Assembly (NCBI GenBank): GCA_029564465.1
Contig: JAKQPY010000154.1
Span: 10,477-74,476, forward strand
Reading direction: 5' to 3'
Length of the DNA: 64,000 nucleotides
DNA from: Bacteroidota bacterium
GTDB lineage: Bacteria; Bacteroidota; Bacteroidia; Bacteroidales; ML635J-15
The translations under genes were made by a program, and so were the position numbers. Of the stretch, positions 1 through 64,000 are shown in pieces. The notes below the pieces were generated by a model that worked only from the letters and a program-made list of their open reading frames with translations, was not told where the DNA came from and ran no database searches. Within the stretch, counting starts at the first letter, position 1. The number at the start of each line of letters is the position of its first letter.

Positions 1-1
1 C

Positions 2-1477
2 TTGCTTACGGCTAAAGTTAACCTGAACCATGAGAGTCGTGGAAATATTAAAATCAGCATTGGCGTAAGTAAAAATGTTAATGCAATAGAACCTGATGTT
101 GAACTCGACTTTCCAATTCTGAATTATCAGGGTGGCAATAAATACATGCTGGGAGGAACTTCCGAAGCTGACAAAACCATGGAAGTGGGTTTCGACATCA
201 CACCACTGCTCGATTATATTGACCCCGGGGTTCCATGCCGCTTTTTCGTAGTGGGTAGAGAACTCGACCCGAATAATTCTTATACAGGCTCTATTCAGGG
301 ATTTACAATCTATCGTCATCAATCCTGCCCACCCGACGAAATTTCGTGGACAGGTAATATGGCATTCAACAGCGCTGTCATCCATGCCCCGTTAACAGTT
401 ACGGTAAACTTCGACAGACCGGAAATCACCACGGAAGCATTACCGGTATTCAACGAAAATACAGCTTTCAACTATTATATGAACGGAACCGGCGGAAGTC
501 TTCCGTACACATGGCATCTCGAGGCCATTTTCGACACGACAATGAGCGCATATTCTTTCGACTATTTCGACGATATTAAACTCACTCCTGACACATATTT
601 TGATGGTGCAGTTGCCTATACTATTCCATTTGAATTTCCCTTTAACGGGAAACTTATCACAGAGATTAGAATTAGCACCGATGGATACATAATGGCAGAT
701 TCAAGCCAATATCCATGGCCATATATACATCCTTTTTTAGATGATTTTTTCAGAATGGAAAAAATTATTGGTCCACACATGCGTTACAGCTTTACAACCA
801 ATCCCGATTATAACGATGGTATATGGGTAAAAGAATTTAGCGACCATGTTAGCCTACGGTGGAATGTTTCTCAGGAATATTTGGAGCCCTGGACCGATTG
901 TAACTTTGGTGTAAATCTTTGGCAAAACGGGAAAATCGAATTCTTCTACGGCCCACAGTATTATAATAAAAGCGCCACAGGTTTGGCCGGAATTTCTTAC
1001 GGTGATAATCTGAATTACGGACTCATAGCTAAGTCGGAAATGATTGGGAGCAATAAAATAGTCGCATTCACGCAGTATCCGGTATTACCCCAGTTACAAC
1101 TTTCTTCGACCGGAATCCTCAGCGGGACCTTGTCACTCGACCAACCATACCCCGTTAGAATGGTGCTTACCGATAATAATGGCCGGTTTGTAAAAAAAGA
1201 TTTTCAATTGATAACCGGTATTGAAAAAGAAACGCAGCAAAAAATCAGGCTGTTTCCCAATCCGGCTACCGAAAACCTTAGGATTCAAATCCCAGATAAT
1301 GAGGTAATTGGCGAAATTCAACTGTTCGACATCAAAGGCAGCAGACTTCCACTTCAGGATATAATCTCCGGTTCTGATCATGCAAACATGAACATCAGTC
1401 ATCTGAGCAATGGGGTTTACACAATAAAAATAATCACTTCAGCAAACACTTACAATAAACAATTCATTAAGCAATAA
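2..1477 (+). CDS. T9SS-secreted protein, 5'-truncated by the window edge; paralog of the central part of the next ORF
   Basis: Open from the window edge. The last ~80 aa (RLFPNPATENLRIQ...GVYTIKIITSANTYNKQFIKQ) look like a type A T9SS C-terminal sorting domain. Internal segments (FPILNYQGGNKYMLGG, ITTEALPVFNE..GGSLPYTWHLE, FPFNGK..ISTDGYI) are colinear with ORF 1483..5745. Confidence 0.85.
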   Translation: MLTAKVNLNHESRGNIKISIGVSKNVNAIEPDVELDFPILNYQGGNKYMLGGTSEADKTMEVGFDITPLLDYIDPGVPCRFFVVGRELDPNNSYTGSIQGFTIYRHQSCPPDEISWTGNMAFNSAVIHAPLTVTVNFDRPEITTEALPVFNENTAFNYYMNGTGGSLPYTWHLEAIFDTTMSAYSFDYFDDIKLTPDTYFDGAVAYTIPFEFPFNGKLITEIRISTDGYIMADSSQYPWPYIHPFLDDFFRMEKIIGPHMRYSFTTNPDYNDGIWVKEFSDHVSLRWNVSQEYLEPWTDCNFGVNLWQNGKIEFFYGPQYYNKSATGLAGISYGDNLNYGLIAKSEMIGSNKIVAFTQYPVLPQLQLSSTGILSGTLSLDQPYPVRMVLTDNNGRFVKKDFQLITGIEKETQQKIRLFPNPATENLRIQIPDNEVIGEIQLFDIKGSRLPLQDIISGSDHANMNISHLSNGVYTIKIITSANTYNKQFIKQ

Positions 1478-1482
1478 CTTTT

Positions 1483-4400
1483 ATGTCGAAAAAAATTAAC
1501 CTATTGTTTGTCATGATTATAGCCGCAGGCACATTACTTGCGCAAAATCAGAATTTCGATTTGTTGCCGCTGAGCATTATGGAAAAGCAACAACTTGCTA
1601 CCTTACCCGAATTAAAACTTCCACCGCAGTATGCCAATAAGGATTTGCCACTCGAGGTTGATAACAGCAGCCTAAGTTATTATCCCGGAATTTTTCTTCA
1701 GGGTGGGCTTTGTTGCGGGCAAGCTGCTGCCATTGCGCTGGGTTTCGGATACGAGATGTGCAGGGCACGCAATCAAAGTGGCACCAATACAGCCAACAAC
1801 TTTCCCACGCACTTCACATGGAATTGGGAGAATGGTGGTTTTGGTTATTATGGGGTAAGCTATTATCATAGTCTTGAAGTGCTTCGTCTGGTGGGATGCC
1901 CCACGACCGCTATTTATGGAGGTACTTTTGATTCAGGTGGCGGCGGCAGGTGGATGACTGGCTACGATGCCTATTACAATGCAATGCAAAACCGCATAGT
2001 GAATGCCTGGTCAATAAAAACCAATACCGAAGAAGGCATACTCACATTAAAAAATTGGATAAACGACCACCTCGATGGTTCTGCAACCGGAGGTGTCGGC
2101 TTTTTCTATTCACAATACCAGAGCCCTGCAAATACTTTAGCAGCAGGAACCCCTCATGCAGGCGAAAAAGTAATCATCAGCTGGGGCGCTTCGGCAAATC
2201 ATGGAATGAACATTTGTGGTTATAGCGACGAAGTGAAATGGGATTTTAACAACGACGGACAATACACCAACAATATCGATATAACCGGTGATGGTATTGT
2301 CGATGTTCGCGACTGGGAAGTCGGAGCATTTAAAATGGCAAATACGTACAGTACTCCCTACTATGCCTGGATGATGTACCGCACACTCGCATTGGCTACA
2401 AGCTCAGGAGGTATCTGGAACAACACCGTGAATGTTCTTGAGCCCGAAGCCAGCTATCAGCCCCAGCTTACCTATAAAATCAACATGTACTATACACACC
2501 GTAAGCGCATTAAAATCCGTGCCGGTATGTCGACTGATATTATGGCGGCAGAACCCCAGTACATTATTGAATATCCCATCATTAATTATCAGGGTGGCGA
2601 TATGGGAATGCAGGGAGGAAACGAAGAAGCCCAAAAATATCTAGAATTCGGACTTGATGTCACACCATTTTTAAATTATATAAACCCTGGAAGTCAGGTG
2701 AAATTTTATTTCGAAATTATTGAAGATGACCCGGATGTTTGGGGGAATGGGCAGGTAATTTCTTATTCACTGATGGATTATATTTCGGGAACCACCGAAA
2801 CTCCATGTGCATCGAGTAATGTTGATATTGTCAATAATGGAAAGACCCAATTGACCATAGTTAAAACAATTAACTATGATGATGTTAACATCACAACCAC
2901 GGTTTTACCTGTTGCGAATGTATATCATGAGTACTCGCAGCAAATGCAGGCAAATGGAGGAACACCGCCTTATCGCTGGGAATTCGACCTGGATTATAAT
3001 GTGCAAACTTCAACTTCAACGGTTCCTTCCGACATAACCACAAGTTTCTCAGGAAGCAGTATTCAACTACCGTTTACTGTGAATTATTATGGACGTGAAT
3101 ACTCGAAGATTTATGTTTCAAACGATGGATACATCGATTTCAGCGGTGAACCTTACAGTCTTCCGTATCAGCATGAACTTATGTCAACATTTATGAACCG
3201 ACCCTGTATTGCAGCCTGCATGATGGACCTCAATGCCTCGGTGTACTATAAACTCGCAAGCGATTATGTTGCCATTCGTTGGGTAAGCAGCGGTGTTATC
3301 GAAACTGCCGTAAAAATTTACAATACAGGACAAATTGAGTTGTTCTACGGAACCTCGGGAATTCCTTATGATCAGGTATGGATTTCGGGAATTTCATCAG
3401 GCAATCAGGTTAACTACAATCTGTTCCCTTATACCAGTTCCCCCTATCTGCCTGCGAATCTGAAGTACTCTATGCAACCACAGACATTACCCGAAGAGTT
3501 TCAGCTTTCGCCGGAAGGATTGCTTACCGGATATCCAACACAGGAATTGCTGGCTTACAATCTGAATTTTAAAGTGTATGACAACAATAACCTTATTGAC
3601 CGGAAAACGATTCCGGTATCGACCGAAGGTTTGATTGTATCCACCGAGTTTCATTCTGACGATAACAACATGCTGGAATGGGGTGAAAATGCCTGGGTTA
3701 AGCTAACTTTACGAAATGCCACTTCAACTCCCATTACCAATCTTGATGTGACCATGAACAGCAGTAATAATCAGATTGTATTCACTCAGCAGGTGCAAAA
3801 CGATATTAACATTGCACCGGGTCAGGAGATTGTATTCAACACAGCCTTTACCTTCAACACCTTGTTTGATTTCGAAAATGAGCAGCTGGTTCCGTTCCAC
3901 ATTTATGCGGTTTGCGATCAAAGCAGTTGGGACATCGACCTCACCGAGACCATTTATACGGCTCTTCTTGAGAACAGCGATCAATGGGTCGACGACAACG
4001 ACAACAACCGTCTCGACATTGGTGAAACTGCCGATGTACATTTTACCATGCTCAATAGTGGCGGCTCAGAGGTTGGAGACCTTGATTTTACAATTAGCAG
4101 CAACGACCCATTTATCACCATCAATACCAATACAGCCCACGTCGATTTACTCAATTCACAGCAAAGCAGCCCGGCTGTTTTCAATATTACAGCCAGCGAT
4201 GAAGCACCTATTGGCTATCTGGCTCATTTGACAATGCAGGTTACCGGCGACCATAATTATTCGGCAACAATACCCCTCATGCTTACCATAGGGCAAATCA
4301 TCGAAGACTGGGAAACCGGAGATCTGAGTTCTTATGAATGGGAACTGGGTGGCAATGTCAATTGGTTCGTAACCGACAACAATGCCTACGACGGTGCCTA

Positions 4401-5745
4401 CTGTTTAAAATCGGGGGTTATAACTCATAATCAGACCTCTGACCTCACCATTGCCCTCGAAGTAATTGCGTCCGGACAGATTTCGTTCTACCGCGCTGTG
4501 TCATGCGAAAACGATGCGAATAACAACTGGGATTACCTTGCTTTTAGTATCGATGGCAACGAAATGGGACGCTGGGACGGCGAATTGGATTGGGAAGAGG
4601 TGAGCTATCCGGTGGCTGCCGGAGTTCACATCTTCAAGTGGCAGTACCGAAAAGACGGATCTGTCAATTCATTTCAGGATTGTGCCTGGATTGATAATAT
4701 CGTATTCCCGTCAATTTTTGACGCTCCTCCCCTGCTGGTCATCAGCCACGATAGCATCGTGAAACATATGAATCATGATGAGACTGATATCGATACCATT
4801 TTTATCATGAATAATGGTGGCGGTATTCTAGATTATTCATTAGAGGTTCTGAATGTAATACCGGGTACAAGTTCGCCACGCAGCATTGCAGGAAGTACTG
4901 TTAGCTGCAATGCCAACTCATTTATCACCGGCGATCAGGTTTCATGGAATTTCTCAATTTTTAACGCATCAACCGACAATGAATGGATTAAACAGATTTA
5001 TTTTGACTTTCCTTCAGGTTTCGAGGTAACTTCGAGCACCGATATCACCTGTCCGAATGGAATTATGACTACTTCGGGAACTACCGGCAATGGTGTAATT
5101 ATCAGTTGGTTCGGTGAAGATGGCGACGGTTGGGGAATACTTCACAACAACACCACTGGAACAATGACAATCGAAGGTAATATTTCCGAAGATTTTCAGG
5201 GCGATATGGATATCGAATATCAACTTATGGGCGAAGGATATGGCAGCGAACCTCATACGATAAACGGAGCGGTGTCGCTGGTGAATCTGGGTCCCCCAAT
5301 CGATTGGTTTGCTGCCGACCCCCTGAATGGTCAGGTTATTATCGGCGAAATCGATACCATTCTTGTAAGCTTCGATACGCAAGGCATGGAGATGGGTATC
5401 TACGAATGCATGCTCAAAATATATTCTGAAGTCGACACGGTATCGCTCCCCGTAAAACTCTATGTTGATATGGGTGTTGATGTGCCGGTTGTTGATGCAG
5501 CTAATTCTATCAATGTATTTCCAAACCCGTCGGCAGACCGGTTCTATATCGAAGCCGGTAATTCAAACGAACCTGTTTCAATCGAAATCAGTGATATAAT
5601 GGGTCGGAAACTATGGCAATCGAATGATTTGGGGGGTGTTCAGATGGTTTGGGTTCCCGATGAAGGCATTCAGTCAGGGGTTTATATGCTGACAATTCAC
5701 ACAGAAGGAAAAACAATTACCAAAAAATTATTTTACAACCGGTAA
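1483..5745 (+). CDS. Large T9SS-secreted protein with a possible N-terminal papain-fold cysteine-peptidase domain
   Basis: Signal peptide MSKKINLLFVMIIAAGTLLAQ. Cys/His motifs QGGLCCGQAAA and SANHGMNICGYSD resemble papain-fold catalytic sites (tentative). C-terminus VFPNPSADRFYIE...GVYMLTIHTEGKTITKKLFYNR is a type A T9SS sorting domain. Confidence 0.85.
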   Translation: MSKKINLLFVMIIAAGTLLAQNQNFDLLPLSIMEKQQLATLPELKLPPQYANKDLPLEVDNSSLSYYPGIFLQGGLCCGQAAAIALGFGYEMCRARNQSGTNTANNFPTHFTWNWENGGFGYYGVSYYHSLEVLRLVGCPTTAIYGGTFDSGGGGRWMTGYDAYYNAMQNRIVNAWSIKTNTEEGILTLKNWINDHLDGSATGGVGFFYSQYQSPANTLAAGTPHAGEKVIISWGASANHGMNICGYSDEVKWDFNNDGQYTNNIDITGDGIVDVRDWEVGAFKMANTYSTPYYAWMMYRTLALATSSGGIWNNTVNVLEPEASYQPQLTYKINMYYTHRKRIKIRAGMSTDIMAAEPQYIIEYPIINYQGGDMGMQGGNEEAQKYLEFGLDVTPFLNYINPGSQVKFYFEIIEDDPDVWGNGQVISYSLMDYISGTTETPCASSNVDIVNNGKTQLTIVKTINYDDVNITTTVLPVANVYHEYSQQMQANGGTPPYRWEFDLDYNVQTSTSTVPSDITTSFSGSSIQLPFTVNYYGREYSKIYVSNDGYIDFSGEPYSLPYQHELMSTFMNRPCIAACMMDLNASVYYKLASDYVAIRWVSSGVIETAVKIYNTGQIELFYGTSGIPYDQVWISGISSGNQVNYNLFPYTSSPYLPANLKYSMQPQTLPEEFQLSPEGLLTGYPTQELLAYNLNFKVYDNNNLIDRKTIPVSTEGLIVSTEFHSDDNNMLEWGENAWVKLTLRNATSTPITNLDVTMNSSNNQIVFTQQVQNDINIAPGQEIVFNTAFTFNTLFDFENEQLVPFHIYAVCDQSSWDIDLTETIYTALLENSDQWVDDNDNNRLDIGETADVHFTMLNSGGSEVGDLDFTISSNDPFITINTNTAHVDLLNSQQSSPAVFNITASDEAPIGYLAHLTMQVTGDHNYSATIPLMLTIGQIIEDWETGDLSSYEWELGGNVNWFVTDNNAYDGAYCLKSGVITHNQTSDLTIALEVIASGQISFYRAVSCENDANNNWDYLAFSIDGNEMGRWDGELDWEEVSYPVAAGVHIFKWQYRKDGSVNSFQDCAWIDNIVFPSIFDAPPLLVISHDSIVKHMNHDETDIDTIFIMNNGGGILDYSLEVLNVIPGTSSPRSIAGSTVSCNANSFITGDQVSWNFSIFNASTDNEWIKQIYFDFPSGFEVTSSTDITCPNGIMTTSGTTGNGVIISWFGEDGDGWGILHNNTTGTMTIEGNISEDFQGDMDIEYQLMGEGYGSEPHTINGAVSLVNLGPPIDWFAADPLNGQVIIGEIDTILVSFDTQGMEMGIYECMLKIYSEVDTVSLPVKLYVDMGVDVPVVDAANSINVFPNPSADRFYIEAGNSNEPVSIEISDIMGRKLWQSNDLGGVQMVWVPDEGIQSGVYMLTIHTEGKTITKKLFYNR

Positions 5746-5823
5746 TATTTTCAGTCTGTTTTTAATTTGATAGGAACAAAATTCAACTTGTTATAATTGT
5801 TGAATTCAGGATTGATTTTAGTC

Positions 5824-5831
5824 TATTTTTG
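5824..5831 (+). promoter_or_regulatory. Candidate Bacteroidota -7 promoter box (TATTTTTG, fits TAnnTTTG) for the M43 peptidase gene
   Basis: Motif match 17 nt upstream of ATG 5848; no other support. Confidence 0.3.
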
Positions 5832-5847
5832 CAGATATTTTAACACA

Positions 5848-7920
5848 ATGAGAAAACTATCGTTAGCATTGATTTTGATTATCGGATGGCAGTTTTTGAA
5901 CGCGCAGGAGCAGACCTGGCGTTGTGCCACCCCTGAAATGAACCGAATTGAACTGGAAAAAAATCCACAGGCCCGTGCAGACCGTGAAGCCCTTCAGCGT
6001 TTTGTTGATGATTTTATTCGCCAGAATCCTAAAGACGATCAGGTATATGTGATTCCTGTTGTTTTTCATGTAGTTCACTATTACGGTCCCGAAAACATTT
6101 CGAAGGAACAAATAGAAGATCAGATCCGTATTCTGAATAACGATTTCAGGAAACAGAACTCCGATACCGTTAACATTATCGCACCTTTTAAAAATCTGGC
6201 TACCGACAGCCATATCGAGTTCAGGCTTGCCAAGCTTGATCCGAATGGAAATTGCACTGATGGTATAACCCGTACTGTTTCGTACGAAACCTACAACGGC
6301 AGCGAAGAAATTAAAGAAATCGCACCATCGTGGCCGAGGTCAAAATACTTGAACGTTTGGGTTGTAAACCGCATTCCGGGAGGAGTTGCAGGCTATGCAT
6401 ACTATCCGGGTACAGCGCCTGATGGTCGTGATGGCATTTTGATTGACCATGCATATATTGGTTCGATAGGAGCCGGTGACATTGGCCGGTCGCGTACGCT
6501 GACACACGAAATTGGTCACTATTTGAATCTGGCTCACCCTTGGGGGAGCACCAACGAGCCCGGGCTTCCCGAAAACTGTGATATTGACGATGGCATCGAA
6601 GACACACCCAACACCATTGGACACACAACGTGCAACCTGTGGGCTGTAACCTGCGGGTCACTCGATAATGTGCAGAATTACATGGAATATTCCTATTGCG
6701 GGAATATGTTTACCCACGGTCAGGGAGCCGTGATGCGCGCTACATTGAATTCAAGTGTCTCACAACGCAACAATCTCTGGTCGGAAGCCAACCTGATTGC
6801 TACCGGAGTTTTCGACCCCGAAGCCATAGCTATATGTGATCCTATTGCTGATTGGGGACAAAGTCAGAAAATCGTGTGCACTGATACCGAAATTCAATAT
6901 TACGATTTGACTTATAATACCGACTCAATCGCTGACTGGCAATGGCAGTTCGAGGGAGGAATTCCAGAGGTTTCGGAGGAACAAAACGTAACTGTTGTTT
7001 ACGAAAACCCCGGTAAATTCGACACCCAGCTTACAGTATCCAATCCCACCGGTACCGACACAAAACTACGCGAAAACACTACGGCAGTATATAGCCATGA
7101 AGATGCTTTTGATCTTCCGTACTCCTATGGATTTGAGGATGCCGCATTCCCGGCTGTCAGCGGCTCCGATTTTAACGATTTCACCATTGTATCGCAGGGA
7201 AGCGCATTCTGGACACGCAATTCATCGGGCGCAGCCACAGGAAGCTGGTCCATTCGTATCAAAAACCTGAATAACGAAGAAAATATCAGCAATTCATTTT
7301 ACACACCTTTGCTGGCTATCGACACCAATAGTTTCCCGATTACTGTAAATTTCAAAACAGCCTATGCAAAAGCGAGCAACACAACCAACGACATTTTCAG
7401 GGTGTACTATTCGCTTGATTGCGGAAAATCATGGGTAATCAGATTCTATAAATCAGGGAATTCATTGAAAACCACGGATGATTACTATCCTTCAGGCACA
7501 TTTATTCCAAATCAGAATCAGTGGCGCACCGACAGTTTCCAGATTAACCGACCGGCAAACTTTACCTGTGGCTCAGTCAGAATCAGGTTCGAAACCCTGA
7601 ATAAAGGCGGGAATTGCTTATATGTCGACGATATCGAAGTGAATGCAACTTCATCGGCATCACACCTGGGCGTGCTGAGAAACAACAATTTGCAGGTATT
7701 TCCCAATCCCTTCGGAGATGAGTTGTTTATTACCGGAACAGGCAGCGAAAATTATTCTGTAACCGTATGTGATATCACCGGCAGAAAAATCGCCTGTCGT
7801 GAATATTACTCAAGTGGGGTGAATATTGCCGGCTTATTCGAAGGAACCCTGGCCGGAACCTATATACTTCACATTGAAACCACTGATGGTGTTTATATAC
7901 GAAGAATAAACCGTCGATAG
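5848..7920 (+). CDS. M43-family (cytophagalysin/pappalysin-like) zinc metallopeptidase, T9SS-secreted
   Basis: Zinc motif HEIGHYLNLAHPWG (HExxHxxxxxH). Signal peptide MRKLSLALILIIGWQFLNAQ starts at internal ATG 5848 (the track ORF starts at 5797). C-terminus LQVFPNPFGDELFI...GTYILHIETTDGVYIRRINRR is a T9SS type A sorting domain. Confidence 0.9.
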   Translation: MRKLSLALILIIGWQFLNAQEQTWRCATPEMNRIELEKNPQARADREALQRFVDDFIRQNPKDDQVYVIPVVFHVVHYYGPENISKEQIEDQIRILNNDFRKQNSDTVNIIAPFKNLATDSHIEFRLAKLDPNGNCTDGITRTVSYETYNGSEEIKEIAPSWPRSKYLNVWVVNRIPGGVAGYAYYPGTAPDGRDGILIDHAYIGSIGAGDIGRSRTLTHEIGHYLNLAHPWGSTNEPGLPENCDIDDGIEDTPNTIGHTTCNLWAVTCGSLDNVQNYMEYSYCGNMFTHGQGAVMRATLNSSVSQRNNLWSEANLIATGVFDPEAIAICDPIADWGQSQKIVCTDTEIQYYDLTYNTDSIADWQWQFEGGIPEVSEEQNVTVVYENPGKFDTQLTVSNPTGTDTKLRENTTAVYSHEDAFDLPYSYGFEDAAFPAVSGSDFNDFTIVSQGSAFWTRNSSGAATGSWSIRIKNLNNEENISNSFYTPLLAIDTNSFPITVNFKTAYAKASNTTNDIFRVYYSLDCGKSWVIRFYKSGNSLKTTDDYYPSGTFIPNQNQWRTDSFQINRPANFTCGSVRIRFETLNKGGNCLYVDDIEVNATSSASHLGVLRNNNLQVFPNPFGDELFITGTGSENYSVTVCDITGRKIACREYYSSGVNIAGLFEGTLAGTYILHIETTDGVYIRRINRR

Positions 7921-7921
7921 G

Positions 7922-8872
7922 TTACAAACAGCGCAGAAAAGCTTTAATATTGCCTTCGATGCGCTTTTCGATATCTTCGCAGGGCTCAGCTACAAATTTG
8001 TCGCCGGTAATTCTCTCAAACAATTCGATATAGCGTTGCGAGATTTCCATCACTTTTTCATCGGTCATTTCGGGAACTGTTTCGCCGGGCTTACCCATAA
8101 AATTATTGGAAATAAGCCATTCACGAACAAATTCTTTTGATAATTGACGCTGCGATTCACCCTTGTCGAAACGCTCCTGATAACTGTCTTTATAGAAATA
8201 TCGTGATGAATCGGGGGTATGAATCTCGTCAATCAGATAAATTTTACCATCGCACTTACCAAATTCATATTTGGTATCAACCAGGATAAGACCCTGCTTT
8301 TCAGCAATTTCGGATCCCCTTTGGAACAGGCGGTAGGTATAATCTTCGAGCATCGCATAATCTTCGGCTGACACCATTCCCGATTCAATAATTCTTTCTT
8401 TCGAGATATTCTCGTCATGGAAACCCTGATCGGCTTTGGTGGTGGGGGTAATAATCGGCTTTTCGAAGGCCTGATGTTCCTTCATTCCATCAGGTATGGG
8501 AACGCCGCAGATTTCGCGGGCACCATTTTTATAATCGCGCCAGCTGCTGCCGGTGAGATATCCCCTGATAATCATTTCAACCGGGAACGCATCACAACGA
8601 TATCCGGCCATTACCATCGGGTCGGGTGTCGAAATGCGCCAGTTAGGCACAATATCAGCAGTTGCCTGGAGAAATTTATCGGCTATCTGATTGAGAACCT
8701 GTCCCTTATAGGGTATTCCCCTGGGCAAAACCACGTCGAATGCCGAAATTCTATCGGTTACAACCATCACCAGAAAGTCTTTCCCAATGGTGTACACGTC
8801 TCTTACCTTTCCTTTGTAAACATGGGTTTGTCTTTGAAAAGAAAAATTGGTCTTCGTTAATGCCTGATTCAT
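7922..8872 (-). CDS. purC: Phosphoribosylaminoimidazole-succinocarboxamide (SAICAR) synthase
   Basis: 316 aa, long-form PurC. Recognisable segments [42 protein letters not shown]. Confidence 0.9.
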
Positions 8873-8891
8873 AATTATTGTTTTGGTTTAG

Positions 8892-9839
8892 TTAATTTTC
8901 GTTTTCGTAAGCCCGAATAATTGAGGTTACCAGTTTATGGCGAATCACATCATCGGCATCAAAATAAATAAAGCTGATGCCCTCGATATCTCGCAGTATT
9001 TCGGCAGCTTTCAGCAGGCCTGACTGTCGTTTGTCGGGCAGGTCAATCTGGGTAGCATCGCCGGTAATAATAAATTTCGAAAACTCACCCATACGTGTCA
9101 GGAACATTTTCATCTGACTGTAGGTAGCATTCTGCGCTTCATCAAGAATAACAAAAGCATTGCTGAGTGTACGACCCCGCATAAAACCCAGAGGAGCAAT
9201 CTGAATAACTTTATCCTCAATCATCTGTTCCAGCTTACGCGATGGAATCATGTCCATCAGAGCGTCGTAAAGTGGTTGCAGATAGGGGTCCAGTTTTTCG
9301 CGCAAATCGCCGGGAAGAAAACCGAGTGTTTCTCCGGCTTCCACTGCAGGACGGCTCAGGATGATACGTTTCACCTGATGTTCCTTCAGGGCTTTCACAG
9401 CAAGAGCAATGGCTGTGTAGGTTTTACCTGTTCCTGCCGGACCAATGGCAAACATCATATCGTTGCTTTCGGCGGCATCAACCAGTGCCTTTTGGTTTTT
9501 GGTACGGGCTTTAACCGGCTTTCCTGTTGTACTATAAAGCAAAATACCTTTCTCACGTTCTTCGGTCAACTGACTTGCAGTTCCATTTAAAATTGCACTT
9601 AAATCATCAGTGCTCAACCGGTTATATTTATGCATATGCAAAAATACCTGTTGAATTTTTTCCTCGAAACGCTTAACTTCCTCTTCATCGCCCGAAACTT
9701 TCACCAAATCTCCCCTGAAAACAAGCTTGAGCTTGGCAAACCAACGTTGCAGGGTATATAAGTTCTCATCCTTAAGTCCATAGAGTTGCGACAAATCAGC
9801 CACTTCGAGTACCATAGTTTTTTCAATCATAAAACCCAC
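8892..9839 (-). CDS. phoH: PhoH-like ATPase
   Basis: Walker A GPAGTGKTYTAIA and Walker B-like FVILDEAQN, with the typical PhoH C-terminal segment ITGDATQIDLP. Confidence 0.9.
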   Translation of the reverse strand: MGFMIEKTMVLEVADLSQLYGLKDENLYTLQRWFAKLKLVFRGDLVKVSGDEEEVKRFEEKIQQVFLHMHKYNRLSTDDLSAILNGTASQLTEEREKGILLYSTTGKPVKARTKNQKALVDAAESNDMMFAIGPAGTGKTYTAIALAVKALKEHQVKRIILSRPAVEAGETLGFLPGDLREKLDPYLQPLYDALMDMIPSRKLEQMIEDKVIQIAPLGFMRGRTLSNAFVILDEAQNATYSQMKMFLTRMGEFSKFIITGDATQIDLPDKRQSGLLKAAEILRDIEGISFIYFDADDVIRHKLVTSIIRAYENEN

Positions 9840-9922
9840 CCCATGCTTGTATTAAATAATATTAAATATGTAAATTTACCTTTTTAAACACTGGTTACAA
9901 CCTACAGCAAAAATAGTAAAAT

Positions 9923-10699
9923 ATGCAAGCATTGGTAAGTATAATTTCTGATTGGAAAAATCACGATTACTATTTGCCATTACTGAAAGCATCTGTAATG
10001 CATTTGGTACCTGATGTGAAGTTTTTTGATGTAACCCACAACATTCCCGCATTCAGCTACCAACGGGCCGGATTTATTCTGCGCTGCACCTATAAATCGC
10101 TTCCTGCCGGCAGCATACATCTTGTTTGCGTGAACACAGAAGCTGGTCCTGATAACCCATATGTGGTTATCAGGCACAAAAGTCATTATTTCGTAGGCAC
10201 CGATAATGGCGTTTTTGGAGTGATATTCGACAGGGCTCCCGAAACAATAATTCATGTATTCCCGGACGAGATAGATTTTCCAAGCTTTCCCTGTGTATCG
10301 GTATACTCAAAAATTGCAGGCTTCATTTTGCAGGGTGGGAGAATCGAGGAATTAGGAACTGCTGCAAGTGATGTTCATCGGAAAACAGGGCTAAGTCCTT
10401 CGATAGAACCTGGCACAATTACAGGGCATATTATGTATGTGGATTCTTATAATAACGGCATAACCAATATCAGCCGTGAACTATTTGACAAACACATTGG
10501 TTCAAAAGATTTTAATATTTTTGTGAACAGTAATTTTAATAAAGTTTCACGGATTTACACAGCGTACAATCAGGTGGCATCAGGCGAATTGGTGGTACTG
10601 TTCAATTCGATGGGGCTGCTCGAAATAGCAGTAAGAGACGACGATGCAGCCTCGTTGCTCAATCTTGATAAAAAAGCCCTGATAACCATAAAATTCTGA
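9923..10699 (+). CDS. SAM hydrolase / SAM-dependent halogenase family protein (DUF62)
   Basis: N-terminal pattern ISDW..DYYLPLLKASV...DVTHNIPAF...HLVCVN...YFVGTDNGVF is colinear with the DUF62 fold signature. Length ~260 aa is typical. Confidence 0.7.
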   Translation: MQALVSIISDWKNHDYYLPLLKASVMHLVPDVKFFDVTHNIPAFSYQRAGFILRCTYKSLPAGSIHLVCVNTEAGPDNPYVVIRHKSHYFVGTDNGVFGVIFDRAPETIIHVFPDEIDFPSFPCVSVYSKIAGFILQGGRIEELGTAASDVHRKTGLSPSIEPGTITGHIMYVDSYNNGITNISRELFDKHIGSKDFNIFVNSNFNKVSRIYTAYNQVASGELVVLFNSMGLLEIAVRDDDAASLLNLDKKALITIKF

Positions 10700-10700
10700 A

Positions 10701-11822
10701 ATGGGAAAAGTACAGGGCATAATAGCAGCCATATTCTATTTTTTGTTTTCGCTGAATGGCCATGCCCAGAAAAGCCACGAGCTACGCGCAGATATTATCA
10801 GCGGTGTGATAGCCCCTCATTACTCAGATATGGCAGTCCTCCGGCAAAGTCCGGTTCTCGGTGCAAGTTTACAGTATAGCTATTCACCGGAAGCACTCAA
10901 TGTATTTGACCATAGCTATAAGCGACCCGAATATGGTTTGGGTATCGAATTTATCAATCTGGGTAATCCCGAAATGCTGGGCAGTTCCAGTGCACTTTAC
11001 CTGCATTGGGGATTTCATGCAATTAAAAACGAAAAAATACGCTTGAAATTCTGGTTTGCACCGGGTATGGCATACGTTTCGAAAATTTACGGAATCGACA
11101 ATCCCGAGAATACAGCCATCAGCAACCACAACAACATCTATTTCAAATTGGCTTCAAGCTTTGCCTATTCTCTTAACAAAAACCTGAGCCTGACGACAAC
11201 AGCTTCAATTACCCATTACTCAAACGGGGCAACACGCTACCCCAACCGGGGATTGAACCAGCTGAATATTTCGCTGGGAGCAGCGTGGATTATTCAGCGA
11301 ATCTACGACAGTACAATACCCAAATCTTACCCTGAAAAAGGCTTTGAAGGCTGGCTTATTGGAACCGCAGGCCGCTGCGATTCCTATTCTACCGGAATCA
11401 ACAGCTCCGGTGTTCAGTTCTGGTGCAATACCATCACCCTGGGTGCAGCATACCGATACAGTTTTTGGGGGAAAGCAGGTATTTCGGTCGATGGAATTAT
11501 TAACCGCGCCGACCACCATTACTGGGATGTGAACTGGGACAAAATACTTCCTGTCCCGGATCAGACTTTTATGGATTATTTCAGAATTGGTTTGTGTGGA
11601 GGTCACGAGTTTTCTTACAAAAATTTCGGATTTCTTACTTATGCAGGGTTTTATGTGTACAGTAAGATTAAACCCTACGACTGGTCGTATTTCAGGACCG
11701 GATTCCGGTATTATATCAAGCCGGTTGTACTAAACCTGACACTGAAATCGGTCGGGTTCAAGGCACAGTATCTTGAGTTCGGCATTGGCTTGTACCTGAA
11801 CAATTATAAGAAGAAAGCCTAG
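10701..11822 (+). CDS. Outer-membrane acyloxyacyl hydrolase / lipid A deacylase (PagL)-like protein, about twice the usual length
   Basis: Signal peptide ending GHAQ. Beta-barrel-like alternating pattern and an ITHYSNG motif (the HxSN catalytic motif of the PagL family) in the first half. Confidence 0.6.
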   Translation: MGKVQGIIAAIFYFLFSLNGHAQKSHELRADIISGVIAPHYSDMAVLRQSPVLGASLQYSYSPEALNVFDHSYKRPEYGLGIEFINLGNPEMLGSSSALYLHWGFHAIKNEKIRLKFWFAPGMAYVSKIYGIDNPENTAISNHNNIYFKLASSFAYSLNKNLSLTTTASITHYSNGATRYPNRGLNQLNISLGAAWIIQRIYDSTIPKSYPEKGFEGWLIGTAGRCDSYSTGINSSGVQFWCNTITLGAAYRYSFWGKAGISVDGIINRADHHYWDVNWDKILPVPDQTFMDYFRIGLCGGHEFSYKNFGFLTYAGFYVYSKIKPYDWSYFRTGFRYYIKPVVLNLTLKSVGFKAQYLEFGIGLYLNNYKKKA

Positions 11823-11940
11823 CCTTTCAAAACAATCCGCAGGATTTCGATATTGGAATCGGGAATAGTTGCTCACAAAATTATTTTGTAATACCTCTAT
11901 CCAGGACGAGAAAATCCTGCGGATCTGAATTTGTTATAAT

Positions 11941-12348
11941 TTATTTTTGCAAGGTGTTGAACTTTTTCTGAGCCCATGGCGAAGCAAGCCGTTCAGCAGT
12001 TTTAATTGTCAATACATACGATTCATCGTCATGCTGCTGAGAATAATACATGTGTAAAGCCATGGCAATGGCTACCTGTGTTTCATCATCAGAAGAGATA
12101 ACTTGCACTTCGTTGGTTTCAATGGTTTCTACCTGTGATTTTGCGATGGGTTGAATCTCAGTTTTTTCAGCTGCTTGCTGCTTCGCCGCTTTATATTCCT
12201 TTCGGTTCAGAACCCGCTGAAATTGCCTGAGAACAATCGAAATTGTCCACAATGCAAGAGAAACCACCGAAATACCGGTGATGAAAATGGTTAACGCCTG
12301 CTCATCAACAGCCGATGGATTAAAAGTCATTGAAAGAAAATTCAACAT
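11941..12348 (-). CDS. OadG/MmdD-like small membrane protein (second copy, outside the mmd operon)
   Basis: N-terminal TM helix. Shares AIAMA(L/M)H, HDDES(Y/F)VL and ASPWA(Q/H)KKF with the in-operon gene 15336..15719. Confidence 0.7.
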   Translation of the reverse strand: MLNFLSMTFNPSAVDEQALTIFITGISVVSLALWTISIVLRQFQRVLNRKEYKAAKQQAAEKTEIQPIAKSQVETIETNEVQVISSDDETQVAIAMALHMYYSQQHDDESYVLTIKTAERLASPWAQKKFNTLQK

Positions 12349-12446
12349 AGTTTTAAATATTTTATTCGATTATTATACATTTTATTTATTCTCGACATGT
12401 CACATGTTTCGAGTTTAAAAATCCCGTTTGTTCTTTGAAATTTCAA

Positions 12447-12584
12447 TTACAAGAACACTTTAACCACAACCACTGCGATTACAAAAATCACGATAAAAAC
12501 CACCAGCAGGGTTTTCGATATATTATCCATGGGCTCTTTATCATCCTTGCCCATACGGGGTTCTCCATATTTTTTATTTTCCAT
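12447..12584 (-). CDS. Possible 45-aa single-TM micropeptide (not in the ORF track)
   Basis: ATG..TAA read by hand: MENKKYGEPRMGKDDKEPMDNISKTLLVVFIVIFVIAVVVVKVFL. Polar N-terminus plus one hydrophobic helix; lies between two same-strand genes. Confidence 0.3.
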   Translation of the reverse strand: MENKKYGEPRMGKDDKEPMDNISKTLLVVFIVIFVIAVVVVKVFL

Positions 12585-12717
12585 AATTCATTTTTTTAAT
12601 GTGATATAATATCTTATGCTTACCAATTTACCTCCCATAAATTATTGGGCGGAACAGTAAATACGCATAATGCTTTCGCCCTTTCGGACAAAAGACACTT
12701 AAAAACAACCGGATGAA

Positions 12718-13077
12718 TTATGACAGTGGAGGGCCACGCTTTTCGTTAACCGAAAAGTAATTGCTTTGGGTAAAAACAGATTTGGGAATAGCTACATTGT
12801 GCAAATAGAATGATAAAAATGTGCTATATTCAGGGTTGAACGAGATAAAACAGGCGTGCATTACCCGTTGAGGAGTCTGTTTTATCTGGTGCAGGTCGTT
12901 CGAAACAGGAAGTTTGGTTGGGTGGAACAGATTGTATGCCAACAACAAATCTTTGGGTAAAATTGACGGCTCCGACTCGTGGAACAAGATTACTTCAGAC
13001 TGCGCAAACTGATTTGCCCATAGTCCCGAAAAGGCAAAATTCAGAACAAAAAACAGTATGAATGCCAAACGCTTCAT
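12718..13077 (-). CDS. Hypothetical secreted protein
   Basis: Internal ATG gives signal peptide MKRLAFILFFVLNFAFSGLWA. No recognisable domain. Confidence 0.5.
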   Translation of the reverse strand: MKRLAFILFFVLNFAFSGLWANQFAQSEVILFHESEPSILPKDLLLAYNLFHPTKLPVSNDLHQIKQTPQRVMHACFISFNPEYSTFLSFYLHNVAIPKSVFTQSNYFSVNEKRGPPLS

Positions 13078-13176
13078 AGTGCAAAGTAAGCAAAAAAATG
13101 GTTTCCCGAAAATGTTATTTGATATGCAATTTCGCGCTACCAATTCTCTATCCATATTTTATATCCGGAGTACAAT

Positions 13177-13206
13177 AAAAAAAGCCTGCGTTCAACAGGC
13201 TTTTTT
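13177..13206 (-). terminator. Rho-independent terminator after mmdB (hairpin flanked by A and T runs, could act bidirectionally)
   Basis: aaaaaaAGCCTGcgttcaaCAGGCTttttt, located 18 nt downstream of the mmdB stop. Confidence 0.7.
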
Positions 13207-13223
13207 AAGGTCAAATATGATTT

Positions 13224-14867
13224 TTACAATAAGAAACTCAGCAAAATACCCGCAGCAATAGCTGATCCGATTACTCCGGCTACATTGGGTCCCATGGCAT
13301 GCATCAGAAGGTAGTTGGTACGGTCAGCTTTTAGACCCATATCGTGAACCACACGGGCACTGTCGGGAACTGCCGAAACACCGGCGGCACCAACCATTGG
13401 ATTTATCGGATCATCTTTAGGCGACAGCCAATTCATCACTTTTGCCACCATAACCCCACCTGCAGTAGCAAACATAAACGAAAGTGCACCCAGTCCAAAA
13501 ATCAGAATAGAACTGGAGGTGAGGAAAACATCCGCCTGAGTTGAGGCACCCACCGAAACACCCACAAGAATAGTAATGGTATCGAGCAGTGCATTACCTG
13601 CTGAATCAGCCAATCGTCGGGTAACTCCGCTCTCTTTAAGCAGGTTCCCCAGGAAGAGCATTCCGAGTAGTGGCAGTGACGTAGGTGTAAGATATGCGGT
13701 AAGCAGAAGTCCAATTATCGGGAAAAGGATTTTCTCGAGTTTCGAAACCTGTCGTGGATCTTTCATCTTGATTTTACGCTCACGCTTCGAAGTAAGCAGC
13801 AGAATCACCGGCGGCTGAATCACAGGAACAAGGGCCATATAGGAATATGCGGCAATGGCAATCGGACCAATCAGGTTTTTGGCTATAATGGGATCACCCG
13901 CCGCAGTATAGCCCAGAATATTCACCCCGTTGGCCAGCTTTGACGCAGTAAAAATAGATGTTGGTCCGTCGGCACCACCAATGATGCCAATTGCACCGGC
14001 CTCGGCAGGATGGAAACCCACCATAAGGGCAAGGATAAATACTGCAAAAATACCAAATTGGGCAGCAGCACCCAGCAACATCAGTTTCGGCTTCGAAATA
14101 AGAGCCGAAAAATCGGTAATAGCTCCTAAGCCTAAGAAAATCAATGGAGGATACCAGCCATTGATAACCCCGCCATAGATAAAGTTCATCACCGATCCGG
14201 GTTCATATACACCGAGTCCCAGATTGAAGTCAACGGCCTGAAACATTGGGATATTACCGATAATTACACCGAAACCTATGGGCACCAATAACAGTGGTTC
14301 GTAATGATACTTAATAGCAAGGAAAATAAAAAACAAACCGACCAGCAACATAATTCCATGACCCCAGGTGGCATTGGCGAATCCGGTATATTCCCAAAAA
14401 GTTTTCATGCCAATATAAGCCCCGGAATGCTGTTCATATTGCAATTTATCGCTCAATTGCAAAATCTCATTTGAAATTTTTCCATGCCGCGGGCACAGTT
14501 TCACGGTGTCATACTTAAGATTATAACCGGTAGAGGCTGTGCCCAGTTTTTTGCCATAGTGAACCGTGGCTTTGGGTAAAAATTCCATGAAAATGGTATC
14601 GTTTCTCACCGACCAGAATCCCTGATAGGTTTGCTTTGCTGAGTCCATCTCGAAGGTTCCGTCTTCGTTAAATTCGATTGATTTCAATCGAGTGGTAACC
14701 CTGGCTTTTTCGCCCGCTTTAGGCTTTATCGGGGTAGCAAAGTACCCATCCGATTCGTTCATCCATTTGCCACTGAGCAATACCTTCTTTACGTCTTCAT
14801 CGCCGGCTTTGGCAAACGAAAACAACAAAGGAAGAGCCAGCAACAGTAATAATATTTTTTTCATCAT
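13224..14867 (-). CDS. mmdB: Na+-translocating decarboxylase beta subunit with a ~165-aa N-terminal extension
   Basis: Polytopic C-terminal ~380 aa with the OadB-type segment PMVGAAGVSAVPDSARVV. The N-terminus has a signal-like MMKKILLLLLALPLLFSFAKA plus a soluble domain. Confidence 0.85.
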   Translation of the reverse strand: MMKKILLLLLALPLLFSFAKAGDEDVKKVLLSGKWMNESDGYFATPIKPKAGEKARVTTRLKSIEFNEDGTFEMDSAKQTYQGFWSVRNDTIFMEFLPKATVHYGKKLGTASTGYNLKYDTVKLCPRHGKISNEILQLSDKLQYEQHSGAYIGMKTFWEYTGFANATWGHGIMLLVGLFFIFLAIKYHYEPLLLVPIGFGVIIGNIPMFQAVDFNLGLGVYEPGSVMNFIYGGVINGWYPPLIFLGLGAITDFSALISKPKLMLLGAAAQFGIFAVFILALMVGFHPAEAGAIGIIGGADGPTSIFTASKLANGVNILGYTAAGDPIIAKNLIGPIAIAAYSYMALVPVIQPPVILLLTSKRERKIKMKDPRQVSKLEKILFPIIGLLLTAYLTPTSLPLLGMLFLGNLLKESGVTRRLADSAGNALLDTITILVGVSVGASTQADVFLTSSSILIFGLGALSFMFATAGGVMVAKVMNWLSPKDDPINPMVGAAGVSAVPDSARVVHDMGLKADRTNYLLMHAMGPNVAGVIGSAIAAGILLSFLL

Positions 14868-14881
14868 TTAAATCTGTTAAA

Positions 14882-15322
14882 TTAGGCAATTTCGACCAAA
14901 ACATCGTTCTGCATTACAGCCTGACCCTTGGATACTTTGACAGAACTTATCGTTCCATCAAACTCGGTCAAGATGTTATTTTCCATTTTCATGGCTTCCA
15001 TCACCAGCAATATATCTCCTTTTTTTACGATATCCCCTTCTTTTACTTTCATCTCGAGAATAAGACCTGGAAGCGGCGACATTACCGGTTTTCCTTTACC
15101 TGCTGCTTTTGGCTCGGCTACTGTTTTTGCGACTGCAGGTTCTGTTGCTTTTGGTTTAGCAGCAGGACTAATCACCGGTTTTGGTTTAGGAGCTTCAACT
15201 TCCGACAAAACTTCAACCCGGTGAGTCTGGCCGTTTACAATTACCTCAGCCATGCTGTCTTCGATGGCCCCAACACTTACTTCGTAAAGGTTTCCGTTAA
15301 TTTTAAACTTAAAATCTTTCAT
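14882..15322 (-). CDS. mmdC: Biotin carboxyl carrier subunit
   Basis: Biotinylation motif VMEAMKMEN and an Ala/Pro/Lys-rich linker. Start taken at MKDFKFKING (the track ORF extends to 15397). Confidence 0.85.
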   Translation of the reverse strand: MKDFKFKINGNLYEVSVGAIEDSMAEVIVNGQTHRVEVLSEVEAPKPKPVISPAAKPKATEPAVAKTVAEPKAAGKGKPVMSPLPGLILEMKVKEGDIVKKGDILLVMEAMKMENNILTEFDGTISSVKVSKGQAVMQNDVLVEIA

Positions 15323-15335
15323 CTTCAATATTTTA

Positions 15336-15719
15336 TTAATTCTTGAATACATCAAATTTCTTATGTGCCCAGGGCGAGGCAACCCGCTCGTGAACATTTA
15401 TTCCAAGCACAAACGATTCATCATCATGGTGCTCGTTAAAGCAGAGGTGCATTGCCATTGCAATAGCGATGCGCGTGTCGTCTTCGGTAGATACAACAGG
15501 AGTAGTATCTGGCACGGGTTGCTGTCCGGTCTGGTTTTGTTTGGCCAAAAGTTTTGCGGCTTTTCTTTCCTTACGCGTCAGTACATTTTGAAACTGTTTT
15601 AAAATTACTGCGATTGCATAAAGTGCAATAAAGACTACAATAATTCCTGTCAGGAAAATAGTCCAGGCTTGCTCATCTATGGCAGAGGTGTCGAACGAAA
15701 TTGCATTAATTATCCACAT
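15336..15719 (-). CDS. mmdD: OadG-like delta subunit of methylmalonyl-CoA decarboxylase
   Basis: N-terminal TM helix. Sits between the carboxyltransferase and the biotin carrier, as in the Veillonella mmdA-D-(E)-C-B order. Confidence 0.75.
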   Translation of the reverse strand: MWIINAISFDTSAIDEQAWTIFLTGIIVVFIALYAIAVILKQFQNVLTRKERKAAKLLAKQNQTGQQPVPDTTPVVSTEDDTRIAIAMAMHLCFNEHHDDESFVLGINVHERVASPWAHKKFDVFKN

Positions 15720-15728
15720 AAGCCTATA

Positions 15729-17288
15729 TTATAAAGGTATATTACAATGTTTCTTTGCGGGGCGGCTGTCGCGCTTGCTGGCAAGCGAAGCCAAAGCCCT
15801 GATAATGCGGAAACGCGTATTGCGCGGTTCAATTACATCATCAATAAAACCATATTTGGCAGCCTGATAGGGATTGGCAAACTTGTCGCGGTATTCGGCT
15901 TCCTTTTCGGCCATAAACTGAGCTTTTTCTTCGGGTGATGCAAGATTTTTCAGTTCTTTGAACATCAACACTTCGATAGCTCCCTGAGCACCCATAACTG
16001 CAATCTCGGCAGATGGCCAGGCATAATTCAAATCGCTTTTCAGTTGCTTGCAGGCCATTACATCGTGTGCACCTCCGTATGATTTACGAAGAGTAACAGT
16101 AACCTTAGGAACGGTTGCTTCACCATAGGCAAACATCAGTTTTGCACCGTTGGTAATAATACCGCCATATTCCTGTACCGAACCCGGCATAAATCCGGGA
16201 ACGTCAACCAGGGTAACCAGTGGAATATTGAAAGCATCGCAGAAACGAACGAAGCGAGCTCCCTTTTTCGATGAGTCCACGTCGAGCACACCGGCAAGAA
16301 ACGCAGGCTGATTGGCAACAATACCCACCGATTGTCCGTTGAAACGGGCAAAACCCACCACCAGATTGCGTGCATAGTCTTTATGTACTTCGAGGAAGTC
16401 GCCATCGTCAACAATCAGGTGGATGATATCGAGCACATTGTATGGTTTGTTCGGATTTTCAGGTACAATAGTGTTCAACCTGTCGTCAACCCTGTCGATG
16501 GGATCAGTGCATTCAACCATCGGCGTAGTTTCCATGTTGTTTTGTGGCATGAACGAAAGCAGTTTACGCAGGGTGGCTATGCCCTCTTCCTCGTTTGCCG
16601 AAGTGAAGTGGGTAACACCAGATTTTACAGCATGTACTTTTGCACCACCCAGATCTTCGACGGTGATATCTTCGCCGGTAACCGTTTTGGTCACTTTGGG
16701 ACCGGTTACAAACATGTAACTGTTGTCTTCAGTCATCAGAATATAATCGGTCAGTGCAGGAGAGTACACCGCTCCACCGGCACAGGGTCCGAAAATGGCG
16801 GATAACTGGGGAATAACTCCCGAGGCTTCGATGTTTCGCTGAAATATTTCGGCATAGCCAGCCAGACTCTGAACGCCTTCCTGAATACGCGCACCGCCTG
16901 AGTCATTAAGTCCGATAACAGGAGCACCCACCTTCATGGCCATGTCCATAATCTTACAGATTTTTTTTGCAAAAGTTTCGGAGAGAGACCCGCCAAAAAC
17001 CGTAAAATCCTGCGAAAACACATACACCAATCTCCCGTCGATAGTACCGTAACCGGTTATAACACCATCACCCAGATAAGTTTCCTTTTCGAGACCGAAA
17101 TCAACGCAACGGTGTGTTACGAACATGTCGAATTCTTCGAAACTACCCGGATCAAGCAGTAATTCGATGCGCTCACGTGCAGTGAGTTTTCCTTTGTCGT
17201 GCTGGGCTTGTATGCGTTTTTCGCCACCACCAAGTCTGGCCTCGGCACGCTTTGCTACAAGCTCTCCAATTTTGTTTTCAATTGCCAT
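15729..17288 (-). CDS. mmdA: Methylmalonyl-CoA carboxyltransferase (decarboxylase alpha subunit / propionyl-CoA carboxylase beta-chain family)
   Basis: 519 aa, colinear with acyl-CoA carboxyltransferases ([30 protein letters not shown], and the second CT domain). Confidence 0.9.
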
Positions 17289-17311
17289 TTTTAAAATCTT
17301 ATAATTACGTA

Positions 17312-17728
17312 TTATTTTATTTCTGCAGCATGTCCGCAGAATTCTGTCAAAACACTACAGGTCGATTTCGGATGCAAAAATCCGATATGAAGACCTTCGG
17401 CACCCTTGCGCGGTGCTTTATCGATAAGGGTAACTCCTTTTGCTTCGGTTTCCGACAATGCAGCCGCAATATCATCCACGGCAAAGGCAATATGGTGAAT
17501 TCCTTCCCCTTTTTTCTCGATGAATTTTGCTACTGTGCTTTCGGGATCGGTAGGTTCAAGCAATTCGATTTTTGTCTGGCCAACCATAAAAAATGCCGTT
17601 TTTACTTTCTGATCACGGACTTCTTCTACGGCATAACATTTGAGGCCAAGTACGCCCTCGTAATAAGGCAGGCATGCTTCAATACTATTTACAGCAATGC
17701 CAATGTGCTCGATGTGGGAGATTTTCAT
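17312..17728 (-). CDS. mce: Methylmalonyl-CoA epimerase (VOC/glyoxalase fold)
   Basis: [13 protein letters not shown]...[12 protein letters not shown]. Start at the internal ATG (the track ORF extends to 17899 through AT-rich non-coding-looking sequence). First gene of the mmd operon. Confidence 0.85.
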
Positions 17729-17917
17729 TTTTTTTTGAAATTTCGTCGCAAATATACATATTCTGAAAAGGTTTAATTCTTTTTTCATTAAAAAATGAGC
17801 TTTGATTTTTATGTTCTTTAAAACAATTTTAAATTCGCCGTTCAGAGTCAGAAAGTTTTTTATTTGAAACAGACAACTCATTATTAATTTTACCGTCAAT
17901 ACATCGAAAAGGGTAAT

Positions 17918-18505
17918 ATGGATCTGAACAGCAGGGATAATGCGGAAAGAATCTTAGACGGCTGCATCAGGGGCGATTCCAAATGCCAGCAGATTCTCTA
18001 CGAGAGCCTGTATCGCAGAATGCTTGGGGTCTGCCTTCGGTACGCATCGTGTAACGAAGAAGCCAAAGACCTGTTGCATGATGGGTTCATTAAGGTCTTT
18101 GAAAAACTGAAATACTTTAAGCACAGCGGTTCGCTCGAAGGCTGGATCAGAAAAATTATTGTTAATAATGCCATCGACAACCTTCGGAAACATCGTTCGG
18201 AGTTTCTTGAATACGAAGGCGAAAACAAGTTTGAAAGGCTCGAAGATCAATCGGATGACGAAATCAATCAAATGAAACTTGCCAACCTGAAAGCCGAAAG
18301 AATTATCGAACTTATTCAGACCCTTTCCCCCGCTTACAAAGCTGTGTTTAACCTGTATGTGATCGAAGAATATTCACACAAAGAAATTGCTGAAATGCTG
18401 GGTATAAGTGTTGGGACATCGAAATCGAATCTGGCTAAGGCAAAATTGAGATTAAAACAAATGTATGTCGAAAAATATAGTCATGTTGAAAATGAAACAG
18501 TTTGA
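17918..18505 (+). CDS. ECF-type RNA polymerase sigma-70 factor
   Basis: Region 2 (DLLHDGFIKVF..W) and region 4 HTH (YSHKEIAEMLGISVGTSKSNLAKAK). Confidence 0.9.
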   Translation: MDLNSRDNAERILDGCIRGDSKCQQILYESLYRRMLGVCLRYASCNEEAKDLLHDGFIKVFEKLKYFKHSGSLEGWIRKIIVNNAIDNLRKHRSEFLEYEGENKFERLEDQSDDEINQMKLANLKAERIIELIQTLSPAYKAVFNLYVIEEYSHKEIAEMLGISVGTSKSNLAKAKLRLKQMYVEKYSHVENETV

Positions 18506-19775
18506 CCAAATTATTAAAGATAAACTAAAAGACTTCGATGCTCCGGAGAATCCGGCAGCATGGGAAGAATTTAGCCATAAAATTCCATCCGGAGGAAAGT
18601 TTTCTTCAGGTAAAATTTGGATTTCAGGGCTGGCAGGCCTGTTGCTTATTGCCCTGATAACAGGTAGCATTTTGCTTTGGGAAAACTCCAAACAAAATCA
18701 ACCCAATCAATTAAAATCCGATGAAATTCAAATAAGCGAAAACAGCACAAATACAAACACAAATACGATCAGCAGCGATAAAGTTATCACTGGGAACAAC
18801 AATCAAAACCCAGGTGTTACAGAGAACACTATTGATAATCCGATAAATTCATCGACTCAGGCAACTCTGACAAATTATGTATCGACCGAAAAAACGACTG
18901 ATTTGCAGGAAATGCCGAACATCAACTCCGGGACAAAAACAGACGACAATAATCAAAACCAAAACAATACAACTGCCAACAATAATCAGGAAACATCAGG
19001 TAATTACACAATTGAAAATATAGTTGTAAATTATAATGTACTCGAAATCTGCATTCCGGCCTTGGTATCCTTCGAAATTAAACGAGTTCCAACCAACTAT
19101 ACCTATTGCTGGAATACCGGAAACAACAAGGTCTGGAATCAAGCTGTCGTTGAAAATTATTACCCTGAACCGGGAAATTACAGTTCAAGTCTTGAGATTT
19201 ACGATCCATCGGGGAATATGGTAAAAAGAGTCTATTTGAATGACTTCACTGTTTATCCTTCACCAAAAGCAAATATTTCTTTTGAAAATAAAAATAATTT
19301 ATATACATTTAGCAGTTTATCAGAAAACAGTTTATCAAGCATCTGGAGTGTTGATAATCAGGTTTTTACACAAAGTTCTTTGGAATATATTTTCGAAAAA
19401 GATGGGAGTTACATTGTAAAGTTGATGGTTAAAAATGAAGCTGGTTGTAGCGATGAAGCTTACAAAAAGATAGATATCGTAATTGAGCACGACTATTTTG
19501 TTCCAAATGCATTCAAGCCATACAGCGACGGTGTAAATTCAACATTTGGACCAATTGGTGAAAATTTATTTGAATATTCATTTAAAATGTTTATTTTTGA
19601 TAAAACCGGAACCATGATTTTTGAAACCAATAATATCGACAATCTCTGGAACGGGAAAATAAACGGCTCAGGTGTTATGGCAGAACCCGGCGTATATACG
19701 TGGGAAATAATGACAGTGGATAAATATGGTACAAAAAAGCATAAAAAAGGACAGGTAACATTACTGAAAAACTAA
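18483..19775 (+). CDS. Anti-sigma-like single-TM protein ending in a type B T9SS (gliding-motility-associated) C-terminal domain
   Basis: Overlaps the sigma gene stop (alternative starts 18465, 18483, 18492). Short N-terminus plus TM helix ISGLAGLLLIALITGSILLW, then a low-complexity N/T/Q linker. C-terminus YFVPNAFKPYSDGVNSTFGP...GVYTWEI matches the type B CTD pattern. Confidence 0.75.
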   Translation: MLKMKQFDQIIKDKLKDFDAPENPAAWEEFSHKIPSGGKFSSGKIWISGLAGLLLIALITGSILLWENSKQNQPNQLKSDEIQISENSTNTNTNTISSDKVITGNNNQNPGVTENTIDNPINSSTQATLTNYVSTEKTTDLQEMPNINSGTKTDDNNQNQNNTTANNNQETSGNYTIENIVVNYNVLEICIPALVSFEIKRVPTNYTYCWNTGNNKVWNQAVVENYYPEPGNYSSSLEIYDPSGNMVKRVYLNDFTVYPSPKANISFENKNNLYTFSSLSENSLSSIWSVDNQVFTQSSLEYIFEKDGSYIVKLMVKNEAGCSDEAYKKIDIVIEHDYFVPNAFKPYSDGVNSTFGPIGENLFEYSFKMFIFDKTGTMIFETNNIDNLWNGKINGSGVMAEPGVYTWEIMTVDKYGTKKHKKGQVTLLKN

Positions 19776-19792
19776 CTAAAACTAAATAAACT

Positions 19793-20332
19793 ATGAAACG
19801 TTTTGCAATTTTTCTACTTCTGATATGTTCAACTGGCAGTTTATTACTTGCACAGACCGACGTGCTAGAATTCGTTAGTAAAAAACCAACCGATACCGGT
19901 TACGTGGTTTACTTTGATGTGGTTGGTCTGAACAACACGGCTCATGCTGAAAGTTTGCTGGAAATATTTTTAGATGATTCCAATGTTTCAGGAGGCAGAT
20001 TTTTTGTAAGTTCAGCAAATAAAGACCGTTACCAGCTTTATGTAAGTTCCAACGTGACAGCTAACTATATATTAAGCATTTTGCAGTCTCAGGGTTGCGA
20101 TTATGATTACAGTTCCATTATCAGAAACGGTGTTGTTCCAAAAGAAAATCCCGTATCGGCACCTCCTTCAAATATCAAGAGATCAGCGGTCGATTACCCG
20201 GGTTTCCCTGAATTTGTGAATACCGGCAATCCCCAGCAGGATGAAAAAAACTATATGGATGCTAAAAACAAATGGATTAGTGAGCACCCGCAAGAATACC
20301 AACAGCTTTTGAACGAAACTGAAAAAAAATAG
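19793..20332 (+). CDS. Hypothetical secreted protein
   Basis: Signal peptide MKRFAIFLLLICSTGSLLLAQ; no recognisable domain. Confidence 0.6.
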   Translation: MKRFAIFLLLICSTGSLLLAQTDVLEFVSKKPTDTGYVVYFDVVGLNNTAHAESLLEIFLDDSNVSGGRFFVSSANKDRYQLYVSSNVTANYILSILQSQGCDYDYSSIIRNGVVPKENPVSAPPSNIKRSAVDYPGFPEFVNTGNPQQDEKNYMDAKNKWISEHPQEYQQLLNETEKK

Positions 20333-20367
20333 AGAACCGAAAAAGATATTAAAGTAAACCTCAACAT

Positions 20368-23300
20368 ATGAAAAGAGCTATACTATTTCGCATAGCATTA
20401 CTAACATTGATGGGATTAACCTTGGTTAAGCCCTTCAATGCTTATACACAATGTAATCTGGGGGGCTCCACTACCCTGGCCGGGTCGCTGACCATGCAAG
20501 CATTTTACCAAACAATTGCCGTAAATTCTGGTACCCGATACACATTTACAGCCAATGCTACAATAACCTACATATTTTCGTTTTGCGAAGGTGGCGGTAC
20601 AAACACCGCTGATACCCAAATAGAAATTTGCAATTCGGCCGGTACTACAGTATATGCATATAATGACGATTTTTGCGGACTGGGAAGTCACTTGTCGTGG
20701 ACCTGTCCTACAACCGGTACCTATAGCATTGTAATATACCGCTACTCCTGCCAAACCACCAGTTCAGCGGTAGGTACTTTAGCCTACAGAGTTCTTACAC
20801 CGCCCAGTGTGCAAGATTGTCTCGGAGCCATACCACTGTGTTTAAGCACATATTCAACATCGGCATCCTATTCAGGTACGGGACACTATCCTGGAGAGAT
20901 ACCCACTACCGGTGGTTGCCCCGGTAATTGTATGCTAAGTGGAGAGCTTAATGATGTCTGGTACACCTTTACCCCTCAAACCGCGGGTAATGTTTCTTTT
21001 TTAATTACGCCAAATGCAGCAGATGATTATGATTGGGCTGTTTACGATATTACAACACTGGGGTGCGAAGGCATTTACACCAATATTTCTTCGGTTCAGG
21101 TAAGCTGCAACTGGTATGATGGATCCTACTACGGGGTATACCCCACAGGACCCAATGGAGGCTCAGGTATCAACTGCGGGGATGCTGATGACAATCCCTA
21201 TAATGCTGCAATTCCCGTAACAGTGGGTCATACTTATGTCGTCAATGTAAGTAATTATTCATCAACGCAAAATGGTTACAATATTAACTTTGGGGCTTCA
21301 ACAGCCTCAATTATTGACAACACAGGTGCTGTAATGGATCACCTTGTATACGCACCAGTTTGCGGATCATCTCACCTTGTGGTTCAGTTTTCTGAAAGAA
21401 TATGGTGTACTGGAGTTAGTCCTTCCGATTTTATTCTTACCGGACCCAACGGTACTTATTCTATCCTGAATGTTTGGAGCGACCTTTGTCAGGCCGGTTT
21501 GGGCAGCACTTATGGCGACACGTATTATGATGACGTATGGAATCTGGCATTAGGTGATTATCTGCAGCAGGGAGGTACTTATACTTTAACAGCAGTTGGC
21601 GGGGGTGTTTCCGATATTTGTTCAAATTATTCACCCCAAAATAGTTTATCATTTACAATTGCCGGTATCAACGCTTCTGTTGCATCCACTAATCCTACCT
21701 GTAGCTATTCAACCAATGGAACAATTACGCTTTCAGGAATCTCCGGTGGAACTCCACCGTATTCAACCTCATGGATAGGTCCAAGTGGATTTACGTCAAC
21801 ATCAAATTCACTGACCGGGCTTTCACCGGGAACATATAGTGTAACCGTCACCGATACCTACGGAATTTGTCAGTGGTTACGAACTGTAGTACTAACCGCT
21901 CCTCCCGCAGTCGCGGCAAACGTATCTATTACACATCCGGGATGCGGAGTCAGCAATGGAAGCGTATTGGTAACACCAACCAGCGGGGTTTCACCCTGGA
22001 CATTACAACTGGGTGCGGCTACACAATCCGGGGTAACAACCAACTATACTTTTACCAATTTGGCAGGGGGCACTTACACCTTGATTGTGACTGATGCATC
22101 GGGTTGTACATCTAGTCAATCTGTAACGCTGACAGCACCTGCTAATCCCGATGCTACATTTACATATAACGGGAATCAGTGTTTTAGTCCTGCACATTCG
22201 TTTAACTTTACACATACCGGTACTGTAGTACCTGGAGAAACCTATTTATGGACATTTTCCGGTGGAACACCGGCAACCTCAACAGCACATAACCCGACAG
22301 GGGTAACTTTTGGCACATCAGGTTCTCACAATGTAACACTGACTATAACTGCTGGTGGTTGCAGTGATACTGAAACAATCAGTGTAACCGCTTATCCAAA
22401 CCCAACCCCTGTAGTTACTGTTACCAATGCCACTTGTGGCTCCTGTAACGGTGGAGCCAGTATTGCTACTGCATACAGTTCTTATTCATGGTCGACCGGC
22501 GGCACTGGTAACAGCATCAGTGGTCGCTGCCCCGGAGCTTATTCAGTTACAGTAACTGATGCCAATGGATGTACCGGCTCAGCGTCATTTAATATAGCCA
22601 ATTCAGGAAGCAATCCGACTGTTACAGTAGTCACAACTCCACCTTCCTGTGCAGGCGGATGCAATGGCTCTGCTACGGTAAATGCCTCAGGAGCTCCTTC
22701 ATACACCTATAATTATTCAGCCGGATCAACACCCAATAATCAAACAACAGGTGGCTTGTGTGCCGGTTCATATTCTGTTACCGTTGCCGATGGAACAAAT
22801 CCGTCGTGTGCCACAGTCGAAAATTTCACCATTACAAACCCAATTGGGATGTCGCTTACCATGGCTTCGACCGGGGCAACCTGCGGGCTTGCTAATGGTA
22901 GCGCAAGTGTTAGCGTAAGTGGAGGAACACTACCTTACAATTATAACTGGACACCGGGCGGCGGAGTTACCGGAACGATTAACGGAGTTGCTGCGGGGTC
23001 CTATTCTGCTACTGTTACCGATGGTGCAGGTTGTACTGCTACAAATTCGGTAACTGTTCCTGATTTGGGAGTACCATTTACTATAACTCCCAGTGTAATT
23101 TCAAATGCTACATGCAATAATGTTTGTAATGGTTCTGCTACCGTAGCAGTTGCCGGAGGAACAGGCCCCTTCACCTATGCCTGGAGCAGTGGCACAAATC
23201 CTGCCTTACAAACCGTAACAGGTCTCTGCGATGGTGTTGTTAATGTTACCGTTACAGCAGGCGGTTGCTCTGTTATAGGTAATGTTACAATAACTGAACC

Positions 23301-26300
23301 CACAGCGGTTACGGGAACAGTCAGCACTGTCGGAGCACACTGCGGTCTTCCCGATGGTTCAGCATCAGTAGTTGCTGCCGGGGGTACTCCGGGTTATTCC
23401 TATTCATGGAACACATCACCGGCACAATTTACACCAACAGCATCTAATATTATTGCCGGAGCTTATACGGTTGTCATTTCCGACAACAATGGCTGTACCG
23501 GTTCAGCATCGGGAACTGTTGCTGACCTTGGCGGAATATCGGTCAACCTGACAACTTTACCCGCTGCTTGTAACGGAGCTTCTTCAGGGTCTGCCACTGC
23601 ATTGGTTACGGGAGGTAACCCAAATTACACCTATCTTTGGTCGAATGGATTCACCCAGACTATAGCGGGAACCACGAGCACAGCGACAACTTTGCCTGCA
23701 GGTCCAATCAGTGTTACCGTAACAGATAGCAACGGATGTACTGCAACCGGTTCGGTTACTGTAACGCAGCCTACTCCAGTAAGTATTTCGCTGGCCTCTT
23801 CAACGAATGTTACCTGCAATGGTAGTTGCAATGGAATCGCGACCATCAATGTTTCAGGAGGAACAGCACCTTACTCATATATCTGGGGAAGTGGGGTCAA
23901 TCCCAACAATCCGACAAACACCGGCCTTTGTTCAGGTTCTCATAACGTAACCGTTACAGATAACAATGGTTGTACAGCTCAATTCAATTATTCTATAACC
24001 CAACCCACTCCCATTATTCTATCCACATCGACTACTGATGCCAATTGCGGTTTTGCTGATGGTACAGCGACTGTAAATGCCTCAGGAGGTACAGCACCCA
24101 CAGGATATAGCTATCTATGGTCAGGTGGAACAAACCCAACCAGCCAGACTGTTTCAGGTTTAAGTGCTGCGGGTAGTCCTTATAGTGTAACTGTAACTGA
24201 TAATAATGGCTGTTCACAGACCACATCGGTGGTCATTGCTGATATTGCCGGCCCGATGGCCAGTATATCTGCATACAACGACATCACCTGTTCGGGAATG
24301 AACAATGGATCCGCCACTGTTTCGGTTGGAGGAGGACATCCTGGCTATTTATTTACATGGAATACAACACCGGCACAACATAACGTAACTGCCAGCAACT
24401 TGGGTCCCGGTTATTACGAAGTGACCATTACCGATCAAATCGGATGTACAACTACCGCAGGTATAACCATTGTTGAACCGGCTACAATGACTTTGAATAT
24501 CATTACCACAGCCATTGATTGCTATGGTAATTGTAGTGGCGAAGCCATGGCAATTGTAACCGGAGGTGTTACCCCTTACAATCCTATCTGGAGTAACCTG
24601 AACACAACCATGCATGCCACCGGATTATGTGCCGGAACCTACACGGTTAGCATCACCGACCAAAACGGTTGTTCTGTTACCGGTGGTACAACAATTATTC
24701 AAAGTAACCCTATTGTTGTAAACGAGGTTGTTACAAATTCGAATTGTAATCAGACAAACGGCTCCATTAACTTAACAATATCAGGTGGTTCCCCGCCTTT
24801 CAGTTACAGCTGGAACAATGGACAACTTACCGAGGACCTGTTAAATATAGGTGCAGGCGGATATGTTGTTACAATTACTGATAATAAAGGTTGTCAGGCA
24901 ATCAGAGCCTATGCTGTAAGCAATATTTCGGGTCCTGTTGCGACAATATCCGCTTCATCAAATGTCACTTGCTCAGGAAACTGCAATGGAACAGCATCAG
25001 TTTCAGTGTCCGGTGGCTCCGGATTCTTCCAGTACCAATGGTCAAGCACGCCTGTTCAAACATCTGCTACTGCCACCAATTTATGTGTGGGATTATACGG
25101 AGTTACTGTTACCGATATTACCACGGGGTGTTCTGCAGTTGCTGGGACAACCATTACAGAGCCAATGCCGATGGATGTTTTGAGTACCGTTACTCCGGCA
25201 ACCTGCTACAACACCTGTACAGGGAGTATTCAACTGACTCCATACGATGGCACCGCACCGTATACATTTAACTGGACGGGCCCTGGTGTGATACCTGCAA
25301 ACGAGGATATTTTCAATCTGTGTCCCGGCAATTACACGGTAATTATTACCGATGCAAACGGTTGTATGATTACACGTTCGTTTACCGTAAATAATCCAAC
25401 TTTCGTAACAATACCTACATCTTCCACTCCGGTTGCCTGCAATGGAGTTTGCAATGGTACAGCTACTGCAAATCCCTTCGGTGGGACACCTCCTTATTCC
25501 TACCTTTGGAGTAATCTCGGACAAACCTCACAAACTGCTGTTGGATTATGTGCAGGAAATTACAATGTCACTGTAACCGACGATAATGGTTGTTCTGCAA
25601 GCACTTCGGTAACTGTAGCAACGCCTCCTCAGCTTCAATTTGTAAATATCGCGGTAGGTAATGCAAATTGCAGTGGTTCGGCAAATGGAAGTGTACAGGT
25701 TACCGCAACCGGAGGAGTTCCTCCATATACATACACTTGGAGCAATGGATCAACGTCTTCCAACCCGACAGGCCTGACACCCGGAATGCATTGCGTTACC
25801 GTAGCTGATGTAAATGGTTGTTATATCGACTCTTGTATCACAATCACACAGCCGGTTATGGTTCAGATTAATATGCTGGCCAACAACGAAACCTGCAGTG
25901 GATCCTGCGATGGTTCTATCACACCCTCGATAACGGGAGGAACTACACCATATACTTATCTATGGTCAAATCTTCAGGTTACTCCAACAATTAACAACCT
26001 CTGTCCCGGTACATATTTACTAACCGTTACTGATGCCAATGGATGTCAATATTACTCATCAGCCTCCATTACTGGGCCTTCAGCTTTATCAGTAGTAGCT
26101 CAAAGCACAGTTTCACCGCATTGCAACAACAACGACGGATCAATTCAGGTGGGTGTAATTGGTGGTACTCCGGCATATACCTATCAATGGTCAGCCCCGG
26201 GAGGGTCAACAAACACGCTGAACAATATTCCATCAGGATCATATACCGTTACTATCACCGATTCACATAACTGCACAGCCATGCTTACTGTGCCGCTTAA

Positions 26301-28716
26301 CGATGTTGCCGGTCCTCAAATCACAGGATTCGATGTGGACAATATTGATTGTAACGGAAATACAACCGGTTCGGCTGAAGTATTGTTTACAAGCTCTACA
26401 ATAAACAATACGGTGCTTTGGAGTGATGGGCAACCCAGTGCTCTAGCAATCAATCTTACCGTAGGAAATTACACTGTAACTGTTACGGACGAAAATGGAT
26501 GTCAGGCAGTAGGTTCAATAGCGATAACCCAACCCCAGCCACTGGCCATGAGCATTGCAGCCTTTACCAATGCGACCTGCTTTGGCATTTGTAACGGGAC
26601 AGCTACTGCTGTTTCAACAGGTGGAACACTACCAATCAATTACTATTGGTCAGGCGGTCAAAATACTGCTTATGTGAACGGTCTCTGCGCCGGGAATTAT
26701 ACTGTAACAGTAATTGACGCCAATGGCTGCACAGTAACATCTTCGGTAACAATTACCGAACCGCCTGCAATCACAGCCACTGCAACTATAACACCAACCA
26801 CATGCTTTGGCAGTACCGATGGCGTAATTTCGGTACAGGCTCAGGGTGGTAACAGCAACTATGTATTCAATTGGCCACAAATTGGTCAGAGCGGACCATT
26901 AGTTCAGGGTTTAACTGCCGGTTCGTACACCGTAATTATCTCAGATCAGGCTGATGCATCGTGTTTTATTACTCAAACCTATACAGTGCCTCAGCCCAAT
27001 CCGGTGCAAGCCATCATCGAAACAGTAAATGCGACCTGTGGACAACCCAACGGCTCAGCATATATTGTTGCTGAGTTTGGAGGGACAGGTGCATTCTCGT
27101 ATTTCTGGAATCCCGGTGGCTATGTTACTGATTCAATCTACGGCTTGCAGCCCGGGACTTATAATGTAGTTATCACTGATATCAACGGCTGTACTGCAAC
27201 CTACAATGTCGGTGTTGGCGTCACACAACCTCCGCACATCGATAATGTAAATTATGGAGGAACTTCATGTTATGGATACGAAGATGGCTGGGCTGAAGTG
27301 TTCGTTTCGGGAGGAAGTGCACCCTATTCTTACCAATGGAGCCCCAACGTGGGTAACACCTGGTCAAACTATAGCCTCGCTGCCGGAATATATTCGGTTA
27401 CTGTTGAAGACGTTGATGGATGCCGATTGTACGCAAATATCCCAATTTCGACACCAGAGGCGGTTGAAATTTATACAGCCGGTGACCAGCTGATTTGCAT
27501 CGGAGATTCTGCAATCGTTTCAGCCACGGCTGGCGGTGGAACACCACCCTATTCATTCACTTGGCAAAATATCGGAACCGGAAGTTCTTTCTTTGTTCAT
27601 CCGATTATTACTACCGATTACTTTGCTTTTGCAACCGATGCCAATGGATGTGTATCAGAAAATGGGGTGGTACGAATTGAAGTAAATCCACCATTAAGCA
27701 TTGTGGCCATTACACCTTCAACCGTTTGTCAGGGAGATGTAGTATCAATTATTGCTAATGCAAGCGGTGGAGATGGAAACTATGTATACCACTGGAGCAC
27801 AGGATTAATCAGTACGGATAATACCTTACAATTCAGTGCTATAACTTCAACCACGCTAAGTGTATTTGTAACAGATGGTTGTAATTCTCCGGCTGATACT
27901 GCGGTTGTTGTTATCAACATAGCTCCGGAACCTGAAATTTCGTTGACAAAAACACCGTACAAAGGCTGTGCTCCGCTTACCGTTGTTTTCGACAATACAA
28001 CTGACATACTTACCTACACATATGATTGGGACTTTGGTGATCCAACATCGGGTGCCAATAACTGGTCTGACTTGAAACAGCCCAGTCATTTTTATGAAAC
28101 GCCGGGTACCTATACCATAACCTGTGAAGTAACTACAAACCTTGGCTGCTCACGAACAGGAGAAGTGATTATACTCGTACACGACTCCCCGATTGCTGAT
28201 TTTGTGGCACATCCTTGGAGTACCGGTATGTTTGATGCCAATATTACATTTACCGATGCAACCGATAGTGCCATAGCATGGCAATGGGACTTTGGTGATG
28301 GGTATACTTCAGGTGAACAAAACCCGCAGCATACATATTTCACATACGGGTTATTCCCTGTGCAACTGGTAGCATTCAGTCAGGAAGGTTGCTCCGATAC
28401 CGTGGTTAAAAATGTGGAAATTATTGAAAGCCTGTTGTTTTACGTTCCGAATGCCATAAACATCAGAACTCCGGGCAACGATGAATTCTATCCCAAAGGT
28501 TCCGGTGTTGACCTCTTATCGTATGAGATGACAATCTTTAACCGTTGGGGAGAAGAAATATTCCACACCAACGATTTCTACGCACGTTGGCAGGGTCGGT
28601 ATAACCAGAACAAGGGAGATTATGTGCCACAAGGTGTATATGCCTGGATAATTACCCTGAAAGATAAATGGGGAAAAGACCATACTTTTTCAGGAAATGT
28701 AACGGTGTTTAAATAA
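20368..28716 (+). CDS. Giant (2782 aa) SprB-repeat cell-surface adhesin with PKD domains and a type B T9SS C-terminal domain
   Basis: Signal peptide, then ~25 repeats of ~75-80 aa with C..C(N)G.A....GG..PY.Y.W...... and GxYxVTVTDxNGC. PKD-like segments occur near both ends of the repeat array. C-terminus FYVPNAINIRTPGNDEFYP...IFNRWGEEIF...GVYAWII matches the type B CTD pattern. Confidence 0.95.
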   Translation: MKRAILFRIALLTLMGLTLVKPFNAYTQCNLGGSTTLAGSLTMQAFYQTIAVNSGTRYTFTANATITYIFSFCEGGGTNTADTQIEICNSAGTTVYAYNDDFCGLGSHLSWTCPTTGTYSIVIYRYSCQTTSSAVGTLAYRVLTPPSVQDCLGAIPLCLSTYSTSASYSGTGHYPGEIPTTGGCPGNCMLSGELNDVWYTFTPQTAGNVSFLITPNAADDYDWAVYDITTLGCEGIYTNISSVQVSCNWYDGSYYGVYPTGPNGGSGINCGDADDNPYNAAIPVTVGHTYVVNVSNYSSTQNGYNINFGASTASIIDNTGAVMDHLVYAPVCGSSHLVVQFSERIWCTGVSPSDFILTGPNGTYSILNVWSDLCQAGLGSTYGDTYYDDVWNLALGDYLQQGGTYTLTAVGGGVSDICSNYSPQNSLSFTIAGINASVASTNPTCSYSTNGTITLSGISGGTPPYSTSWIGPSGFTSTSNSLTGLSPGTYSVTVTDTYGICQWLRTVVLTAPPAVAANVSITHPGCGVSNGSVLVTPTSGVSPWTLQLGAATQSGVTTNYTFTNLAGGTYTLIVTDASGCTSSQSVTLTAPANPDATFTYNGNQCFSPAHSFNFTHTGTVVPGETYLWTFSGGTPATSTAHNPTGVTFGTSGSHNVTLTITAGGCSDTETISVTAYPNPTPVVTVTNATCGSCNGGASIATAYSSYSWSTGGTGNSISGRCPGAYSVTVTDANGCTGSASFNIANSGSNPTVTVVTTPPSCAGGCNGSATVNASGAPSYTYNYSAGSTPNNQTTGGLCAGSYSVTVADGTNPSCATVENFTITNPIGMSLTMASTGATCGLANGSASVSVSGGTLPYNYNWTPGGGVTGTINGVAAGSYSATVTDGAGCTATNSVTVPDLGVPFTITPSVISNATCNNVCNGSATVAVAGGTGPFTYAWSSGTNPALQTVTGLCDGVVNVTVTAGGCSVIGNVTITEPTAVTGTVSTVGAHCGLPDGSASVVAAGGTPGYSYSWNTSPAQFTPTASNIIAGAYTVVISDNNGCTGSASGTVADLGGISVNLTTLPAACNGASSGSATALVTGGNPNYTYLWSNGFTQTIAGTTSTATTLPAGPISVTVTDSNGCTATGSVTVTQPTPVSISLASSTNVTCNGSCNGIATINVSGGTAPYSYIWGSGVNPNNPTNTGLCSGSHNVTVTDNNGCTAQFNYSITQPTPIILSTSTTDANCGFADGTATVNASGGTAPTGYSYLWSGGTNPTSQTVSGLSAAGSPYSVTVTDNNGCSQTTSVVIADIAGPMASISAYNDITCSGMNNGSATVSVGGGHPGYLFTWNTTPAQHNVTASNLGPGYYEVTITDQIGCTTTAGITIVEPATMTLNIITTAIDCYGNCSGEAMAIVTGGVTPYNPIWSNLNTTMHATGLCAGTYTVSITDQNGCSVTGGTTIIQSNPIVVNEVVTNSNCNQTNGSINLTISGGSPPFSYSWNNGQLTEDLLNIGAGGYVVTITDNKGCQAIRAYAVSNISGPVATISASSNVTCSGNCNGTASVSVSGGSGFFQYQWSSTPVQTSATATNLCVGLYGVTVTDITTGCSAVAGTTITEPMPMDVLSTVTPATCYNTCTGSIQLTPYDGTAPYTFNWTGPGVIPANEDIFNLCPGNYTVIITDANGCMITRSFTVNNPTFVTIPTSSTPVACNGVCNGTATANPFGGTPPYSYLWSNLGQTSQTAVGLCAGNYNVTVTDDNGCSASTSVTVATPPQLQFVNIAVGNANCSGSANGSVQVTATGGVPPYTYTWSNGSTSSNPTGLTPGMHCVTVADVNGCYIDSCITITQPVMVQINMLANNETCSGSCDGSITPSITGGTTPYTYLWSNLQVTPTINNLCPGTYLLTVTDANGCQYYSSASITGPSALSVVAQSTVSPHCNNNDGSIQVGVIGGTPAYTYQWSAPGGSTNTLNNIPSGSYTVTITDSHNCTAMLTVPLNDVAGPQITGFDVDNIDCNGNTTGSAEVLFTSSTINNTVLWSDGQPSALAINLTVGNYTVTVTDENGCQAVGSIAITQPQPLAMSIAAFTNATCFGICNGTATAVSTGGTLPINYYWSGGQNTAYVNGLCAGNYTVTVIDANGCTVTSSVTITEPPAITATATITPTTCFGSTDGVISVQAQGGNSNYVFNWPQIGQSGPLVQGLTAGSYTVIISDQADASCFITQTYTVPQPNPVQAIIETVNATCGQPNGSAYIVAEFGGTGAFSYFWNPGGYVTDSIYGLQPGTYNVVITDINGCTATYNVGVGVTQPPHIDNVNYGGTSCYGYEDGWAEVFVSGGSAPYSYQWSPNVGNTWSNYSLAAGIYSVTVEDVDGCRLYANIPISTPEAVEIYTAGDQLICIGDSAIVSATAGGGTPPYSFTWQNIGTGSSFFVHPIITTDYFAFATDANGCVSENGVVRIEVNPPLSIVAITPSTVCQGDVVSIIANASGGDGNYVYHWSTGLISTDNTLQFSAITSTTLSVFVTDGCNSPADTAVVVINIAPEPEISLTKTPYKGCAPLTVVFDNTTDILTYTYDWDFGDPTSGANNWSDLKQPSHFYETPGTYTITCEVTTNLGCSRTGEVIILVHDSPIADFVAHPWSTGMFDANITFTDATDSAIAWQWDFGDGYTSGEQNPQHTYFTYGLFPVQLVAFSQEGCSDTVVKNVEIIESLLFYVPNAINIRTPGNDEFYPKGSGVDLLSYEMTIFNRWGEEIFHTNDFYARWQGRYNQNKGDYVPQGVYAWIITLKDKWGKDHTFSGNVTVFK
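21661..27900 (+). repeat. Protein-coding array of diverged SprB-type repeats inside the giant adhesin gene
   Basis: Periodic recurrence of GGT.PY.Y.WS and VTVTD.NGC motifs about every 225-240 nt. The copies are diverged at the DNA level. Confidence 0.85.
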
Positions 28717-28734
28717 TTTTCAAAAAACTTATTG

Positions 28735-28763
28735 AAAAAGCGGATGATTATCCGCTTTTTTTT
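28735..28763 (+). terminator. Rho-independent terminator of the adhesin gene
   Basis: aaaaAGCGGATgattATCCGCTtttttttt, 19 nt after the stop. Confidence 0.8.
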
Positions 28764-28867
28764 ATTGTGCATTTTTATTATTTTAGCATTTGATAAAAGA
28801 ATGACCAGTGAGTAATAAATGAGCATAAAACTAGCGTGAAATAAACGTAATATTAAATAATATCATT

Positions 28868-29446
28868 ATGGAAAAAAGTATCAAAGGAACTAAAACAGAA
28901 CAAAACCTGCTAAAAGCATTTGCAGGTGAATCGCAGGCACGCGCAAGGTATATGATGTTCGCCTCAAAGGCTAAAGAAGAAGGCTACGAACAAATCTCAG
29001 GAATTTTTACCGAAACGGCAGATCAGGAGTATCAGCATGCCAAACGTTTCTTCAGTTTCCTCGAAGGAGGAATGCTTGAAATTACTGCCATGTATCCGGC
29101 AGGCAAAGTGGGAACCACCTACGAAAACCTTCAGGAAGCAGCGCATGGCGAAAACGAAGAATGGACAGAACTGTACCCCGAATTTGCTAAAATAGCCGAA
29201 GAAGAAGGGTTTACTCAAGTTTCTTCCGTTTTCAAAATTATTGCTAAGGCCGAAGTAACCCACGAAAAACGCTATCGTAAGCTTATTGCGAATATCGAAG
29301 CCAATTCGGTATTCGAAAAATCAGAAAAAGTTACATGGTATTGCCGCAAATGTGGTTATGTTCACGAAGGAACCAAACCGCCAAAAAACTGTCCGGCATG
29401 TCTGCATCCTCAGGCTTACTTTGAGCTTCAGGCCGAAAATTACTAA
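28868..29446 (+). CDS. rbr: Rubrerythrin
   Basis: EQNLLKAFAGESQARARY ferritin-like di-iron domain plus a C-terminal rubredoxin-like CRKCGY...CPAC. Confidence 0.95.
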   Translation: MEKSIKGTKTEQNLLKAFAGESQARARYMMFASKAKEEGYEQISGIFTETADQEYQHAKRFFSFLEGGMLEITAMYPAGKVGTTYENLQEAAHGENEEWTELYPEFAKIAEEEGFTQVSSVFKIIAKAEVTHEKRYRKLIANIEANSVFEKSEKVTWYCRKCGYVHEGTKPPKNCPACLHPQAYFELQAENY

Positions 29447-29466
29447 GATTAAAATTTGAATAACAG

Positions 29467-29491
29467 AAAGACGCGAACAGCGTCTTTTTTT
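29467..29491. terminator. Bidirectional hairpin terminator shared by the convergent rbr and murB genes
   Basis: AAGACGCgaacaGCGTCTTttttt; the T-run overlaps the murB stop codon. Confidence 0.7.
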
Positions 29492-30506
29492 ATGGTAAAA
29501 TATTTACCTCATACTCGAGTTCTACACCAAATTTATCCTTTACTTTTTGCCTTACCTCATCAGCTAAAGAAATAATTTCTTTTCCTTCGGCACCACCCAG
29601 GTTAATCAGAACCAGAGCCTGGTTTTTGTGAACCCCCGCCCTGCCCTTCTGGAAACCCTTAAACCCACATTGATCAATGAGCCAACCGGCAGCCAGTTTT
29701 ACAAAATGAGTGGTGTAATCAAAATATCGGACTTCAGGAAACTTACAAAGAATATCTTCTAATTCTGTTTTTAAAACCACCGGGTTTTTAAAGAAACTGC
29801 CTGCATTTCCGATGAGTTTATAATCAGGTAATTTGGAATCACGTATCTTGCAAACCGCTTCTCGCACCTCGCTGAGTTCAGGATTGCAATTATTTCCAAA
29901 ATAATTTACCAGATCGGCATAATTCAAATTCAGGTTTTTAATTTTCGACAAGCTGAAAATGACCGAAGTAATTACAACTTTACTCTTCAGTTCGTTTTTA
30001 AAAATACTGTCGCGATAGCCAAACCGACATTCGTAGTTGAGATACGAAACAGGTTTACCTGTTGCAATCTCAATGCCTTTTACCAGTTTAATAACATTCC
30101 TGACCTCATCACCATAAGCTCCAATATTCTGGACAGGAACCGCCCCTACAGAACCCGGTATTGCTGACAGGTTTTCGATACCGTATAGCCTTTTTTCAAC
30201 TGCCCAGTTTACAAAATCATCCCAGACCTCACCAGCAGCCACCTCGACCACAGTGCATACTTCGGTTTCGTCGAGAACACGAATTCCTTTATTGACAGGA
30301 TGAATTATTAGGCCTTCAAAATTCCCGGCAAAAAGCACATTACTGCCGCCTCCCAGCACGAAAACGTTCTCCTGTGACAGACCAGAACCTATAAATTCCG
30401 CCAAATCATCCTCATCTATAAAACTAAAGAACTTCGCTGCTTTTGCATCAACACCAAAGGTGTTGAACTCTTTTAGAGATACATTTTCGGCTATTTCGAA
30501 CGACAT
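29490..30506 (-). CDS. murB: UDP-N-acetylenolpyruvoylglucosamine reductase
   Basis: 338 aa. FAD-binding segment VLGGGSNVLF and the typical MurB C-terminal part (GNAGSFFKNP, AGWLIDQCGFKG). Confidence 0.9.
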   Translation of the reverse strand: MSFEIAENVSLKEFNTFGVDAKAAKFFSFIDEDDLAEFIGSGLSQENVFVLGGGSNVLFAGNFEGLIIHPVNKGIRVLDETEVCTVVEVAAGEVWDDFVNWAVEKRLYGIENLSAIPGSVGAVPVQNIGAYGDEVRNVIKLVKGIEIATGKPVSYLNYECRFGYRDSIFKNELKSKVVITSVIFSLSKIKNLNLNYADLVNYFGNNCNPELSEVREAVCKIRDSKLPDYKLIGNAGSFFKNPVVLKTELEDILCKFPEVRYFDYTTHFVKLAAGWLIDQCGFKGFQKGRAGVHKNQALVLINLGGAEGKEIISLADEVRQKVKDKFGVELEYEVNILP

Positions 30507-30577
30507 TGCAAAAATTTACTTAATTTTACTATTCTTCGGTTCAAAAGTATAATTTTAAAATCGAAAAAACAGCAATA

Positions 30578-31666
30578 GTGAAAATTGTAGTTTCTGTAAG
30601 CAACGACATTGTTACCGACCAACGGGTACATCGGGTGTGCAACACACTGATTGACAATGACTTTAAAGTTGTACTTCTGGGTCGTAAAAAACAAAATTCT
30701 CCAACATTGGGCATATATTCATTCGAAACCAAGCGTTTCAGGTTACTGTTCGAAAAAGGTCCATTGTTTTACGCATGTCTGAATATGCGGCTATTTCTTT
30801 ATTTGCTTTTCGTCAAAGCCGATATTTTTTTGAGCAATGACCTCGATACATTGCCCGCCAATTATTATGCTGCAAAAATACGGTGCAAGAAACTGGTATA
30901 CGACAGCCATGAGTTATTTACCGAAGTACCCGAACTGCAAGGCCGGCCACGCGTAAAAGCATTCTGGGAACGCATCGAAAAACGAATACTTCCCAACATT
31001 AAATACAGCTATACAGTGTGCGAAAGTATTGCAGCTTACTACAATCAAAAATATGGAATTGAGATGCATGTGGTAAGAAACGTTCCTACTAAAAAAGAAA
31101 TTCAGATACCTTTTCATGAAAGAGGAAATGTATTTATTTATCAGGGAGTTTTAAATAAGGGTCGTGGACTCGAGATGCTGATTGAATCCATGGTTCATTT
31201 AAAAGAATACCAGTTGATAATTGCCGGCAGTGGTGATATCGAAGATAAGCTTAAACATATTGCTGCTGAACACAAAGCCGATAATGTATTGTTTGCGGGA
31301 AGAATCCCGCCTGAGGCACTTCATGCACTTACCTGTAAGGCAATTCTCGGATTTTCGCTCGAAGAAGATTTGGGACTGAACTACCGATTTGCTTTGCCCA
31401 ATAAAATTTTTGACTATATTCAGGCAGGTGTGCCGGTGATGGTAAGTAAATTGCCTGAAATGGAAAAGTTAGTTACACTATATACTGTAGGTCAATGTTC
31501 ATTAGCAACCACAGTACAACAGTTGTCCGGTGAAATACAAAAAATAATAGGCAATAAATCTTATAGAGAATTATATCATCCGAATTGCCTTAAGGCTGCT
31601 GAAACTCTGCATTGGGGCAACGAAAAACAGATACTCACATCATTGTTTGAATCCATCAAATCCTAA
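30578..31666 (+). CDS. Glycosyltransferase (GT-B fold, group 1/GT4-like)
   Basis: MKIVVSVSNDIVTDQRVHR start. C-terminal half has GRGLEMLIE, LIIAGSGD and P.KIFDYIQAGVPVMVS, typical of GT4 enzymes. Confidence 0.75.
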   Translation: MKIVVSVSNDIVTDQRVHRVCNTLIDNDFKVVLLGRKKQNSPTLGIYSFETKRFRLLFEKGPLFYACLNMRLFLYLLFVKADIFLSNDLDTLPANYYAAKIRCKKLVYDSHELFTEVPELQGRPRVKAFWERIEKRILPNIKYSYTVCESIAAYYNQKYGIEMHVVRNVPTKKEIQIPFHERGNVFIYQGVLNKGRGLEMLIESMVHLKEYQLIIAGSGDIEDKLKHIAAEHKADNVLFAGRIPPEALHALTCKAILGFSLEEDLGLNYRFALPNKIFDYIQAGVPVMVSKLPEMEKLVTLYTVGQCSLATTVQQLSGEIQKIIGNKSYRELYHPNCLKAAETLHWGNEKQILTSLFESIKS

Positions 31667-31674
31667 AAATTGTC

Positions 31675-33003
31675 ATGAGTATAACCGAAAAAGACATCAC
31701 TGTCAACAGTTTCTCGCTTACAATATGCGGAATGTTCCGATACGATAAAGCAGCTTTTTATTCACGCAATGATATTGAGAATTATTTTGTTCCATGGCAG
31801 CACCGCCTTAGCGAAAGTCAGCGTGAACCAACGAGAAAACATTTACAAAACAGTTACTACGATAGTTTCTTAAGTAACATGTATCCCGAAATTCTGCATG
31901 CTGAAATGTTTAACAGCGCAAGCCGTGCCAATGTTTTGAATCATTTCACCGACAAACAGCTCATCGAAAAACCCACAGATTATGAGGCTATCCATTGCGA
32001 ATTGCAAGACCGACTTTCCGATTTTTCGATGAAATTTTCATATATCGATGTCTATCTGTTTCCTGAACAAACAGGTGTATTCAGCATTAACATTGTTTTA
32101 GAGGGCAAACCTGACTTGGCACAAATAAGTAACTGCATGTATCTGATTCGTCAACCCTCGGTGCTTCTTTGCATTAATGGTGAACACAAACCATTATATA
32201 ATTTTATCGAAGATGAAATTATAAAACCAATCAACGGAGCCAGCGACTGGACTGCCTATAACCCCCAACTGAAGTTGTTTAGCTTAATAGACATTGCTAA
32301 CAATATTGATACCGGTGATTTGCTTGCAATGCTATATGACTTGGGCAATGTTGCGCGATTAGGAACAGCAGCTGGCAACAATGAATTTTCACCATCAAAA
32401 ACATATTACAACGACCTTATCGAAAACCATACCATTTCGGTTTATAATAACTGGGCCGCTTTGGCTTTGTACGACACATTCACACGTATAAGCATTAACT
32501 ATCCCGACACATACAGAGCATGGGAAAATGAATATTTTAACATATACGTGCATTGCCTGCATCTGAAGTTTTACATGTACTACACCAATTCACAATTGAG
32601 CGATATTATCAATGTTTCGAAGCGCACCAAGGCTATCCGGAACGAATTTATTGCATTTCTGAACAAATACCAACACATTCAAATTTCGTATAAGTTTCTG
32701 CCCGACAAAATTAAAGACCGTTTGTTTATTGCTCTTGACATTCCTTCGGAAACAGAACATCTTGAGCAAAAAGTACAGCGCATCAACGAGCTATCGCAAG
32801 AGGCAAAAATGGAATCGAGCAACTTAATCCTCTATATCATTGCTTTGCTGGGCATTGTGCAGTCAATTGTTGCCTTTTCCGACTGGTTTGTAAAACTGGG
32901 GATTTCAGATAAATTTGTCTATCCCAATGGAAGCCTTTTTTTCAGTGTATTACTGGTATCGTTAATAGGTGCGATTTTTTTAATTCGTAATAAGAAACGA
33001 TAA
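31675..33003 (+). CDS. Hypothetical membrane protein with CorA-like architecture (soluble N-domain, long helices, two C-terminal TM helices; no GMN motif)
   Basis: C-terminus NLILYIIALLGIVQSIVAFSDWF ... LFFSVLLVSLIGAIFLIRNKKR. 8-nt gap to the glycosyltransferase gene. The CorA resemblance is architectural only. Confidence 0.55.
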   Translation: MSITEKDITVNSFSLTICGMFRYDKAAFYSRNDIENYFVPWQHRLSESQREPTRKHLQNSYYDSFLSNMYPEILHAEMFNSASRANVLNHFTDKQLIEKPTDYEAIHCELQDRLSDFSMKFSYIDVYLFPEQTGVFSINIVLEGKPDLAQISNCMYLIRQPSVLLCINGEHKPLYNFIEDEIIKPINGASDWTAYNPQLKLFSLIDIANNIDTGDLLAMLYDLGNVARLGTAAGNNEFSPSKTYYNDLIENHTISVYNNWAALALYDTFTRISINYPDTYRAWENEYFNIYVHCLHLKFYMYYTNSQLSDIINVSKRTKAIRNEFIAFLNKYQHIQISYKFLPDKIKDRLFIALDIPSETEHLEQKVQRINELSQEAKMESSNLILYIIALLGIVQSIVAFSDWFVKLGISDKFVYPNGSLFFSVLLVSLIGAIFLIRNKKR

Positions 33004-33014
33004 TTAACCGCAAT

Positions 33015-33872
33015 ATGAAAACCAAAAAAATCATTTATTTCGGGCTGCTTGCTTTTTCGGTTGCAGCATTAGTTTCAAGCATACTTATTAACCCCAACCG
33101 TTTTGCTATTATTATTTTGCTGACAATTTTTTCTGGTATTTTATCAGCAACGGGATTAACACATATCTATGCTTCAACAAAAAAGTCTTTCAAAATATCG
33201 AGATTTCTATTATTCTCTGCACTGGCAATACTAATTGCACTGATAATTGTTTTTATTTTTTACGAAAACGATTTCATCATCTTTGTAGTTATTTTAAGTG
33301 CGCTATTATTAATCTTTTCTGCCTTATCAATGATTGTATATAAGCAAAAAACCGACTTATTTGTTCTGATTTCAATTTTGATCTGTTTGACCGGCTTTAT
33401 TTTTAAAATGTATCACTTTCCTGGAGCATCAATTTTTATGATTACCGGATTTGGGTTTGGGGCAATCCTGAACATGCAACTTATTCATTATAAGATTACT
33501 TCCTACGAAAGTCACATCAATGTAAAATTGAATTTTTTCAAGAATTTCATCTGCATCACACTGTTTATAAGCTATTTTGCCACAATGTTCCGTTTTCAGC
33601 ACTTCCCCTTTGGCGGCTTACTCGAACTAATCAGCCTGGTGACAATAATCATTACGATACTTTCCTTTGTCTTTCTGTTGCCCAGTTCAAATTTTATAGA
33701 GTGGACAAAACAGCACAAACTTCTGTTTTACAGAGGCTTACTGATCCCTGTCATTTTTTTCGCAAGCTTGCTATCACTTTCTTATGTATTTCCAGAAACC
33801 TTTCAGCAATTGTTTCAACTAAACTCAAAAAAAGAAGCATTTTTCATGACTCTATATGAAATTCCCGAATAA
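33015..33872 (+). CDS. Polytopic membrane protein of unknown function
   Basis: About 8 hydrophobic helices. Repeated FKMYHFPGAS / FRFQHFPFGG motif, similar to the helix-hairpin motif seen in several Bacteroidota membrane proteins. Confidence 0.6.
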   Translation: MKTKKIIYFGLLAFSVAALVSSILINPNRFAIIILLTIFSGILSATGLTHIYASTKKSFKISRFLLFSALAILIALIIVFIFYENDFIIFVVILSALLLIFSALSMIVYKQKTDLFVLISILICLTGFIFKMYHFPGASIFMITGFGFGAILNMQLIHYKITSYESHINVKLNFFKNFICITLFISYFATMFRFQHFPFGGLLELISLVTIIITILSFVFLLPSSNFIEWTKQHKLLFYRGLLIPVIFFASLLSLSYVFPETFQQLFQLNSKKEAFFMTLYEIPE

Positions 33873-33874
33873 TA

Positions 33875-36589
33875 TTATGGCATAAATATTTGCCCATCAA
33901 ATACAAGTTCCTTCAAATACGAAATATCAATCGGATACTGATATAATCTGTTCTCATTAATTGTCAGCAAGTGTTTCCCATTGGGTGAAAACTCCGGCTT
34001 TTGGCCATCGAATACAAACACAGGATATCCATTATTCCTGTCTAAAACACTGATGAGAACTGTCTCGTTAAGGCCTTCGACCTGTAGGGCAAATAATTTT
34101 CCATTGTCGGTCGCATCAATTGACGAATAAATTGTATCTCCTTCCAGCTCAGGAATAAACCAACTTGAAAAAATAGCGTTTTTATACCGCTTTATTGTGC
34201 CTTCAGCAACGCTATCAATGCTCATACCTGATAAAACAAAATCGCGATTTATCGTTGCAGGGTCGAAAGTCTTTAATGTTCCTGCGTTTCCATACCGGTT
34301 GATAATTATTGCTGATTTTGTTTTCGAAAATACTGCCCGGTAAACAGGCGACATCTGCGAACAGGCATATATACTTCTGTCATCGTTCAAATAGCCATGT
34401 TCTTCTCCGGTTAAGCGCCACATCCGAATTGTACTGTCAGCAGACGCAGTCAGAATATAATTCGATTCTTTGTTGAAAACAGCACTCCAAACGATGTCAG
34501 AATGACCCTTAAGAACGCTTCTCTTGTCGTATTTCTCAGTCTTTTCGTTGTATTTCCAAATCTGCGCTGTTGCATCTTTCGAAGCTGTTACCAACCATTT
34601 TGCATCTGGTGAAATGCAAACCGAAGTAACTGCGGCCGAATGGGATGACAGTTTTTGTAACATTTCCCCATTACGCTTATCATAAATCACCACACTGCTA
34701 TCGGCCGAAATACATGCAAGATGGTGTTGCGCTGGTGCAAAACTAAGCATATCATGGGTATTAATTAGCCCTGATTGGGTTTGCAGCGCAAATATTTTTT
34801 CACCATTAAGCGTAAAGAGAATTATCGAATCCTGGGAGCTTACACATGCAACATATTTGGCGTCATTAGACATTTTCAACGAGACAATACCTGCATGACA
34901 GCTGATTTGGGTTTTTACCTGACCATCTGTATTCCAGATAACAATGGTCGAATCGGCCAGATAACCATAAATATAATTTCCTTCTTCGGAATAATGCGCT
35001 TCACAAATTTTTGATTCGCAGGGTGTGAATGAGAAACTAAGTCTGTCATTTCCGGTATTTTTGAGAATTTCGTTTCGCCATCCATAAAAACTATTGATTA
35101 CAGCTTTTTGAGTAAATGCCGTGGGAAATTCTTCGTGTGCCTCGACTGCACTGCTAAATGCAAGTTGGTAATTACCATGGTTACCCAAGGCAAACAATGC
35201 TTTTTTCTGGGACTCTGTCTTTTTCACTTCGCGTCTAACGTAAATAGTAAGTAATGTAAAAACAAGGGCCAGCACGACTACCGAAAGAGCGGTAATACGG
35301 TTGAGCACTTTGCGGCGTTTAACAATATCACTTTTGCTGGCTTGAATAAATGCTGAGAGCTTATCATCAAAATGCAGGCTACTTTCGTAACGATCAAGGT
35401 ATTTCAGATCGGATACTCCGAGTAAAACGTTTCGTTTTTCGTAAATGAAATACGCATTCTCAACAAACTGCCTCACTTCGAACAATTCTTTTTCAGCAAT
35501 ACTAATATTTTCGAATATTTTCTCTGCCAGCGCATCGTGGCGCAATTCGTAACGCCCGTAGTTGTCGCGGTCGCGCAAAATACGCAGGTTTACAAAATGA
35601 TTCAACAGGGTTGTAAGTGTTTGCGATTCGATGGTTTTACCCATACTTCGGCAGAAATCAGCAATTTCTTCCTGTGTCGATTGTTTTTTGGTGCCTTTGC
35701 CCGATACCAACGACTTAAGCATCGTCATCGCCAAATCGCTGTTTTCAAAGCTTTTTACCTGCTCATCGAGAAAGTCGCCCAACAAGTCTTTTACGTTCCC
35801 GCAATTATCGACCAGAGCGTTAGTAAATGCTGGAACCTGTTTGTGTTCGCCATTCCCGGTGGCTTGTTTGTACAGCCGGTCGAGAAATACCTGCAAATAA
35901 GTAAGTTCTATTTCGCCACCACCAGAGGTCAGGCGGTTCAGCATGTTTTCTGAAAAACCTTCTTCCACTTCGATCCCCGCAATACGACATGGTCCTTCGA
36001 TTGCCTGACGCGCATTTTCGAAACCCATTTTTTCGATTCTCACTCGGTTACCCAGAATTTCGGGGATAATGCGTTCGAATTCAGTGATACCGGCCAAATA
36101 TTCTTCGCGGATTACAAACAGAAAACGGCATTGCAAATCGCTGTCAACCACAGCCTTCACCGATTGCACGAACTGCTGTTTCTCGGTTTTGCTGCCAAAA
36201 ATCATCAACTCTTCGAACTGGTCGTACACCAAATACACCGGTTTAAAATGGTCGAGATACAACGAGCGTATCATTTTGCTCATCCATTTGGGTTTATTCA
36301 GGTCGGCGCTAACTTCGGTGAGCGAAGCTTTCTGCAGCTCCATCAGCGTGGCTTCGTTTATATCGCGTCCACGACGGATATTCACCGGCAGCCAGTCGCT
36401 ATCGTTAAACTTCGACGCCAGTCCGCAATGTATCAGCGACGATTTTCCGGTTCCCGAAACACCGTAAACAAGCAATATTTTACTCTCAAACACCTTTTGA
36501 TAGAGTGCTTCTATTTCGCGGTCACGTCCGAAAAACACATTCCGGTCATCGCGCGTGTAAGAATCGAGAAATTTAAAGGGACTTTGCAT
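33875..36589 (-). CDS. STAND-type P-loop NTPase - single TM helix - WD40 beta-propeller protein (904 aa)
   Basis: N-terminus FFGRDREIEAL..LLVYGVSGTGKSSL (Walker A) and VYLVYDQFEE (Walker B). TM helix ITALSVVVLALVFTLLTIYV at about aa 430-450. WD-like repeats SKDATAQIWKY, SADSTIRMWRL, LADSTIVIWNT. Confidence 0.9.
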   Translation of the reverse strand: MQSPFKFLDSYTRDDRNVFFGRDREIEALYQKVFESKILLVYGVSGTGKSSLIHCGLASKFNDSDWLPVNIRRGRDINEATLMELQKASLTEVSADLNKPKWMSKMIRSLYLDHFKPVYLVYDQFEELMIFGSKTEKQQFVQSVKAVVDSDLQCRFLFVIREEYLAGITEFERIIPEILGNRVRIEKMGFENARQAIEGPCRIAGIEVEEGFSENMLNRLTSGGGEIELTYLQVFLDRLYKQATGNGEHKQVPAFTNALVDNCGNVKDLLGDFLDEQVKSFENSDLAMTMLKSLVSGKGTKKQSTQEEIADFCRSMGKTIESQTLTTLLNHFVNLRILRDRDNYGRYELRHDALAEKIFENISIAEKELFEVRQFVENAYFIYEKRNVLLGVSDLKYLDRYESSLHFDDKLSAFIQASKSDIVKRRKVLNRITALSVVVLALVFTLLTIYVRREVKKTESQKKALFALGNHGNYQLAFSSAVEAHEEFPTAFTQKAVINSFYGWRNEILKNTGNDRLSFSFTPCESKICEAHYSEEGNYIYGYLADSTIVIWNTDGQVKTQISCHAGIVSLKMSNDAKYVACVSSQDSIILFTLNGEKIFALQTQSGLINTHDMLSFAPAQHHLACISADSSVVIYDKRNGEMLQKLSSHSAAVTSVCISPDAKWLVTASKDATAQIWKYNEKTEKYDKRSVLKGHSDIVWSAVFNKESNYILTASADSTIRMWRLTGEEHGYLNDDRSIYACSQMSPVYRAVFSKTKSAIIINRYGNAGTLKTFDPATINRDFVLSGMSIDSVAEGTIKRYKNAIFSSWFIPELEGDTIYSSIDATDNGKLFALQVEGLNETVLISVLDRNNGYPVFVFDGQKPEFSPNGKHLLTINENRLYQYPIDISYLKELVFDGQIFMP

Positions 36590-36717
36590 AGGGTATTATT
36601 ATTTTTTCATGTATTGATTTAATATGTAAAATGGAAAATGTTCTCCACTAAGTAAAGCAACTTTCGTTGATATAGAGTCGGAAACATCATTCCATTTCTT
36701 TAAGAAATAATTTTCTT

Positions 36718-39700
36718 TTATTTCTTATCAGTTCGCAATAATTCTAATGTCGTTGCATAACCAATATGATAGATTCCTTTCTCTTGGAGGTTTTCAATGT
36801 CTTGGATAAATACCGATTGGAATGTACGTTTTTCATCATACATTTCATTATTATATTTTGCATACCACTTCATTGCCATAAAATATTTATTTTGCAGTAA
36901 ATATATTACTGGCTTTTTAGCGAGGGCAGCTTTATTTAAAGGATTATGCTTCAATATGAATTGGTTAACCTGAAATAAATACTTCACATTAACCATTTTT
37001 GTGATATTTTCATCCATGAATAAGTTTAGAATCATCACAAAAAAACTCATACTTTCATCAAATTCAGTTGAATTTTCAATTGCCTCAAGTAAGGAAACTA
37101 AAAGGTATTCTGGATGAATTTCTGAATCATAAAAAACTTCCAAGTTTTCATTGTATAGTGTTAATAGCTCGTACTTATCCCAAAAATTATTTGATTTTAT
37201 AATCTTCATGTGATAAAAACCCCATTCTATCGGATCTACCTCGACATCATATTTAATCAGTTCAATATCTGATATTAATTTCCGAAAAACAAAATGTAGT
37301 TTTTCGGGATTTTTTTTAATAAGTTCAGAGCTAACTAAGCTTGCTTTTATTAAATAGTCCGCCTTTGAAACACTGTCAATAGTTAAATCACAATTGCGTT
37401 TCAAATAAAAAAATAATTCATTCAATTCTAATTCAGATGCTGTAGTTATTGATTGTTGAAAATCAAAAACAATTTCGTATTGCATTTTATTACTCAAGCT
37501 TAAAACATCGGCGCAGTTTTCACTTAATGGGTATTTGTAATCTGACTTTAACGAGAATAGTAACACCTTATTGAAACCATAGAAACCTACTGATAGGAGT
37601 TTACCATTTTGTGACACATCAATATTGGCAAGAGAATTACGAAAAATCAAGCTGCATTTTTTTAGACCAACCTTATCATACATTTCCAAATTCATATTTT
37701 TAAACCCGCCAGCTGTAAAAATTGAAAAAACCGAGTTGATAGCAGCATCTGCAACTTCATTCTCATATCCGGGTATAATCAATTTTACGTTTAACAATGA
37801 ATCAAATACATATAAATTACTTCCTCCAAGGGAAGAATAGTAAAGTTTTTGTTTTTTGTCTTCTTTAATAAAAGTTTCAAATGGATAATAAATACTTCCT
37901 TTCCCTTGATATCTCTTAAGCTCGTTCCCAACACTATCGAGCAAAAGTATTACTCCTTTCATTGCATCAATAGCAATAATTTGATTGTTGTCTAGCAACT
38001 TAACGGCTTGAATAATGGTCCCAGGAATTTCGTCTTTTTCTACTTTTCGGATCAATTCACCACCTCGGTTGTAAATATAAATGCAACGTTTATTGTCGCA
38101 TACAGCAATTCGCTTGTTATCTCTCGACAAGTCGATATTAGTAATATATTGACATTCGGTTTTAATTGTCAGAATATTTTCTCCATTTAACCCCCACAAC
38201 CGCACTGTGCTATCTGAAGAAGATGTGAGCATAAATTTTCCATCGTAAGAAACCACAGCATCGTTGATACCTCGTTTGTGACCAATTAACAAAGTTTCTC
38301 TACCTGTTGTCAGATCAACAATTTTCGAAATGGAATCTCTGGAACATATAAACAAACTTTCATCATTATTTATAAATGACAAATGTGTTATCTGATTTCT
38401 ACCGCCGTCGCAATAATTATTACTAATAGCGTTCCCTGTGTAAATTGCGTCCGATTTGGCATTAGCAGGTACCGTGAATGATTGCAATAGTTGTTGTTCC
38501 ATATTCCAACGTTTCAAGCTGCCATCAAAAGAGGCAGAAAACAAATAGCTGCCAATAACTTCAACATCAAGCACTATGTGTTTATGGCCAAGAAATGAAG
38601 ATAAAAATTCGCTCTGACCATAAGATGCCAAATAGCTGTAAATATTGTTATCCTCTGTGTAAATCATTAAATCGTTTATTCTCCATAACTTAGCGTATTC
38701 AGAGGAATTTGTTTGAATCTTGTCAATAAAGTTGCCCTCACTATCATATTCAAGAATAGCATTTGACGTTCTAAAAAGTAAAGTTTTACCTATTTGAACA
38801 AAACCTGATACATTATCATTGAATTCAACAGTGTTTATACAGTTGCCATTGGTGTCCCAGAATTTGGCGGTTTTATCGTCAGAGCATGTAATAAAAACAT
38901 TTTCATTGTCAAGAAATTTCAAATCTGCAATATTCTCATTGTGCGCATCTTTATCAACCAAAAGCGTCCAATTTCTATCGTAGATTTGAAAACTGTGTCT
39001 AGCAACACTGATCACAATTTTTTGCCTGTCTGGCGATACAGCAATACATCTTTTCAGCCCAATATAATCTGCTGTGCCTGTTCTATCTGGAGCCAATACT
39101 GCAATTAAATTCATCGAACTATCCCATACTTTAGCCGTACAATCAAACGATGCTGTAATTATTGTATTATCATCATAAAAACAAATTTCTGTAATTACAC
39201 GATTATGAATTGTATCGTACTTAGCTACTAGGTTTCCTGAAGTATCTACCACATGCATTGAACCATCGACCATGCCTAAAAACAAAACATCTTTTTGCGG
39301 ATGTTTTTTCACACAAGATATCCCTGTATTAACCCCGTATATTGTTTTATACAAATTATTAGAATAGTAAATCGAATAAATATTTTCCAGGATTTCTTTA
39401 TTAGCAGTATCAATGCTGTAGGCATATTCTGCCAATCGCAATGCAACTGTAGGGTTTTCGTTAACAACTCCCTTAGCTAATGAATTATAATAATTTGCCA
39501 ACGCTTTTTTCTCATTCTCTTCTGCCTTGCTCCTCTCCCGCATTGCCCACCATGTAAATCCACTCAGCACAATGAGCAGCACAATGGCTGCTGAAGACAG
39601 TATCCAGATTCTCCGCCTGCGGGCTTTGGTAAGTTCACTTTGGCTGCGTTTTATGAATGTTTCGTGTTCGCGCGATAAATACAGCTTGTCGCTATATGGC

Positions 39701-40899
39701 GCCAGATAATTCAGGTCACTTTTGCTTAACAGTACACCGCGCCGCAAATACAATTCATACGCATTCTCAACAAACTGCTGCACTTCAAACAATTCCTTTT
39801 CGGCAATGCTGATGTTTTCATAGATTTTTTCGGCCAGCGCATCGTGGCGCAACTCGTAGCGGTTGTAATTGTCCTTGTCGCGCAATATACGCAGATTTAC
39901 AAACTGGTTTAGCAGACTGCGCAGGATCTCGGCATCCACCGGTTTACCCATGCTGTGGCAAAAATCAGATATCTCCGCCTCTCCCACCTGCTTCTTCGTT
40001 CCTTTTACCGATACCATTGCCTTGAGAACCGTCATCGCCATTTCGCTGTCGGCAAACGATTTTATCTGCTCATCAAGAAAAGTACCGAGCAGGTCTTTTA
40101 CGTTGCCGCAGTTGTCAATCAGTGCATTGGTAAAATGTATGGTATTCTCTGCTTCTTGGTTTTCGGCACTTGCCATTTTATACAGCCTGTCGAGAAACAC
40201 CTGCAGGTAGGTCAGTTCGATATCGCCGCTACCGGGCGAAAGGCGGCTGAGCATATTTTCGGCAAAGCCTTCTTCCACACCTATTCGGGCCACGCGGCAC
40301 GGACCTTCGATAGCCTGACGTGCATTTTCGAAGCCCATTTTTTCGATGCGCACCCGGTTTTCGAGAATTTCAGGCACAATACGCTCAAACTCGGTGATGC
40401 CGGCCAGATATTCTTCGCGGATTACAAAAATAAAACGGCATTGCAAATCGCTGTCAACTACCGCTTTTACCGATTGAACAAACTGCTGTTTCTCGGTTTT
40501 ACTGCCAAAAATCATCAACTCCTCAAACTGGTCAAAAATCAAATACACAGGCTTGAAGTGGTCGAGGTACAGTGAGCGTATAGCCTTGAGCATCCATTTT
40601 GGTTTGCTCAAATCGGGATGCAGTTCTGTGATAGAGGCTTTTGTAAGTTCACCAGCAAGCGCTTCGTTTATGTCACGCCCACGGCGGATGTTCAGCGGAA
40701 GCCAGTCGCTGTCGTTAAACTTCGACGCCAATCCGCAATGAATTAGCGACGATTTTCCGGTTCCCGAAACACCGTAAACGAGCAATATTTTACTCTCAAA
40801 CACCTTTTGATACAGTGCTTCTATTTCGCGGTCACGTCCAAAAAACACATTCCGGTCGTCGCGCGTGTAAGAATCGAGAAATTTAAAGGGAGATTGCAT
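36718..40899 (-). CDS. STAND-type P-loop NTPase - single TM helix - WD40 repeats - helical C-terminal domain (1393 aa); paralog of 33875..36589
   Basis: The first ~68 aa are identical to the 904-aa neighbour except one V/L substitution at residue 68, and the proteins stay highly similar to about aa 400. TM helix IWILSSAAIVLLIVLSGFTWWAM. WD-like repeats SFDCTAKVWDS, SDDKTAKFWDT, SFDGSLKRWNM, SSDSTVRLWGL. The last ~300 aa are helical with no recognisable domain. Confidence 0.9.
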   Translation of the reverse strand: MQSPFKFLDSYTRDDRNVFFGRDREIEALYQKVFESKILLVYGVSGTGKSSLIHCGLASKFNDSDWLPLNIRRGRDINEALAGELTKASITELHPDLSKPKWMLKAIRSLYLDHFKPVYLIFDQFEELMIFGSKTEKQQFVQSVKAVVDSDLQCRFIFVIREEYLAGITEFERIVPEILENRVRIEKMGFENARQAIEGPCRVARIGVEEGFAENMLSRLSPGSGDIELTYLQVFLDRLYKMASAENQEAENTIHFTNALIDNCGNVKDLLGTFLDEQIKSFADSEMAMTVLKAMVSVKGTKKQVGEAEISDFCHSMGKPVDAEILRSLLNQFVNLRILRDKDNYNRYELRHDALAEKIYENISIAEKELFEVQQFVENAYELYLRRGVLLSKSDLNYLAPYSDKLYLSREHETFIKRSQSELTKARRRRIWILSSAAIVLLIVLSGFTWWAMRERSKAEENEKKALANYYNSLAKGVVNENPTVALRLAEYAYSIDTANKEILENIYSIYYSNNLYKTIYGVNTGISCVKKHPQKDVLFLGMVDGSMHVVDTSGNLVAKYDTIHNRVITEICFYDDNTIITASFDCTAKVWDSSMNLIAVLAPDRTGTADYIGLKRCIAVSPDRQKIVISVARHSFQIYDRNWTLLVDKDAHNENIADLKFLDNENVFITCSDDKTAKFWDTNGNCINTVEFNDNVSGFVQIGKTLLFRTSNAILEYDSEGNFIDKIQTNSSEYAKLWRINDLMIYTEDNNIYSYLASYGQSEFLSSFLGHKHIVLDVEVIGSYLFSASFDGSLKRWNMEQQLLQSFTVPANAKSDAIYTGNAISNNYCDGGRNQITHLSFINNDESLFICSRDSISKIVDLTTGRETLLIGHKRGINDAVVSYDGKFMLTSSSDSTVRLWGLNGENILTIKTECQYITNIDLSRDNKRIAVCDNKRCIYIYNRGGELIRKVEKDEIPGTIIQAVKLLDNNQIIAIDAMKGVILLLDSVGNELKRYQGKGSIYYPFETFIKEDKKQKLYYSSLGGSNLYVFDSLLNVKLIIPGYENEVADAAINSVFSIFTAGGFKNMNLEMYDKVGLKKCSLIFRNSLANIDVSQNGKLLSVGFYGFNKVLLFSLKSDYKYPLSENCADVLSLSNKMQYEIVFDFQQSITTASELELNELFFYLKRNCDLTIDSVSKADYLIKASLVSSELIKKNPEKLHFVFRKLISDIELIKYDVEVDPIEWGFYHMKIIKSNNFWDKYELLTLYNENLEVFYDSEIHPEYLLVSLLEAIENSTEFDESMSFFVMILNLFMDENITKMVNVKYLFQVNQFILKHNPLNKAALAKKPVIYLLQNKYFMAMKWYAKYNNEMYDEKRTFQSVFIQDIENLQEKGIYHIGYATTLELLRTDKK

Positions 40900-40920
40900 A
40901 GCTGGTTATTTTATTTCAAA

Positions 40921-41184
40921 TTATTGATTGTTGATTTCAAATTTAAAATTGGGTTCATTTAGTAGGACATTAGTTGTTTTAAAAGCATTTGATAATTAAG
41001 TTATTACATTCTATTTCGTTTGATATTAAATCAAAAATCATAAATTTGAAATCCAAAATTTTCAAAGTGTTTATTGTTGATTTCAAATTAAAATTGGGTT
41101 CATTTAGTGGGACATTAGTTGTTTTTAAAGCATTTGATAATTAAGGTATTACATTCTATTTCGTTTCATATTAAATCAAAAAAA
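40921..41184. repeat. Two direct copies of a ~115-nt non-coding unit (40921..41037 and 41071..41184)
   Basis: Both copies align by eye with only a handful of substitutions and small indels (ttattg(att)gttgatttcaaat(t)taaaattgggttcatttagt(a/g)ggacattag...cgttt(g/c)atattaaatcaaaaa). Confidence 0.85.
40938..40945 (-). promoter_or_regulatory. Candidate -7 promoter box (TAAATTTG on the minus strand) for the 1393-aa STAND gene
   Basis: Fits TAnnTTTG, ~40 nt upstream of ATG 40899 and inside repeat copy 1. Copy 2 carries a 1-nt deletion in the motif. Confidence 0.3.
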
Positions 41185-41197
41185 ATAAAATCTCCAA

Positions 41198-41569
41198 TCA
41201 CTTAGTTTTATTCATATTCTTCTTCAGTGTAATCAACGTCTTACTAACAATACTTACAAGTTCCTCACTTTCTTTTTTTAAAACCAACAGATTTGCATCA
41301 TCGCAATTCATAATTTTCGATTGCTGCATAAAACCAATCCAAAAATCAACTTCTCTGATTTCTTTTAAAACAATTTGCAACTTGTGCGCAAAGTCTCTTT
41401 TGCTTTCGGCACCAATGGCTTCCTGATAATTTGCCCCACAGGACGTTGCAGAACGAAAAAGCTGCATATAAACGTGTCGCCCGCTAAAAGATTTAACCAT
41501 CAACTTTTCGAGCCGATACACAGAAACCGCAAAAATTATAAACCGATCTGATAATTCCTTACTAGTCAT
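41198..41569 (-). CDS. Four-helix-bundle protein (23S rRNA intervening-sequence protein / Avd-like family)
   Basis: 123 aa. Pattern ...RSATS(C/I)GANYQEA......DF..KL.I..KE..E..FW is typical of this family. Confidence 0.75.
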   Translation of the reverse strand: MTSKELSDRFIIFAVSVYRLEKLMVKSFSGRHVYMQLFRSATSCGANYQEAIGAESKRDFAHKLQIVLKEIREVDFWIGFMQQSKIMNCDDANLLVLKKESEELVSIVSKTLITLKKNMNKTK

Positions 41570-41664
41570 CTATTATTATCTCCAATTAAAAAAATTAAAA
41601 ATCATCAATCTTAAATTCTAAATCAAAAATCTTAAATCAAAAATTTAAAATCTTAAATCTCCCA

Positions 41665-42696
41665 TCATCCGCAAACCACTTTCACCAAATCTTTATATTC
41701 CTGTAACAAGTTTGCATAATTGCTTAGCGAACGAAGATCGCATTTTTCAGTTACTTCGGTTCCAACATACATCAGGTGGTCGCTTCGGAATTTGGTAAAC
41801 ATAAAAATGTCCTTTTTAATATCGAACTTTTCCTTGTCATTGATAACTTCGCAATTTGTGTCAATAATCAGTGGTGACAGATTAAGGTATTCGTCAATTG
41901 ATTTAATGCTTTTCATAAGCAGCACCGATTGCGTATCGGTGAACTTGGTTTCATCGATTTCCTGAATTTTAAAACCTGAGTCGGAACTGTTTAAAATGTC
42001 AACAGAGTGTTGAAATACCGGATCCTGATTTTTGGGCTTCACCACTTTAATTTCGCGTACCGATACCAATTTGTACTTCACAAGGAAACTGAGCTTTTCG
42101 AGAATGAATGCCAGTTTATCTTCGTACTCCACACAACGTTTCTCGATATCTTCCTGAGTTAAATTTATCTGATAATGTCCAATTTCGTTGCGTTCAGGAA
42201 CCCAAAAATCAAGGGCGTTCAAGAATTTAGAGTCGAATTCCACTGTTTCGGGCAGAAACCAATCACGCTCTTGCTCTGAATAAAACTTCGTTAGCATGCG
42301 AATAATCCATGCATAATTACCCATAGACAAAACCGAAAATCGCGATTCAAAATCCTTTTTAAAGCTATCGGGAACCATTATCAATCCATTGGCAACATCT
42401 CGCCAAAGCTGGCTGATCATAATAAAACTCATGAATTGCATGCTACGCTCTATGGTTTTAAAAATCTGATCGAGGCGCATACGGTCGAGCTGGCGCATTG
42501 AGCCTGAAAATAACCTTCGAAGCTCGACCCCAACAGGCCAGGGGAAATTTCTGATAATTAAATCACCCAATAATCGCGGATCAATCGCATCATCCTCATC
42601 ATCCTCGTCAACGACAACAAATTTTGCCAGTGCCGGGCGGTTTTTTACCATTGCATCAAAAACACGCTTAATTAAATCTTCATTCAGTTTTTTCAT
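41665..42696 (-). CDS. Hypothetical cytoplasmic protein (343 aa), no recognisable domain
   Basis: Long ORF with coding-like composition, an acidic tract VVVDEDDEDDAIDP, and no TM helix or signal peptide. Confidence 0.7.
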   Translation of the reverse strand: MKKLNEDLIKRVFDAMVKNRPALAKFVVVDEDDEDDAIDPRLLGDLIIRNFPWPVGVELRRLFSGSMRQLDRMRLDQIFKTIERSMQFMSFIMISQLWRDVANGLIMVPDSFKKDFESRFSVLSMGNYAWIIRMLTKFYSEQERDWFLPETVEFDSKFLNALDFWVPERNEIGHYQINLTQEDIEKRCVEYEDKLAFILEKLSFLVKYKLVSVREIKVVKPKNQDPVFQHSVDILNSSDSGFKIQEIDETKFTDTQSVLLMKSIKSIDEYLNLSPLIIDTNCEVINDKEKFDIKKDIFMFTKFRSDHLMYVGTEVTEKCDLRSLSNYANLLQEYKDLVKVVCG

Positions 42697-42790
42697 AGAA
42701 TATAAGTTTTCTATCAGAGTTAGAATTAAGAACTATTCGAACCATAAAAATAACAAATTTTATACAAAATAAAAATTGGCAACGACATGC

Positions 42791-42819
42791 AAAAAAAAAA
42801 GCCTCATCACTGAGGCTTT
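42791..42819 (-). terminator. Rho-independent terminator of the RRM-protein gene
   Basis: Minus strand reads AAAGCCTCAgtgaTGAGGCtttttttttt, ~25 nt after the stop. Confidence 0.8.
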
Positions 42820-42842
42820 CCGAGGTATCTTCAATAACAGGA

Positions 42843-43148
42843 CTAGTAACGTCTGTTAGGATTGTTTCCGTAACCGCTGTTCCGGTTGTTACTGAATGAG
42901 TTTTCGGTTCTGGGTTTAGCTTCGTTTACGATAAGATTCTTACCCATGAACGCTGAATTGTTCAACGCGCTGATAGCACGCTGTCCTTCTTCATCGTTGC
43001 TCATTTCAACAAAACCAAAACCTCTGCTTTTTTGAGTAAATTTGTCGATGATGATCTTTGCAGATACTACTTCGCCATACTCTTCGAATAATCCTTTAAG
43101 TTCGCTTTCGGAAGCTTTAAATGGAATTCCTGCTACATAAATGTTCAT
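42843..43148 (-). CDS. RNA-binding protein with one RRM domain and a short C-terminal Asn/Ser/Arg-rich tail (few glycines)
   Basis: RNP2 NIYVAGIPF and RNP1 SRGFGFVEM. Confidence 0.9.
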   Translation of the reverse strand: MNIYVAGIPFKASESELKGLFEEYGEVVSAKIIIDKFTQKSRGFGFVEMSNDEEGQRAISALNNSAFMGKNLIVNEAKPRTENSFSNNRNSGYGNNPNRRY

Positions 43149-43207
43149 TGTACAATACTAAGTTTAATTAATTATAAATAACTCAAATTACCTTATGTAA
43201 TTCAGTG

Positions 43208-43215
43208 CAAATATA
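43208..43215 (-). promoter_or_regulatory. Candidate -7 promoter box (TATATTTG on the minus strand) for the RRM-protein gene
   Basis: Fits TAnnTTTG and would give a ~55-nt leader. Confidence 0.3.
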
Positions 43216-43306
43216 CGACAATAAATAAGACATGCAAGTTCTATCCGACATTATCCAAAACAATAGCATTTATTATACAATATTCAACAGGATTGTACGA
43301 AAAGCT

Positions 43307-43966
43307 TTAAATCTGAATTATCCTAATCCCTTGAGGAAGCGCAAATTTTGTTGAATCCACCGGATTTTCGTCGAATTGTACCGCTTCAATCACCAGGTCA
43401 TCACCCCGGTTACTGCTTACCGATTTCAACGGAATACCTTTATATAGCCATACAGTGGTAGGCATTGGCTTTTCGAAACTCACCACCGTACAATAATGTT
43501 TCAACACACTCTCGTCCCCAATTTTCTTCACACCATATTGTTCTTTTTGCTGGGCAGTAAGCTTCTCGTATTCGGTGGCCGGTTCAGGCCGGAAAGGGGT
43601 TTTTACCACCTCTTTTGACCCAATCTGCATGTCGTATTTATATCCATCGATAACATACGAGCAGGTACCCCTCTTCGTTCCGTTTTCGATTCGGTATGCT
43701 TCTTCGTATTGAAGTTTTCCATAAGCGCTAAACCATACCTCGCGAATGACTCCAATGGTAGAAGTATACTTCAGATATGCATGTTCAATCTGATACACAG
43801 CATCATCGGGAATCAGGTTCCCGTCAGTATTTGCACTGTCTGTTATTGTATCTGACACAGAAATATGCTCAACAGAACCTCCGGTTTCGTTCAATTTCGA
43901 ATTTCTCGTGTTACACGAAATAAGAACAGGAATTGTGATAATTAAAACAAAAATTATTCTTCTCAT
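43307..43966 (-). CDS. Hypothetical lipoprotein
   Basis: Internal start gives MRRIIFVLIITIPVLISC (lipobox-like). The track ORF extends to 44020 and would overlap rluD. Confidence 0.6.
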   Translation of the reverse strand: MRRIIFVLIITIPVLISCNTRNSKLNETGGSVEHISVSDTITDSANTDGNLIPDDAVYQIEHAYLKYTSTIGVIREVWFSAYGKLQYEEAYRIENGTKRGTCSYVIDGYKYDMQIGSKEVVKTPFRPEPATEYEKLTAQQKEQYGVKKIGDESVLKHYCTVVSFEKPMPTTVWLYKGIPLKSVSSNRGDDLVIEAVQFDENPVDSTKFALPQGIRIIQI

Positions 43967-43976
43967 AATCAATTGA

Positions 43977-45047
43977 TTAAATCGTTTTTTCAATATCGCT
44001 CCGACCCGAGATATACGCATCCCATTTCTCCAATAACGCGGCCATATCGGTGGGAATTTCGGAGTCGAACATTAATTTCTTTTTTGTAACCGGATGTACA
44101 AAGCCCAGTGTTTTTGCATGCAAAGCCTGCCGTGGACAAATTTGAAAGCAGTTTTCAACAAATTGTTTGTATTTGCTGAATAAGGCACCTTTTACAATAC
44201 TATTGCCTCCATATTCCGAGTCGTTAAAAAGTGGAAATCCCAGATTACTGAAGTGAACACGAATCTGATGAGTCCTGCCTGTTTCGAGTCGGCACTCAAC
44301 ATAGGTGCAATAGGTGTAACGCTGCAAAACACGGTAATGGGTAACCGCATGTTTACCCGATGAACCATCCTGAAAAACCGTCATAACTTTTCGGTTCGAG
44401 GGATGCCTTCCGACATTACCCGTAATGGTTCCCTCATCATCGGGTAAATTGCCCCAAACCAGTGCATGATAGGTTCGTGAAGCGGTATGTTCAAAAAACT
44501 GTTTGCCCAAGCCATTCAACGTCTTCTCGTTTTTTCCGACCACCAGCAATCCACTGGTATCCTTATCGATGCGGTGCACCAACCCGGAGCGGATATCGTT
44601 TTCGGAAAACAATTCGTTTCCCTGCAGGTGAAACGCCAATGCATTTACTAAAGTCCCGGTGAAATGTCCCACCGCCGGATGCACGACCATTCCAGCCGGC
44701 TTGTTGACTACCAATAAATCGTTGTCTTCGTAAACAATCTGAAGTGGGATATTTTCGGGTATAAGTTCAAATTCAATTTTAGGAAAACTTAGCAATATGG
44801 TAATTACTTCGCCGGGTTTAATTTTATAATTCGATTTAACGGTTTTGCTGTTTACAAAGACGTTTCCGGCTTCGATAGCTGCCTGAATTCTGGTTCTTGA
44901 AACATTGGCTATTTTACCGCCCAGAAATTTATCGATACGAAGTACGGCTTGACCTGCATCGACTACAAAACGAAAATGTTCGAACAAATCTTCCTGGGCC
45001 GACTGGTTTTCGGTCTCGGCGTTGTTAATGTAATCCTGCTGTAACAT
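43977..45047 (-). CDS. rluD: RluA/RluD-family 23S rRNA pseudouridine synthase with an N-terminal S4 domain
   Basis: Catalytic motif HRIDKDTSGLLVV; S4-like RIDKFL....VSRTRIQ.AI..G.V.VN. Confidence 0.85.
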   Translation of the reverse strand: MLQQDYINNAETENQSAQEDLFEHFRFVVDAGQAVLRIDKFLGGKIANVSRTRIQAAIEAGNVFVNSKTVKSNYKIKPGEVITILLSFPKIEFELIPENIPLQIVYEDNDLLVVNKPAGMVVHPAVGHFTGTLVNALAFHLQGNELFSENDIRSGLVHRIDKDTSGLLVVGKNEKTLNGLGKQFFEHTASRTYHALVWGNLPDDEGTITGNVGRHPSNRKVMTVFQDGSSGKHAVTHYRVLQRYTYCTYVECRLETGRTHQIRVHFSNLGFPLFNDSEYGGNSIVKGALFSKYKQFVENCFQICPRQALHAKTLGFVHPVTKKKLMFDSEIPTDMAALLEKWDAYISGRSDIEKTI

Positions 45048-46897
45048 TAGTGAGAAACAACCAAGCGCAAGGTAGTCGGACCTGTGTCACGCATCACATG
45101 AACAATATACAATCCATTGTTCCATTGAGATACGTCGATGGTTTCGTAAGCCTTACCCGAAAACTGCAACCTTCCTGAGCAATCGTAAATGAAGCACTCT
45201 CCATCTAAAGTTCCGTATTCGGATGCAATATTCACCTGATTTGAAGCAGGATTTGGGTATAATACAAATCTGGATTCAGGAACAACAGGAATACTCATTG
45301 GGTTGGGATCTTTCCCAAAAACAGGCCGTACCATAATAGCACCCTGTAGCGACGACTGAGTCCAGTTGCCATCGGTATTATACAATAGTTTTGATGAAGC
45401 ATCCCTGTTTTTGTCAAAGCCCACATTAAGCATATCGTCGGTTGTTTTTACCCAACCAATGAAAAAAGCGCCTGAAACAAAAACGGGAGTATCGAGTGCG
45501 TAATATCGGTACTCGTTGAGACTATCAGTATAAATTGGTCTTACCCCAATCTGTTCAACCAGGGTATCACCCGGTACGCCTCCATCGTTTTCCCACACCA
45601 TCAGGTAGAAATAATGAATATTTGCATCGTTAAGTACATGATTGAAGAAAATATTCACACCACGCAATGTGTCGGCTTGTAAAGGTTCAAACATTAACGC
45701 AACTGCCGAACCGGCTGTTCCCTGACCGGCAATCCCATACCCCTGCTCGGCAGAACCATCGTCGTAGGCATAATAATTATAAAAACACTGATTGTAGATG
45801 ATTGTATCGTTCCAACGATAAGGACGGCGTGCTGCCGTAGTATCAGTTTTAATAAAACCCTTTAACTCAAAACATGCTGAATCAATTGTGTTGGAATTAA
45901 ATACATAATTTACCTGTTTCCCATAACTCAAAGTGCTACCTGGCAAAATATTCTCACTGTCATCAAGGCTCGAAAAACCGGTGCCGGTCCCCCACAAATC
46001 GCGTATGGTTAATTGCCGGTTAATGTTCTGGCCGGTGGTACCATTGTTTTTGTATACATATACCAGTGAATCGATGGTATTGGCTGCCGCCACAGGTTTA
46101 AAATGCTCCCAGGGAACACTTTCGTAAGTGTCGATCATACTGGTGAAATCCGAAATAAAAGCCACATCCTGCGTAATCGTATCATTCATATTTCGGGCAG
46201 TATCCAGCCTGACATAATCAATGTTCCAGATGTCAAAATTACTGTTGAACGAAGGCTCGTAGTTTGAGCCGATACTGGCATAATTTTTAAAGCGAAAACG
46301 AAATCCTTTTTTCAGAAAAGCAGGGTCTGTAACCGGGACTAAAACCAACTGGAAAGTATCCATAGCAACGCCACCATCGGTATTCCAAACCGAAACCCAG
46401 GTAGTATCAGGCGAAGAAAATTCCAATACCAACGAGTCGCCCACATCGGGTTTTTCACCTGTTCCACCACATTGATAGTAGAAACTCAGGTAAACAGAGT
46501 CTCCAGGACTGTATTGCAGGTTAATTGGTTTTGAGGTTAGATATTCGGATACAAGGCTGGTAGTAAACGACAAATTTGTGTAAACAGCACCCGTGCTATC
46601 AAGAATATCAAGACTGGCGACGCCAATCGAAATCGGGTCGATGGCATAGCCATTATTGATGAAGGCTGAATGTCCGTCCCATATTGCCTGATTGGCAAAA
46701 ACATAGGAATTCGAAAAGTCATCAAAAAAAGGCAATTCTAAGGTATCGGCATTCTTCACCGATTTATAATCGTATTCTTTAAAGTACTTCTTGCTGTAAT
46801 CGCGAATAACCGATGGAGCAATGTCAATAAGCGTTTCCTGAGCCCAAAGACTTAGCCCGGGCAACAGAAAAAGTATTAAGAAGGTACATTTCTTCAT
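45047..46897 (-). CDS. T9SS-secreted protein of unknown function
   Basis: Signal peptide MKKCTFLILFLLPGLSLWAQ. C-terminus LYPNPASNQVNI...GLYIVHVMRDTGPTTLRLVVSH is a type A CTD. Its stop overlaps the rluD start (TAATG). Confidence 0.8.
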   Translation of the reverse strand: MKKCTFLILFLLPGLSLWAQETLIDIAPSVIRDYSKKYFKEYDYKSVKNADTLELPFFDDFSNSYVFANQAIWDGHSAFINNGYAIDPISIGVASLDILDSTGAVYTNLSFTTSLVSEYLTSKPINLQYSPGDSVYLSFYYQCGGTGEKPDVGDSLVLEFSSPDTTWVSVWNTDGGVAMDTFQLVLVPVTDPAFLKKGFRFRFKNYASIGSNYEPSFNSNFDIWNIDYVRLDTARNMNDTITQDVAFISDFTSMIDTYESVPWEHFKPVAAANTIDSLVYVYKNNGTTGQNINRQLTIRDLWGTGTGFSSLDDSENILPGSTLSYGKQVNYVFNSNTIDSACFELKGFIKTDTTAARRPYRWNDTIIYNQCFYNYYAYDDGSAEQGYGIAGQGTAGSAVALMFEPLQADTLRGVNIFFNHVLNDANIHYFYLMVWENDGGVPGDTLVEQIGVRPIYTDSLNEYRYYALDTPVFVSGAFFIGWVKTTDDMLNVGFDKNRDASSKLLYNTDGNWTQSSLQGAIMVRPVFGKDPNPMSIPVVPESRFVLYPNPASNQVNIASEYGTLDGECFIYDCSGRLQFSGKAYETIDVSQWNNGLYIVHVMRDTGPTTLRLVVSH

Positions 46898-46908
46898 AAA
46901 TTCAGTTT

Positions 46909-47721
46909 TTAATCAGGCATAACACCGTGTAGCAATGCCGTATCGCGGGTAAGCCAAATATCTACATTAGAACCCAAATTTATCTTGTTTATTGTATCGG
47001 CTGCAGGTAATTGTCGATAGACCCGGGCATCAAGTGAATCTTTTCGGTTTTTAACACTGCTGTCGTAGGTAACTGCACCTAAGTTCAGGAACTGGTCAAG
47101 CAACAGGTTATAGGCTTGTTTATATGTCATACCCCTTAGGTGTGGAACACTGGTTCGTTCATCGCTGAGGCCAAGACCAAGGACCAGATCGATTTTTGAG
47201 CCTTTTTTAATTTTTTCGCCGGGCTCAATTTCTTTCCCTTTATGCAACTGACGTATGACATTATTTTCCGCAATATCGGGGACATAACGCAAATTTCCGG
47301 CCACCAGTCCATAAGTTTCCATCACGGCCATGGCATTGCGGAGGCTTATTCCCCTCAAATCGGGCATCTGTACCATTTCGTCGCCCATGGCATTCACAAC
47401 CAGATAGATGGTACGACCTTCCTTCACTTTAAATCCAGCCATTGGGTTTTGTTCAACAACTGCCCCTTTATCAACATCTTCGGAATACACTGAGTCATTA
47501 ATTACAAAAGTAAATCCCTTATCATCACACATCTTTTCGACCTCCTCGATACTCAATCCTACAAAATCGGGAACCGAAACCGACTCTCCATGATGGGTAT
47601 AGAGCTTCAGCACCAGCATAACCACCCACACAAGAACCACCGTAATACCAATGGCAATCCCAAAGTTCACCAGAAATAGCTTACTTCTGAGTAAATTCCA
47701 AAGTTTTTTCAATCGCTCCAT
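46909..47721 (-). CDS. PASTA-domain membrane protein
   Basis: Start at MERLKKLW, followed by a TM helix and three PASTA-like repeats (VPDFVGLSIEEVEKM, MPDLRGISLRNAMAVM, VPHLRGMTYKQAYNLL). Confidence 0.75.
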   Translation of the reverse strand: MERLKKLWNLLRSKLFLVNFGIAIGITVVLVWVVMLVLKLYTHHGESVSVPDFVGLSIEEVEKMCDDKGFTFVINDSVYSEDVDKGAVVEQNPMAGFKVKEGRTIYLVVNAMGDEMVQMPDLRGISLRNAMAVMETYGLVAGNLRYVPDIAENNVIRQLHKGKEIEPGEKIKKGSKIDLVLGLGLSDERTSVPHLRGMTYKQAYNLLLDQFLNLGAVTYDSSVKNRKDSLDARVYRQLPAADTINKINLGSNVDIWLTRDTALLHGVMPD

Positions 47722-47899
47722 GCTACATTTTAAAGAGCGTAAAAATAATGAATTATCCTGAATATTATAGATTGCATTCGAATAAATTGCAAATTGTAAT
47801 GCTTGCTTGTTCAGGGTAACAGTATCAATAAAAGCCACAGGGTTCACGAAACGAGCAAAAAAGCATCTATTCTAAGCCGCCTTTATACTCAGTAAGCAC

Positions 47900-48847
47900 T
47901 TACTGTTTCGCTTGCTGAGAAATCATCAGTGTGTTTATACTGTCGACCGCCTGAAGTGCTTTGCCCAAATGGTAAAAGTCGACAACTATAAAATTGGGAT
48001 ATCTTCCCGAAAGAGAATTATAGTCTGCACAACGCTGTAAAATTTCGTCGATTCCATTAACTTTTTTCGATCGCATTTTGCTACCTGTTCCCAGCTTACC
48101 CATAACGAAATTGTTTAAGATGAACAAGGGGTTGTTCCGATTACCGCGGTTTGTCACACAGGTGAAATCCTTTGCCTTTTTCACAGAGAAATGGGTTTCG
48201 GTCATATAGTCCCACATGTAAAACATCTTAGCCTCCCGGTTACCCGAATCACAAGCATCGTTAAACACAAAAAGCCGTGTGTTATTATCGATTAATTGTT
48301 GTAACACTGGCCACTGTGAAATGCTTTCGGCATAAAAAATATAGTCCCAAAGACCAGCGTGGAGTAATTCTCTTTGTATCTGGTCGGCAGAAACATAGTT
48401 TTCGAGTAGTAAGCTAATTATAGCCGACGAATCAGAATCGAGAAACAGCCGCACATCGGTAAGCACATCGGAAAACGCTTGTTTCCCCAATATTGGATTT
48501 GCATGATAAACATACAGTTTCCCTTTCATTTCGTAAACATCCAGCATTAATGCACGAACACCATCGGTAAGCTGTTGGTTGATATTAAATTTCTGGTTGG
48601 GAAACAGAAAGCCATTCCGTGAACAGTTGTAGGAATTATGGGTAGTAAGGAAGCAGGCTTTGTTGTATGGCAGCGTTTCGAATGACTGACAACGTACAGG
48701 ATTCAGAAAGAAAAACACAACATACACTACCAAACCTAATACTACAAATTTCGAAAACCGGGAAAGTGTTTTTCCCCGAGAAATTACGCAATAAATATTT
48801 CTCACAAAATTCGCATTCAATTTATAAATAAAGGCAAAACTTGTCAA
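47900..48847 (-). CDS. PI-PLC X-domain-like (PLC-like phosphodiesterase) protein, membrane-anchored or secreted
   Basis: TTHNSYN and GVRALMLDVYE motifs; N-terminal hydrophobic helix FVVLGLVVYVVFFFL. Confidence 0.6.
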   Translation of the reverse strand: MTSFAFIYKLNANFVRNIYCVISRGKTLSRFSKFVVLGLVVYVVFFFLNPVRCQSFETLPYNKACFLTTHNSYNCSRNGFLFPNQKFNINQQLTDGVRALMLDVYEMKGKLYVYHANPILGKQAFSDVLTDVRLFLDSDSSAIISLLLENYVSADQIQRELLHAGLWDYIFYAESISQWPVLQQLIDNNTRLFVFNDACDSGNREAKMFYMWDYMTETHFSVKKAKDFTCVTNRGNRNNPLFILNNFVMGKLGTGSKMRSKKVNGIDEILQRCADYNSLSGRYPNFIVVDFYHLGKALQAVDSINTLMISQQAKQ

Positions 48848-48983
48848 ATAAATAAGTCAATGTCAACAACAAACATTCGCTAAAATATCTTAGAATCAAC
48901 AAAATAAATCAAAATAATCATTGAAATATTTGCATTCCCGAATGATTTTTTTTAAATTGCAACAATCACTAAAACATCAAAAT

Positions 48984-50189
48984 ATGAAAAGATTTATTCC
49001 TTTCCTCGTTGTTGCTGCATTACTTTTTTCACTGGCAGCACTGGTTTCCTGCGATAAGGACAACCCCCCGGTTGATGAATTCACCCCAGGAGGGTGGCTA
49101 GCCGGACAGGTTTTTGCCAAGAATGGCACAACGCCAATTGCTAATGCCAATGTTTTTGTAGATTGCAACGGTGAAATTTATATAACCCAGACTGACAGGG
49201 ATGGAAGGTTTAAACTGATTGCGCCAGAGGGTCCGCAGGTGTTAAACATCCAATCGGGATATGGTAGAATATTCAGGACTACCGTTGACGTAACTGTCGA
49301 AAAATATAAGGTAACAACTATTCCGGAATACGACTTAAAATTAGCCCAGGCGGCCAACTTAGCCTATATAGCCGGCTCCTACGATGAGATTCAGGATGTT
49401 ATTGAAAGTTTAGGTTATACATGCACTGCAATTAACATTACCGATTTGGAGGATGCTGATTTAATTGCCAGTTACGGGGCATTGTTTATTAATTGTAGCG
49501 CTCATCATGGTTTTAACGAAGCCATATGGAATAATTTGCAGGAATATGTTGAAAATGGTGGCAGTTTATATGTATCAGATTGGGCAGTCAGTTCACTGAT
49601 AGGTTATTTAACTACAAAAGACCAGTGCGATGAAAACCGGCATTGGTATTACGGGCATTCAACCGGAACGAAATCTTGTCCCACAAGGCTTGGTGGATTT
49701 ATTACTACTGATGATTTATGCACTCAACGGAGTGGGCTTTCAGGAACAATTACAGGTGCAAGTGTTATAAATCAGGAACTTGCTGACTGGATTGGTTTAA
49801 ACACGATTGACATCAACTATGACCTTGGTTCATGGGAAACAATTCAACAATTGAGTGATTCATGGGAAGTTTTAATTCAGGACGACAATATGGGTTACGG
49901 TCCGCTGGCAGTTAGAACCAGACTCGATTCACCCGCTGATTTGGATCTGAAAACAAAAGATCAATCCTGGGTTACAATCTGTCACATACCCCCGGGAAAT
50001 CCCGCAAACGCACACACAATTACCATTGCGCTGAGTGCATGGCCTGCTCACGAAGCCCATGGCGACCAAATGGGGCCGTGTGAAGGACATAGTGGATCTA
50101 TAATTTTTACTACATTCCACAATCATCCTGATGATGATATTCCGGTTGAAATTCAAAAAATTCTTGAATATTTTATAATCAACTTATAA
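48984..50189 (+). CDS. Lipoprotein with a carboxypeptidase-regulatory-like domain and a C-terminal ICHxPPGNP..HGD..GPC motif
   Basis: MKRFIPFLVVAALLFSLAALVSC lipobox at internal ATG 48984. GQVFAKNGTTPIANANVFVD...RDGRFKL resembles CarboxypepD_reg. Confidence 0.7.
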   Translation: MKRFIPFLVVAALLFSLAALVSCDKDNPPVDEFTPGGWLAGQVFAKNGTTPIANANVFVDCNGEIYITQTDRDGRFKLIAPEGPQVLNIQSGYGRIFRTTVDVTVEKYKVTTIPEYDLKLAQAANLAYIAGSYDEIQDVIESLGYTCTAINITDLEDADLIASYGALFINCSAHHGFNEAIWNNLQEYVENGGSLYVSDWAVSSLIGYLTTKDQCDENRHWYYGHSTGTKSCPTRLGGFITTDDLCTQRSGLSGTITGASVINQELADWIGLNTIDINYDLGSWETIQQLSDSWEVLIQDDNMGYGPLAVRTRLDSPADLDLKTKDQSWVTICHIPPGNPANAHTITIALSAWPAHEAHGDQMGPCEGHSGSIIFTTFHNHPDDDIPVEIQKILEYFIINL

Positions 50190-50207
50190 GAATTATTAGT
50201 TGCTGAT

Positions 50208-50240
50208 AAAGGCTGCCTCAAAAGGGCAGCCTTTATTTAT
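50208..50240 (+). terminator. Rho-independent terminator
   Basis: AAAGGCTGCCtcaaaagGGCAGCCTTTattt, 19 nt after the stop at 50189. Confidence 0.75.
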
Positions 50241-50288
50241 AATTATTTAAAAATTTTAAATAAGATTTATTCTTGAGTACACAATTAA

Positions 50289-50490
50289 GCGCAGCGCGAA
50301 TGATTCCAGGATGGGAATTTACGAACAAAAAGCCGACTTCGTCGATTTTTTTGTTTTAGCCATTTGGCTTTTCGAAAAATAAGGTCTGGCGGATTACGTG
50401 CAGCGCACGTGATCCCATAGGGGGGGATGCTTTACGAACAAAAAGCCGACTTCGTCGTTTTTTGTTTTAGCCATTTGGCTTTTCGCAAGC
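50289..50490 (+). repeat. Tandem direct repeat, two ~95-nt units with a 113-nt period
   Basis: gc(g/a)cagcgc..tgat(t/c)cca..ggg...tttacgaacaaaaagccgacttcgtcg(a)ttttttgttttagccatttggcttttcg occurs at about 50289..50383 and about 50397..50490. Confidence 0.8.
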
Positions 50491-50505
50491 GAAGCCAATT
50501 GGCTA

Positions 50506-50538
50506 AAACAAAAAACCACCGCGATGCGGTGGCTTTTT
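50506..50538 (-). terminator. Hairpin terminator immediately 3' of the tRNA-Met remnant
   Basis: Minus strand reads aaaaaGCCACCGCatcGCGGTGGtttttt directly after the acceptor end. Confidence 0.7.
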
Positions 50539-50543
50539 GTTCG

Positions 50544-50590
50544 TAGCGAGAGGCGGGATTGAACCGCCGACCTCATGATTATGAATCATG
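50544..50590 (-). tRNA. tRNA-Met (anticodon CAT) 3' fragment only (anticodon stem-loop to discriminator); probable att-site remnant
   Basis: Minus strand reads CATGA-TTCATAA-TCATG-AGGTC-GGCGG-TTCAATC-CCGCC-TCTCGCT-A. No matching 5' acceptor strand (AGCGAGA) or D-arm in the next 60 nt. Confidence 0.75.
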
Positions 50591-50766
50591 ATTTTTTCTT
50601 TCCTTTGATTGTCCCCCGTTTTCTTTTTATCTATATATCAGGCACTTATCAATTTTTATCAATTCTTTTTTTCTCTTTTTTCTTGCATAATTCAGAAATT
50701 GTATGTAAATTGTATGCAAATTTTAGAAGCAAATTTTACTGATTAACACTACTAATTCAAGCATAT

Positions 50767-51996
50767 ATGATCACCGCAAGTACTGCAATTATTCTCGATA
50801 AGAGGTTCAAAAACAAAAACGGTAAATACTCCGTTAAGCTCAGAATTACAAATAACAGAGTTCAAAAGCACTATTCAACCGGTTACCACCTATCCGAAGA
50901 AGAGTGGATGGCTTCTCAGCAGGATAACCCCCGCAGGGAAAACAAAGAACATAAACTGGTATTCTCCCAAATCGAAGCCAAAGCCCTGGGCGTTATCAAA
51001 ACCCTTGATGCTTTTTCTTTCGAGCTATTCGAAAAAAAGTTCTTTCAAAACCCCGAGTCACGCAAAGATTTATTAGTGTTGATGCAACAGTACATCGATA
51101 AGCTAAAATCCGAAAACCGCCTTACCACTGCCGAAAGTTTCCGCAGTGCCTTGCGTTCATTTGTGGCCTTTTCGAAAACCCTGAAATCCGGCAAAGTCAT
51201 TATCAACCAGGTAACCCCCCAATGGCTCCAAAAATATGAAACCTTCATGATTGATAAGGGTTCCTCCATTACTACCGTTGGAATATACCTGCGAAACCTC
51301 CGTGCAGTTTTCAACCTTGCCATCGAAGAAGGAATCATCGACAGCAGCTTCTACCCTTTCGGTAAACGTAAATATCAGATACCTGCCGGTCAGAACCTAA
51401 AAAAAGCCCTTACACTTGCCGATATTCAAAAAATCATCAAATACAAGCCGGAATCGAAAGCCGAGGGAAAAGCTCGCGACCTCTGGATATTCAGTTACCT
51501 GTGCAATGGGGCCAACATCAAAGATATTGCCCTATTGCAGTACAAAAACATCAACGGCTCTTCTTTAACCTTTATAAGGGCCAAAACAGCCCGTTCAACA
51601 AGAGGCCAGATGAAACCCATTAAAGTAATGTTATTGCCCGAAATCACCGCTATAATCGAAAAATGGGGCACTAATTCCAATAACCCCGATGACTATGTGT
51701 TCGGTATTATTTCTCAACCTGATAATCCGGCTGAAAGGCTCGCTAAAATTCGTCAGGCTACGAAAACAATCAACAAATACATTGGCCGTATTGGTTCCGA
51801 ACTTCAATTCGATGTAAAACTAACAACCTATTATGCCCGCCATTCATTTGCTACCGTCCTGAAGCGTTCCGGTGCCCCCATCGAGTTTATCAGCGAAAGC
51901 CTCGGACATAAGGACCTTAAAACTACCGAAAACTACCTCGATAGTTTCGAAGATGATGCAAAGCTCAATTTTCAGAAAAAACTACTGGGTTTGTAA
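50767..51996 (+). CDS. Tyrosine site-specific recombinase (phage integrase family, Bacteroidota type with an N-terminal arm-binding domain)
   Basis: C-terminal catalytic segment YYARHSFATVLKRSGAPIEFISESLGHKDLKTTENYL (R, HxxR, Y). Confidence 0.9.
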   Translation: MITASTAIILDKRFKNKNGKYSVKLRITNNRVQKHYSTGYHLSEEEWMASQQDNPRRENKEHKLVFSQIEAKALGVIKTLDAFSFELFEKKFFQNPESRKDLLVLMQQYIDKLKSENRLTTAESFRSALRSFVAFSKTLKSGKVIINQVTPQWLQKYETFMIDKGSSITTVGIYLRNLRAVFNLAIEEGIIDSSFYPFGKRKYQIPAGQNLKKALTLADIQKIIKYKPESKAEGKARDLWIFSYLCNGANIKDIALLQYKNINGSSLTFIRAKTARSTRGQMKPIKVMLLPEITAIIEKWGTNSNNPDDYVFGIISQPDNPAERLAKIRQATKTINKYIGRIGSELQFDVKLTTYYARHSFATVLKRSGAPIEFISESLGHKDLKTTENYLDSFEDDAKLNFQKKLLGL

Positions 51997-52014
51997 ATTG
52001 TCTATTTCTAAAAT

Positions 52015-53136
52015 TTGCATTATTATTGTTTGATGAATGTTTCATTTACCATATTCAGCAACATCTTAAATGGTGACCTCTTACCGGATGCCTCGCACAA
52101 TCAGGACCACTTCATTTTTTCATCTATTCTCGCCAATAAACTAAGGAGTAATTCTGATTGTTTTTATTCCTATTTTAAAGTTTTTAATGATTCTATTTCT
52201 CCTTTTTATCCAAATCTGTCGTCCTGTGTTTTTCTCTTTGACAATACTTCAAAAGATTGTCATTTGCCAGATTATTTTCATTCATTATCATTCCAACCAT
52301 TTTTCGATAAGAAATCTGAGTTTTATTTCTATCTGATTAAAAATGAGACTGACCGCATCTATAGTTATTCGTGTAAAATAGTTTCAGCAGCTGAGTCTCC
52401 CGAAATTAAATCTTACGAATCTTATAAAATATTAAGTCAAATTTTGCTATTATTCGACTTGAGTGCTTCTGTTTCTTGGGGCTCTACTGATGCACTCTAT
52501 GTAATTTACAATCTGAGAATTGCTCTATTGCGTCTCTATTATATGTGTCAAATCAGGTTTTCTGAGTACACAGCTGAGCATTTTATAACCGATACTGAAG
52601 TCCTTGCTAAAATCGACCCCCAAGGTTTTTTTAACGACAATAATCCTTCTCCTATTGTTAAAGTATTCAAGGCTTTTCTGAATGCAAAATCTAATTCTGA
52701 CCTAAAATCTGCTCCTACTGCTTTGGTTGATTCTTTTCCGTTAAAGTCTGTAGCAAAGAGTTTACCGTTTACTTTTAGAAACTCTGATTTTCGTCCTGGT
52801 TTTAAAGGTAAAGTATCGTTCAACGACATTATTAACCCCGATAAATTCGCCAATTTCGAAAAAAATCTTTTTGAGTATGAATACATTGATACTGATTATA
52901 ACTTTACCAACAAACATGGTAAGAAAAAAGAAATAGCAGCTCTTTTTAAGATTATTATTGAAAAGAAATTCTTCAGGGACAATCTTTATAAATCCCGTTC
53001 AAAATTGCGACCGGCTCACATTAGGCAATATCTCGATTTTCGGTATAATACAAAAACCGATCAGGAATTTCGTAAATGCACAATCGAATTTATCAATCAA
53101 CTAAAAAATAACCACTATTGGGTTGACCAATTATAG
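52015..53136 (+). CDS. Hypothetical island protein
   Basis: Long same-strand ORF 18 nt after int with no recognisable motif. Start uncertain (52015 or 52033). Confidence 0.55.
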   Translation: MHYYCLMNVSFTIFSNILNGDLLPDASHNQDHFIFSSILANKLRSNSDCFYSYFKVFNDSISPFYPNLSSCVFLFDNTSKDCHLPDYFHSLSFQPFFDKKSEFYFYLIKNETDRIYSYSCKIVSAAESPEIKSYESYKILSQILLLFDLSASVSWGSTDALYVIYNLRIALLRLYYMCQIRFSEYTAEHFITDTEVLAKIDPQGFFNDNNPSPIVKVFKAFLNAKSNSDLKSAPTALVDSFPLKSVAKSLPFTFRNSDFRPGFKGKVSFNDIINPDKFANFEKNLFEYEYIDTDYNFTNKHGKKKEIAALFKIIIEKKFFRDNLYKSRSKLRPAHIRQYLDFRYNTKTDQEFRKCTIEFINQLKNNHYWVDQL

Positions 53137-53301
53137 TTTAATCAAAAAAACGGTATTTTGACTTAATAATACCTCTTTAAAATACCACTTTCTATTTTTA
53201 TTCAACTGATTTTCTGTTAGTTAACCCCAGCACCTAAATACCGTTTTTTCTCCCTGTTTTCTTTTCTTCTGAACTTTGTCAAGTCTTTGAAAATCAAAGA
53301 T

Positions 53302-53319
53302 GACTTTTGGCCAAAAGTC
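53302..53319. promoter_or_regulatory. Perfect 18-bp palindrome (operator-like) upstream of the Xis-like genes
   Basis: GACTTTTGGCCAAAAGTC, 28 nt upstream of ATG 53348. It is preceded by a second inverted repeat, TCTTTGAaaaTCAAAGA (53284..53300). Confidence 0.4.
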
Positions 53320-53347
53320 CATTTTGTAAAAGTTAATAATTAATACA

Positions 53348-53641
53348 ATGGACGAATTATTAAAAGAAATTCAGGAAGTAAAAAGATTGCTTCTTGAACA
53401 AAATTTGTTAAAAAAAGATGTTTTATGCTTTTCTGAAGCCTGCAAGTACCTTGACATTAGCGAAAGTCACTTGTATAAGCTTACCAGTAGGAAGCAAATC
53501 CCCCATTTCTGCCCTCAAGGCAAAAAACTCTATTTCAAACGCCTTGAGTTAGACAATTGGCTAATGCAAAACAGGCAATCTTCTATCGATGAGCTTACGC
53601 TGGAAGCTGAAATGTGTATGCAAAGAAACAAAAGGAGGTAA
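53348..53641 (+). CDS. Excisionase-family helix-turn-helix DNA-binding protein
   Basis: FSEACKYLDISESHLYKLTSRKQIPHFCPQGKKLYFKRLELDNWL matches the HTH_17 / Xis-AlpA-like pattern. Confidence 0.75.
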   Translation: MDELLKEIQEVKRLLLEQNLLKKDVLCFSEACKYLDISESHLYKLTSRKQIPHFCPQGKKLYFKRLELDNWLMQNRQSSIDELTLEAEMCMQRNKRR

Positions 53642-53643
53642 CC

Positions 53644-53922
53644 ATGGAAACACGTCAATTTTCAGTCAGCGACTTGTCCATGATAATTCAACGACTTAAC
53701 CGCATCCTCGATCGGATAGAATCACGGCAACGAACCAATCCTTCCGAAGTTTTTTTCGATAACCAAGAGTTTATTCAGGTTATGCATATCAGCAAACGTA
53801 CTGCTCAGGAATGGCGCTGCAATTCCATCATTGCTTATTCTCAGATAGGCAATAAATTTTACTATCGCCTATCTGATATTTTGGAATTACTCGATAAAAA
53901 TTTCACACCCGCAAAAGCCTAA
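53644..53922 (+). CDS. Second excisionase-family HTH protein
   Basis: FIQVMHISKRTAQEWRCNSIIAYSQIGNKFYYRLSDILELL. ATG 53644 follows the previous stop by 2 nt. Confidence 0.7.
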   Translation: METRQFSVSDLSMIIQRLNRILDRIESRQRTNPSEVFFDNQEFIQVMHISKRTAQEWRCNSIIAYSQIGNKFYYRLSDILELLDKNFTPAKA

Positions 53923-53925
53923 ACT

Positions 53926-56163
53926 ATGAGTGTTCAAACTAACATAGAGCCTGCAATTCTCGTTACATTATTTTCAGGGTTTACAAACCCTGTCGAGAAT
54001 ATCCCATTTTCCGCCTTGCTGAATCGCATTCAGCAAGGCGATTTTAAAAAAAATGTGGAAGAAATTCGGAGTTTAAAAGCTTCAGGTAACTTCGAAAAAG
54101 CCGATATTGTGAAAAAGCAATTATTAGCATTTACGCCTTCTGCAACGTTTAAAACAGGTAGAAAGCCTGAATATATTGACAATTATTATGGTCTTATCCA
54201 TCTCGATTATGACAAAGTTCCGGCTGAGGAACTCTCCAATCTTCGTAAAAAGATCGAAGCAGTGCCCTATACTTTTGCATGTTTTCTAAGTCCCAGTGGT
54301 AATGGATTTAAGGTCTTTGTACTGACAATGGCTTCTAAAAGTCAGCATACCATTTTCTACGATAAAGTAATGCGTTACTACAATCAAGAACTGGGCATTT
54401 CGGCAGATGCAAAATGTAAGGACATAACGCGGCTTTGTTTCTGTTCTTTCGATCCACTGGCCTTCATCAACAATGATTCCTTGTATTTTGATGATCCGGT
54501 CATAACTCCTTTGCCAGTTAAACAAGCCAGTCCGGTTAATGTGTGTAACAATTTTGAAGCACTCGACTTCTGTCTAAAGCTCACTGAAACAAAATGTCAA
54601 TATGTACAGGGTGAACGCAACAATTTCATTTATTTATTTGCTTCCAATTGCAATCGATCTGGCATCGAACCATCCGAGGCTGTGAACTTTGTTTTGGCTA
54701 ACTTCGATTTATCTCCTCGTGAGGTAGAAAACTGCGTCAAAAGTGCTTACTCAAATCATGTACAAGAGTTTGCAAAATTTGCAAACTCTGCAGTAATTCC
54801 CAAAAACGATGATGTTTCTGTATTCGAGGATGTCCTCAAGTCAACTGTATTATTGTCAGATTCAGTGTTCGAAAACTTACCCTCAATCTTGAAGCATGGC
54901 GCATCAGCATTTTCTGATAAACGTGAAAGGGACGTTTTTATAACCGGTGCTATTGCAGTACTTAGTGGTTGTCTGCCGAATGTAAGTGGTGTTTATGCTC
55001 AACAAACAGTTTATCCCAATATGTTTTGCTTCATCATTGCTCCTGCAGCTAGTGGTAAGGGCGCATTAAAATTCTCTAAAATGCTCGCGGATGATTTACA
55101 TTCCGAAATGTTAAGTCAAAGTCGTGAAGCATTAAAGGAATATGAGGCTGATTTAGCCGACTATCGAAACCGTGCGCGCTTTCCCAAAAAAGGCGAACCA
55201 TTGGGGGATGCTCCTGAAAAACCATTATTCAAAGTTTTATACATTCCGGCAAATTCTAGCTATGCTAAAATAATATCTCATATTGAGCAGAACTTAGGTG
55301 CCGGTATAATCTGCGAAACAGAAGCGGATACAATGGGTAATGTTTTTAAGCAAGAATGGGGCTCATATTCCGACCTCCTGCGCAAGTCTTTCCATCATGA
55401 AAGAATCTCAAGCTCAAAAAAAACAAATAACGAATACATTGAAGTTGAAAACCCTCGGGTTTCTATCGCGCTTTCTGGTACTCCAGCTCAGGTAGCCGGG
55501 CTTATATCATCCTCCGAAGATGGCCTTTTTTCCAGGTTTATTTTCTATGCTTTTAAAGTTGAACAACAATGGCGCGATGTTTCGCCTTATGCCAACAATG
55601 TGAATCTCACTGATCATTTCTCTGCATTGTCTAAAATTATTACAGAATTACACCTGTTTCTTGATAATAGTCCCACAACTATTTGCCTTACTCGCAACCA
55701 GTGGGAAAAACTTAACGAAACATGTGCTAGCTGGCTTAGCTATTCCGTTGTATTCAATGGTGAAGATTCCGGGAGTATTGTAAAACGTTTTGGCCTAATT
55801 ATTTTCCGCTTATGTATGGTCTTCTCTGCTTTACGGAAATTTGAAGCTAAATCCGAGTATGAAACAATAAATTGTTCTAACATTGATTTTGAAAACGCTG
55901 TGAGCTTAGTGCATTGCTATTTGTTGCATAGTTTCTTCATGTTTCAAAATCTCCCCCGACAAGATTCTGCTTTTGTTGCATTTAAATCAAACAACAAATC
56001 AATGTTCTATGAAGCTTTGCCCGTCGAATTTAAGCGTTCCGATGCTATTGCTTTGGGTCCTAAATTCAATCTTTCCGAAAGGTCAATCGATGGCCTGTTA
56101 AAATCTCTTCTGGGAAAACACCTTTCTCAACCATCATTTGGTGTCTATAAAAAAATAGTTTAA
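53926..56163 (+). CDS. Primase-like N-terminal domain + DUF3987-type P-loop protein (island replication/initiation protein)
   Basis: N-terminal FACFLSPSGNGFKVFV and CKDITRLCFCSFDP resemble BT4734/VirE-type primase-related domains. The central part has a P-loop, IIAPAASGKGALKF. Confidence 0.7.
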   Translation: MSVQTNIEPAILVTLFSGFTNPVENIPFSALLNRIQQGDFKKNVEEIRSLKASGNFEKADIVKKQLLAFTPSATFKTGRKPEYIDNYYGLIHLDYDKVPAEELSNLRKKIEAVPYTFACFLSPSGNGFKVFVLTMASKSQHTIFYDKVMRYYNQELGISADAKCKDITRLCFCSFDPLAFINNDSLYFDDPVITPLPVKQASPVNVCNNFEALDFCLKLTETKCQYVQGERNNFIYLFASNCNRSGIEPSEAVNFVLANFDLSPREVENCVKSAYSNHVQEFAKFANSAVIPKNDDVSVFEDVLKSTVLLSDSVFENLPSILKHGASAFSDKRERDVFITGAIAVLSGCLPNVSGVYAQQTVYPNMFCFIIAPAASGKGALKFSKMLADDLHSEMLSQSREALKEYEADLADYRNRARFPKKGEPLGDAPEKPLFKVLYIPANSSYAKIISHIEQNLGAGIICETEADTMGNVFKQEWGSYSDLLRKSFHHERISSSKKTNNEYIEVENPRVSIALSGTPAQVAGLISSSEDGLFSRFIFYAFKVEQQWRDVSPYANNVNLTDHFSALSKIITELHLFLDNSPTTICLTRNQWEKLNETCASWLSYSVVFNGEDSGSIVKRFGLIIFRLCMVFSALRKFEAKSEYETINCSNIDFENAVSLVHCYLLHSFFMFQNLPRQDSAFVAFKSNNKSMFYEALPVEFKRSDAIALGPKFNLSERSIDGLLKSLLGKHLSQPSFGVYKKIV

Positions 56164-56172
56164 CATGGGATT

Positions 56173-56209
56173 AACAGGTGAAACATGCTGGTTTCACCTG
56201 TTTTTTTTT
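56173..56209 (+). terminator. Strong rho-independent terminator separating the island core from the cargo
   Basis: AACAGGTGAAACatgctgGTTTCACCTGTTttttttt. Confidence 0.85.
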
Positions 56210-56544
56210 ATTATATTCTTATTTTTCCTTTGTTAATAGCTCCAGTATTTTTACACCAATATTACACGAAATCTGTTTGATAGATATGTGAATAACTTTT
56301 GTGCCTGTTTTTGTCTTTATTTCCTTTTTGTTTTCTTATCTTTGTTCAAATGCTTCGCTTTTATGAATTTCAGTAGGGCGCAACCTGTATATGTATGTTT
56401 TTTAGAAGACTTATGTTCCGGTAAATTCGTTCTGCATTCTTCTCAGGTAATTTATTCTGCAATCATTTCATTTTCTCAACAAATTCTCCTTGCAATCTTG
56501 CATCCGTTTTGCAAAAACATTATCCCATTATCAACTTTTACAAA

Positions 56545-59451
56545 ATGCAAAACCAAATGCTAATAACTTCCTATCATGCAAGGTATTTTGCATTTGAATT
56601 AACTCGAAGAAGATCTGCTGAGGACATTGGCAAATTAACTGCTGCCCTACAGGATGCTCAGGTGGATTTAAACCCGCATCAGGTTGATGCAGCTTTGTTT
56701 GCGTTCAAATCTCCTTTGTCTAAGGGTGCTTTATTAGCCGACGAAGTGGGTCTGGGCAAAACTATCGAAGCTGGTATAATTCTCTCTCAAAAATGGGCTG
56801 AGCACAAACGTAAACTCCTTATCATTGCTCCTGCTAACTTACGTAAGCAATGGAATCAGGAACTTCTTGATAAGTTCTTTTTACCCTCTGACATTCTCGA
56901 ATCAAAATCTTTTAATACTGAAATTAAAAACGGAGTCAAAAACCCTTTCGACCAGCAATCTATTGTAATTTCTTCTTTTCAGTTTATCCGGTCAAAAGAG
57001 TTATTTGTTTCCTCTGTCAAATGGGACCTGGTTATCATTGACGAAGCCCATCGGCTACGCAACGTATATAAACCAAGCAATAAAATTGCAAATTCACTAA
57101 AAAGCACACTGGCTCCTTTTCCCAAAGTATTACTGACTGCAACTCCCTTACAAAACTCCCTTATGGAATTGTTCGGATTGGTCAGCATTATTGATGATTA
57201 CATTTTTGGTGATATTAAGAGCTTTAAATCTCAATTTTCTAAACTTACTGCCGAACAGAACTTCTCCGACCTGAAAACCCGTTTAAATACTGTTTGCCGT
57301 CGTACTTTGCGTCGTCAGGTTTCCGAATACATCAATTACACAAACAGAGTTGCAATTCTCGAAGAATTTATTCCTACTAATGAGGAGCAGAAGCTTTACG
57401 ATTGGGTTTCTGAATATCTTCGTACTCCGGTCTTATATGCGCTCCCTGCAAGCCAAAGGCATTTAATGACTCTCATTCTTCGCAAACTCCTCGCCTCATC
57501 TTCCTTCGCTATCGCTGATACGTTCGGTGCTATCGCTTCTCGTCTTGAAAAATTAATTTCAAAACTACCGGTCGATTGCTTGCCTGACTTTACTGAAAAC
57601 TTTGATACTTTCGATGAATTATCAGAGGAATGGAACGATGACGATATTGATACCGATTCTGCCTTTTCTTTAACCGATGAACAAATTGATGAAATAAAAA
57701 ACGAGATTACATTACTCAGATCTTTTCAAACCCTGGCTATAAACATTCGTAAAAACGCTAAAGGCGAAAAACTAAAGACTGCCTTGAAAAAAGGCTTCGA
57801 AAAGCTAAAAGAATTGAATGCCAACCAAAAAGCAATAATCTTTACTGAATCTACTCGCACCCAATTATACCTTAAAAACCTTCTTGAGTCTTCCGGTTTC
57901 TCAGGTAAAATTGTTTTATTCAATGGTACCAATAACGACTCCCATTCGCAGAATATTTACAAAGCTTGGTTAAAAAAACATGCCGGTACCGACCGAATTA
58001 CGGGCTCTAAAACAGCCGATTTACGTCAGTCCATTGTCGATTATTTTCGTGACGATGCCGTTATTATGATTGCCACCGAAGCTGCTGCCGAAGGAATTAA
58101 CCTTCAGTTCTGCTCACTGGTTGTAAACTACGACTTGCCTTGGAACCCTCAGCGAATCGAACAACGTATCGGCAGATGCCACCGATATGGCCAAAAATTC
58201 GATGTCGTTGTCGTGAATTTCCTCAATAAATCAAATGCTGCCGACCAACGTGTGTACCAACTCCTCGACGAAAAATTCAAACTGTTTAGCGGTGTTTTTG
58301 GGGCTAGCGACGAAGTGTTGGGTTCCCTCGAATCTGGTGTTGACTTCGAAAAGCGAATTGCTGAAATTTATCAAAACTGTCGGTCAGAGTCCGAAATAAA
58401 ACTTGCATTCGATGCTTTGCAGTCCGAAATGGAAATCGAAATCGAAAAAAACATTGACATTGCACGCAAAAACCTTCTCGAGAACTTCGACGAAGATGTT
58501 CACCACAAGCTTCGAATTAGCCTCGAACGTGGGCGCGAATACCTGAATAAATTCGAAAACTGGCTCTGGCAAATCACCACTTTCTACTTGAACGATCTTA
58601 TCCAACTCGACAAAACATCAGATTCCTTTGTCCTGAAGGAAAACCCATTTAAAAAACAAACTATAAACCTTGGCCCTTACCATTTATTGCGTTCTTCGGG
58701 TAACTCTAAAAAATCAGAGATTGTAATTCCCGATTCCGCTAATATTTACCGAATTGGTCATCCTTTAGCGCAACAAATTATAACCGAATGCAAAAACATT
58801 CCAACTCCGACTGCAGAACTAATTTTCAATTATTCAGCCTCTAATGTAAAAATATCAGTACTTGAATCCTACGTTGGCACATCCGGTTGGTTGCAATTAA
58901 AGCAACTCACTGTGTGTTCTTTCGAAGAAGAAGACTTTCTTATTTTCTCGGCTATTTCCGAAAACTCAGAAGAAATCATCCCCGAAATAGCTTACAAACT
59001 CTTTTCCCTGCAGGCGCAAATTTCTGAACCCGTTAATCTTCCCTACGAAACCATATCCCATCTGCAAAACATCTATAACAAACAAAAACTTGAACTCCTC
59101 AACGATAGCTTACAAAAAAACGCCGCCTGGTTCGACGAAGAATATGCAAAACTCGACCGCTGGGCCGACGACATGAAACTCAGCCTTGAGAAAGAAATTA
59201 AAGACATTGATGCCGAAATCAAACTTCGTAAAGCCGAGGTCAGGAAAATTCTCGACTTACGGTTGAAACTCAACGAACAAAGAGCCATAAAAGACCTCGG
59301 AAAAAAACGCTCCGACAAAAGGCGTAATCTTTTCGAAGCCCAGGATAGCATCGATTCCAAGAAAGAAAATCTCCTTTCCGAAATCGAAAAACGCCTAAAC
59401 CATAAGTCTCACGAAATCAATCTATTTACTATCAAATGGAAAATAAATTAA
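56545..59451 (+). CDS. SNF2-family (SF2) helicase with an uncharacterised C-terminal domain and a terminal coiled coil
   Basis: Motifs ADEVGLGKT (I), IIDEAHRLRN (II), LLLTATPLQN (III), QRIGRCHRYGQ (VI). Start at MQNQMLITSYHARYFAFELTRR. The C-terminal ~350 aa lack recognisable nuclease or methylase motifs and end in a K/E-rich coiled coil. Confidence 0.9.
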   Translation: MQNQMLITSYHARYFAFELTRRRSAEDIGKLTAALQDAQVDLNPHQVDAALFAFKSPLSKGALLADEVGLGKTIEAGIILSQKWAEHKRKLLIIAPANLRKQWNQELLDKFFLPSDILESKSFNTEIKNGVKNPFDQQSIVISSFQFIRSKELFVSSVKWDLVIIDEAHRLRNVYKPSNKIANSLKSTLAPFPKVLLTATPLQNSLMELFGLVSIIDDYIFGDIKSFKSQFSKLTAEQNFSDLKTRLNTVCRRTLRRQVSEYINYTNRVAILEEFIPTNEEQKLYDWVSEYLRTPVLYALPASQRHLMTLILRKLLASSSFAIADTFGAIASRLEKLISKLPVDCLPDFTENFDTFDELSEEWNDDDIDTDSAFSLTDEQIDEIKNEITLLRSFQTLAINIRKNAKGEKLKTALKKGFEKLKELNANQKAIIFTESTRTQLYLKNLLESSGFSGKIVLFNGTNNDSHSQNIYKAWLKKHAGTDRITGSKTADLRQSIVDYFRDDAVIMIATEAAAEGINLQFCSLVVNYDLPWNPQRIEQRIGRCHRYGQKFDVVVVNFLNKSNAADQRVYQLLDEKFKLFSGVFGASDEVLGSLESGVDFEKRIAEIYQNCRSESEIKLAFDALQSEMEIEIEKNIDIARKNLLENFDEDVHHKLRISLERGREYLNKFENWLWQITTFYLNDLIQLDKTSDSFVLKENPFKKQTINLGPYHLLRSSGNSKKSEIVIPDSANIYRIGHPLAQQIITECKNIPTPTAELIFNYSASNVKISVLESYVGTSGWLQLKQLTVCSFEEEDFLIFSAISENSEEIIPEIAYKLFSLQAQISEPVNLPYETISHLQNIYNKQKLELLNDSLQKNAAWFDEEYAKLDRWADDMKLSLEKEIKDIDAEIKLRKAEVRKILDLRLKLNEQRAIKDLGKKRSDKRRNLFEAQDSIDSKKENLLSEIEKRLNHKSHEINLFTIKWKIN

Positions 59452-59520
59452 ACAAAATAGCCTTTGAATATTCCCTTAAGAAAATACTTAATTGTAGTTT
59501 TTAACTAAACCATTTTTATT

Positions 59521-61323
59521 ATGTCCTTATTCCATAGCACAATAAAAAGTTCTGATTTAGTCGAAGGTATTTCGAAAAACAAACAACAATTTAAATTTTA
59601 TTCCGATTTGGCTATTCAAGGAACTTTCGAACTCAATTCCTACAACAATAGCACTAAATTTATAACTTTCCAAAATTGCACTTTCAATTCATTCTGCAAT
59701 ATTTCAGGTCATTTAAACTGCGGGATTAAGTTTATTGATTGCTCCTTTGATAAATCTTTATTTTTTAAACATATTCTAATTGATGATTTTAACATTGACG
59801 GAGCACCTTTATACGATAGCATTCATATATCTCATTGTACGATAAAAGGTGACTTGACTTTTTTCTCTGAAAATTCAATTTTAAAAAACATCAAAATAGA
59901 ATGCAGTACAATAGTTGGTCTCACTCTAGCAGGTCTGTATTCATCTGAAGGGGGGATTAAATTCTTAAATAATAAAGTTGAAAAATCTTCCTACATTGAT
60001 AATTGTAAATTGTTAAAAAACATCCATTTTGCTAACTCCGAATTTCTTGGTGACGTTAGTATGTCCGATAATACATGCTCTTCCATTATTATTCGCGAAA
60101 CTACCTTTAATGCTGCCTTTGCTCAATTCGAAAATATTTTAGAACAGAATATTTCATTAATAAATTCTGTTTTCAAAGGAAATACATTAATTAATGCGTG
60201 CTGTATAAAACAATTATTATCATTGAACAACAGCACTTTTCATAATCAATTTTCTATCTGTTTCTACAATCCGAATTACAAAACCATAAAAATCGGTGAA
60301 ATAAAAAATATTGAATTAACATCTTGCTCATTTTTGAATGGTGTTTTATTCAGTGGCGGCTCAAAAGGCAGCCTCTTCTCTGATATAAAATTCATTCACA
60401 TTATCGCTTCAAAAAAACTCACAGGCGAAATTGTATTTGATCATTTAAATATCAATTTATTACGTATTGAAGGTTCAAACTTCGATGCAAGCTTTTTCTT
60501 CAAACGCTGTCTTTTTACTCATATTCAATTCTCAAGATTTACCAATTTTGGTTCTCTTCATTTAATTGGTTCAGAAGCATTGCCTAACCAAAATACTGAA
60601 ACAATTTTCAAAATAATAGATTCGAATATAGGAAAAACTAATTTTTCCAATTTTTCATTCGCAAAATTTAAAAAAATTCAAATTGAAAATAGTGATTTAA
60701 CTCAAATTACAGCGTCTAACGTAACTTGGTTCAATCAAAAACAAATCTCTTCTCCGAAGATTTTCTACTCGAATAAACTTATTGTTCGATTAAAATCATG
60801 TGTTAAAAACAGTGTTAAAAATTACGAAGAAAACGACAAGCTTGTTAAAGAATTCCGTCAAATGCGTGAACTATTCCGTCAACTTAAATATGCTATGGAC
60901 CAACAGGGCAATCGTATTCAAGCCCTTGTTTTCAAACAATACGAAATGTCTTTTTTCCGTAAAGAACTCATACTTACAAAAAAACTCTGGAATTTCGATC
61001 GTCTGATTCTTTGGCTTAGTTGTTCCAACAATCATGGCCAAAACTGGATAAAGCCACTTCTAATTCTCACCTTGGTTGGCACTCCCCTATTCTCTTTACT
61101 ACTAATAATAGCCTTTAACTCCGGTTTCTCTCATTTCGCTGATGTGGTCTTTGAGTACAAACGTGTTTACCCAAATCTCTTGAACCCTGTTTTCACACTG
61201 AAAGACATTTTCGGTGAGCAGGTCTTTTCTGGTTGGCTTGTTTCAATTGCGGTTCTATATCGCATTCTTTACGCTTATCTAGTCTTTCAGGTTGTTTCAG
61301 CTTTCCGCAAATACATCAAATAA
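59521..61323 (+). CDS. Repeat (solenoid-like) protein with a C-terminal two-helix membrane anchor, unknown family
   Basis: No signal peptide. About 16 imperfect 21-23-aa repeats (I.F.NC.F...), a helical linker (FRQMRELFRQLKYAMDQQGNRIQAL), then TM helices IKPLLILTLVGTPLFSLLLIIAF and WLVSIAVLYRILYAYLVFQVVSAF. Confidence 0.8.
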   Translation: MSLFHSTIKSSDLVEGISKNKQQFKFYSDLAIQGTFELNSYNNSTKFITFQNCTFNSFCNISGHLNCGIKFIDCSFDKSLFFKHILIDDFNIDGAPLYDSIHISHCTIKGDLTFFSENSILKNIKIECSTIVGLTLAGLYSSEGGIKFLNNKVEKSSYIDNCKLLKNIHFANSEFLGDVSMSDNTCSSIIIRETTFNAAFAQFENILEQNISLINSVFKGNTLINACCIKQLLSLNNSTFHNQFSICFYNPNYKTIKIGEIKNIELTSCSFLNGVLFSGGSKGSLFSDIKFIHIIASKKLTGEIVFDHLNINLLRIEGSNFDASFFFKRCLFTHIQFSRFTNFGSLHLIGSEALPNQNTETIFKIIDSNIGKTNFSNFSFAKFKKIQIENSDLTQITASNVTWFNQKQISSPKIFYSNKLIVRLKSCVKNSVKNYEENDKLVKEFRQMRELFRQLKYAMDQQGNRIQALVFKQYEMSFFRKELILTKKLWNFDRLILWLSCSNNHGQNWIKPLLILTLVGTPLFSLLLIIAFNSGFSHFADVVFEYKRVYPNLLNPVFTLKDIFGEQVFSGWLVSIAVLYRILYAYLVFQVVSAFRKYIK

Positions 61324-61618
61324 ATGGCAGCAGCTAAATCTGAAATATTATTAACAGGTTTTTCTCGTTTTTGGGGGAAAACTTTATTTTTTTGGCATTC
61401 ATTTATTTCCCATTCTCAGTATTTTACATCCATGGAAACGATGTATTTACCTACCGACAACCATCAAAAAAAGCCCGCGAAAATCGCAGGCTTTCAAGGC
61501 TTTCACTTAGTTACATTCATTAAAAATGAAGAGGCTTTACTAAGTATTACATCACAAATATATATCTCAAAAAGAAAAATACCGCATATTTTAACAATTA
61601 TTTTTTAATTATTTTATT

Positions 61619-62428
61619 ATGTCGTTGAATTACAGCGAAATACAAAAATACATATCACAGGCTCGACTGCAACATTACGAAAATATTTGCTGCGCAGAAC
61701 CTCGTAAAACCCTGAAACTATACCAAACAAACCTACGTCTATCTCAAGCCTTCTACCCGATACTCTCCTTATTTGAGGTAATCCTTCGTAATGCAATTGA
61801 CTTTGAGTTAACCCTCCTCTTTTCCGACAGTAATTGGTTGATTAATCAGCAATCTGGGTTTATGAGCCATCCTTCTTTTACTTACACCGATAGACGCACT
61901 GGTGCTATAAGACACAACCATTTTTTAAAAAATAGCGTGGCAAAATCTATAACTGACCTTGGTGCAGCATCTACTCATGGAAAAATCATTGCTGACTTAA
62001 AATTCGGATATTGGACTGCACTTTTCGACATTACACCCTACCGTATTTTATCTGGGCGACCTATTCAAATATTTTCGAATTTACCCGCTGGAGCAAATCG
62101 TATTTTAGTCCATCAAAAACTCAACCGAATTCGAGATTTTCGCAATCGTATTTATCATAACGAACCCATTATTTTCGGAAAAGATACCTCAGGAAATGCA
62201 ACATTCGACTTATCAGTAGCACACCAAATATACACCGACATTAAGGAATGTTTCATTTGGCTAAACCTCGATTTTGACAAATGGACAAAACGCATTAACA
62301 ATATAGATTTCGAACTTGAAAGAGCCAATCGTGTTATGAAACATTATCCGCGCTTTTCATATTATTGCTGTCGTTTTTCTCTGGGCTGCAAGCATTACAG
62401 AAGGAAATATGCAAGAATAAATAATTAA
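61619..62428 (+). CDS. Abi_2-family (AbiD/AbiF-like) abortive-infection protein
   Basis: LYQTNLRLSQAFYPILSLFEVILRNAI, FGYWTALF and IRDFRNRIYHNEPI match the conserved blocks of the Abi_2 family as I remember them. Confidence 0.7.
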   Translation: MSLNYSEIQKYISQARLQHYENICCAEPRKTLKLYQTNLRLSQAFYPILSLFEVILRNAIDFELTLLFSDSNWLINQQSGFMSHPSFTYTDRRTGAIRHNHFLKNSVAKSITDLGAASTHGKIIADLKFGYWTALFDITPYRILSGRPIQIFSNLPAGANRILVHQKLNRIRDFRNRIYHNEPIIFGKDTSGNATFDLSVAHQIYTDIKECFIWLNLDFDKWTKRINNIDFELERANRVMKHYPRFSYYCCRFSLGCKHYRRKYARINN

Positions 62429-62465
62429 TATATTAATACAAAGACAATTTAAAATCACCTCAACA

Positions 62466-63056
62466 ATGACTCAGATTACCAATTTTAATCTTAACTCAAG
62501 AGACCCTTTCTCGCCGTTAATATGGTTTCTTGCAATTATTTTATTTTTGGCAATAATTGTTCCCATTCTTTTATTCCTAGTCTTCAATGTAACGGTTAGC
62601 ATGTATTTTTTTATTAACAATGTTACCCACTGTCCAATAAACGATGATGTAATTTCTATTATTTCTTCTAAACTTTTCAGCAAACCATCTGATGATTTTC
62701 TTGCAGCCATAGTCGCCCTCTTATTTACTTCCCTTAGTATTGCTGTTCCTATTATTGTTTCAAACATTGCCAATAGTTTGAAGCCTTATAAAGATAGCGA
62801 AATCCAAAAAATGTTTATTAAAGAACCTGCATTTAAGCGAGTTTTATTGGTTATTGCTCTGCTGGCTATTTCACTGTTTCTTTGGTTTTTTGTTGGTTCA
62901 ACTTTCTTTACCGGTTTTATATTTCTAATTTTTGGAATATATGCAATAATTGTATTTTGTCTGTTTCTCAGGAGGTCTATTCAATATATTACTGCAACCG
63001 ATGACGTAGTGTTACAAGATTTGTACTCAAATATAAATAAAGAAATAAATGGATAA
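62466..63056 (+). CDS. Four-TM membrane protein of unknown function
   Basis: Four hydrophobic helices (LIWFLAIILFLAIIVPILLFLVF, FLAAIVALLFTSLSIAVPIIV, VLLVIALLAISLFLWFFVG, FIFLIFGIYAIIVFCLFL). Confidence 0.65.
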   Translation: MTQITNFNLNSRDPFSPLIWFLAIILFLAIIVPILLFLVFNVTVSMYFFINNVTHCPINDDVISIISSKLFSKPSDDFLAAIVALLFTSLSIAVPIIVSNIANSLKPYKDSEIQKMFIKEPAFKRVLLVIALLAISLFLWFFVGSTFFTGFIFLIFGIYAIIVFCLFLRRSIQYITATDDVVLQDLYSNINKEING

Positions 63057-64000
63057 TGCTTCTGTTTTTCTCGAAAACATTCAAAAAGTTGGAAAAGTAG
63101 CCAGCGAAAAAATAAACAAAGGTCTGGAAGAAGATACTCAAATAATTGTTGACAATCTTAAAATGTATTTCTTGCAAATCATTGACTTAAAAACTTCGAA
63201 CCCAGCAAAATTCAAATCATTGTTAGTTCGTCCTCGGTTTAAAAAACTTGCAGACCCTGAAAATATTCCTTTTAACCTTTCCGAAGAGGATGATTTATCT
63301 TACGGAGGCATCCATGTATATTGCTCTGTTCTATTTAAAATTTTCAAAGAAGCTTACGAAAACGAATTACTAAATACAGCTCAACATACAGTAACTACAA
63401 TCGAGTCTATTTTAATTGAGCTCTTGAAAAAAGGTAAAGACTATCTGACTATCGCTCAATATTTTATTGATTCATTGCAGAGAATGAACATACGAATAAA
63501 CCAATCGCCTTCTAAAATAACAGTAATAAATCATCATGTTGCATATAGTTGGTTTTTTCGGCTTGTCTTCAAGGATGATTTTGCAATAGACGGTATTGAT
63601 ATTGCAAAAATTACACTCTTTAGTTCTATTCGCGAAATAATTAATAATGACATTGACGATATTTTTATTTCTTTTGTTGAATATATTCATTTGGGGCATT
63701 ATATGCCTGACTTCTCACTTATTCCTCAGTTAGATTTTAGAACAATTAACCATAGAGATCCGAAAGTAAGGGGCTACGAAAAATTAAGTAATGAGTTTAT
63801 ACATAATTCTTGTAAGGCTTTAATTTATTCGGATTATTTAGGTTCGCAAAAGAAATTAGAAGAAATTAGAAATTCAATTAATGAATTGCCTGACATTGAT
63901 GCTGCTGAAAAATTAACGCTAATTTCAAAGCATGAAGAATATGCAAAAAAAATGTTTAAATACAAATCACTACAACAAGTAGTGATTTGGTTAGGTACAT
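63049..64000 (+). CDS. Unknown protein, 3'-truncated by the window edge (not in the ORF track)
   Basis: Read by hand: ATG at 63049 overlaps the previous stop (ATGGATAA). The frame stays open for 317 codons to the window end (MDNASVFLENIQKVGKV...QQVVIWLGT). No domain recognised. Confidence 0.65.
   Translation, partial: MDNASVFLENIQKVGKVASEKINKGLEEDTQIIVDNLKMYFLQIIDLKTSNPAKFKSLLVRPRFKKLADPENIPFNLSEEDDLSYGGIHVYCSVLFKIFKEAYENELLNTAQHTVTTIESILIELLKKGKDYLTIAQYFIDSLQRMNIRINQSPSKITVINHHVAYSWFFRLVFKDDFAIDGIDIAKITLFSSIREIINNDIDDIFISFVEYIHLGHYMPDFSLIPQLDFRTINHRDPKVRGYEKLSNEFIHNSCKALIYSDYLGSQKKLEEIRNSINELPDIDAAEKLTLISKHEEYAKKMFKYKSLQQVVIWLGT

Follow-up and report, generated by a model that had tools for sequence, protein, structure and literature searches.

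Two neighboring genes, here designated A and B, in the window (the whole 64,000-nt stretch of DNA that was analyzed, from an uncultured member of the Bacteroidales, Bacteroidota) encode STAND NTPases of the nSTAND1 clade. The reading we prefer, and regard as reasonably probable, is that they are single-pass membrane STAND receptors acting as variable sensors of an operon-like system headed by a conserved 343-aa protein (X343), with conflict-type periplasmic surveillance weakly favored as its role.

Domain organization of genes A and B

Both open reading frames were confirmed on the minus strand, in agreement with the earlier note, which had described two neighboring same-strand genes of 904 and 1393 aa: gene A (positions 33875..36589) represents a short type and gene B (36718..40899) a long type of the nSTAND1-TM-WD40 architecture. 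The Pfam nSTAND1 profile (PF20703) matched aa 4-356 of A (nt 35522-36580) and aa 4-357 of B (nt 39829-40890; E 1.2e-41) with 145.9 and 144.0 bits, respectively, against a gathering cutoff of 27.1, spanning profile positions 1-342 of 379 (E about 1e-42). The clade placement by HMM that the earlier note had called for thus gives nSTAND1, far above cutoff, in both cases, and no significant NACHT match was obtained from Pfam for either protein. The Walker A (GVSGTGKSS, aa 43-51) and Walker B (VYDQFEE, containing DQFEE, aa 121-127) motifs, which are hallmarks of STAND NTPases, are invariant in the homolog alignment, and the motif FFGRDRE begins at residue 19 as previously reported. The profile opens at residue 4 and leaves no N-terminal extension, consistent with the proposed absence of an N-terminal effector.

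Pfam detected WD40 repeats in both proteins (E about 1e-24) after a hydrophobic helix, as the earlier note had recognized from the sequence. They occupy aa 528-886 of A (nt 33932-35008) and aa ~518-1100 of B (E 3.8e-24). The two sensor halves had been described as unrelated, which does not hold, in that both are WD40 propellers, though unalignable past the level of the repeats. The ~300 additional residues attributed to B correspond to a C-terminal domain of ~290 aa (36721..37602) that has no WD40 match and shows weak conservation among 20 long-type homologs, likewise at the C-terminus, but B also gains enough further WD40 repeats to make up a second propeller. Neither the NTPase module nor this C-terminal domain gave a useful match in searches against PDB sequences. 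An AlphaFold2 model of A (pLDDT 78, pTM 0.50, ~29 strands) supplied the blade count that had been sought, namely a single propeller of ~7 blades, and its best full-length structural match in Foldseek was the Apaf-1 apoptosome (E 1.5e-22; structures 5juy and 3sfz), so that the order typical of STAND proteins, from NTPase through helical/winged-helix modules to C-terminal repeats, is found along the whole model. Seven-blade WD40 proteins also resembled the model in Foldseek, with TM-scores of 0.6-0.69.

Predicted membrane helix and topology

Each protein contains exactly one 19-residue window with a Kyte-Doolittle mean of 2.3-2.5 (runner-up <=1.4), and the earlier claim of one strongly hydrophobic helix at the same place in both proteins is therefore borne out: the predicted membrane-spanning segment is ITALSVVVLALVFTLLTIY in A (35240..35296, minus strand, aa 432-450, mean 2.47) and IWILSSAAIVLLIVLSGFT in B (39553..39609, minus strand, aa 431-449, mean 2.29). 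Neither helix contains charged residues, and basic stretches border them (KRRKVLNR on the upstream side and RREVKK on the downstream side in A; KARRRR on the upstream side in B). It is the sole strongly hydrophobic segment in 118 of the 120 homologs and, at independent loci, in 41 of the 43 complete ORFs; its position is kept among homologs, and the window (mean 2.3-3.0) is conserved in hydrophobicity and not in sequence. Lysine and arginine residues average 7.1 on the N-terminal flank vs 3.8 on the C-terminal flank, with the N-terminal count higher in 118/120 homologs and never lower. In addition, GldM, a periplasmic protein, contributes domains that follow the helix in sister nSTAND1-TM proteins, either GldM_1st (E 3e-20 and 2e-17) or GldM_3rd plus GldM_4th (E 3e-17 and 4e-18).

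The topology was judged from hydrophobicity, charge bias, and domain context. A and B show what is expected of single-pass N-in/C-out proteins, i.e., one span, a positive-inside bias, an NTPase at the N-terminus, and no signal peptide. Because of the positive-inside bias and the GldM domains after the helix in sister proteins, the sensor half of A and B probably lies in the periplasm, and the proposal of a cytoplasmic ATPase with a periplasmic propeller gains support from charge bias, helix conservation, and the GldM-containing sisters. It is very unlikely that the helix is instead an oligomerization or peripheral anchor and the whole protein a cytoplasmic Avs/Apaf-1-like sensor of intracellular ligands. 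To our knowledge, all characterized STAND/NLR sensors are intracellular, several K/R residues (six in A) are present on the C-terminal flank as well, and AlphaFold2 is unable to establish membrane insertion, all of which would suit such a sensor. However, the constraint on hydrophobicity in place of sequence, the consistent charge asymmetry among homologs, the periplasmic domains in sister proteins, and the co-inheritance with polytopic membrane proteins described below all argue against it. Burial of the segment, which the earlier note had named as evidence against a membrane helix, is likewise not seen in the model of A, where the segment sits inside an uninterrupted 61-residue helix (aa 409-469) that is exposed, lies outside the domain cores, and joins two independently folded modules. 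If the propeller is indeed across the membrane from the NTPase, autoinhibition by folding back in the manner of Apaf-1 would be impossible and the switch mechanism must therefore differ.

Conserved upstream partner X343

Upstream of B lies a gene for a 343-aa soluble protein of no known family (X343; 41665..42696, minus strand). In metagenomic loci seeded on X343, a same-strand nSTAND1 gene was found downstream in 52 of 54 cases, with gaps mostly <200 nt and five overlaps. The family is highly conserved (65-72% identity), and X343 keeps 58-68% identity between loci whose STAND proteins match A at only 36-42%. It comprises 1114 homologs at up to 90% clustering (630 representatives at 50%), all 1114 labelled hypothetical. 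The copy in the window has no recognizable enzymatic or DNA-binding domain; it has no match in Pfam (E up to 10), PADLOC, NCBIfam, PHROG, PDB, or BFVD, none in a plasmid collection, and no structural neighbor in Foldseek (best E 0.087, from a model of moderate quality with pLDDT 69 and a beta region below 50). An assignment as HEPN RNase was considered, as the invariant RNEIGH (aa 169-174) fits the Rx4-6H pattern, and was rejected for want of support from Pfam, PDB profiles, or Foldseek, with HEPN absent among the matches of the latter. A viral or anti-defense protein was also dropped, with nothing in BFVD or PHROG.

Among 69 long representatives carrying the X343 domain, it is accompanied by CHAT (49), Peptidase_C14 (3), Peptidase_C25 (2), or an AraC HTH domain (10, three of them also with a cyclase), and one is an in-frame X343-nSTAND1 fusion; caspase-fold proteases are thus present in 54/69. 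The nSTAND1 linkage is kept, with 1-4-nt overlaps, for AraC-cyclase-X343 (L089), CHAT-X343 (L090 and L091), and AraC-X343 (L092). Because relatives join its domain to a CHAT/caspase protease, an AraC HTH, or a cyclase, X343 is likely an output adaptor of the STAND system. The earlier note had argued that output must be supplied in trans by neighboring genes or by oligomerization, and X343 would be a concrete candidate for the former.

Homolog survey and exchange of sensor cassettes

The NTPase-helix-propeller layout recurs across Bacteroidota. Surveyed loci carry one to three STAND genes (four in L006) and their wider neighborhood varies, which differs from the single-copy homologs in a conserved housekeeping neighborhood that the earlier note had held to be evidence against its reading. 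A single-protein query of genome contigs yielded two close relatives. The short type forms a separate, conserved subfamily: 24 of the 120 top homologs are 850-1000 aa long, and a selection of 24 short-type homologs aligns with A at 39-43% identity and 98-100% query coverage.

Similarity between A and B, previously said to collapse at about residue 400, amounts to 66-100% per 50-aa window before that point and to <=26% after it. The first 68 residues are identical as had been claimed, but the V/L substitution is at residue 69 and not 68; a recount returned the reported five differences in the first 109 nt of coding sequence, all of them synonymous. Over codons 2-68, dS between A and B is 0.235, and it is saturated past codon 68. 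Because dS is 0.24 at the 5' end vs saturated elsewhere, the near-identity there is attributed, on codon comparison, to gene conversion, and the saturation beyond codon 68 implies that the duplication is old. In L002, the paralogs show dS of 0-0.04 across codons 69-370, which is likewise taken as a sign of gene conversion.

Mean pairwise identity among homologs is 66.5% in the NTPase vs 34.9% in the propeller. The NTPase module of A ends in a conserved block, RYELRHDALAEKI...EKELFEV.QFVENAY (35435..35557, minus strand, aa ~345-385), which marks a boundary of cassette exchange, and the equivalent block forms the module boundary in B (nt ~39745-39867, minus strand). When strains were compared, identity swapped partner at nt ~1100-1125 of the genes. 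B is a mosaic in which an NTPase like that of the first STAND gene of L001 (L001-g1) is joined to the sensor of the second (L001-g2), including 1.4 kb without differences, while flanking DNA is 79-94% identical; within B, nt 3510-3960 of the gene share only ~50% identity with the L001 allele, which is near-identical elsewhere, and represent a replaced sub-cassette in the C-terminal domain. Three sensor cassettes are distributed in different combinations among related strains, with breakpoints just before the helix. The sensor halves are hence variable and shuffled between close strains, as opposed to conserved orthologs, in line with the expectation of the earlier note.

We also considered whether A might be a truncated and possibly non-functional copy of a B-like gene, its 5' identity reflecting a recent duplication, and find this extremely improbable. 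A is 489 aa shorter than B, its positional counterpart in L001 has 1388 aa, and nSTAND1 ORFs are fragmented at some loci (e.g., L012 and L089), but the short type is a conserved subfamily, A models as a complete propeller and has a dedicated convergent partner (M285, see below), the duplication is old, and L004 has the same A allele at 96.8% nt identity, without interruption over its 4.8 kb, the contig ending 955 nt short of the 5' end of A.

Other neighboring genes and elements

Convergent with A is a gene for a 285-aa polytopic membrane protein with ~7 hydrophobic segments (M285; 33015..33872, plus strand). Two homologs, L8_304 at 43% and L7_301 at 26% identity, are likewise placed convergently beside STAND genes, of 906 and 939 aa, and relatives are present at many survey loci and absent from L001, which itself lacks a short-type cassette. 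Judged by these locus comparisons, M285 is co-inherited with short-type STAND genes. The homolog in L007 matches GldL_N (E 4.6e-7, 30.4 bits vs a cutoff of 24) and the window's M285 only at E 2.4. GldL/GldM-type (5:2) complexes pair a GldM-like single-TM protein with a GldL-like TM hairpin protein bearing conserved charged TM residues; this L007 match and the GldM domains of the sister STAND proteins recall such complexes, and the weak score of the window's M285 and the uncharged helices of A and B do not.

Beyond M285 lies a 442-aa protein with two C-terminal TM helices (C442; 31675..33003, plus strand), relatives of which occur near the STAND system in L001, L008, L053, and L078. It has a weak CorA-like match in PADLOC (E 2.6e-7) and was considered as the missing membrane effector. 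This was rejected because the family is small and also adjoins TPR-SpoIIE genes without nSTAND1 in the fetched DNA, in contigs ending ~400 nt downstream; C442 is possibly an accessory component and not a dedicated one. Between X343 and B, a gene for a four-helix bundle (23S_rRNA_IVP/TIGR02436; 41198..41569, minus strand) is probably an incidental insertion, because other unrelated genes fill the same slot at other loci, where it is either empty or holds other insertions (three of which are a shared ~390-aa P-loop protein). A role as an Avd-like DGR accessory was dismissed, as a Pfam scan of genes surrounding the locus turned up no recognizable reverse transcriptase. The intergenic DNA on the 5' side of B contains a tandem repeat (40914..41189; 145-nt unit, 1.9 copies, 92% match), and an Rfam search of the whole window gave zero matches.

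Genomic context and possible role

The neighbors of the locus are chromosomal housekeeping genes, the locus is syntenic in relatives, and no defense-island context was found around it. PADLOC returned no Avs or bNACHT model for A or B, with marginal P-loop/propeller matches alone (HEAT-ARM_XIII, PDC-S53, and mad8), and neither PADLOC nor NCBIfam gave a significant match for A, B, or X343. Phage collections yielded one remote match (23% identity) restricted to the NTPase module.

Under the reading preferred here, the Apaf-1-like NTPase module (aa 1-400) would be cytoplasmic, one helix (aa ~431-450) would cross the inner membrane, and the WD40 propellers, one in A and about two plus the C-terminal domain in B, would be periplasmic. 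X343 would be the constant component and A and B the variable sensor genes of the same operon-like system, several sensors of differing specificity using one X343. A periplasmic ligand would bind the propeller, clustering the receptor and freeing the NTPase for nucleotide-dependent oligomerization at the cytoplasmic face, and the resulting platform may engage X343, which in sister clades would bring a caspase-like CHAT protease, an AraC transcription factor, or a nucleotide cyclase and in the lineage of the window may work alone or via another partner. Gene conversion would keep the NTPase 5' regions alike while strains swap sensor cassettes at the conserved pre-helix block, and the short paralog A may additionally pair with M285.

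The same architecture might instead serve housekeeping envelope signaling, in which the propellers monitor the T9SS/gliding apparatus, envelope integrity, or a nutrient and STAND-X343 feeds transcription or partner-switching phosphatase cascades. This appears rather unlikely to us. The GldM domains of sister paralogs and the GldL_N-like member of the M285 family, the fusions of X343 to AraC HTH and cyclase domains, its strong conservation, the syntenic chromosomal context together with the lack of defense-database matches, and a TPR-SpoIIE PP2C phosphatase gene downstream in 11 of the 17 loci with enough sequence would all accord with it. However, the window has no TPR-SpoIIE gene, caspase-fold proteases in most fused X343 relatives are a typical cell-death or conflict output, and polymorphic, recently exchanged sensor cassettes in one to four copies would be atypical of a housekeeping sensor. 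A conflict-type sensor that watches the periplasm for foreign or abnormal proteins is weakly favored over ordinary envelope signaling. It is also possible, if somewhat doubtful, that these genes represent a widespread Bacteroidota class of transmembrane NLR/apoptosome-like receptors, in which a periplasmic propeller or GldM module acts through a STAND switch and the X343 adaptor on proteases, AraC regulators, or cyclases, and whose swappable cassettes may protect the periplasm or the T9SS/gliding apparatus from phage, toxins, or competitors.

Relationship to known systems

The model of A follows the Apaf-1/Dark apoptosome in the succession of NTPase, helical domains, and WD40 propeller, and the caspase-fold CHAT proteases of X343 relatives echo the logic of Apaf-1 and caspase-9. 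Unlike Apaf-1/Dark, A and B lack a CARD, a protease, if there is one, belongs to a separate protein and is linked via the X343 domain, and the membrane helix is predicted to place the propeller and the NTPase in different compartments. A and B resemble Avs1-5, newer Avs clades, and bNACHT in having a STAND switch with repeats as C-terminal sensor, diversified sensors, and arrays of paralogs, whereas they lack a fused N-terminal effector and a PADLOC model match and their sensor is predicted to be periplasmic, unlike that of Avs proteins, which bind phage proteins inside the cytoplasm. Hybrid two-component sensors of Bacteroidetes combine a periplasmic beta-propeller, TM segment, kinase, and AraC HTH, and eukaryotic-like Ser/Thr kinases such as PknD a cytoplasmic kinase, TM segment, and extracellular propeller. 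The predicted layout of A and B resembles both in its outside propeller, single- or few-pass anchor, and cytoplasmic switch, and the hybrid sensors also in the AraC output found in X343 relatives; in contrast, the transmitter of A and B is a STAND NTPase with no homology to histidine or Ser/Thr kinases, and output resides on a separate protein.

The nSTAND1 clade was defined by Kaur, Iyer, Burroughs and Aravind in 2021 (PMC8195603), and its published contexts involve N-terminal effector-associated or Death-like adaptor domains with neighboring effectors, or EACC1 systems (PMC8195603). A and B agree with this clade in their NTPase profile match and in C-terminal superstructure-forming repeats as presumed sensor, but they have no N-terminal domain, a predicted membrane helix splits the NTPase from the sensor, and a previously undescribed domain of 343 aa serves as partner. 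They carry none of the adaptor domains of the EAD/Death-like systems (Kaur et al. 2020/2021), X343 has no Pfam match, and the EACC1 component is a single-TM protein whereas X343 is soluble. Tandem duplicated STAND sensors are also known among DGR-diversified NACHT/nSTAND1 C-lectin targets of multicellular bacteria, one of which has NACHT and C-type lectin domains predicted to be periplasmic (PMC10907252); there, a retroelement diversifies a C-type lectin fold, whereas A and B have a WD40 sensor with cassette recombination and gene conversion. The main-text passages matched in a 2026 STAND survey (PMC13581612) mention WD40 sensors and describe no membrane-spanning class. We found no description of the nSTAND1-TM-WD40 architecture or of X343 in the open-access main texts searched.

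Implications

X343 heads a large and so far undescribed family of operons to which A and B belong, and the conserved, unannotated X343 protein family gains a first functional handle through its ties to caspase-like, transcriptional, and cyclic-nucleotide outputs. STAND/NLR proteins are textbook intracellular sensors of immunity and cell death. If the sensor is truly outside the cytoplasm, NOD-type oligomerization would also serve transmembrane signaling, combining the logic of surface receptors and NLRs, and, if the transmembrane class is real, it would represent a signaling route via STAND oligomerization in place of phosphotransfer. With its shuffled cassettes, the locus illustrates in compact, natural form how a receptor repertoire can diversify around a shared signaling module, which parallels plant NLR clusters.

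Sequence and domain features of genes A and B

Two adjacent genes, the short-type gene A (33875-36589; 904 aa) and the long-type gene B (36718-40899; 1393 aa), exist as the earlier note described; both lie on the minus strand, separated by a spacer of 128 nt. Their products share 56% identity across 692 residues (BLASTP). The first 68 residues are indeed identical, although the V/L substitution previously assigned to residue 68 lies at residue 69, and the five differences reported within the first 109 nt of coding sequence were counted again and are all synonymous. In 50-residue windows, identity remains at 66-100% until approximately aa 400 and is at most 26% beyond this point, reproducing the reported collapse of similarity. 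Both proteins match the Pfam nSTAND1 profile over residues 4-356/357 (scores of 146 and 144 bits, with a cutoff of 27), retain an intact Walker A motif (GVSGTGKSS) and an intact Walker B motif (DQFEE), and belong to nSTAND1 and the STAND superfamily. As the profile begins at residue 4, neither protein has an N-terminal extension, in agreement with the claim that an N-terminal effector is missing.

The sensor halves, formerly regarded as unrelated, are better described as divergent because both are WD40 propellers (Pfam WD40, E approximately 1e-24 in both A and B). The roughly 300 additional residues ascribed to B account for only part of its extra length, which consists of a C-terminal domain of about 290 residues without a WD40 match and also of a second propeller's worth of repeats. 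Each protein contains a sole strongly hydrophobic 19-mer at the same position, as had been noticed (aa 432-450 in A and 431-449 in B, with Kyte-Doolittle means of 2.47 and 2.29, respectively), and no 19-mer in the rest of either protein exceeds 1.44.

Predicted membrane topology

An AlphaFold2 model of A built from 26 short-type homologs (pLDDT 78, pTM 0.50) comprises an NTPase/helical/winged-helix module (aa 1-400), a single unbroken helix that holds the hydrophobic stretch (aa 409-469) followed by two more helices, and approximately 29 strands forming a propeller of about seven blades (aa 528-886). The top full-length Foldseek matches to this model are Apaf-1 apoptosome structures (E 1.5e-22), and its C-terminal half matches seven-bladed WD40 proteins with TM-scores of 0.6-0.69. 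Based on the layout of the model and these matches, the hydrophobic segment is predicted to be an exposed connector rather than a buried core element, as the earlier interpretation demanded.

A single segment with a Kyte-Doolittle mean above 1.8 is present in 118 of the 120 best homologs, always at approximately aa 424-491; its hydrophobicity but not its sequence is kept. The 15 residues before the helix contain on average 7.1 Lys and Arg residues versus 3.8 in the 15 residues after it; the N-terminal flank is richer in 118 of these homologs and the bias is reversed in none. In an independent set of loci, exactly one such segment was found in 41 of 43 complete nSTAND1 ORFs. Moreover, in sister proteins of this family, whose genes sit in loci of the same type, the helix is followed by GldM domains, either GldM_1st (E 3e-20 and 2e-17) or GldM_3rd together with GldM_4th (E 3e-17 and 4e-18). 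GldM/PorM is a periplasmic protein with an N-terminal anchor, and an NTPase needs cytoplasmic nucleotide. Taken together, the model, helix conservation, charge bias, GldM context and nucleotide requirement support an N-in/C-out topology for A and B, in which the sensor would be located in the periplasm.

GldM, a component of the T9SS/gliding motor, replaces WD40 in nSTAND1 proteins of three comparison loci (L006, 7786-9990; L045, 11143-13335; L034, 16041-18137), and those of L006 and L045 have three membrane segments ahead of GldM. Such proteins hint that the STAND family may be connected with the type IX secretion (T9SS) apparatus.

A conserved upstream partner with diverse fusions

The STAND family comprises 1462 proteins at E <1e-10 among 8000 candidates examined; members with a named source come from Bacteroidales or Bacteroidota MAGs, and their lengths fall into three classes (approximately 900-1000, 1100-1250 and 1330-1460 aa). 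In distant genomes, a protein of about 345 aa without Pfam domains is encoded upstream of the STAND genes (immediately upstream in L005) and is homologous to the product of the window ORF at 41665-42696 on the minus strand (343 aa, designated X343). X343 retains 58-68% identity between loci whose STAND proteins share only 36-42% with A, and its 1114 homologs are all labelled 'hypothetical'. We annotated 80 loci returned by a metagenome scan seeded on X343. Downstream sequence of 1.5 kb or more was available for 54 loci, of which 52 have a same-strand nSTAND1 gene after X343; the gaps are mostly shorter than 200 nt, and overlaps occur in five pairs. In loci with 9 kb or more downstream, one nSTAND1 copy was found in 10 cases, two in 4, three in 2 and none in one; L006 harbors four. 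Tandem X343 pairs precede the STAND genes in L039, L041, L048, L084, L017 and L035.

X343 itself has no match in Pfam (E up to 10), PADLOC, PHROGs, PDB sequences, PDB folds or BFVD. Its structural model is helical over aa 1-207 and contains a beta-rich region of low confidence. An invariant RNEIGH motif raised the candidate of a HEPN RNase, which received no support from Pfam, PDB sequences or PDB folds.

An exhaustive search yielded 630 X343 representatives, many of which are longer and have X343 as their C-terminal domain. The 69 long representatives carry mainly CHAT (49), as well as Peptidase_C14 (3), Peptidase_C25 (2) and AraC HTH (10, three of them also with adenylate/guanylate cyclase), and one is an in-frame X343-nSTAND1 fusion. 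The latter (P0274; 717 aa with a 12-residue linker, from a metagenomic fragment) could be either a real fusion or the product of stop-codon loss on a short contig. Fused versions also directly precede nSTAND1 genes: AraC-cyclase-X343 in L089, CHAT-X343 in L090 and L091 (4-nt overlap), and AraC-X343 in L092, where the next gene product is 47% identical to A and has its hydrophobic helix at aa 441. On this basis, the X343 domain appears to behave as the constant module that couples nSTAND1 switches to interchangeable outputs. The earlier suggestion that output is supplied in trans thus gains a specific candidate, a constant partner with effector fusions in relatives.

Other neighboring genes and features of the window

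Next to short-type STAND genes there is usually a convergent gene, located downstream, for a polytopic membrane protein homologous to the 285-aa M285 of the window (33015-33872, plus strand), and L001 has neither the short-type cassette nor M285. One M285 homolog matches GldL_N (30.4 bits versus a cutoff of 24), and the window's M285 shows no significant match to this profile. Of 17 loci with enough sequence, 11 encode a TPR-SpoIIE phosphatase downstream, which is absent from the window. The gene for this protein (PP2C, approximately 613 aa) comes after the STAND/M285 cluster and shares its strand (loci named are L020-L025, L028, L032, L038, L040, L047, L051, L075 and L006); a homolog of C442 follows it in L095 and L096. 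In the window, C442 (31675-33003, plus strand; 442 aa, two C-terminal TM helices, weak PADLOC CorA-like match with E 2.6e-7) is packed tightly between a GT4 glycosyltransferase gene and M285. C442 belongs to a family of only 29 members and is only loosely associated with the system.

The slot between X343 and the first STAND gene often contains insertions; in the window, where that gene is B, it is occupied by a 23S_rRNA_IVP four-helix-bundle gene (41198-41569, minus strand) and elsewhere by other, unrelated genes (L010, L012, L023, L053, L062 and L076), including a P-loop protein of about 390 aa common to L012, L053 and L062; some appear transposase-like by eye. All of these, including the four-helix-bundle gene, were treated as insertions. 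Most of the region between this gene and B is a 145-nt tandem repeat (40914-41189; 1.9 copies, 92% match) without an Rfam match, which may be a duplicated promoter or leader. An A-rich array of 7-nt and 21-nt tandem repeats (41590-41660; about three copies of AAATTAAAAATCAAAAATCTT) is located between the end of X343 and the beginning of the four-helix-bundle gene.

Elsewhere in the window, a low-GC stretch (0.33-0.39; 50767-61323) is a probable integrated mobile element, encoding a tyrosine integrase (50767-51996), a BT4734-like/DUF3987 protein (53926-56163), an SNF2 helicase (56509-59451) and an uncharacterized 600-aa ORF. A giant ORF of 2782 aa (20368-28716), whose L001 counterpart has SprB, PKD and CHU_C matches, and T9SS cargo proteins with Por_Secre_tail or CHU_C sorting domains (1483-5745, 18465-19775 and 45047-46897) mark the genome as that of a gliding or T9SS-bearing member of Bacteroidota.

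Mosaic alleles and sensor exchange

Related Bacteroidales loci used for comparison were L001, L002 (on the same contig as L003) and L004. The window order of RRM, X343, four-helix-bundle and two STAND genes recurs in L001 and L002, and L001 continues as the window does (C442, GT4, MurB and rubrerythrin genes). L004, 96.8% identical to window positions 30826-35634, spans only the A-to-GT4 end. The NTPase part of B resembles that of L001 gene 1 (88-100%, aa 150-350), and its sensor is essentially identical to that of L001 gene 2, whose NTPase part is in turn that of A (96-100%). A has a third sensor type, common to A and L002 gene 2, and another is shared by the first genes of L001 and L002. Three sensor cassettes therefore occur in differing combinations among the window, L001 and L002. 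The switch-over lies at gene nt ~1100-1125, within a conserved RYELRHD...FVENAY block just ahead of the membrane helix. B and L001 gene 2 are identical for 1.4 kb (nt ~1130-2520) within flanking DNA of 79-94% identity, which suggests that this sensor exchange is recent; a 450-nt stretch of their C-terminal domains is only about 50% identical.

Between A and B, dS amounts to 0.235 over codons 2-68 and reaches saturation thereafter, and the two L002 paralogs show a dS of 0-0.04 across codons 69-370. Judged from these values, the near-identity of the 5' ends of A and B reflects a gene-conversion tract atop strong protein-level constraint. Within the subfamily, mean pairwise identity is 66.5% for NTPase modules versus 34.9% for propellers.

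Proposed mechanism and biological role

The original observation is real, and its interpretation survived all tests run. In the best-supported model, A and B would be single-pass receptors in which ligand binding by the periplasmic propeller promotes clustering, whereupon the cytoplasmic NTPase modules would undergo nucleotide-dependent assembly and engage X343. A single adaptor would then serve several sensors, and this could account for the pressure that keeps NTPase modules alike. Domain identities, the linkage of the genes and mosaicism are observed directly, and topology, oligomerisation, contact with X343 and the nature of the ligand are inferred.

With regard to function, conflict-type surveillance is somewhat more probable than not, considering that caspase-fold fusions predominate among X343 fusions, that cassettes are polymorphic with recent allele exchange, and that copy number varies. 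Ordinary envelope signalling is a possible, less likely role; it is favoured by the links to AraC, cyclase and SpoIIE, by relatives resembling GldM or GldL, by the strong conservation of X343, by the housekeeping, chromosomal context and by the lack of defence-database matches.

As a platform, the proposed system would resemble Apaf-1, except that the caspase-like partner would here sit on a separate adaptor. Membrane sensors with periplasmic propellers are found in hybrid two-component systems and PknD, to which A and B may be likened in this respect. Tests for membership placed A and B neither in the Avs/bNACHT group nor in EAD/EACC1 systems. A periplasmic STAND sensor has been predicted from topology for one DGR target (PMC10907252), the only precedent found in open-access full text. 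The architecture of A and B and the X343 domain are not described in the Kaur et al. papers or in the matched main-text passages of a 2026 STAND survey. Beyond the original observation, the analysis adds the conserved partner X343 and the effectors fused to it in relatives, the paralogs with periplasmic GldM domains, M285 as a paired membrane protein, and the recombination and gene-conversion anatomy of the locus.

Follow-up and report, generated by a model that had tools for sequence, protein, structure and literature searches.

Organization of the locus

Two adjacent plus-strand genes, encoding an SNF2-family ATPase of 968 aa and a protein of 600 aa, were studied in the window, which here means the whole stretch of 64,000 nucleotides that was analyzed. 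The reading frames given in the initial annotation (56545-59451 and 59521-61323, separated by a gap of 69 nt) were matched by our analysis, with TTG at 56509 and ATG at 56557 as alternative starts of the SNF2 gene. The locus comprises the following features:

56173..56202, plus strand: intrinsic terminator of the upstream primase/DUF3987 gene, consisting of a 12-bp stem with 5 GC pairs and a subsequent T-run
56210..56544, plus strand: AT-rich leader of 30% GC without credible ORF
56545..59451, plus strand: SNF2-family ATPase with the Pfam domains SNF2-rel_dom and Helicase_C, assigned as orthologue of the cassette-leading helicase
58441..59451, plus strand: family-specific C-terminal region of the SNF2 protein, aa 633-968 (AF2 model, pLDDT 86.7)
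59521..61323, plus strand: 600-aa protein of an unnamed family in the variable slot of the cassette, with predicted beta-helix, helical module and 2-TM hairpin
59590..60720, plus strand: predicted cytoplasmic beta-helix of the 600-aa protein, aa ~24-400 (AF2 pLDDT >90 over most of it)
60856..61053, plus strand: most conserved cytoplasmic helices, just before TM1, with the motifs RELFRQLK...QGNRIQALVFKQYEM and SNxHGQNWxKP
61054..61122, plus strand: predicted TM helix 1, aa 512-534 (Kyte-Doolittle peak 2.55; AF2 helix 510-532)
61231..61302, plus strand: predicted TM helix 2, aa 571-594 (from hydrophobicity; AF2 helix 571-599), followed by a conserved FQxVSAFRKYIK tail
61356..61384, plus strand: terminator-like hairpin with T-run, 33 nt 3' of the stop codon of the 600-aa gene
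~61470..61494, plus strand: second, imperfect hairpin
61619..62428, plus strand: Abi_2/PD-T4-5-like gene, a slot-type passenger

The strong terminator and the ORF-poor leader that had been described upstream of the pair are both present, and the terminator marks the 5' boundary of the unit. In many relatives of the SNF2 gene the position of the leader is taken by a small HTH gene, which is annotated as MAD1 in E. coli; no such gene was found in the window leader. At the opposite end, the imperfect hairpin noted previously does exist, but the better terminator-like site at 61356..61384 had been overlooked. The following gene matches PD-T4-5 of PADLOC (5.6e-20) and Abi_2 of Pfam (4.9e-5; 24.1 bits, slightly below the cutoff of 25.6 bits), and the view of the pair as accessory cargo beside an Abi gene was borne out; the locus belongs to the defense-type cargo of an integrative element.

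The SNF2 protein and the type III restriction cassettes of its family

The SNF2 protein matches the Pfam domains SNF2-rel_dom (6e-34) and Helicase_C (8e-22), and its motifs are intact, as had been claimed (GLGKT 69-73, DEAH 166-169, QRIGRCHRYGQ 540-550). The description of its C-terminus as nuclease-free and ending in a coiled coil also holds: the last ~300 aa have no match in Pfam, and the AF2 model of the C-terminal region consists of a long helix, an alpha/beta domain and an antiparallel coiled-coil hairpin, for which the PDB gave no fold match at E<1e-3 and none to a nuclease. Nothing was found below E=0.06 in this fold search, RapA was matched at E=0.1, and no function was suggested. The combination of alpha/beta domain and coiled-coil hairpin is a feature of the cassette helicases described below. 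A profile of this C-terminal region detects at least 576 loci among 185,579 species genomes, and judged from these matches the SNF2 family is very widespread.

Its members head a cassette of conserved order, in which the SNF2 gene is followed by 0-4 variable slot genes, a type III Mod gene and a type III Res gene. Considering loci with at least 4.7 kb of downstream sequence, in which genes were called by a simple longest-ORF procedure, Mod was found in 55 of 56 and Res in 54 of 56, counted with profiles that were derived from these same related loci. The cassette Mod matches MTase_III and the cassette Res matches REase_III, and in most Bacteroidota-type relatives Mod (~555 aa) and Res (~895 aa) are shorter than in the EcoR22I-like E. 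coli locus compared below. The slot between SNF2 and Mod is occupied in 49/64 loci, and the median distance from the SNF2 stop codon to Mod amounts to 1063 nt. Annotated loci of E. coli and Salmonella have the same layout (SNF2, then IS, Abi or hypothetical genes, then methyltransferase and helicase), including Abi family genes in the same slot, and a homologue of the Abi_2/PD-T4-5-like gene of the window lies between SNF2 and Mod in another locus (L023). Slot contents elsewhere include AlbA_2+HATPase_c_4, YhcG/DUF1016, Bro-N/DinD-like, RhuM, GmrSD, LmuB-like ATPase, PDC-M04A and Abi genes as well as HTH+M78 (HigB-like/M78) genes adjoining a small toxin-like gene. Along its full length, the window SNF2 protein shares 45-46% identity with E. 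coli SNF2 proteins encoded ahead of Mod and Res; by sequence, it represents an intact orthologue of the DrmD-like ancillary helicase at the head of type III cassettes.

The window itself represents an exception among these loci. A six-frame hmmsearch with the Mod profile detected no Mod at E<=1 in the window or in a 1.4-kb extension taken from a sister contig, Res had no match in the same sequence, and remnants of the two genes were looked for in the window and not found. Hence, the earlier statement that a methyltransferase or nuclease partner is missing is true for the window, but it describes a 1-in-56 situation for an SNF2 gene of this family, and in the sister island L001 Mod and Res directly follow the pair. 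The visible stretch downstream of the SNF2 gene without Mod or Res measures 6 kb. Five assemblies stop just past a 760-aa gene, at the start of a minus-strand gene fragment, and every contig retrieved by exact look-ups with window proteins breaks off right after the 760-aa gene. Since the visible sequence ends at about window position 65442, Mod and Res may lie further on; they may also have been lost, or other cargo may have taken their place. With both genes absent from all visible sequence of the island, the SNF2 helicase is orphaned there. The pair persists in the window although Mod and Res are absent, which could mean that both genes are able to work together.

The 600-aa protein family

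The 600-aa protein had been put forward as undescribed, with a predicted architecture of its own, and both points stand: the family is unnamed, and the protein has no match in Pfam, NCBIfam, PADLOC or PHROGs. A word-index search with only 10 hits had made the family appear very rare; this was overturned by an exhaustive HMMER search, which retrieved 602 clusters at E<=1e-30 (clusters at 50% identity). The 600-aa protein found no match in plasmid and phage collections, and IMG/VR contains only 5 loci with members of the family.

Regarding its architecture, the AF2 model has an overall pLDDT of 82.5, with the beta-helix at ~24-400 and helices at 420-486, while the TM region is of low confidence (pLDDT 46-69). 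The N-terminus is not hydrophobic, in agreement with the reported lack of a signal peptide, and the announced C-terminal 2-TM anchor with a ~35-aa loop was recovered as two hydrophobic segments separated by 36 aa. The C-terminal tail has 3 basic residues but no acidic ones and the loop between the TM helices has a net negative charge, consistent with an N-in/C-in topology. The proposed solenoid of ~22-residue repeats was supported in part: AF2 predicts a beta-helix, but the sequence repeats are degenerate, as the peaks of the hydrophobic autocorrelation, found at lags of 5, 11 and 21, do not exceed z = 2-3, and the solenoid therefore rests mainly on the model. Foldseek comparison of the model with the PDB returned generic beta-helices only, which suggested no function, and the sequence profile matched nothing in the PDB below E=0.15. 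Within the family, the beta-helix is the variable, fast-evolving part (23% mean pairwise identity), and strong conservation is seen in the juxtamembrane helical module (45%) and in the 2-TM hairpin. Invariant or nearly invariant columns are R453, Q454, L455, K456, G463, E475, N503, G506 and W509.

The genomic neighborhoods of the family are diverse. An SNF2 gene of the cassette type lies upstream in 7/49 loci, and a type III Mod lies downstream in 11/55 (12/64 inside the cassette), while other members follow an HsdR, SLFN_AlbA_2, DinD or ImmA-like gene. Components of type III, type ISP and type I methylases are the commonest immediate neighbors, and genes two to four positions away in non-cassette loci include those for AAA_23/AAA_15/AAA_21, UvrD, AbiEii and OLD-TOPRIM domains. 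Approximately 80% of the family loci have no restriction genes nearby, and some neighbors are housekeeping genes. The members found in cassettes are spread over at least 3 deep subfamilies, in which they are intermixed with non-cassette members. The 600-aa gene is one of many interchangeable passengers found between SNF2 and Mod as well as within other restriction operons.

Functional interpretation

The explanation towards which we lean, if with limited confidence, regards the locus as the front end of a type III cassette with an orphaned helicase, and the 600-aa gene as an autonomous and interchangeable passenger encoding an effector of the abortive-infection type that is independent of SNF2. 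The 600-aa protein is probably an abortive-infection-type membrane effector, and the family members probably act in phage defense on their own. Such a protein would be a self-contained sensor-effector, in which the variable beta-helix would recognize a cue from a phage or mobile element and the conserved C-terminal module would oligomerize and compromise the inner membrane; SNF2 would be dispensable for this action. Effectors embedded in restriction operons are exemplified by PrrC (PMC3710099). Embedded in a restriction operon, a 600-aa protein would likewise form a second line that comes into play after restriction, comparable to PrrC with EcoPrrI.

It appears rather unlikely, in our opinion, that the 600-aa protein is coupled to the SNF2, HsdR or Res complex as a PrrC-like or Ronin-like guard or back-up effector, which would be freed when a phage anti-restriction factor disables the complex. 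About one in five family members lie inside or directly beside restriction operons of three different types, operons that are known hosts of such guards; no more than -1 to 14 nt separate the gene from SNF2 and Mod, and the association with the SNF2 cassette, 7/49 compared with the at least 576 loci among all species genomes searched, is far above chance. However, no restriction gene is visible near most members, the window itself lacks a Mod or Res to be guarded, and conservation in the family falls on the membrane module and not on a candidate docking surface. As the partners are of unrelated types, a conserved specific protein-protein interface is unlikely as well.

Somewhat less credible still is that the family has no immune role, for example as a mobile membrane-anchored scaffold or regulator, with the window SNF2 being the decaying remnant of a broken restriction cassette. 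The rarity of an SNF2 gene without Mod or Res would be in line with such decay, and so would, for the 600-aa family, the many unannotated or housekeeping neighbors, the near absence from phage, plasmid and viral collections and the lack of a known effector domain. But the window SNF2 is neither truncated nor damaged in its motifs, and the 600-aa family recurs in restriction operons and beside Abi, TA, OLD-like and Gabija-like genes; it also pairs a variable N-terminal domain with a conserved membrane module at the C-terminus, as immune sensor-effectors usually do.

We would also regard it as improbable that the family constitutes a new and widespread immune class, in which a membrane-tethered pentapeptide-like beta-helix sensor with a conserved pore-forming 2-TM module would be wired to the DNA translocases of restriction systems (SNF2, HsdR or Res) and triggered once these are disabled or overloaded by a phage, with the window harboring a minimal two-gene system with an orphan SNF2.

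The initial annotation had proposed a two-gene anti-phage or anti-MGE module, considered here as an obligate system in which the helicase would sense or process foreign DNA and signal to a membrane-tethered solenoid effector. The annotation stated correctly that no named system combines an SNF2 helicase with such a protein. Their adjacency recurs in the window, L001-L003/L094, L116, L128 and L159, it is kept in the window without Mod and Res, and the SNF2 protein (68% identical) is the best conserved one between the window and L001 islands, which are otherwise very divergent (integrases 22% identical). The gaps of only 3-14 nt in L116, L128 and L159 imply co-transcription, so a functional link is possible there. 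Nevertheless, the two genes rarely co-occur: a homologue of the 600-aa protein was found in only 1 of 80 SNF2 loci, where it is not adjacent to SNF2, and 42 of the 49 partner loci lack this SNF2. Each of the other pair loci for which downstream sequence is visible (L001-L003/L094, L116, L128 and L159) has Mod, and has Res as well if the contig extends to it, the window being the sole exception. Furthermore, there is no co-divergence, as the 600-aa proteins of the window and L001 are only 37% identical, and the GC content is unlike between the two genes (0.314 for the 600-aa gene, 0.398 for SNF2), the 600-aa gene being 7-8 points below its neighbors in both islands. With Mod and Res as the real conserved partners of SNF2, a dedicated pair is not supported and seems highly improbable.

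Significance

Whatever its mode of action, a family with at least 600 clusters at 50% identity has neither a name nor a domain model, yet it recurs in restriction operons and defense islands. If its members are single-gene sensor-effectors, they would enlarge bacterial immunity by a new effector module and by a new role for a pentapeptide-like fold. The SNF2-Mod slot is also a productive place for defense genes: given its frequent occupation and the known defense or toxin genes found there, further unknown slot genes are likely candidates, and mining will likely yield more of them. The intact SNF2 of the window without Mod or Res offers a natural case for asking whether a DrmD-like helicase has an activity of its own.

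Comparison with known systems

The analogies to DISARM and Zorya drawn in the initial annotation fail as memberships, since the DrmD and ZorD scores are below the cutoffs and the partner genes are absent. The SNF2 core of the window has its best family match in the class 1 DISARM model NF038318 (DISARM_DrmD_b of NCBIfam; PADLOC PDLC02619), with 689 bits at a cutoff of 950 and an alignment of protein residues 34-675 to model positions 22-657 of 868. In contrast to DrmD, the last ~210 model positions are unmatched and the C-terminal domain of the window protein is different. The model NF038317 gave 252 bits at a cutoff of 610, and no DrmA, DrmB (DUF1998), DrmC (PLD) or DrmMI was found among the window neighbors with Pfam, PADLOC and NCBIfam; unlike in DISARM, the conserved neighbors of the SNF2 relatives are MTase_III and REase_III. 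With Zorya, the locus shares an SNF2-family ATPase adjoining a membrane protein in a defense context. However, ZorD scored 94.7 bits at a cutoff of 1500, neither an Mrr-like nuclease nor ZorC is present, and the 600-aa protein has no MotA/ExbB or OmpA-like domain and matches no Zorya model of PADLOC.

Two further systems were rejected. Hma/BREX-related (BR) loci combine an SNF2 helicase with a DUF499 ATPase and a DUF1156 N6-methyltransferase (PMC12839542); the HmaA match (1.8e-49) is much weaker than that to DrmD, and the window region contains no DUF499 or DUF1156 gene. MADS (methylation-associated defense system, with the core genes MAD6, MAD7 and MAD8) came into question solely through PGAP, which gives the name MAD1 to the small HTH gene preceding the E. 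coli SNF2. This label denotes a generic small HTH regulator; in the MADS preprint, MAD1 counts as an accessory regulator, and neither an SNF2 nor a helicase component is mentioned.

The beta-helix of the 600-aa protein appears distantly related to the pentapeptide repeats of Qnr, MfpA and AlbG, with which it shares a predicted right-handed beta-solenoid and signals of period 5 and ~21 residues. Two relatives exceed the cutoff of 27 bits for Pfam Pentapeptide_3 (P0267 with 39.1 bits, P0253 with 27.7 bits) and several others are below it; the window protein matches neither Pentapeptide_3 nor Pentapeptide_4, and Foldseek lists Qnr, MfpA and AlbG at E~0.5. It differs from these proteins in being about twice as long and in its fusion to a membrane anchor. 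Moreover, the beta-helix is not strongly acidic (net charge +1 in the window protein, mean -6 across the family), and DNA mimicry of the Qnr or MfpA type is hence not indicated.

With PrrC/EcoPrrI, RloC, Abi2 and RhuM the 600-aa gene shares its location within restriction loci of type III, type I and type ISP or at their margins, a position common to Abi, RhuM, AlbA_2 and toxin-antitoxin genes. Unlike PrrC-type effectors, its product contains neither HEPN nor ABC-ATPase nor any other known toxin domain; the part that would act as effector is the 2-TM module, and the majority of the family is not located beside restriction genes.

The closest relatives of the cassette itself are of the EcoR22I type, for which an association of an SNF2-like (DrmD-related) helicase with type III R-M has previously been noted and suppressor insertions were confined to mod and res (Silas et al., bioRxiv 10.1101/2023.04.06.535777). 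Unlike in this type, neither Mod nor Res is visible in the window. Judged by gene order and by the length of Res that follows from the published D1024A/D1043A mutants, rather than by sequence, the E. coli locus L181 (SNF2 of 963 aa, methyltransferase of 1034 aa, helicase of 1126 aa) probably belongs to the EcoR22I type; its SNF2 is 45% identical to that of the window over the full length, including the C-terminal domain. Similarly, a second cassette of E. coli and Salmonella has an SNF2 that is 46% identical to that of the window and carries an Abi gene in its slot.

Island layout

The region from 50.7 to 64 kb of the window is an integrative element of Bacteroidota style, which comprises the following features.

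50767-51996, tyrosine integrase
52015-53136, 373-aa protein without family match, the next gene after the integrase
between the 373-aa gene and the primase gene, two HTH_17 genes
53926-56163, BT4734-like primase with a DUF3987 domain
56173-56202, 12-bp terminator with a T-run
between this terminator and the SNF2 ORF, leader of 335 nt with 30% GC
56545-59451 (+), SNF2 ORF (968 aa)
between the SNF2 and 600-aa ORFs, spacer of 69 nt
59521-61323 (+), 600-aa ORF
61356-61384, terminator-like hairpin
about 61470-61494, imperfect hairpin, already reported in the initial annotation
61619-62428, Abi_2 / PD-T4-5-like gene
62466-63056, 196-aa multi-TM ORF, weakly matched by PADLOC KwaA (E=1.2e-3)
63049-64000, gene for a 760-aa protein, running on to about 65331 (13529-15811 in the related locus L013)

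The coordinates of the SNF2/600-aa pair, the terminator, the leader, the 69-nt gap and the imperfect hairpin were all found where the initial annotation had placed them. Downstream of the 600-aa gene, the Abi gene, the 196-aa ORF and the 760-aa gene follow in this order. The end of the 196-aa ORF overlaps the start of the 760-aa gene by 8 nt, and both may constitute a two-gene unit of their own; the 760-aa protein gave no match in Pfam, PADLOC or PHROG. Five independent assemblies break just past this gene, at the start of a minus-strand gene fragment. No tRNA gene was found near the integrase (45-64 kb searched). The position of the 373-aa gene behind the integrase is conserved in the otherwise divergent sister island L001, where its counterpart shares 27% identity, and the gene seems to belong to the backbone of such elements. 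Furthermore, gene callers annotate a 94-aa ORF at 61324-61608 in every assembly; this stretch has 30% GC, harbours two hairpins, of which one is terminator-like, and is probably non-coding.

The SNF2 helicase and its conserved partners

The SNF2 protein consists of SNF2-rel_dom and Helicase_C domains with intact Walker A (GLGKT), DEAH and motif VI. Among named models, the DISARM helicase DrmD_b matches it best, with 689 bits against a curated cutoff of 950. This alignment spans only model positions 22-657 of 868, hence the C-terminal third of the SNF2 protein differs from DrmD_b. For the C-terminal region, the AF2 model (pLDDT 86.7) predicts a long helix, an alpha/beta domain and an antiparallel coiled-coil hairpin, for which the fold search returned no solved structure below E=0.06 (RapA at E=0.1). 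The initial statement that this region lacks a nuclease or methylase motif stands.

A profile of the C-terminal domain detected at least 576 loci in one-genome-per-species assemblies, which belong to Bacteroidota, Chlorobiota, Deltaproteobacteria, Acidobacteriota, Planctomycetota and Patescibacteria, among other groups. In the best 80 of these loci, ORFs were called by a simple procedure and the neighbours clustered, which resulted in one conserved layout: SNF2 (about 965-985 aa), 0-4 variable genes, a protein of ~555 aa and a protein of ~895 aa. The ~555-aa protein is a type III methyltransferase (Mod; PADLOC MTase_III, 630 bits, full length) and the ~895-aa protein a type III restriction subunit (Res; REase_III, Pfam ResIII and SWI2_SNF2). 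Using Mod and Res profiles derived from the same SNF2 loci, with a PADLOC check on representatives, Mod was found in 55/56 and Res in 54/56 loci with at least 4.7 kb of downstream sequence.

Genes are inserted between SNF2 and Mod in 49 of 64 loci, and the distance from the SNF2 stop to the Mod start has a median of 1063 nt and a maximum of 4927 nt. Representatives of these slot genes are AlbA_2+HATPase_c_4, YhcG/DUF1016, an HTH+M78 gene adjoining a small toxin-like gene, Bro-N/DinD-like, RhuM, GmrSD, an LmuB-like ATPase, PDC-M04A and, in locus L023, a homologue of the Abi gene of the window. The slot genes of the SNF2 relatives L014-L093 include HigB-like/M78 genes and several unannotated clusters (e.g. 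c18, 156 aa). The SNF2-Mod interval is a hot spot of inserted genes, which looks promising for mining new defence genes.

The same architecture is found in annotated records of enterobacteria. On a Salmonella IncFIB plasmid and an E. coli chromosome, the order is in each case HTH, SNF2-related protein, IS, Abi family protein, hypothetical protein, site-specific DNA-methyltransferase and DEAD/DEAH helicase; Abi family genes occupy the SNF2-Mod slot of the E. coli and Salmonella cassettes (L179, L180). Another E. coli cassette type consists of SNF2 (963 aa), methyltransferase (1034 aa) and helicase (1126 aa). The window protein shares 45-46% identity, end to end, with both E. coli cassette helicases. 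The association of a SNF2-like helicase with type III restriction has already been published for EcoR22I (Silas et al., bioRxiv 10.1101/2023.04.06.535777). From the gene order and the length of Res that the published D1024A/D1043A mutants imply, we infer that the 963/1034/1126 locus is of the EcoR22I type.

A small HTH gene overlapping the E. coli SNF2 start (L180 11814-12014, L179 6909-7109) is labelled MADS protein MAD1 by PGAP. Despite this label, a MADS identity of the locus was rejected, and the gene is probably a generic controller-type regulator; no small HTH gene of this kind was found in the window leader. A different cassette (L007 14135-21848) is composed of SNF2 (1051 aa), DUF4391, methyltransferase and Res with a HipA toxin-antitoxin pair between DUF4391 and the methylase, which suggests that an unrelated helicase-restriction operon follows the same slot logic.

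The window itself represents an exception to the cassette rule. A six-frame profile search found neither Mod nor Res in the window or in the 1.4 kb added by a sister contig, and the 5991 nt without Mod behind the SNF2 stop exceed the distance in every relative. The helicase is therefore intact but orphaned within the visible sequence (to about window position 65442).

The 600-aa protein and its family

The 600-aa protein gave no match in Pfam, NCBIfam, PADLOC or PHROGs. Its N-terminus is non-hydrophobic, and hydropathy predicts TM segments at 512-534 and 571-594. The AF2 model (11 homologues, pLDDT 82.5) places a confident beta-helix at about residues 24-400, further helices at 420-486 and two long helices at the C-terminus; confidence is low for the membrane part. 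Foldseek returned only generic right-handed beta-helices (E>=1e-3), with Qnr, MfpA and AlbG at E~0.5. At the sequence level, periodic signals are weak, with z = 2-3 at lags 5, 11 and 21. Since the Pfam Pentapeptide_3 cutoff is passed by two relatives, the solenoid is regarded as a divergent pentapeptide-type helix. Qnr-type DNA mimicry is not indicated, because the beta-helix is non-acidic. The basic tail and the net acidic loop fit an N-in/C-in topology with a cytoplasmic beta-helix. Mean pairwise identity in the family is 23% in the beta-helix, 45% in the helices before TM1 (RELFRQLK, QGNRIQALVFKQYEM and SNxHGQNWxKP motifs) and 48% in TM2 with the FQxVSAFRKYIK tail.

A word-index search gave 10 relatives; an exhaustive profile search raised this to 602 clusters (E<=1e-30) or 2934 (E<=1e-10), and nearly all of the best 150 clusters are full length (560-630 aa). 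All sampled members are annotated as "hypothetical protein". The plasmid and phage collections gave no match, and IMG/VR only 5 contigs.

The gene contexts are diverse. The sister island L001 reads integrase to primase, SNF2, 596-aa gene, Mod, Res and pAgo; there, at 15220-20398, genes for the Piwi-domain protein (prokaryotic Argonaute), an AAA_21 ATPase and an unknown protein of 396 aa follow Res. Elsewhere, we found a DinD-like gene, a 566-aa member, Mod and, at the position of Res, a partial gene truncated where the contig ends; HsdR, a 604-aa member and Mrr; SLFN_AlbA_2, a 607-aa member and PLD in a type I restriction island; an ImmA-like gene and a 584-aa member beside RloB and AAA_21; and a 615-aa member and a TPR protein ahead of a different SNF2-DUF4391-methyltransferase-Res cassette.

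For counting, 79 metagenome loci were used on the family side, and the best 80 loci were inspected on each side with simple ORF calling. The SNF2 family lies upstream of a 600-aa family member in 7/49 loci with enough sequence, type III Mod lies downstream in 11/55, and 12/64 members reside within a cassette. From the SNF2 side, one of the best 80 loci contains a family member, three genes distant from SNF2. Among 103 scanned neighbours, type III methylases (8) are the most frequent immediate ones, followed by Type ISP proteins (4) and HsdM (3). At non-cassette loci, AAA_23/AAA_15/AAA_21, UvrD, AbiEii, OLD-TOPRIM, ArdC and integrase domains are found 2-4 genes off, and housekeeping genes as well. 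Members inside the cassette occur in at least three deep subfamilies, where they alternate with members from other contexts. L119 and L121, for instance, lie within the cassette, and L011, 50-54% identical, adjoins an ImmA-like gene. In both islands, the GC content of the 600-aa-type gene is 7-8 points below that of SNF2, Mod and Res.

Functional interpretation

These data show the 600-aa gene to be one among many alternative slot occupants, with further occurrences in other restriction operons and beyond. Genes residing inside restriction operons form a recognised class of back-up effectors, with PrrC in EcoPrrI as the model and Abi2, RloC and RhuM as further examples (PMC3710099). Moreover, inhibited restriction systems can themselves trigger cell death; in the case of Ocr-induced death, transposon suppressors mapped only to mod and res (bioRxiv 10.1101/2023.04.06.535777). 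Hence, together with its architecture, conservation gradient and gene context, we read the 600-aa protein as a putative autonomous sensor-effector of the abortive-infection type. The variable cytoplasmic beta-helix would serve as sensor and the conserved 2-TM module as membrane effector, and the gene is often co-transcribed with restriction genes. A role as a PrrC-like guard seems unlikely.

Even less probable is the obligate pair of SNF2 and 600-aa protein proposed in the initial annotation. The adjacency is shared by two islands with integrases of only 22% identity and SNF2 proteins of 68% identity, is seen again in three more metagenome loci, where the gaps measure 3-14 nt, and is retained in the window without Mod and Res. 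However, the other adjacent pairs with visible downstream sequence (L001-L003/L094, L116, L128, L159) possess Mod, and Res where the contig reaches, the two proteins diverged at very different rates (68% identity for SNF2 vs 37% for the 600-aa protein), and the pair is rare from the SNF2 side and the family side alike. The conserved partners of the helicase, as the data show, are type III Mod and Res and not the 600-aa protein. The initial observation is confirmed and its interpretation partly supported, but the dedicated pair was not supported. Recurrent adjacency and persistence without Mod and Res allow for a functional link in the window lineage.

The SNF2 protein belongs to the DrmD-like SNF2 helicases associated with type III restriction, a kind that is known but has been little studied, and the 600-aa family, read as autonomous sensor-effectors, is widespread, genuinely uncharacterised and a candidate for single-gene defence.
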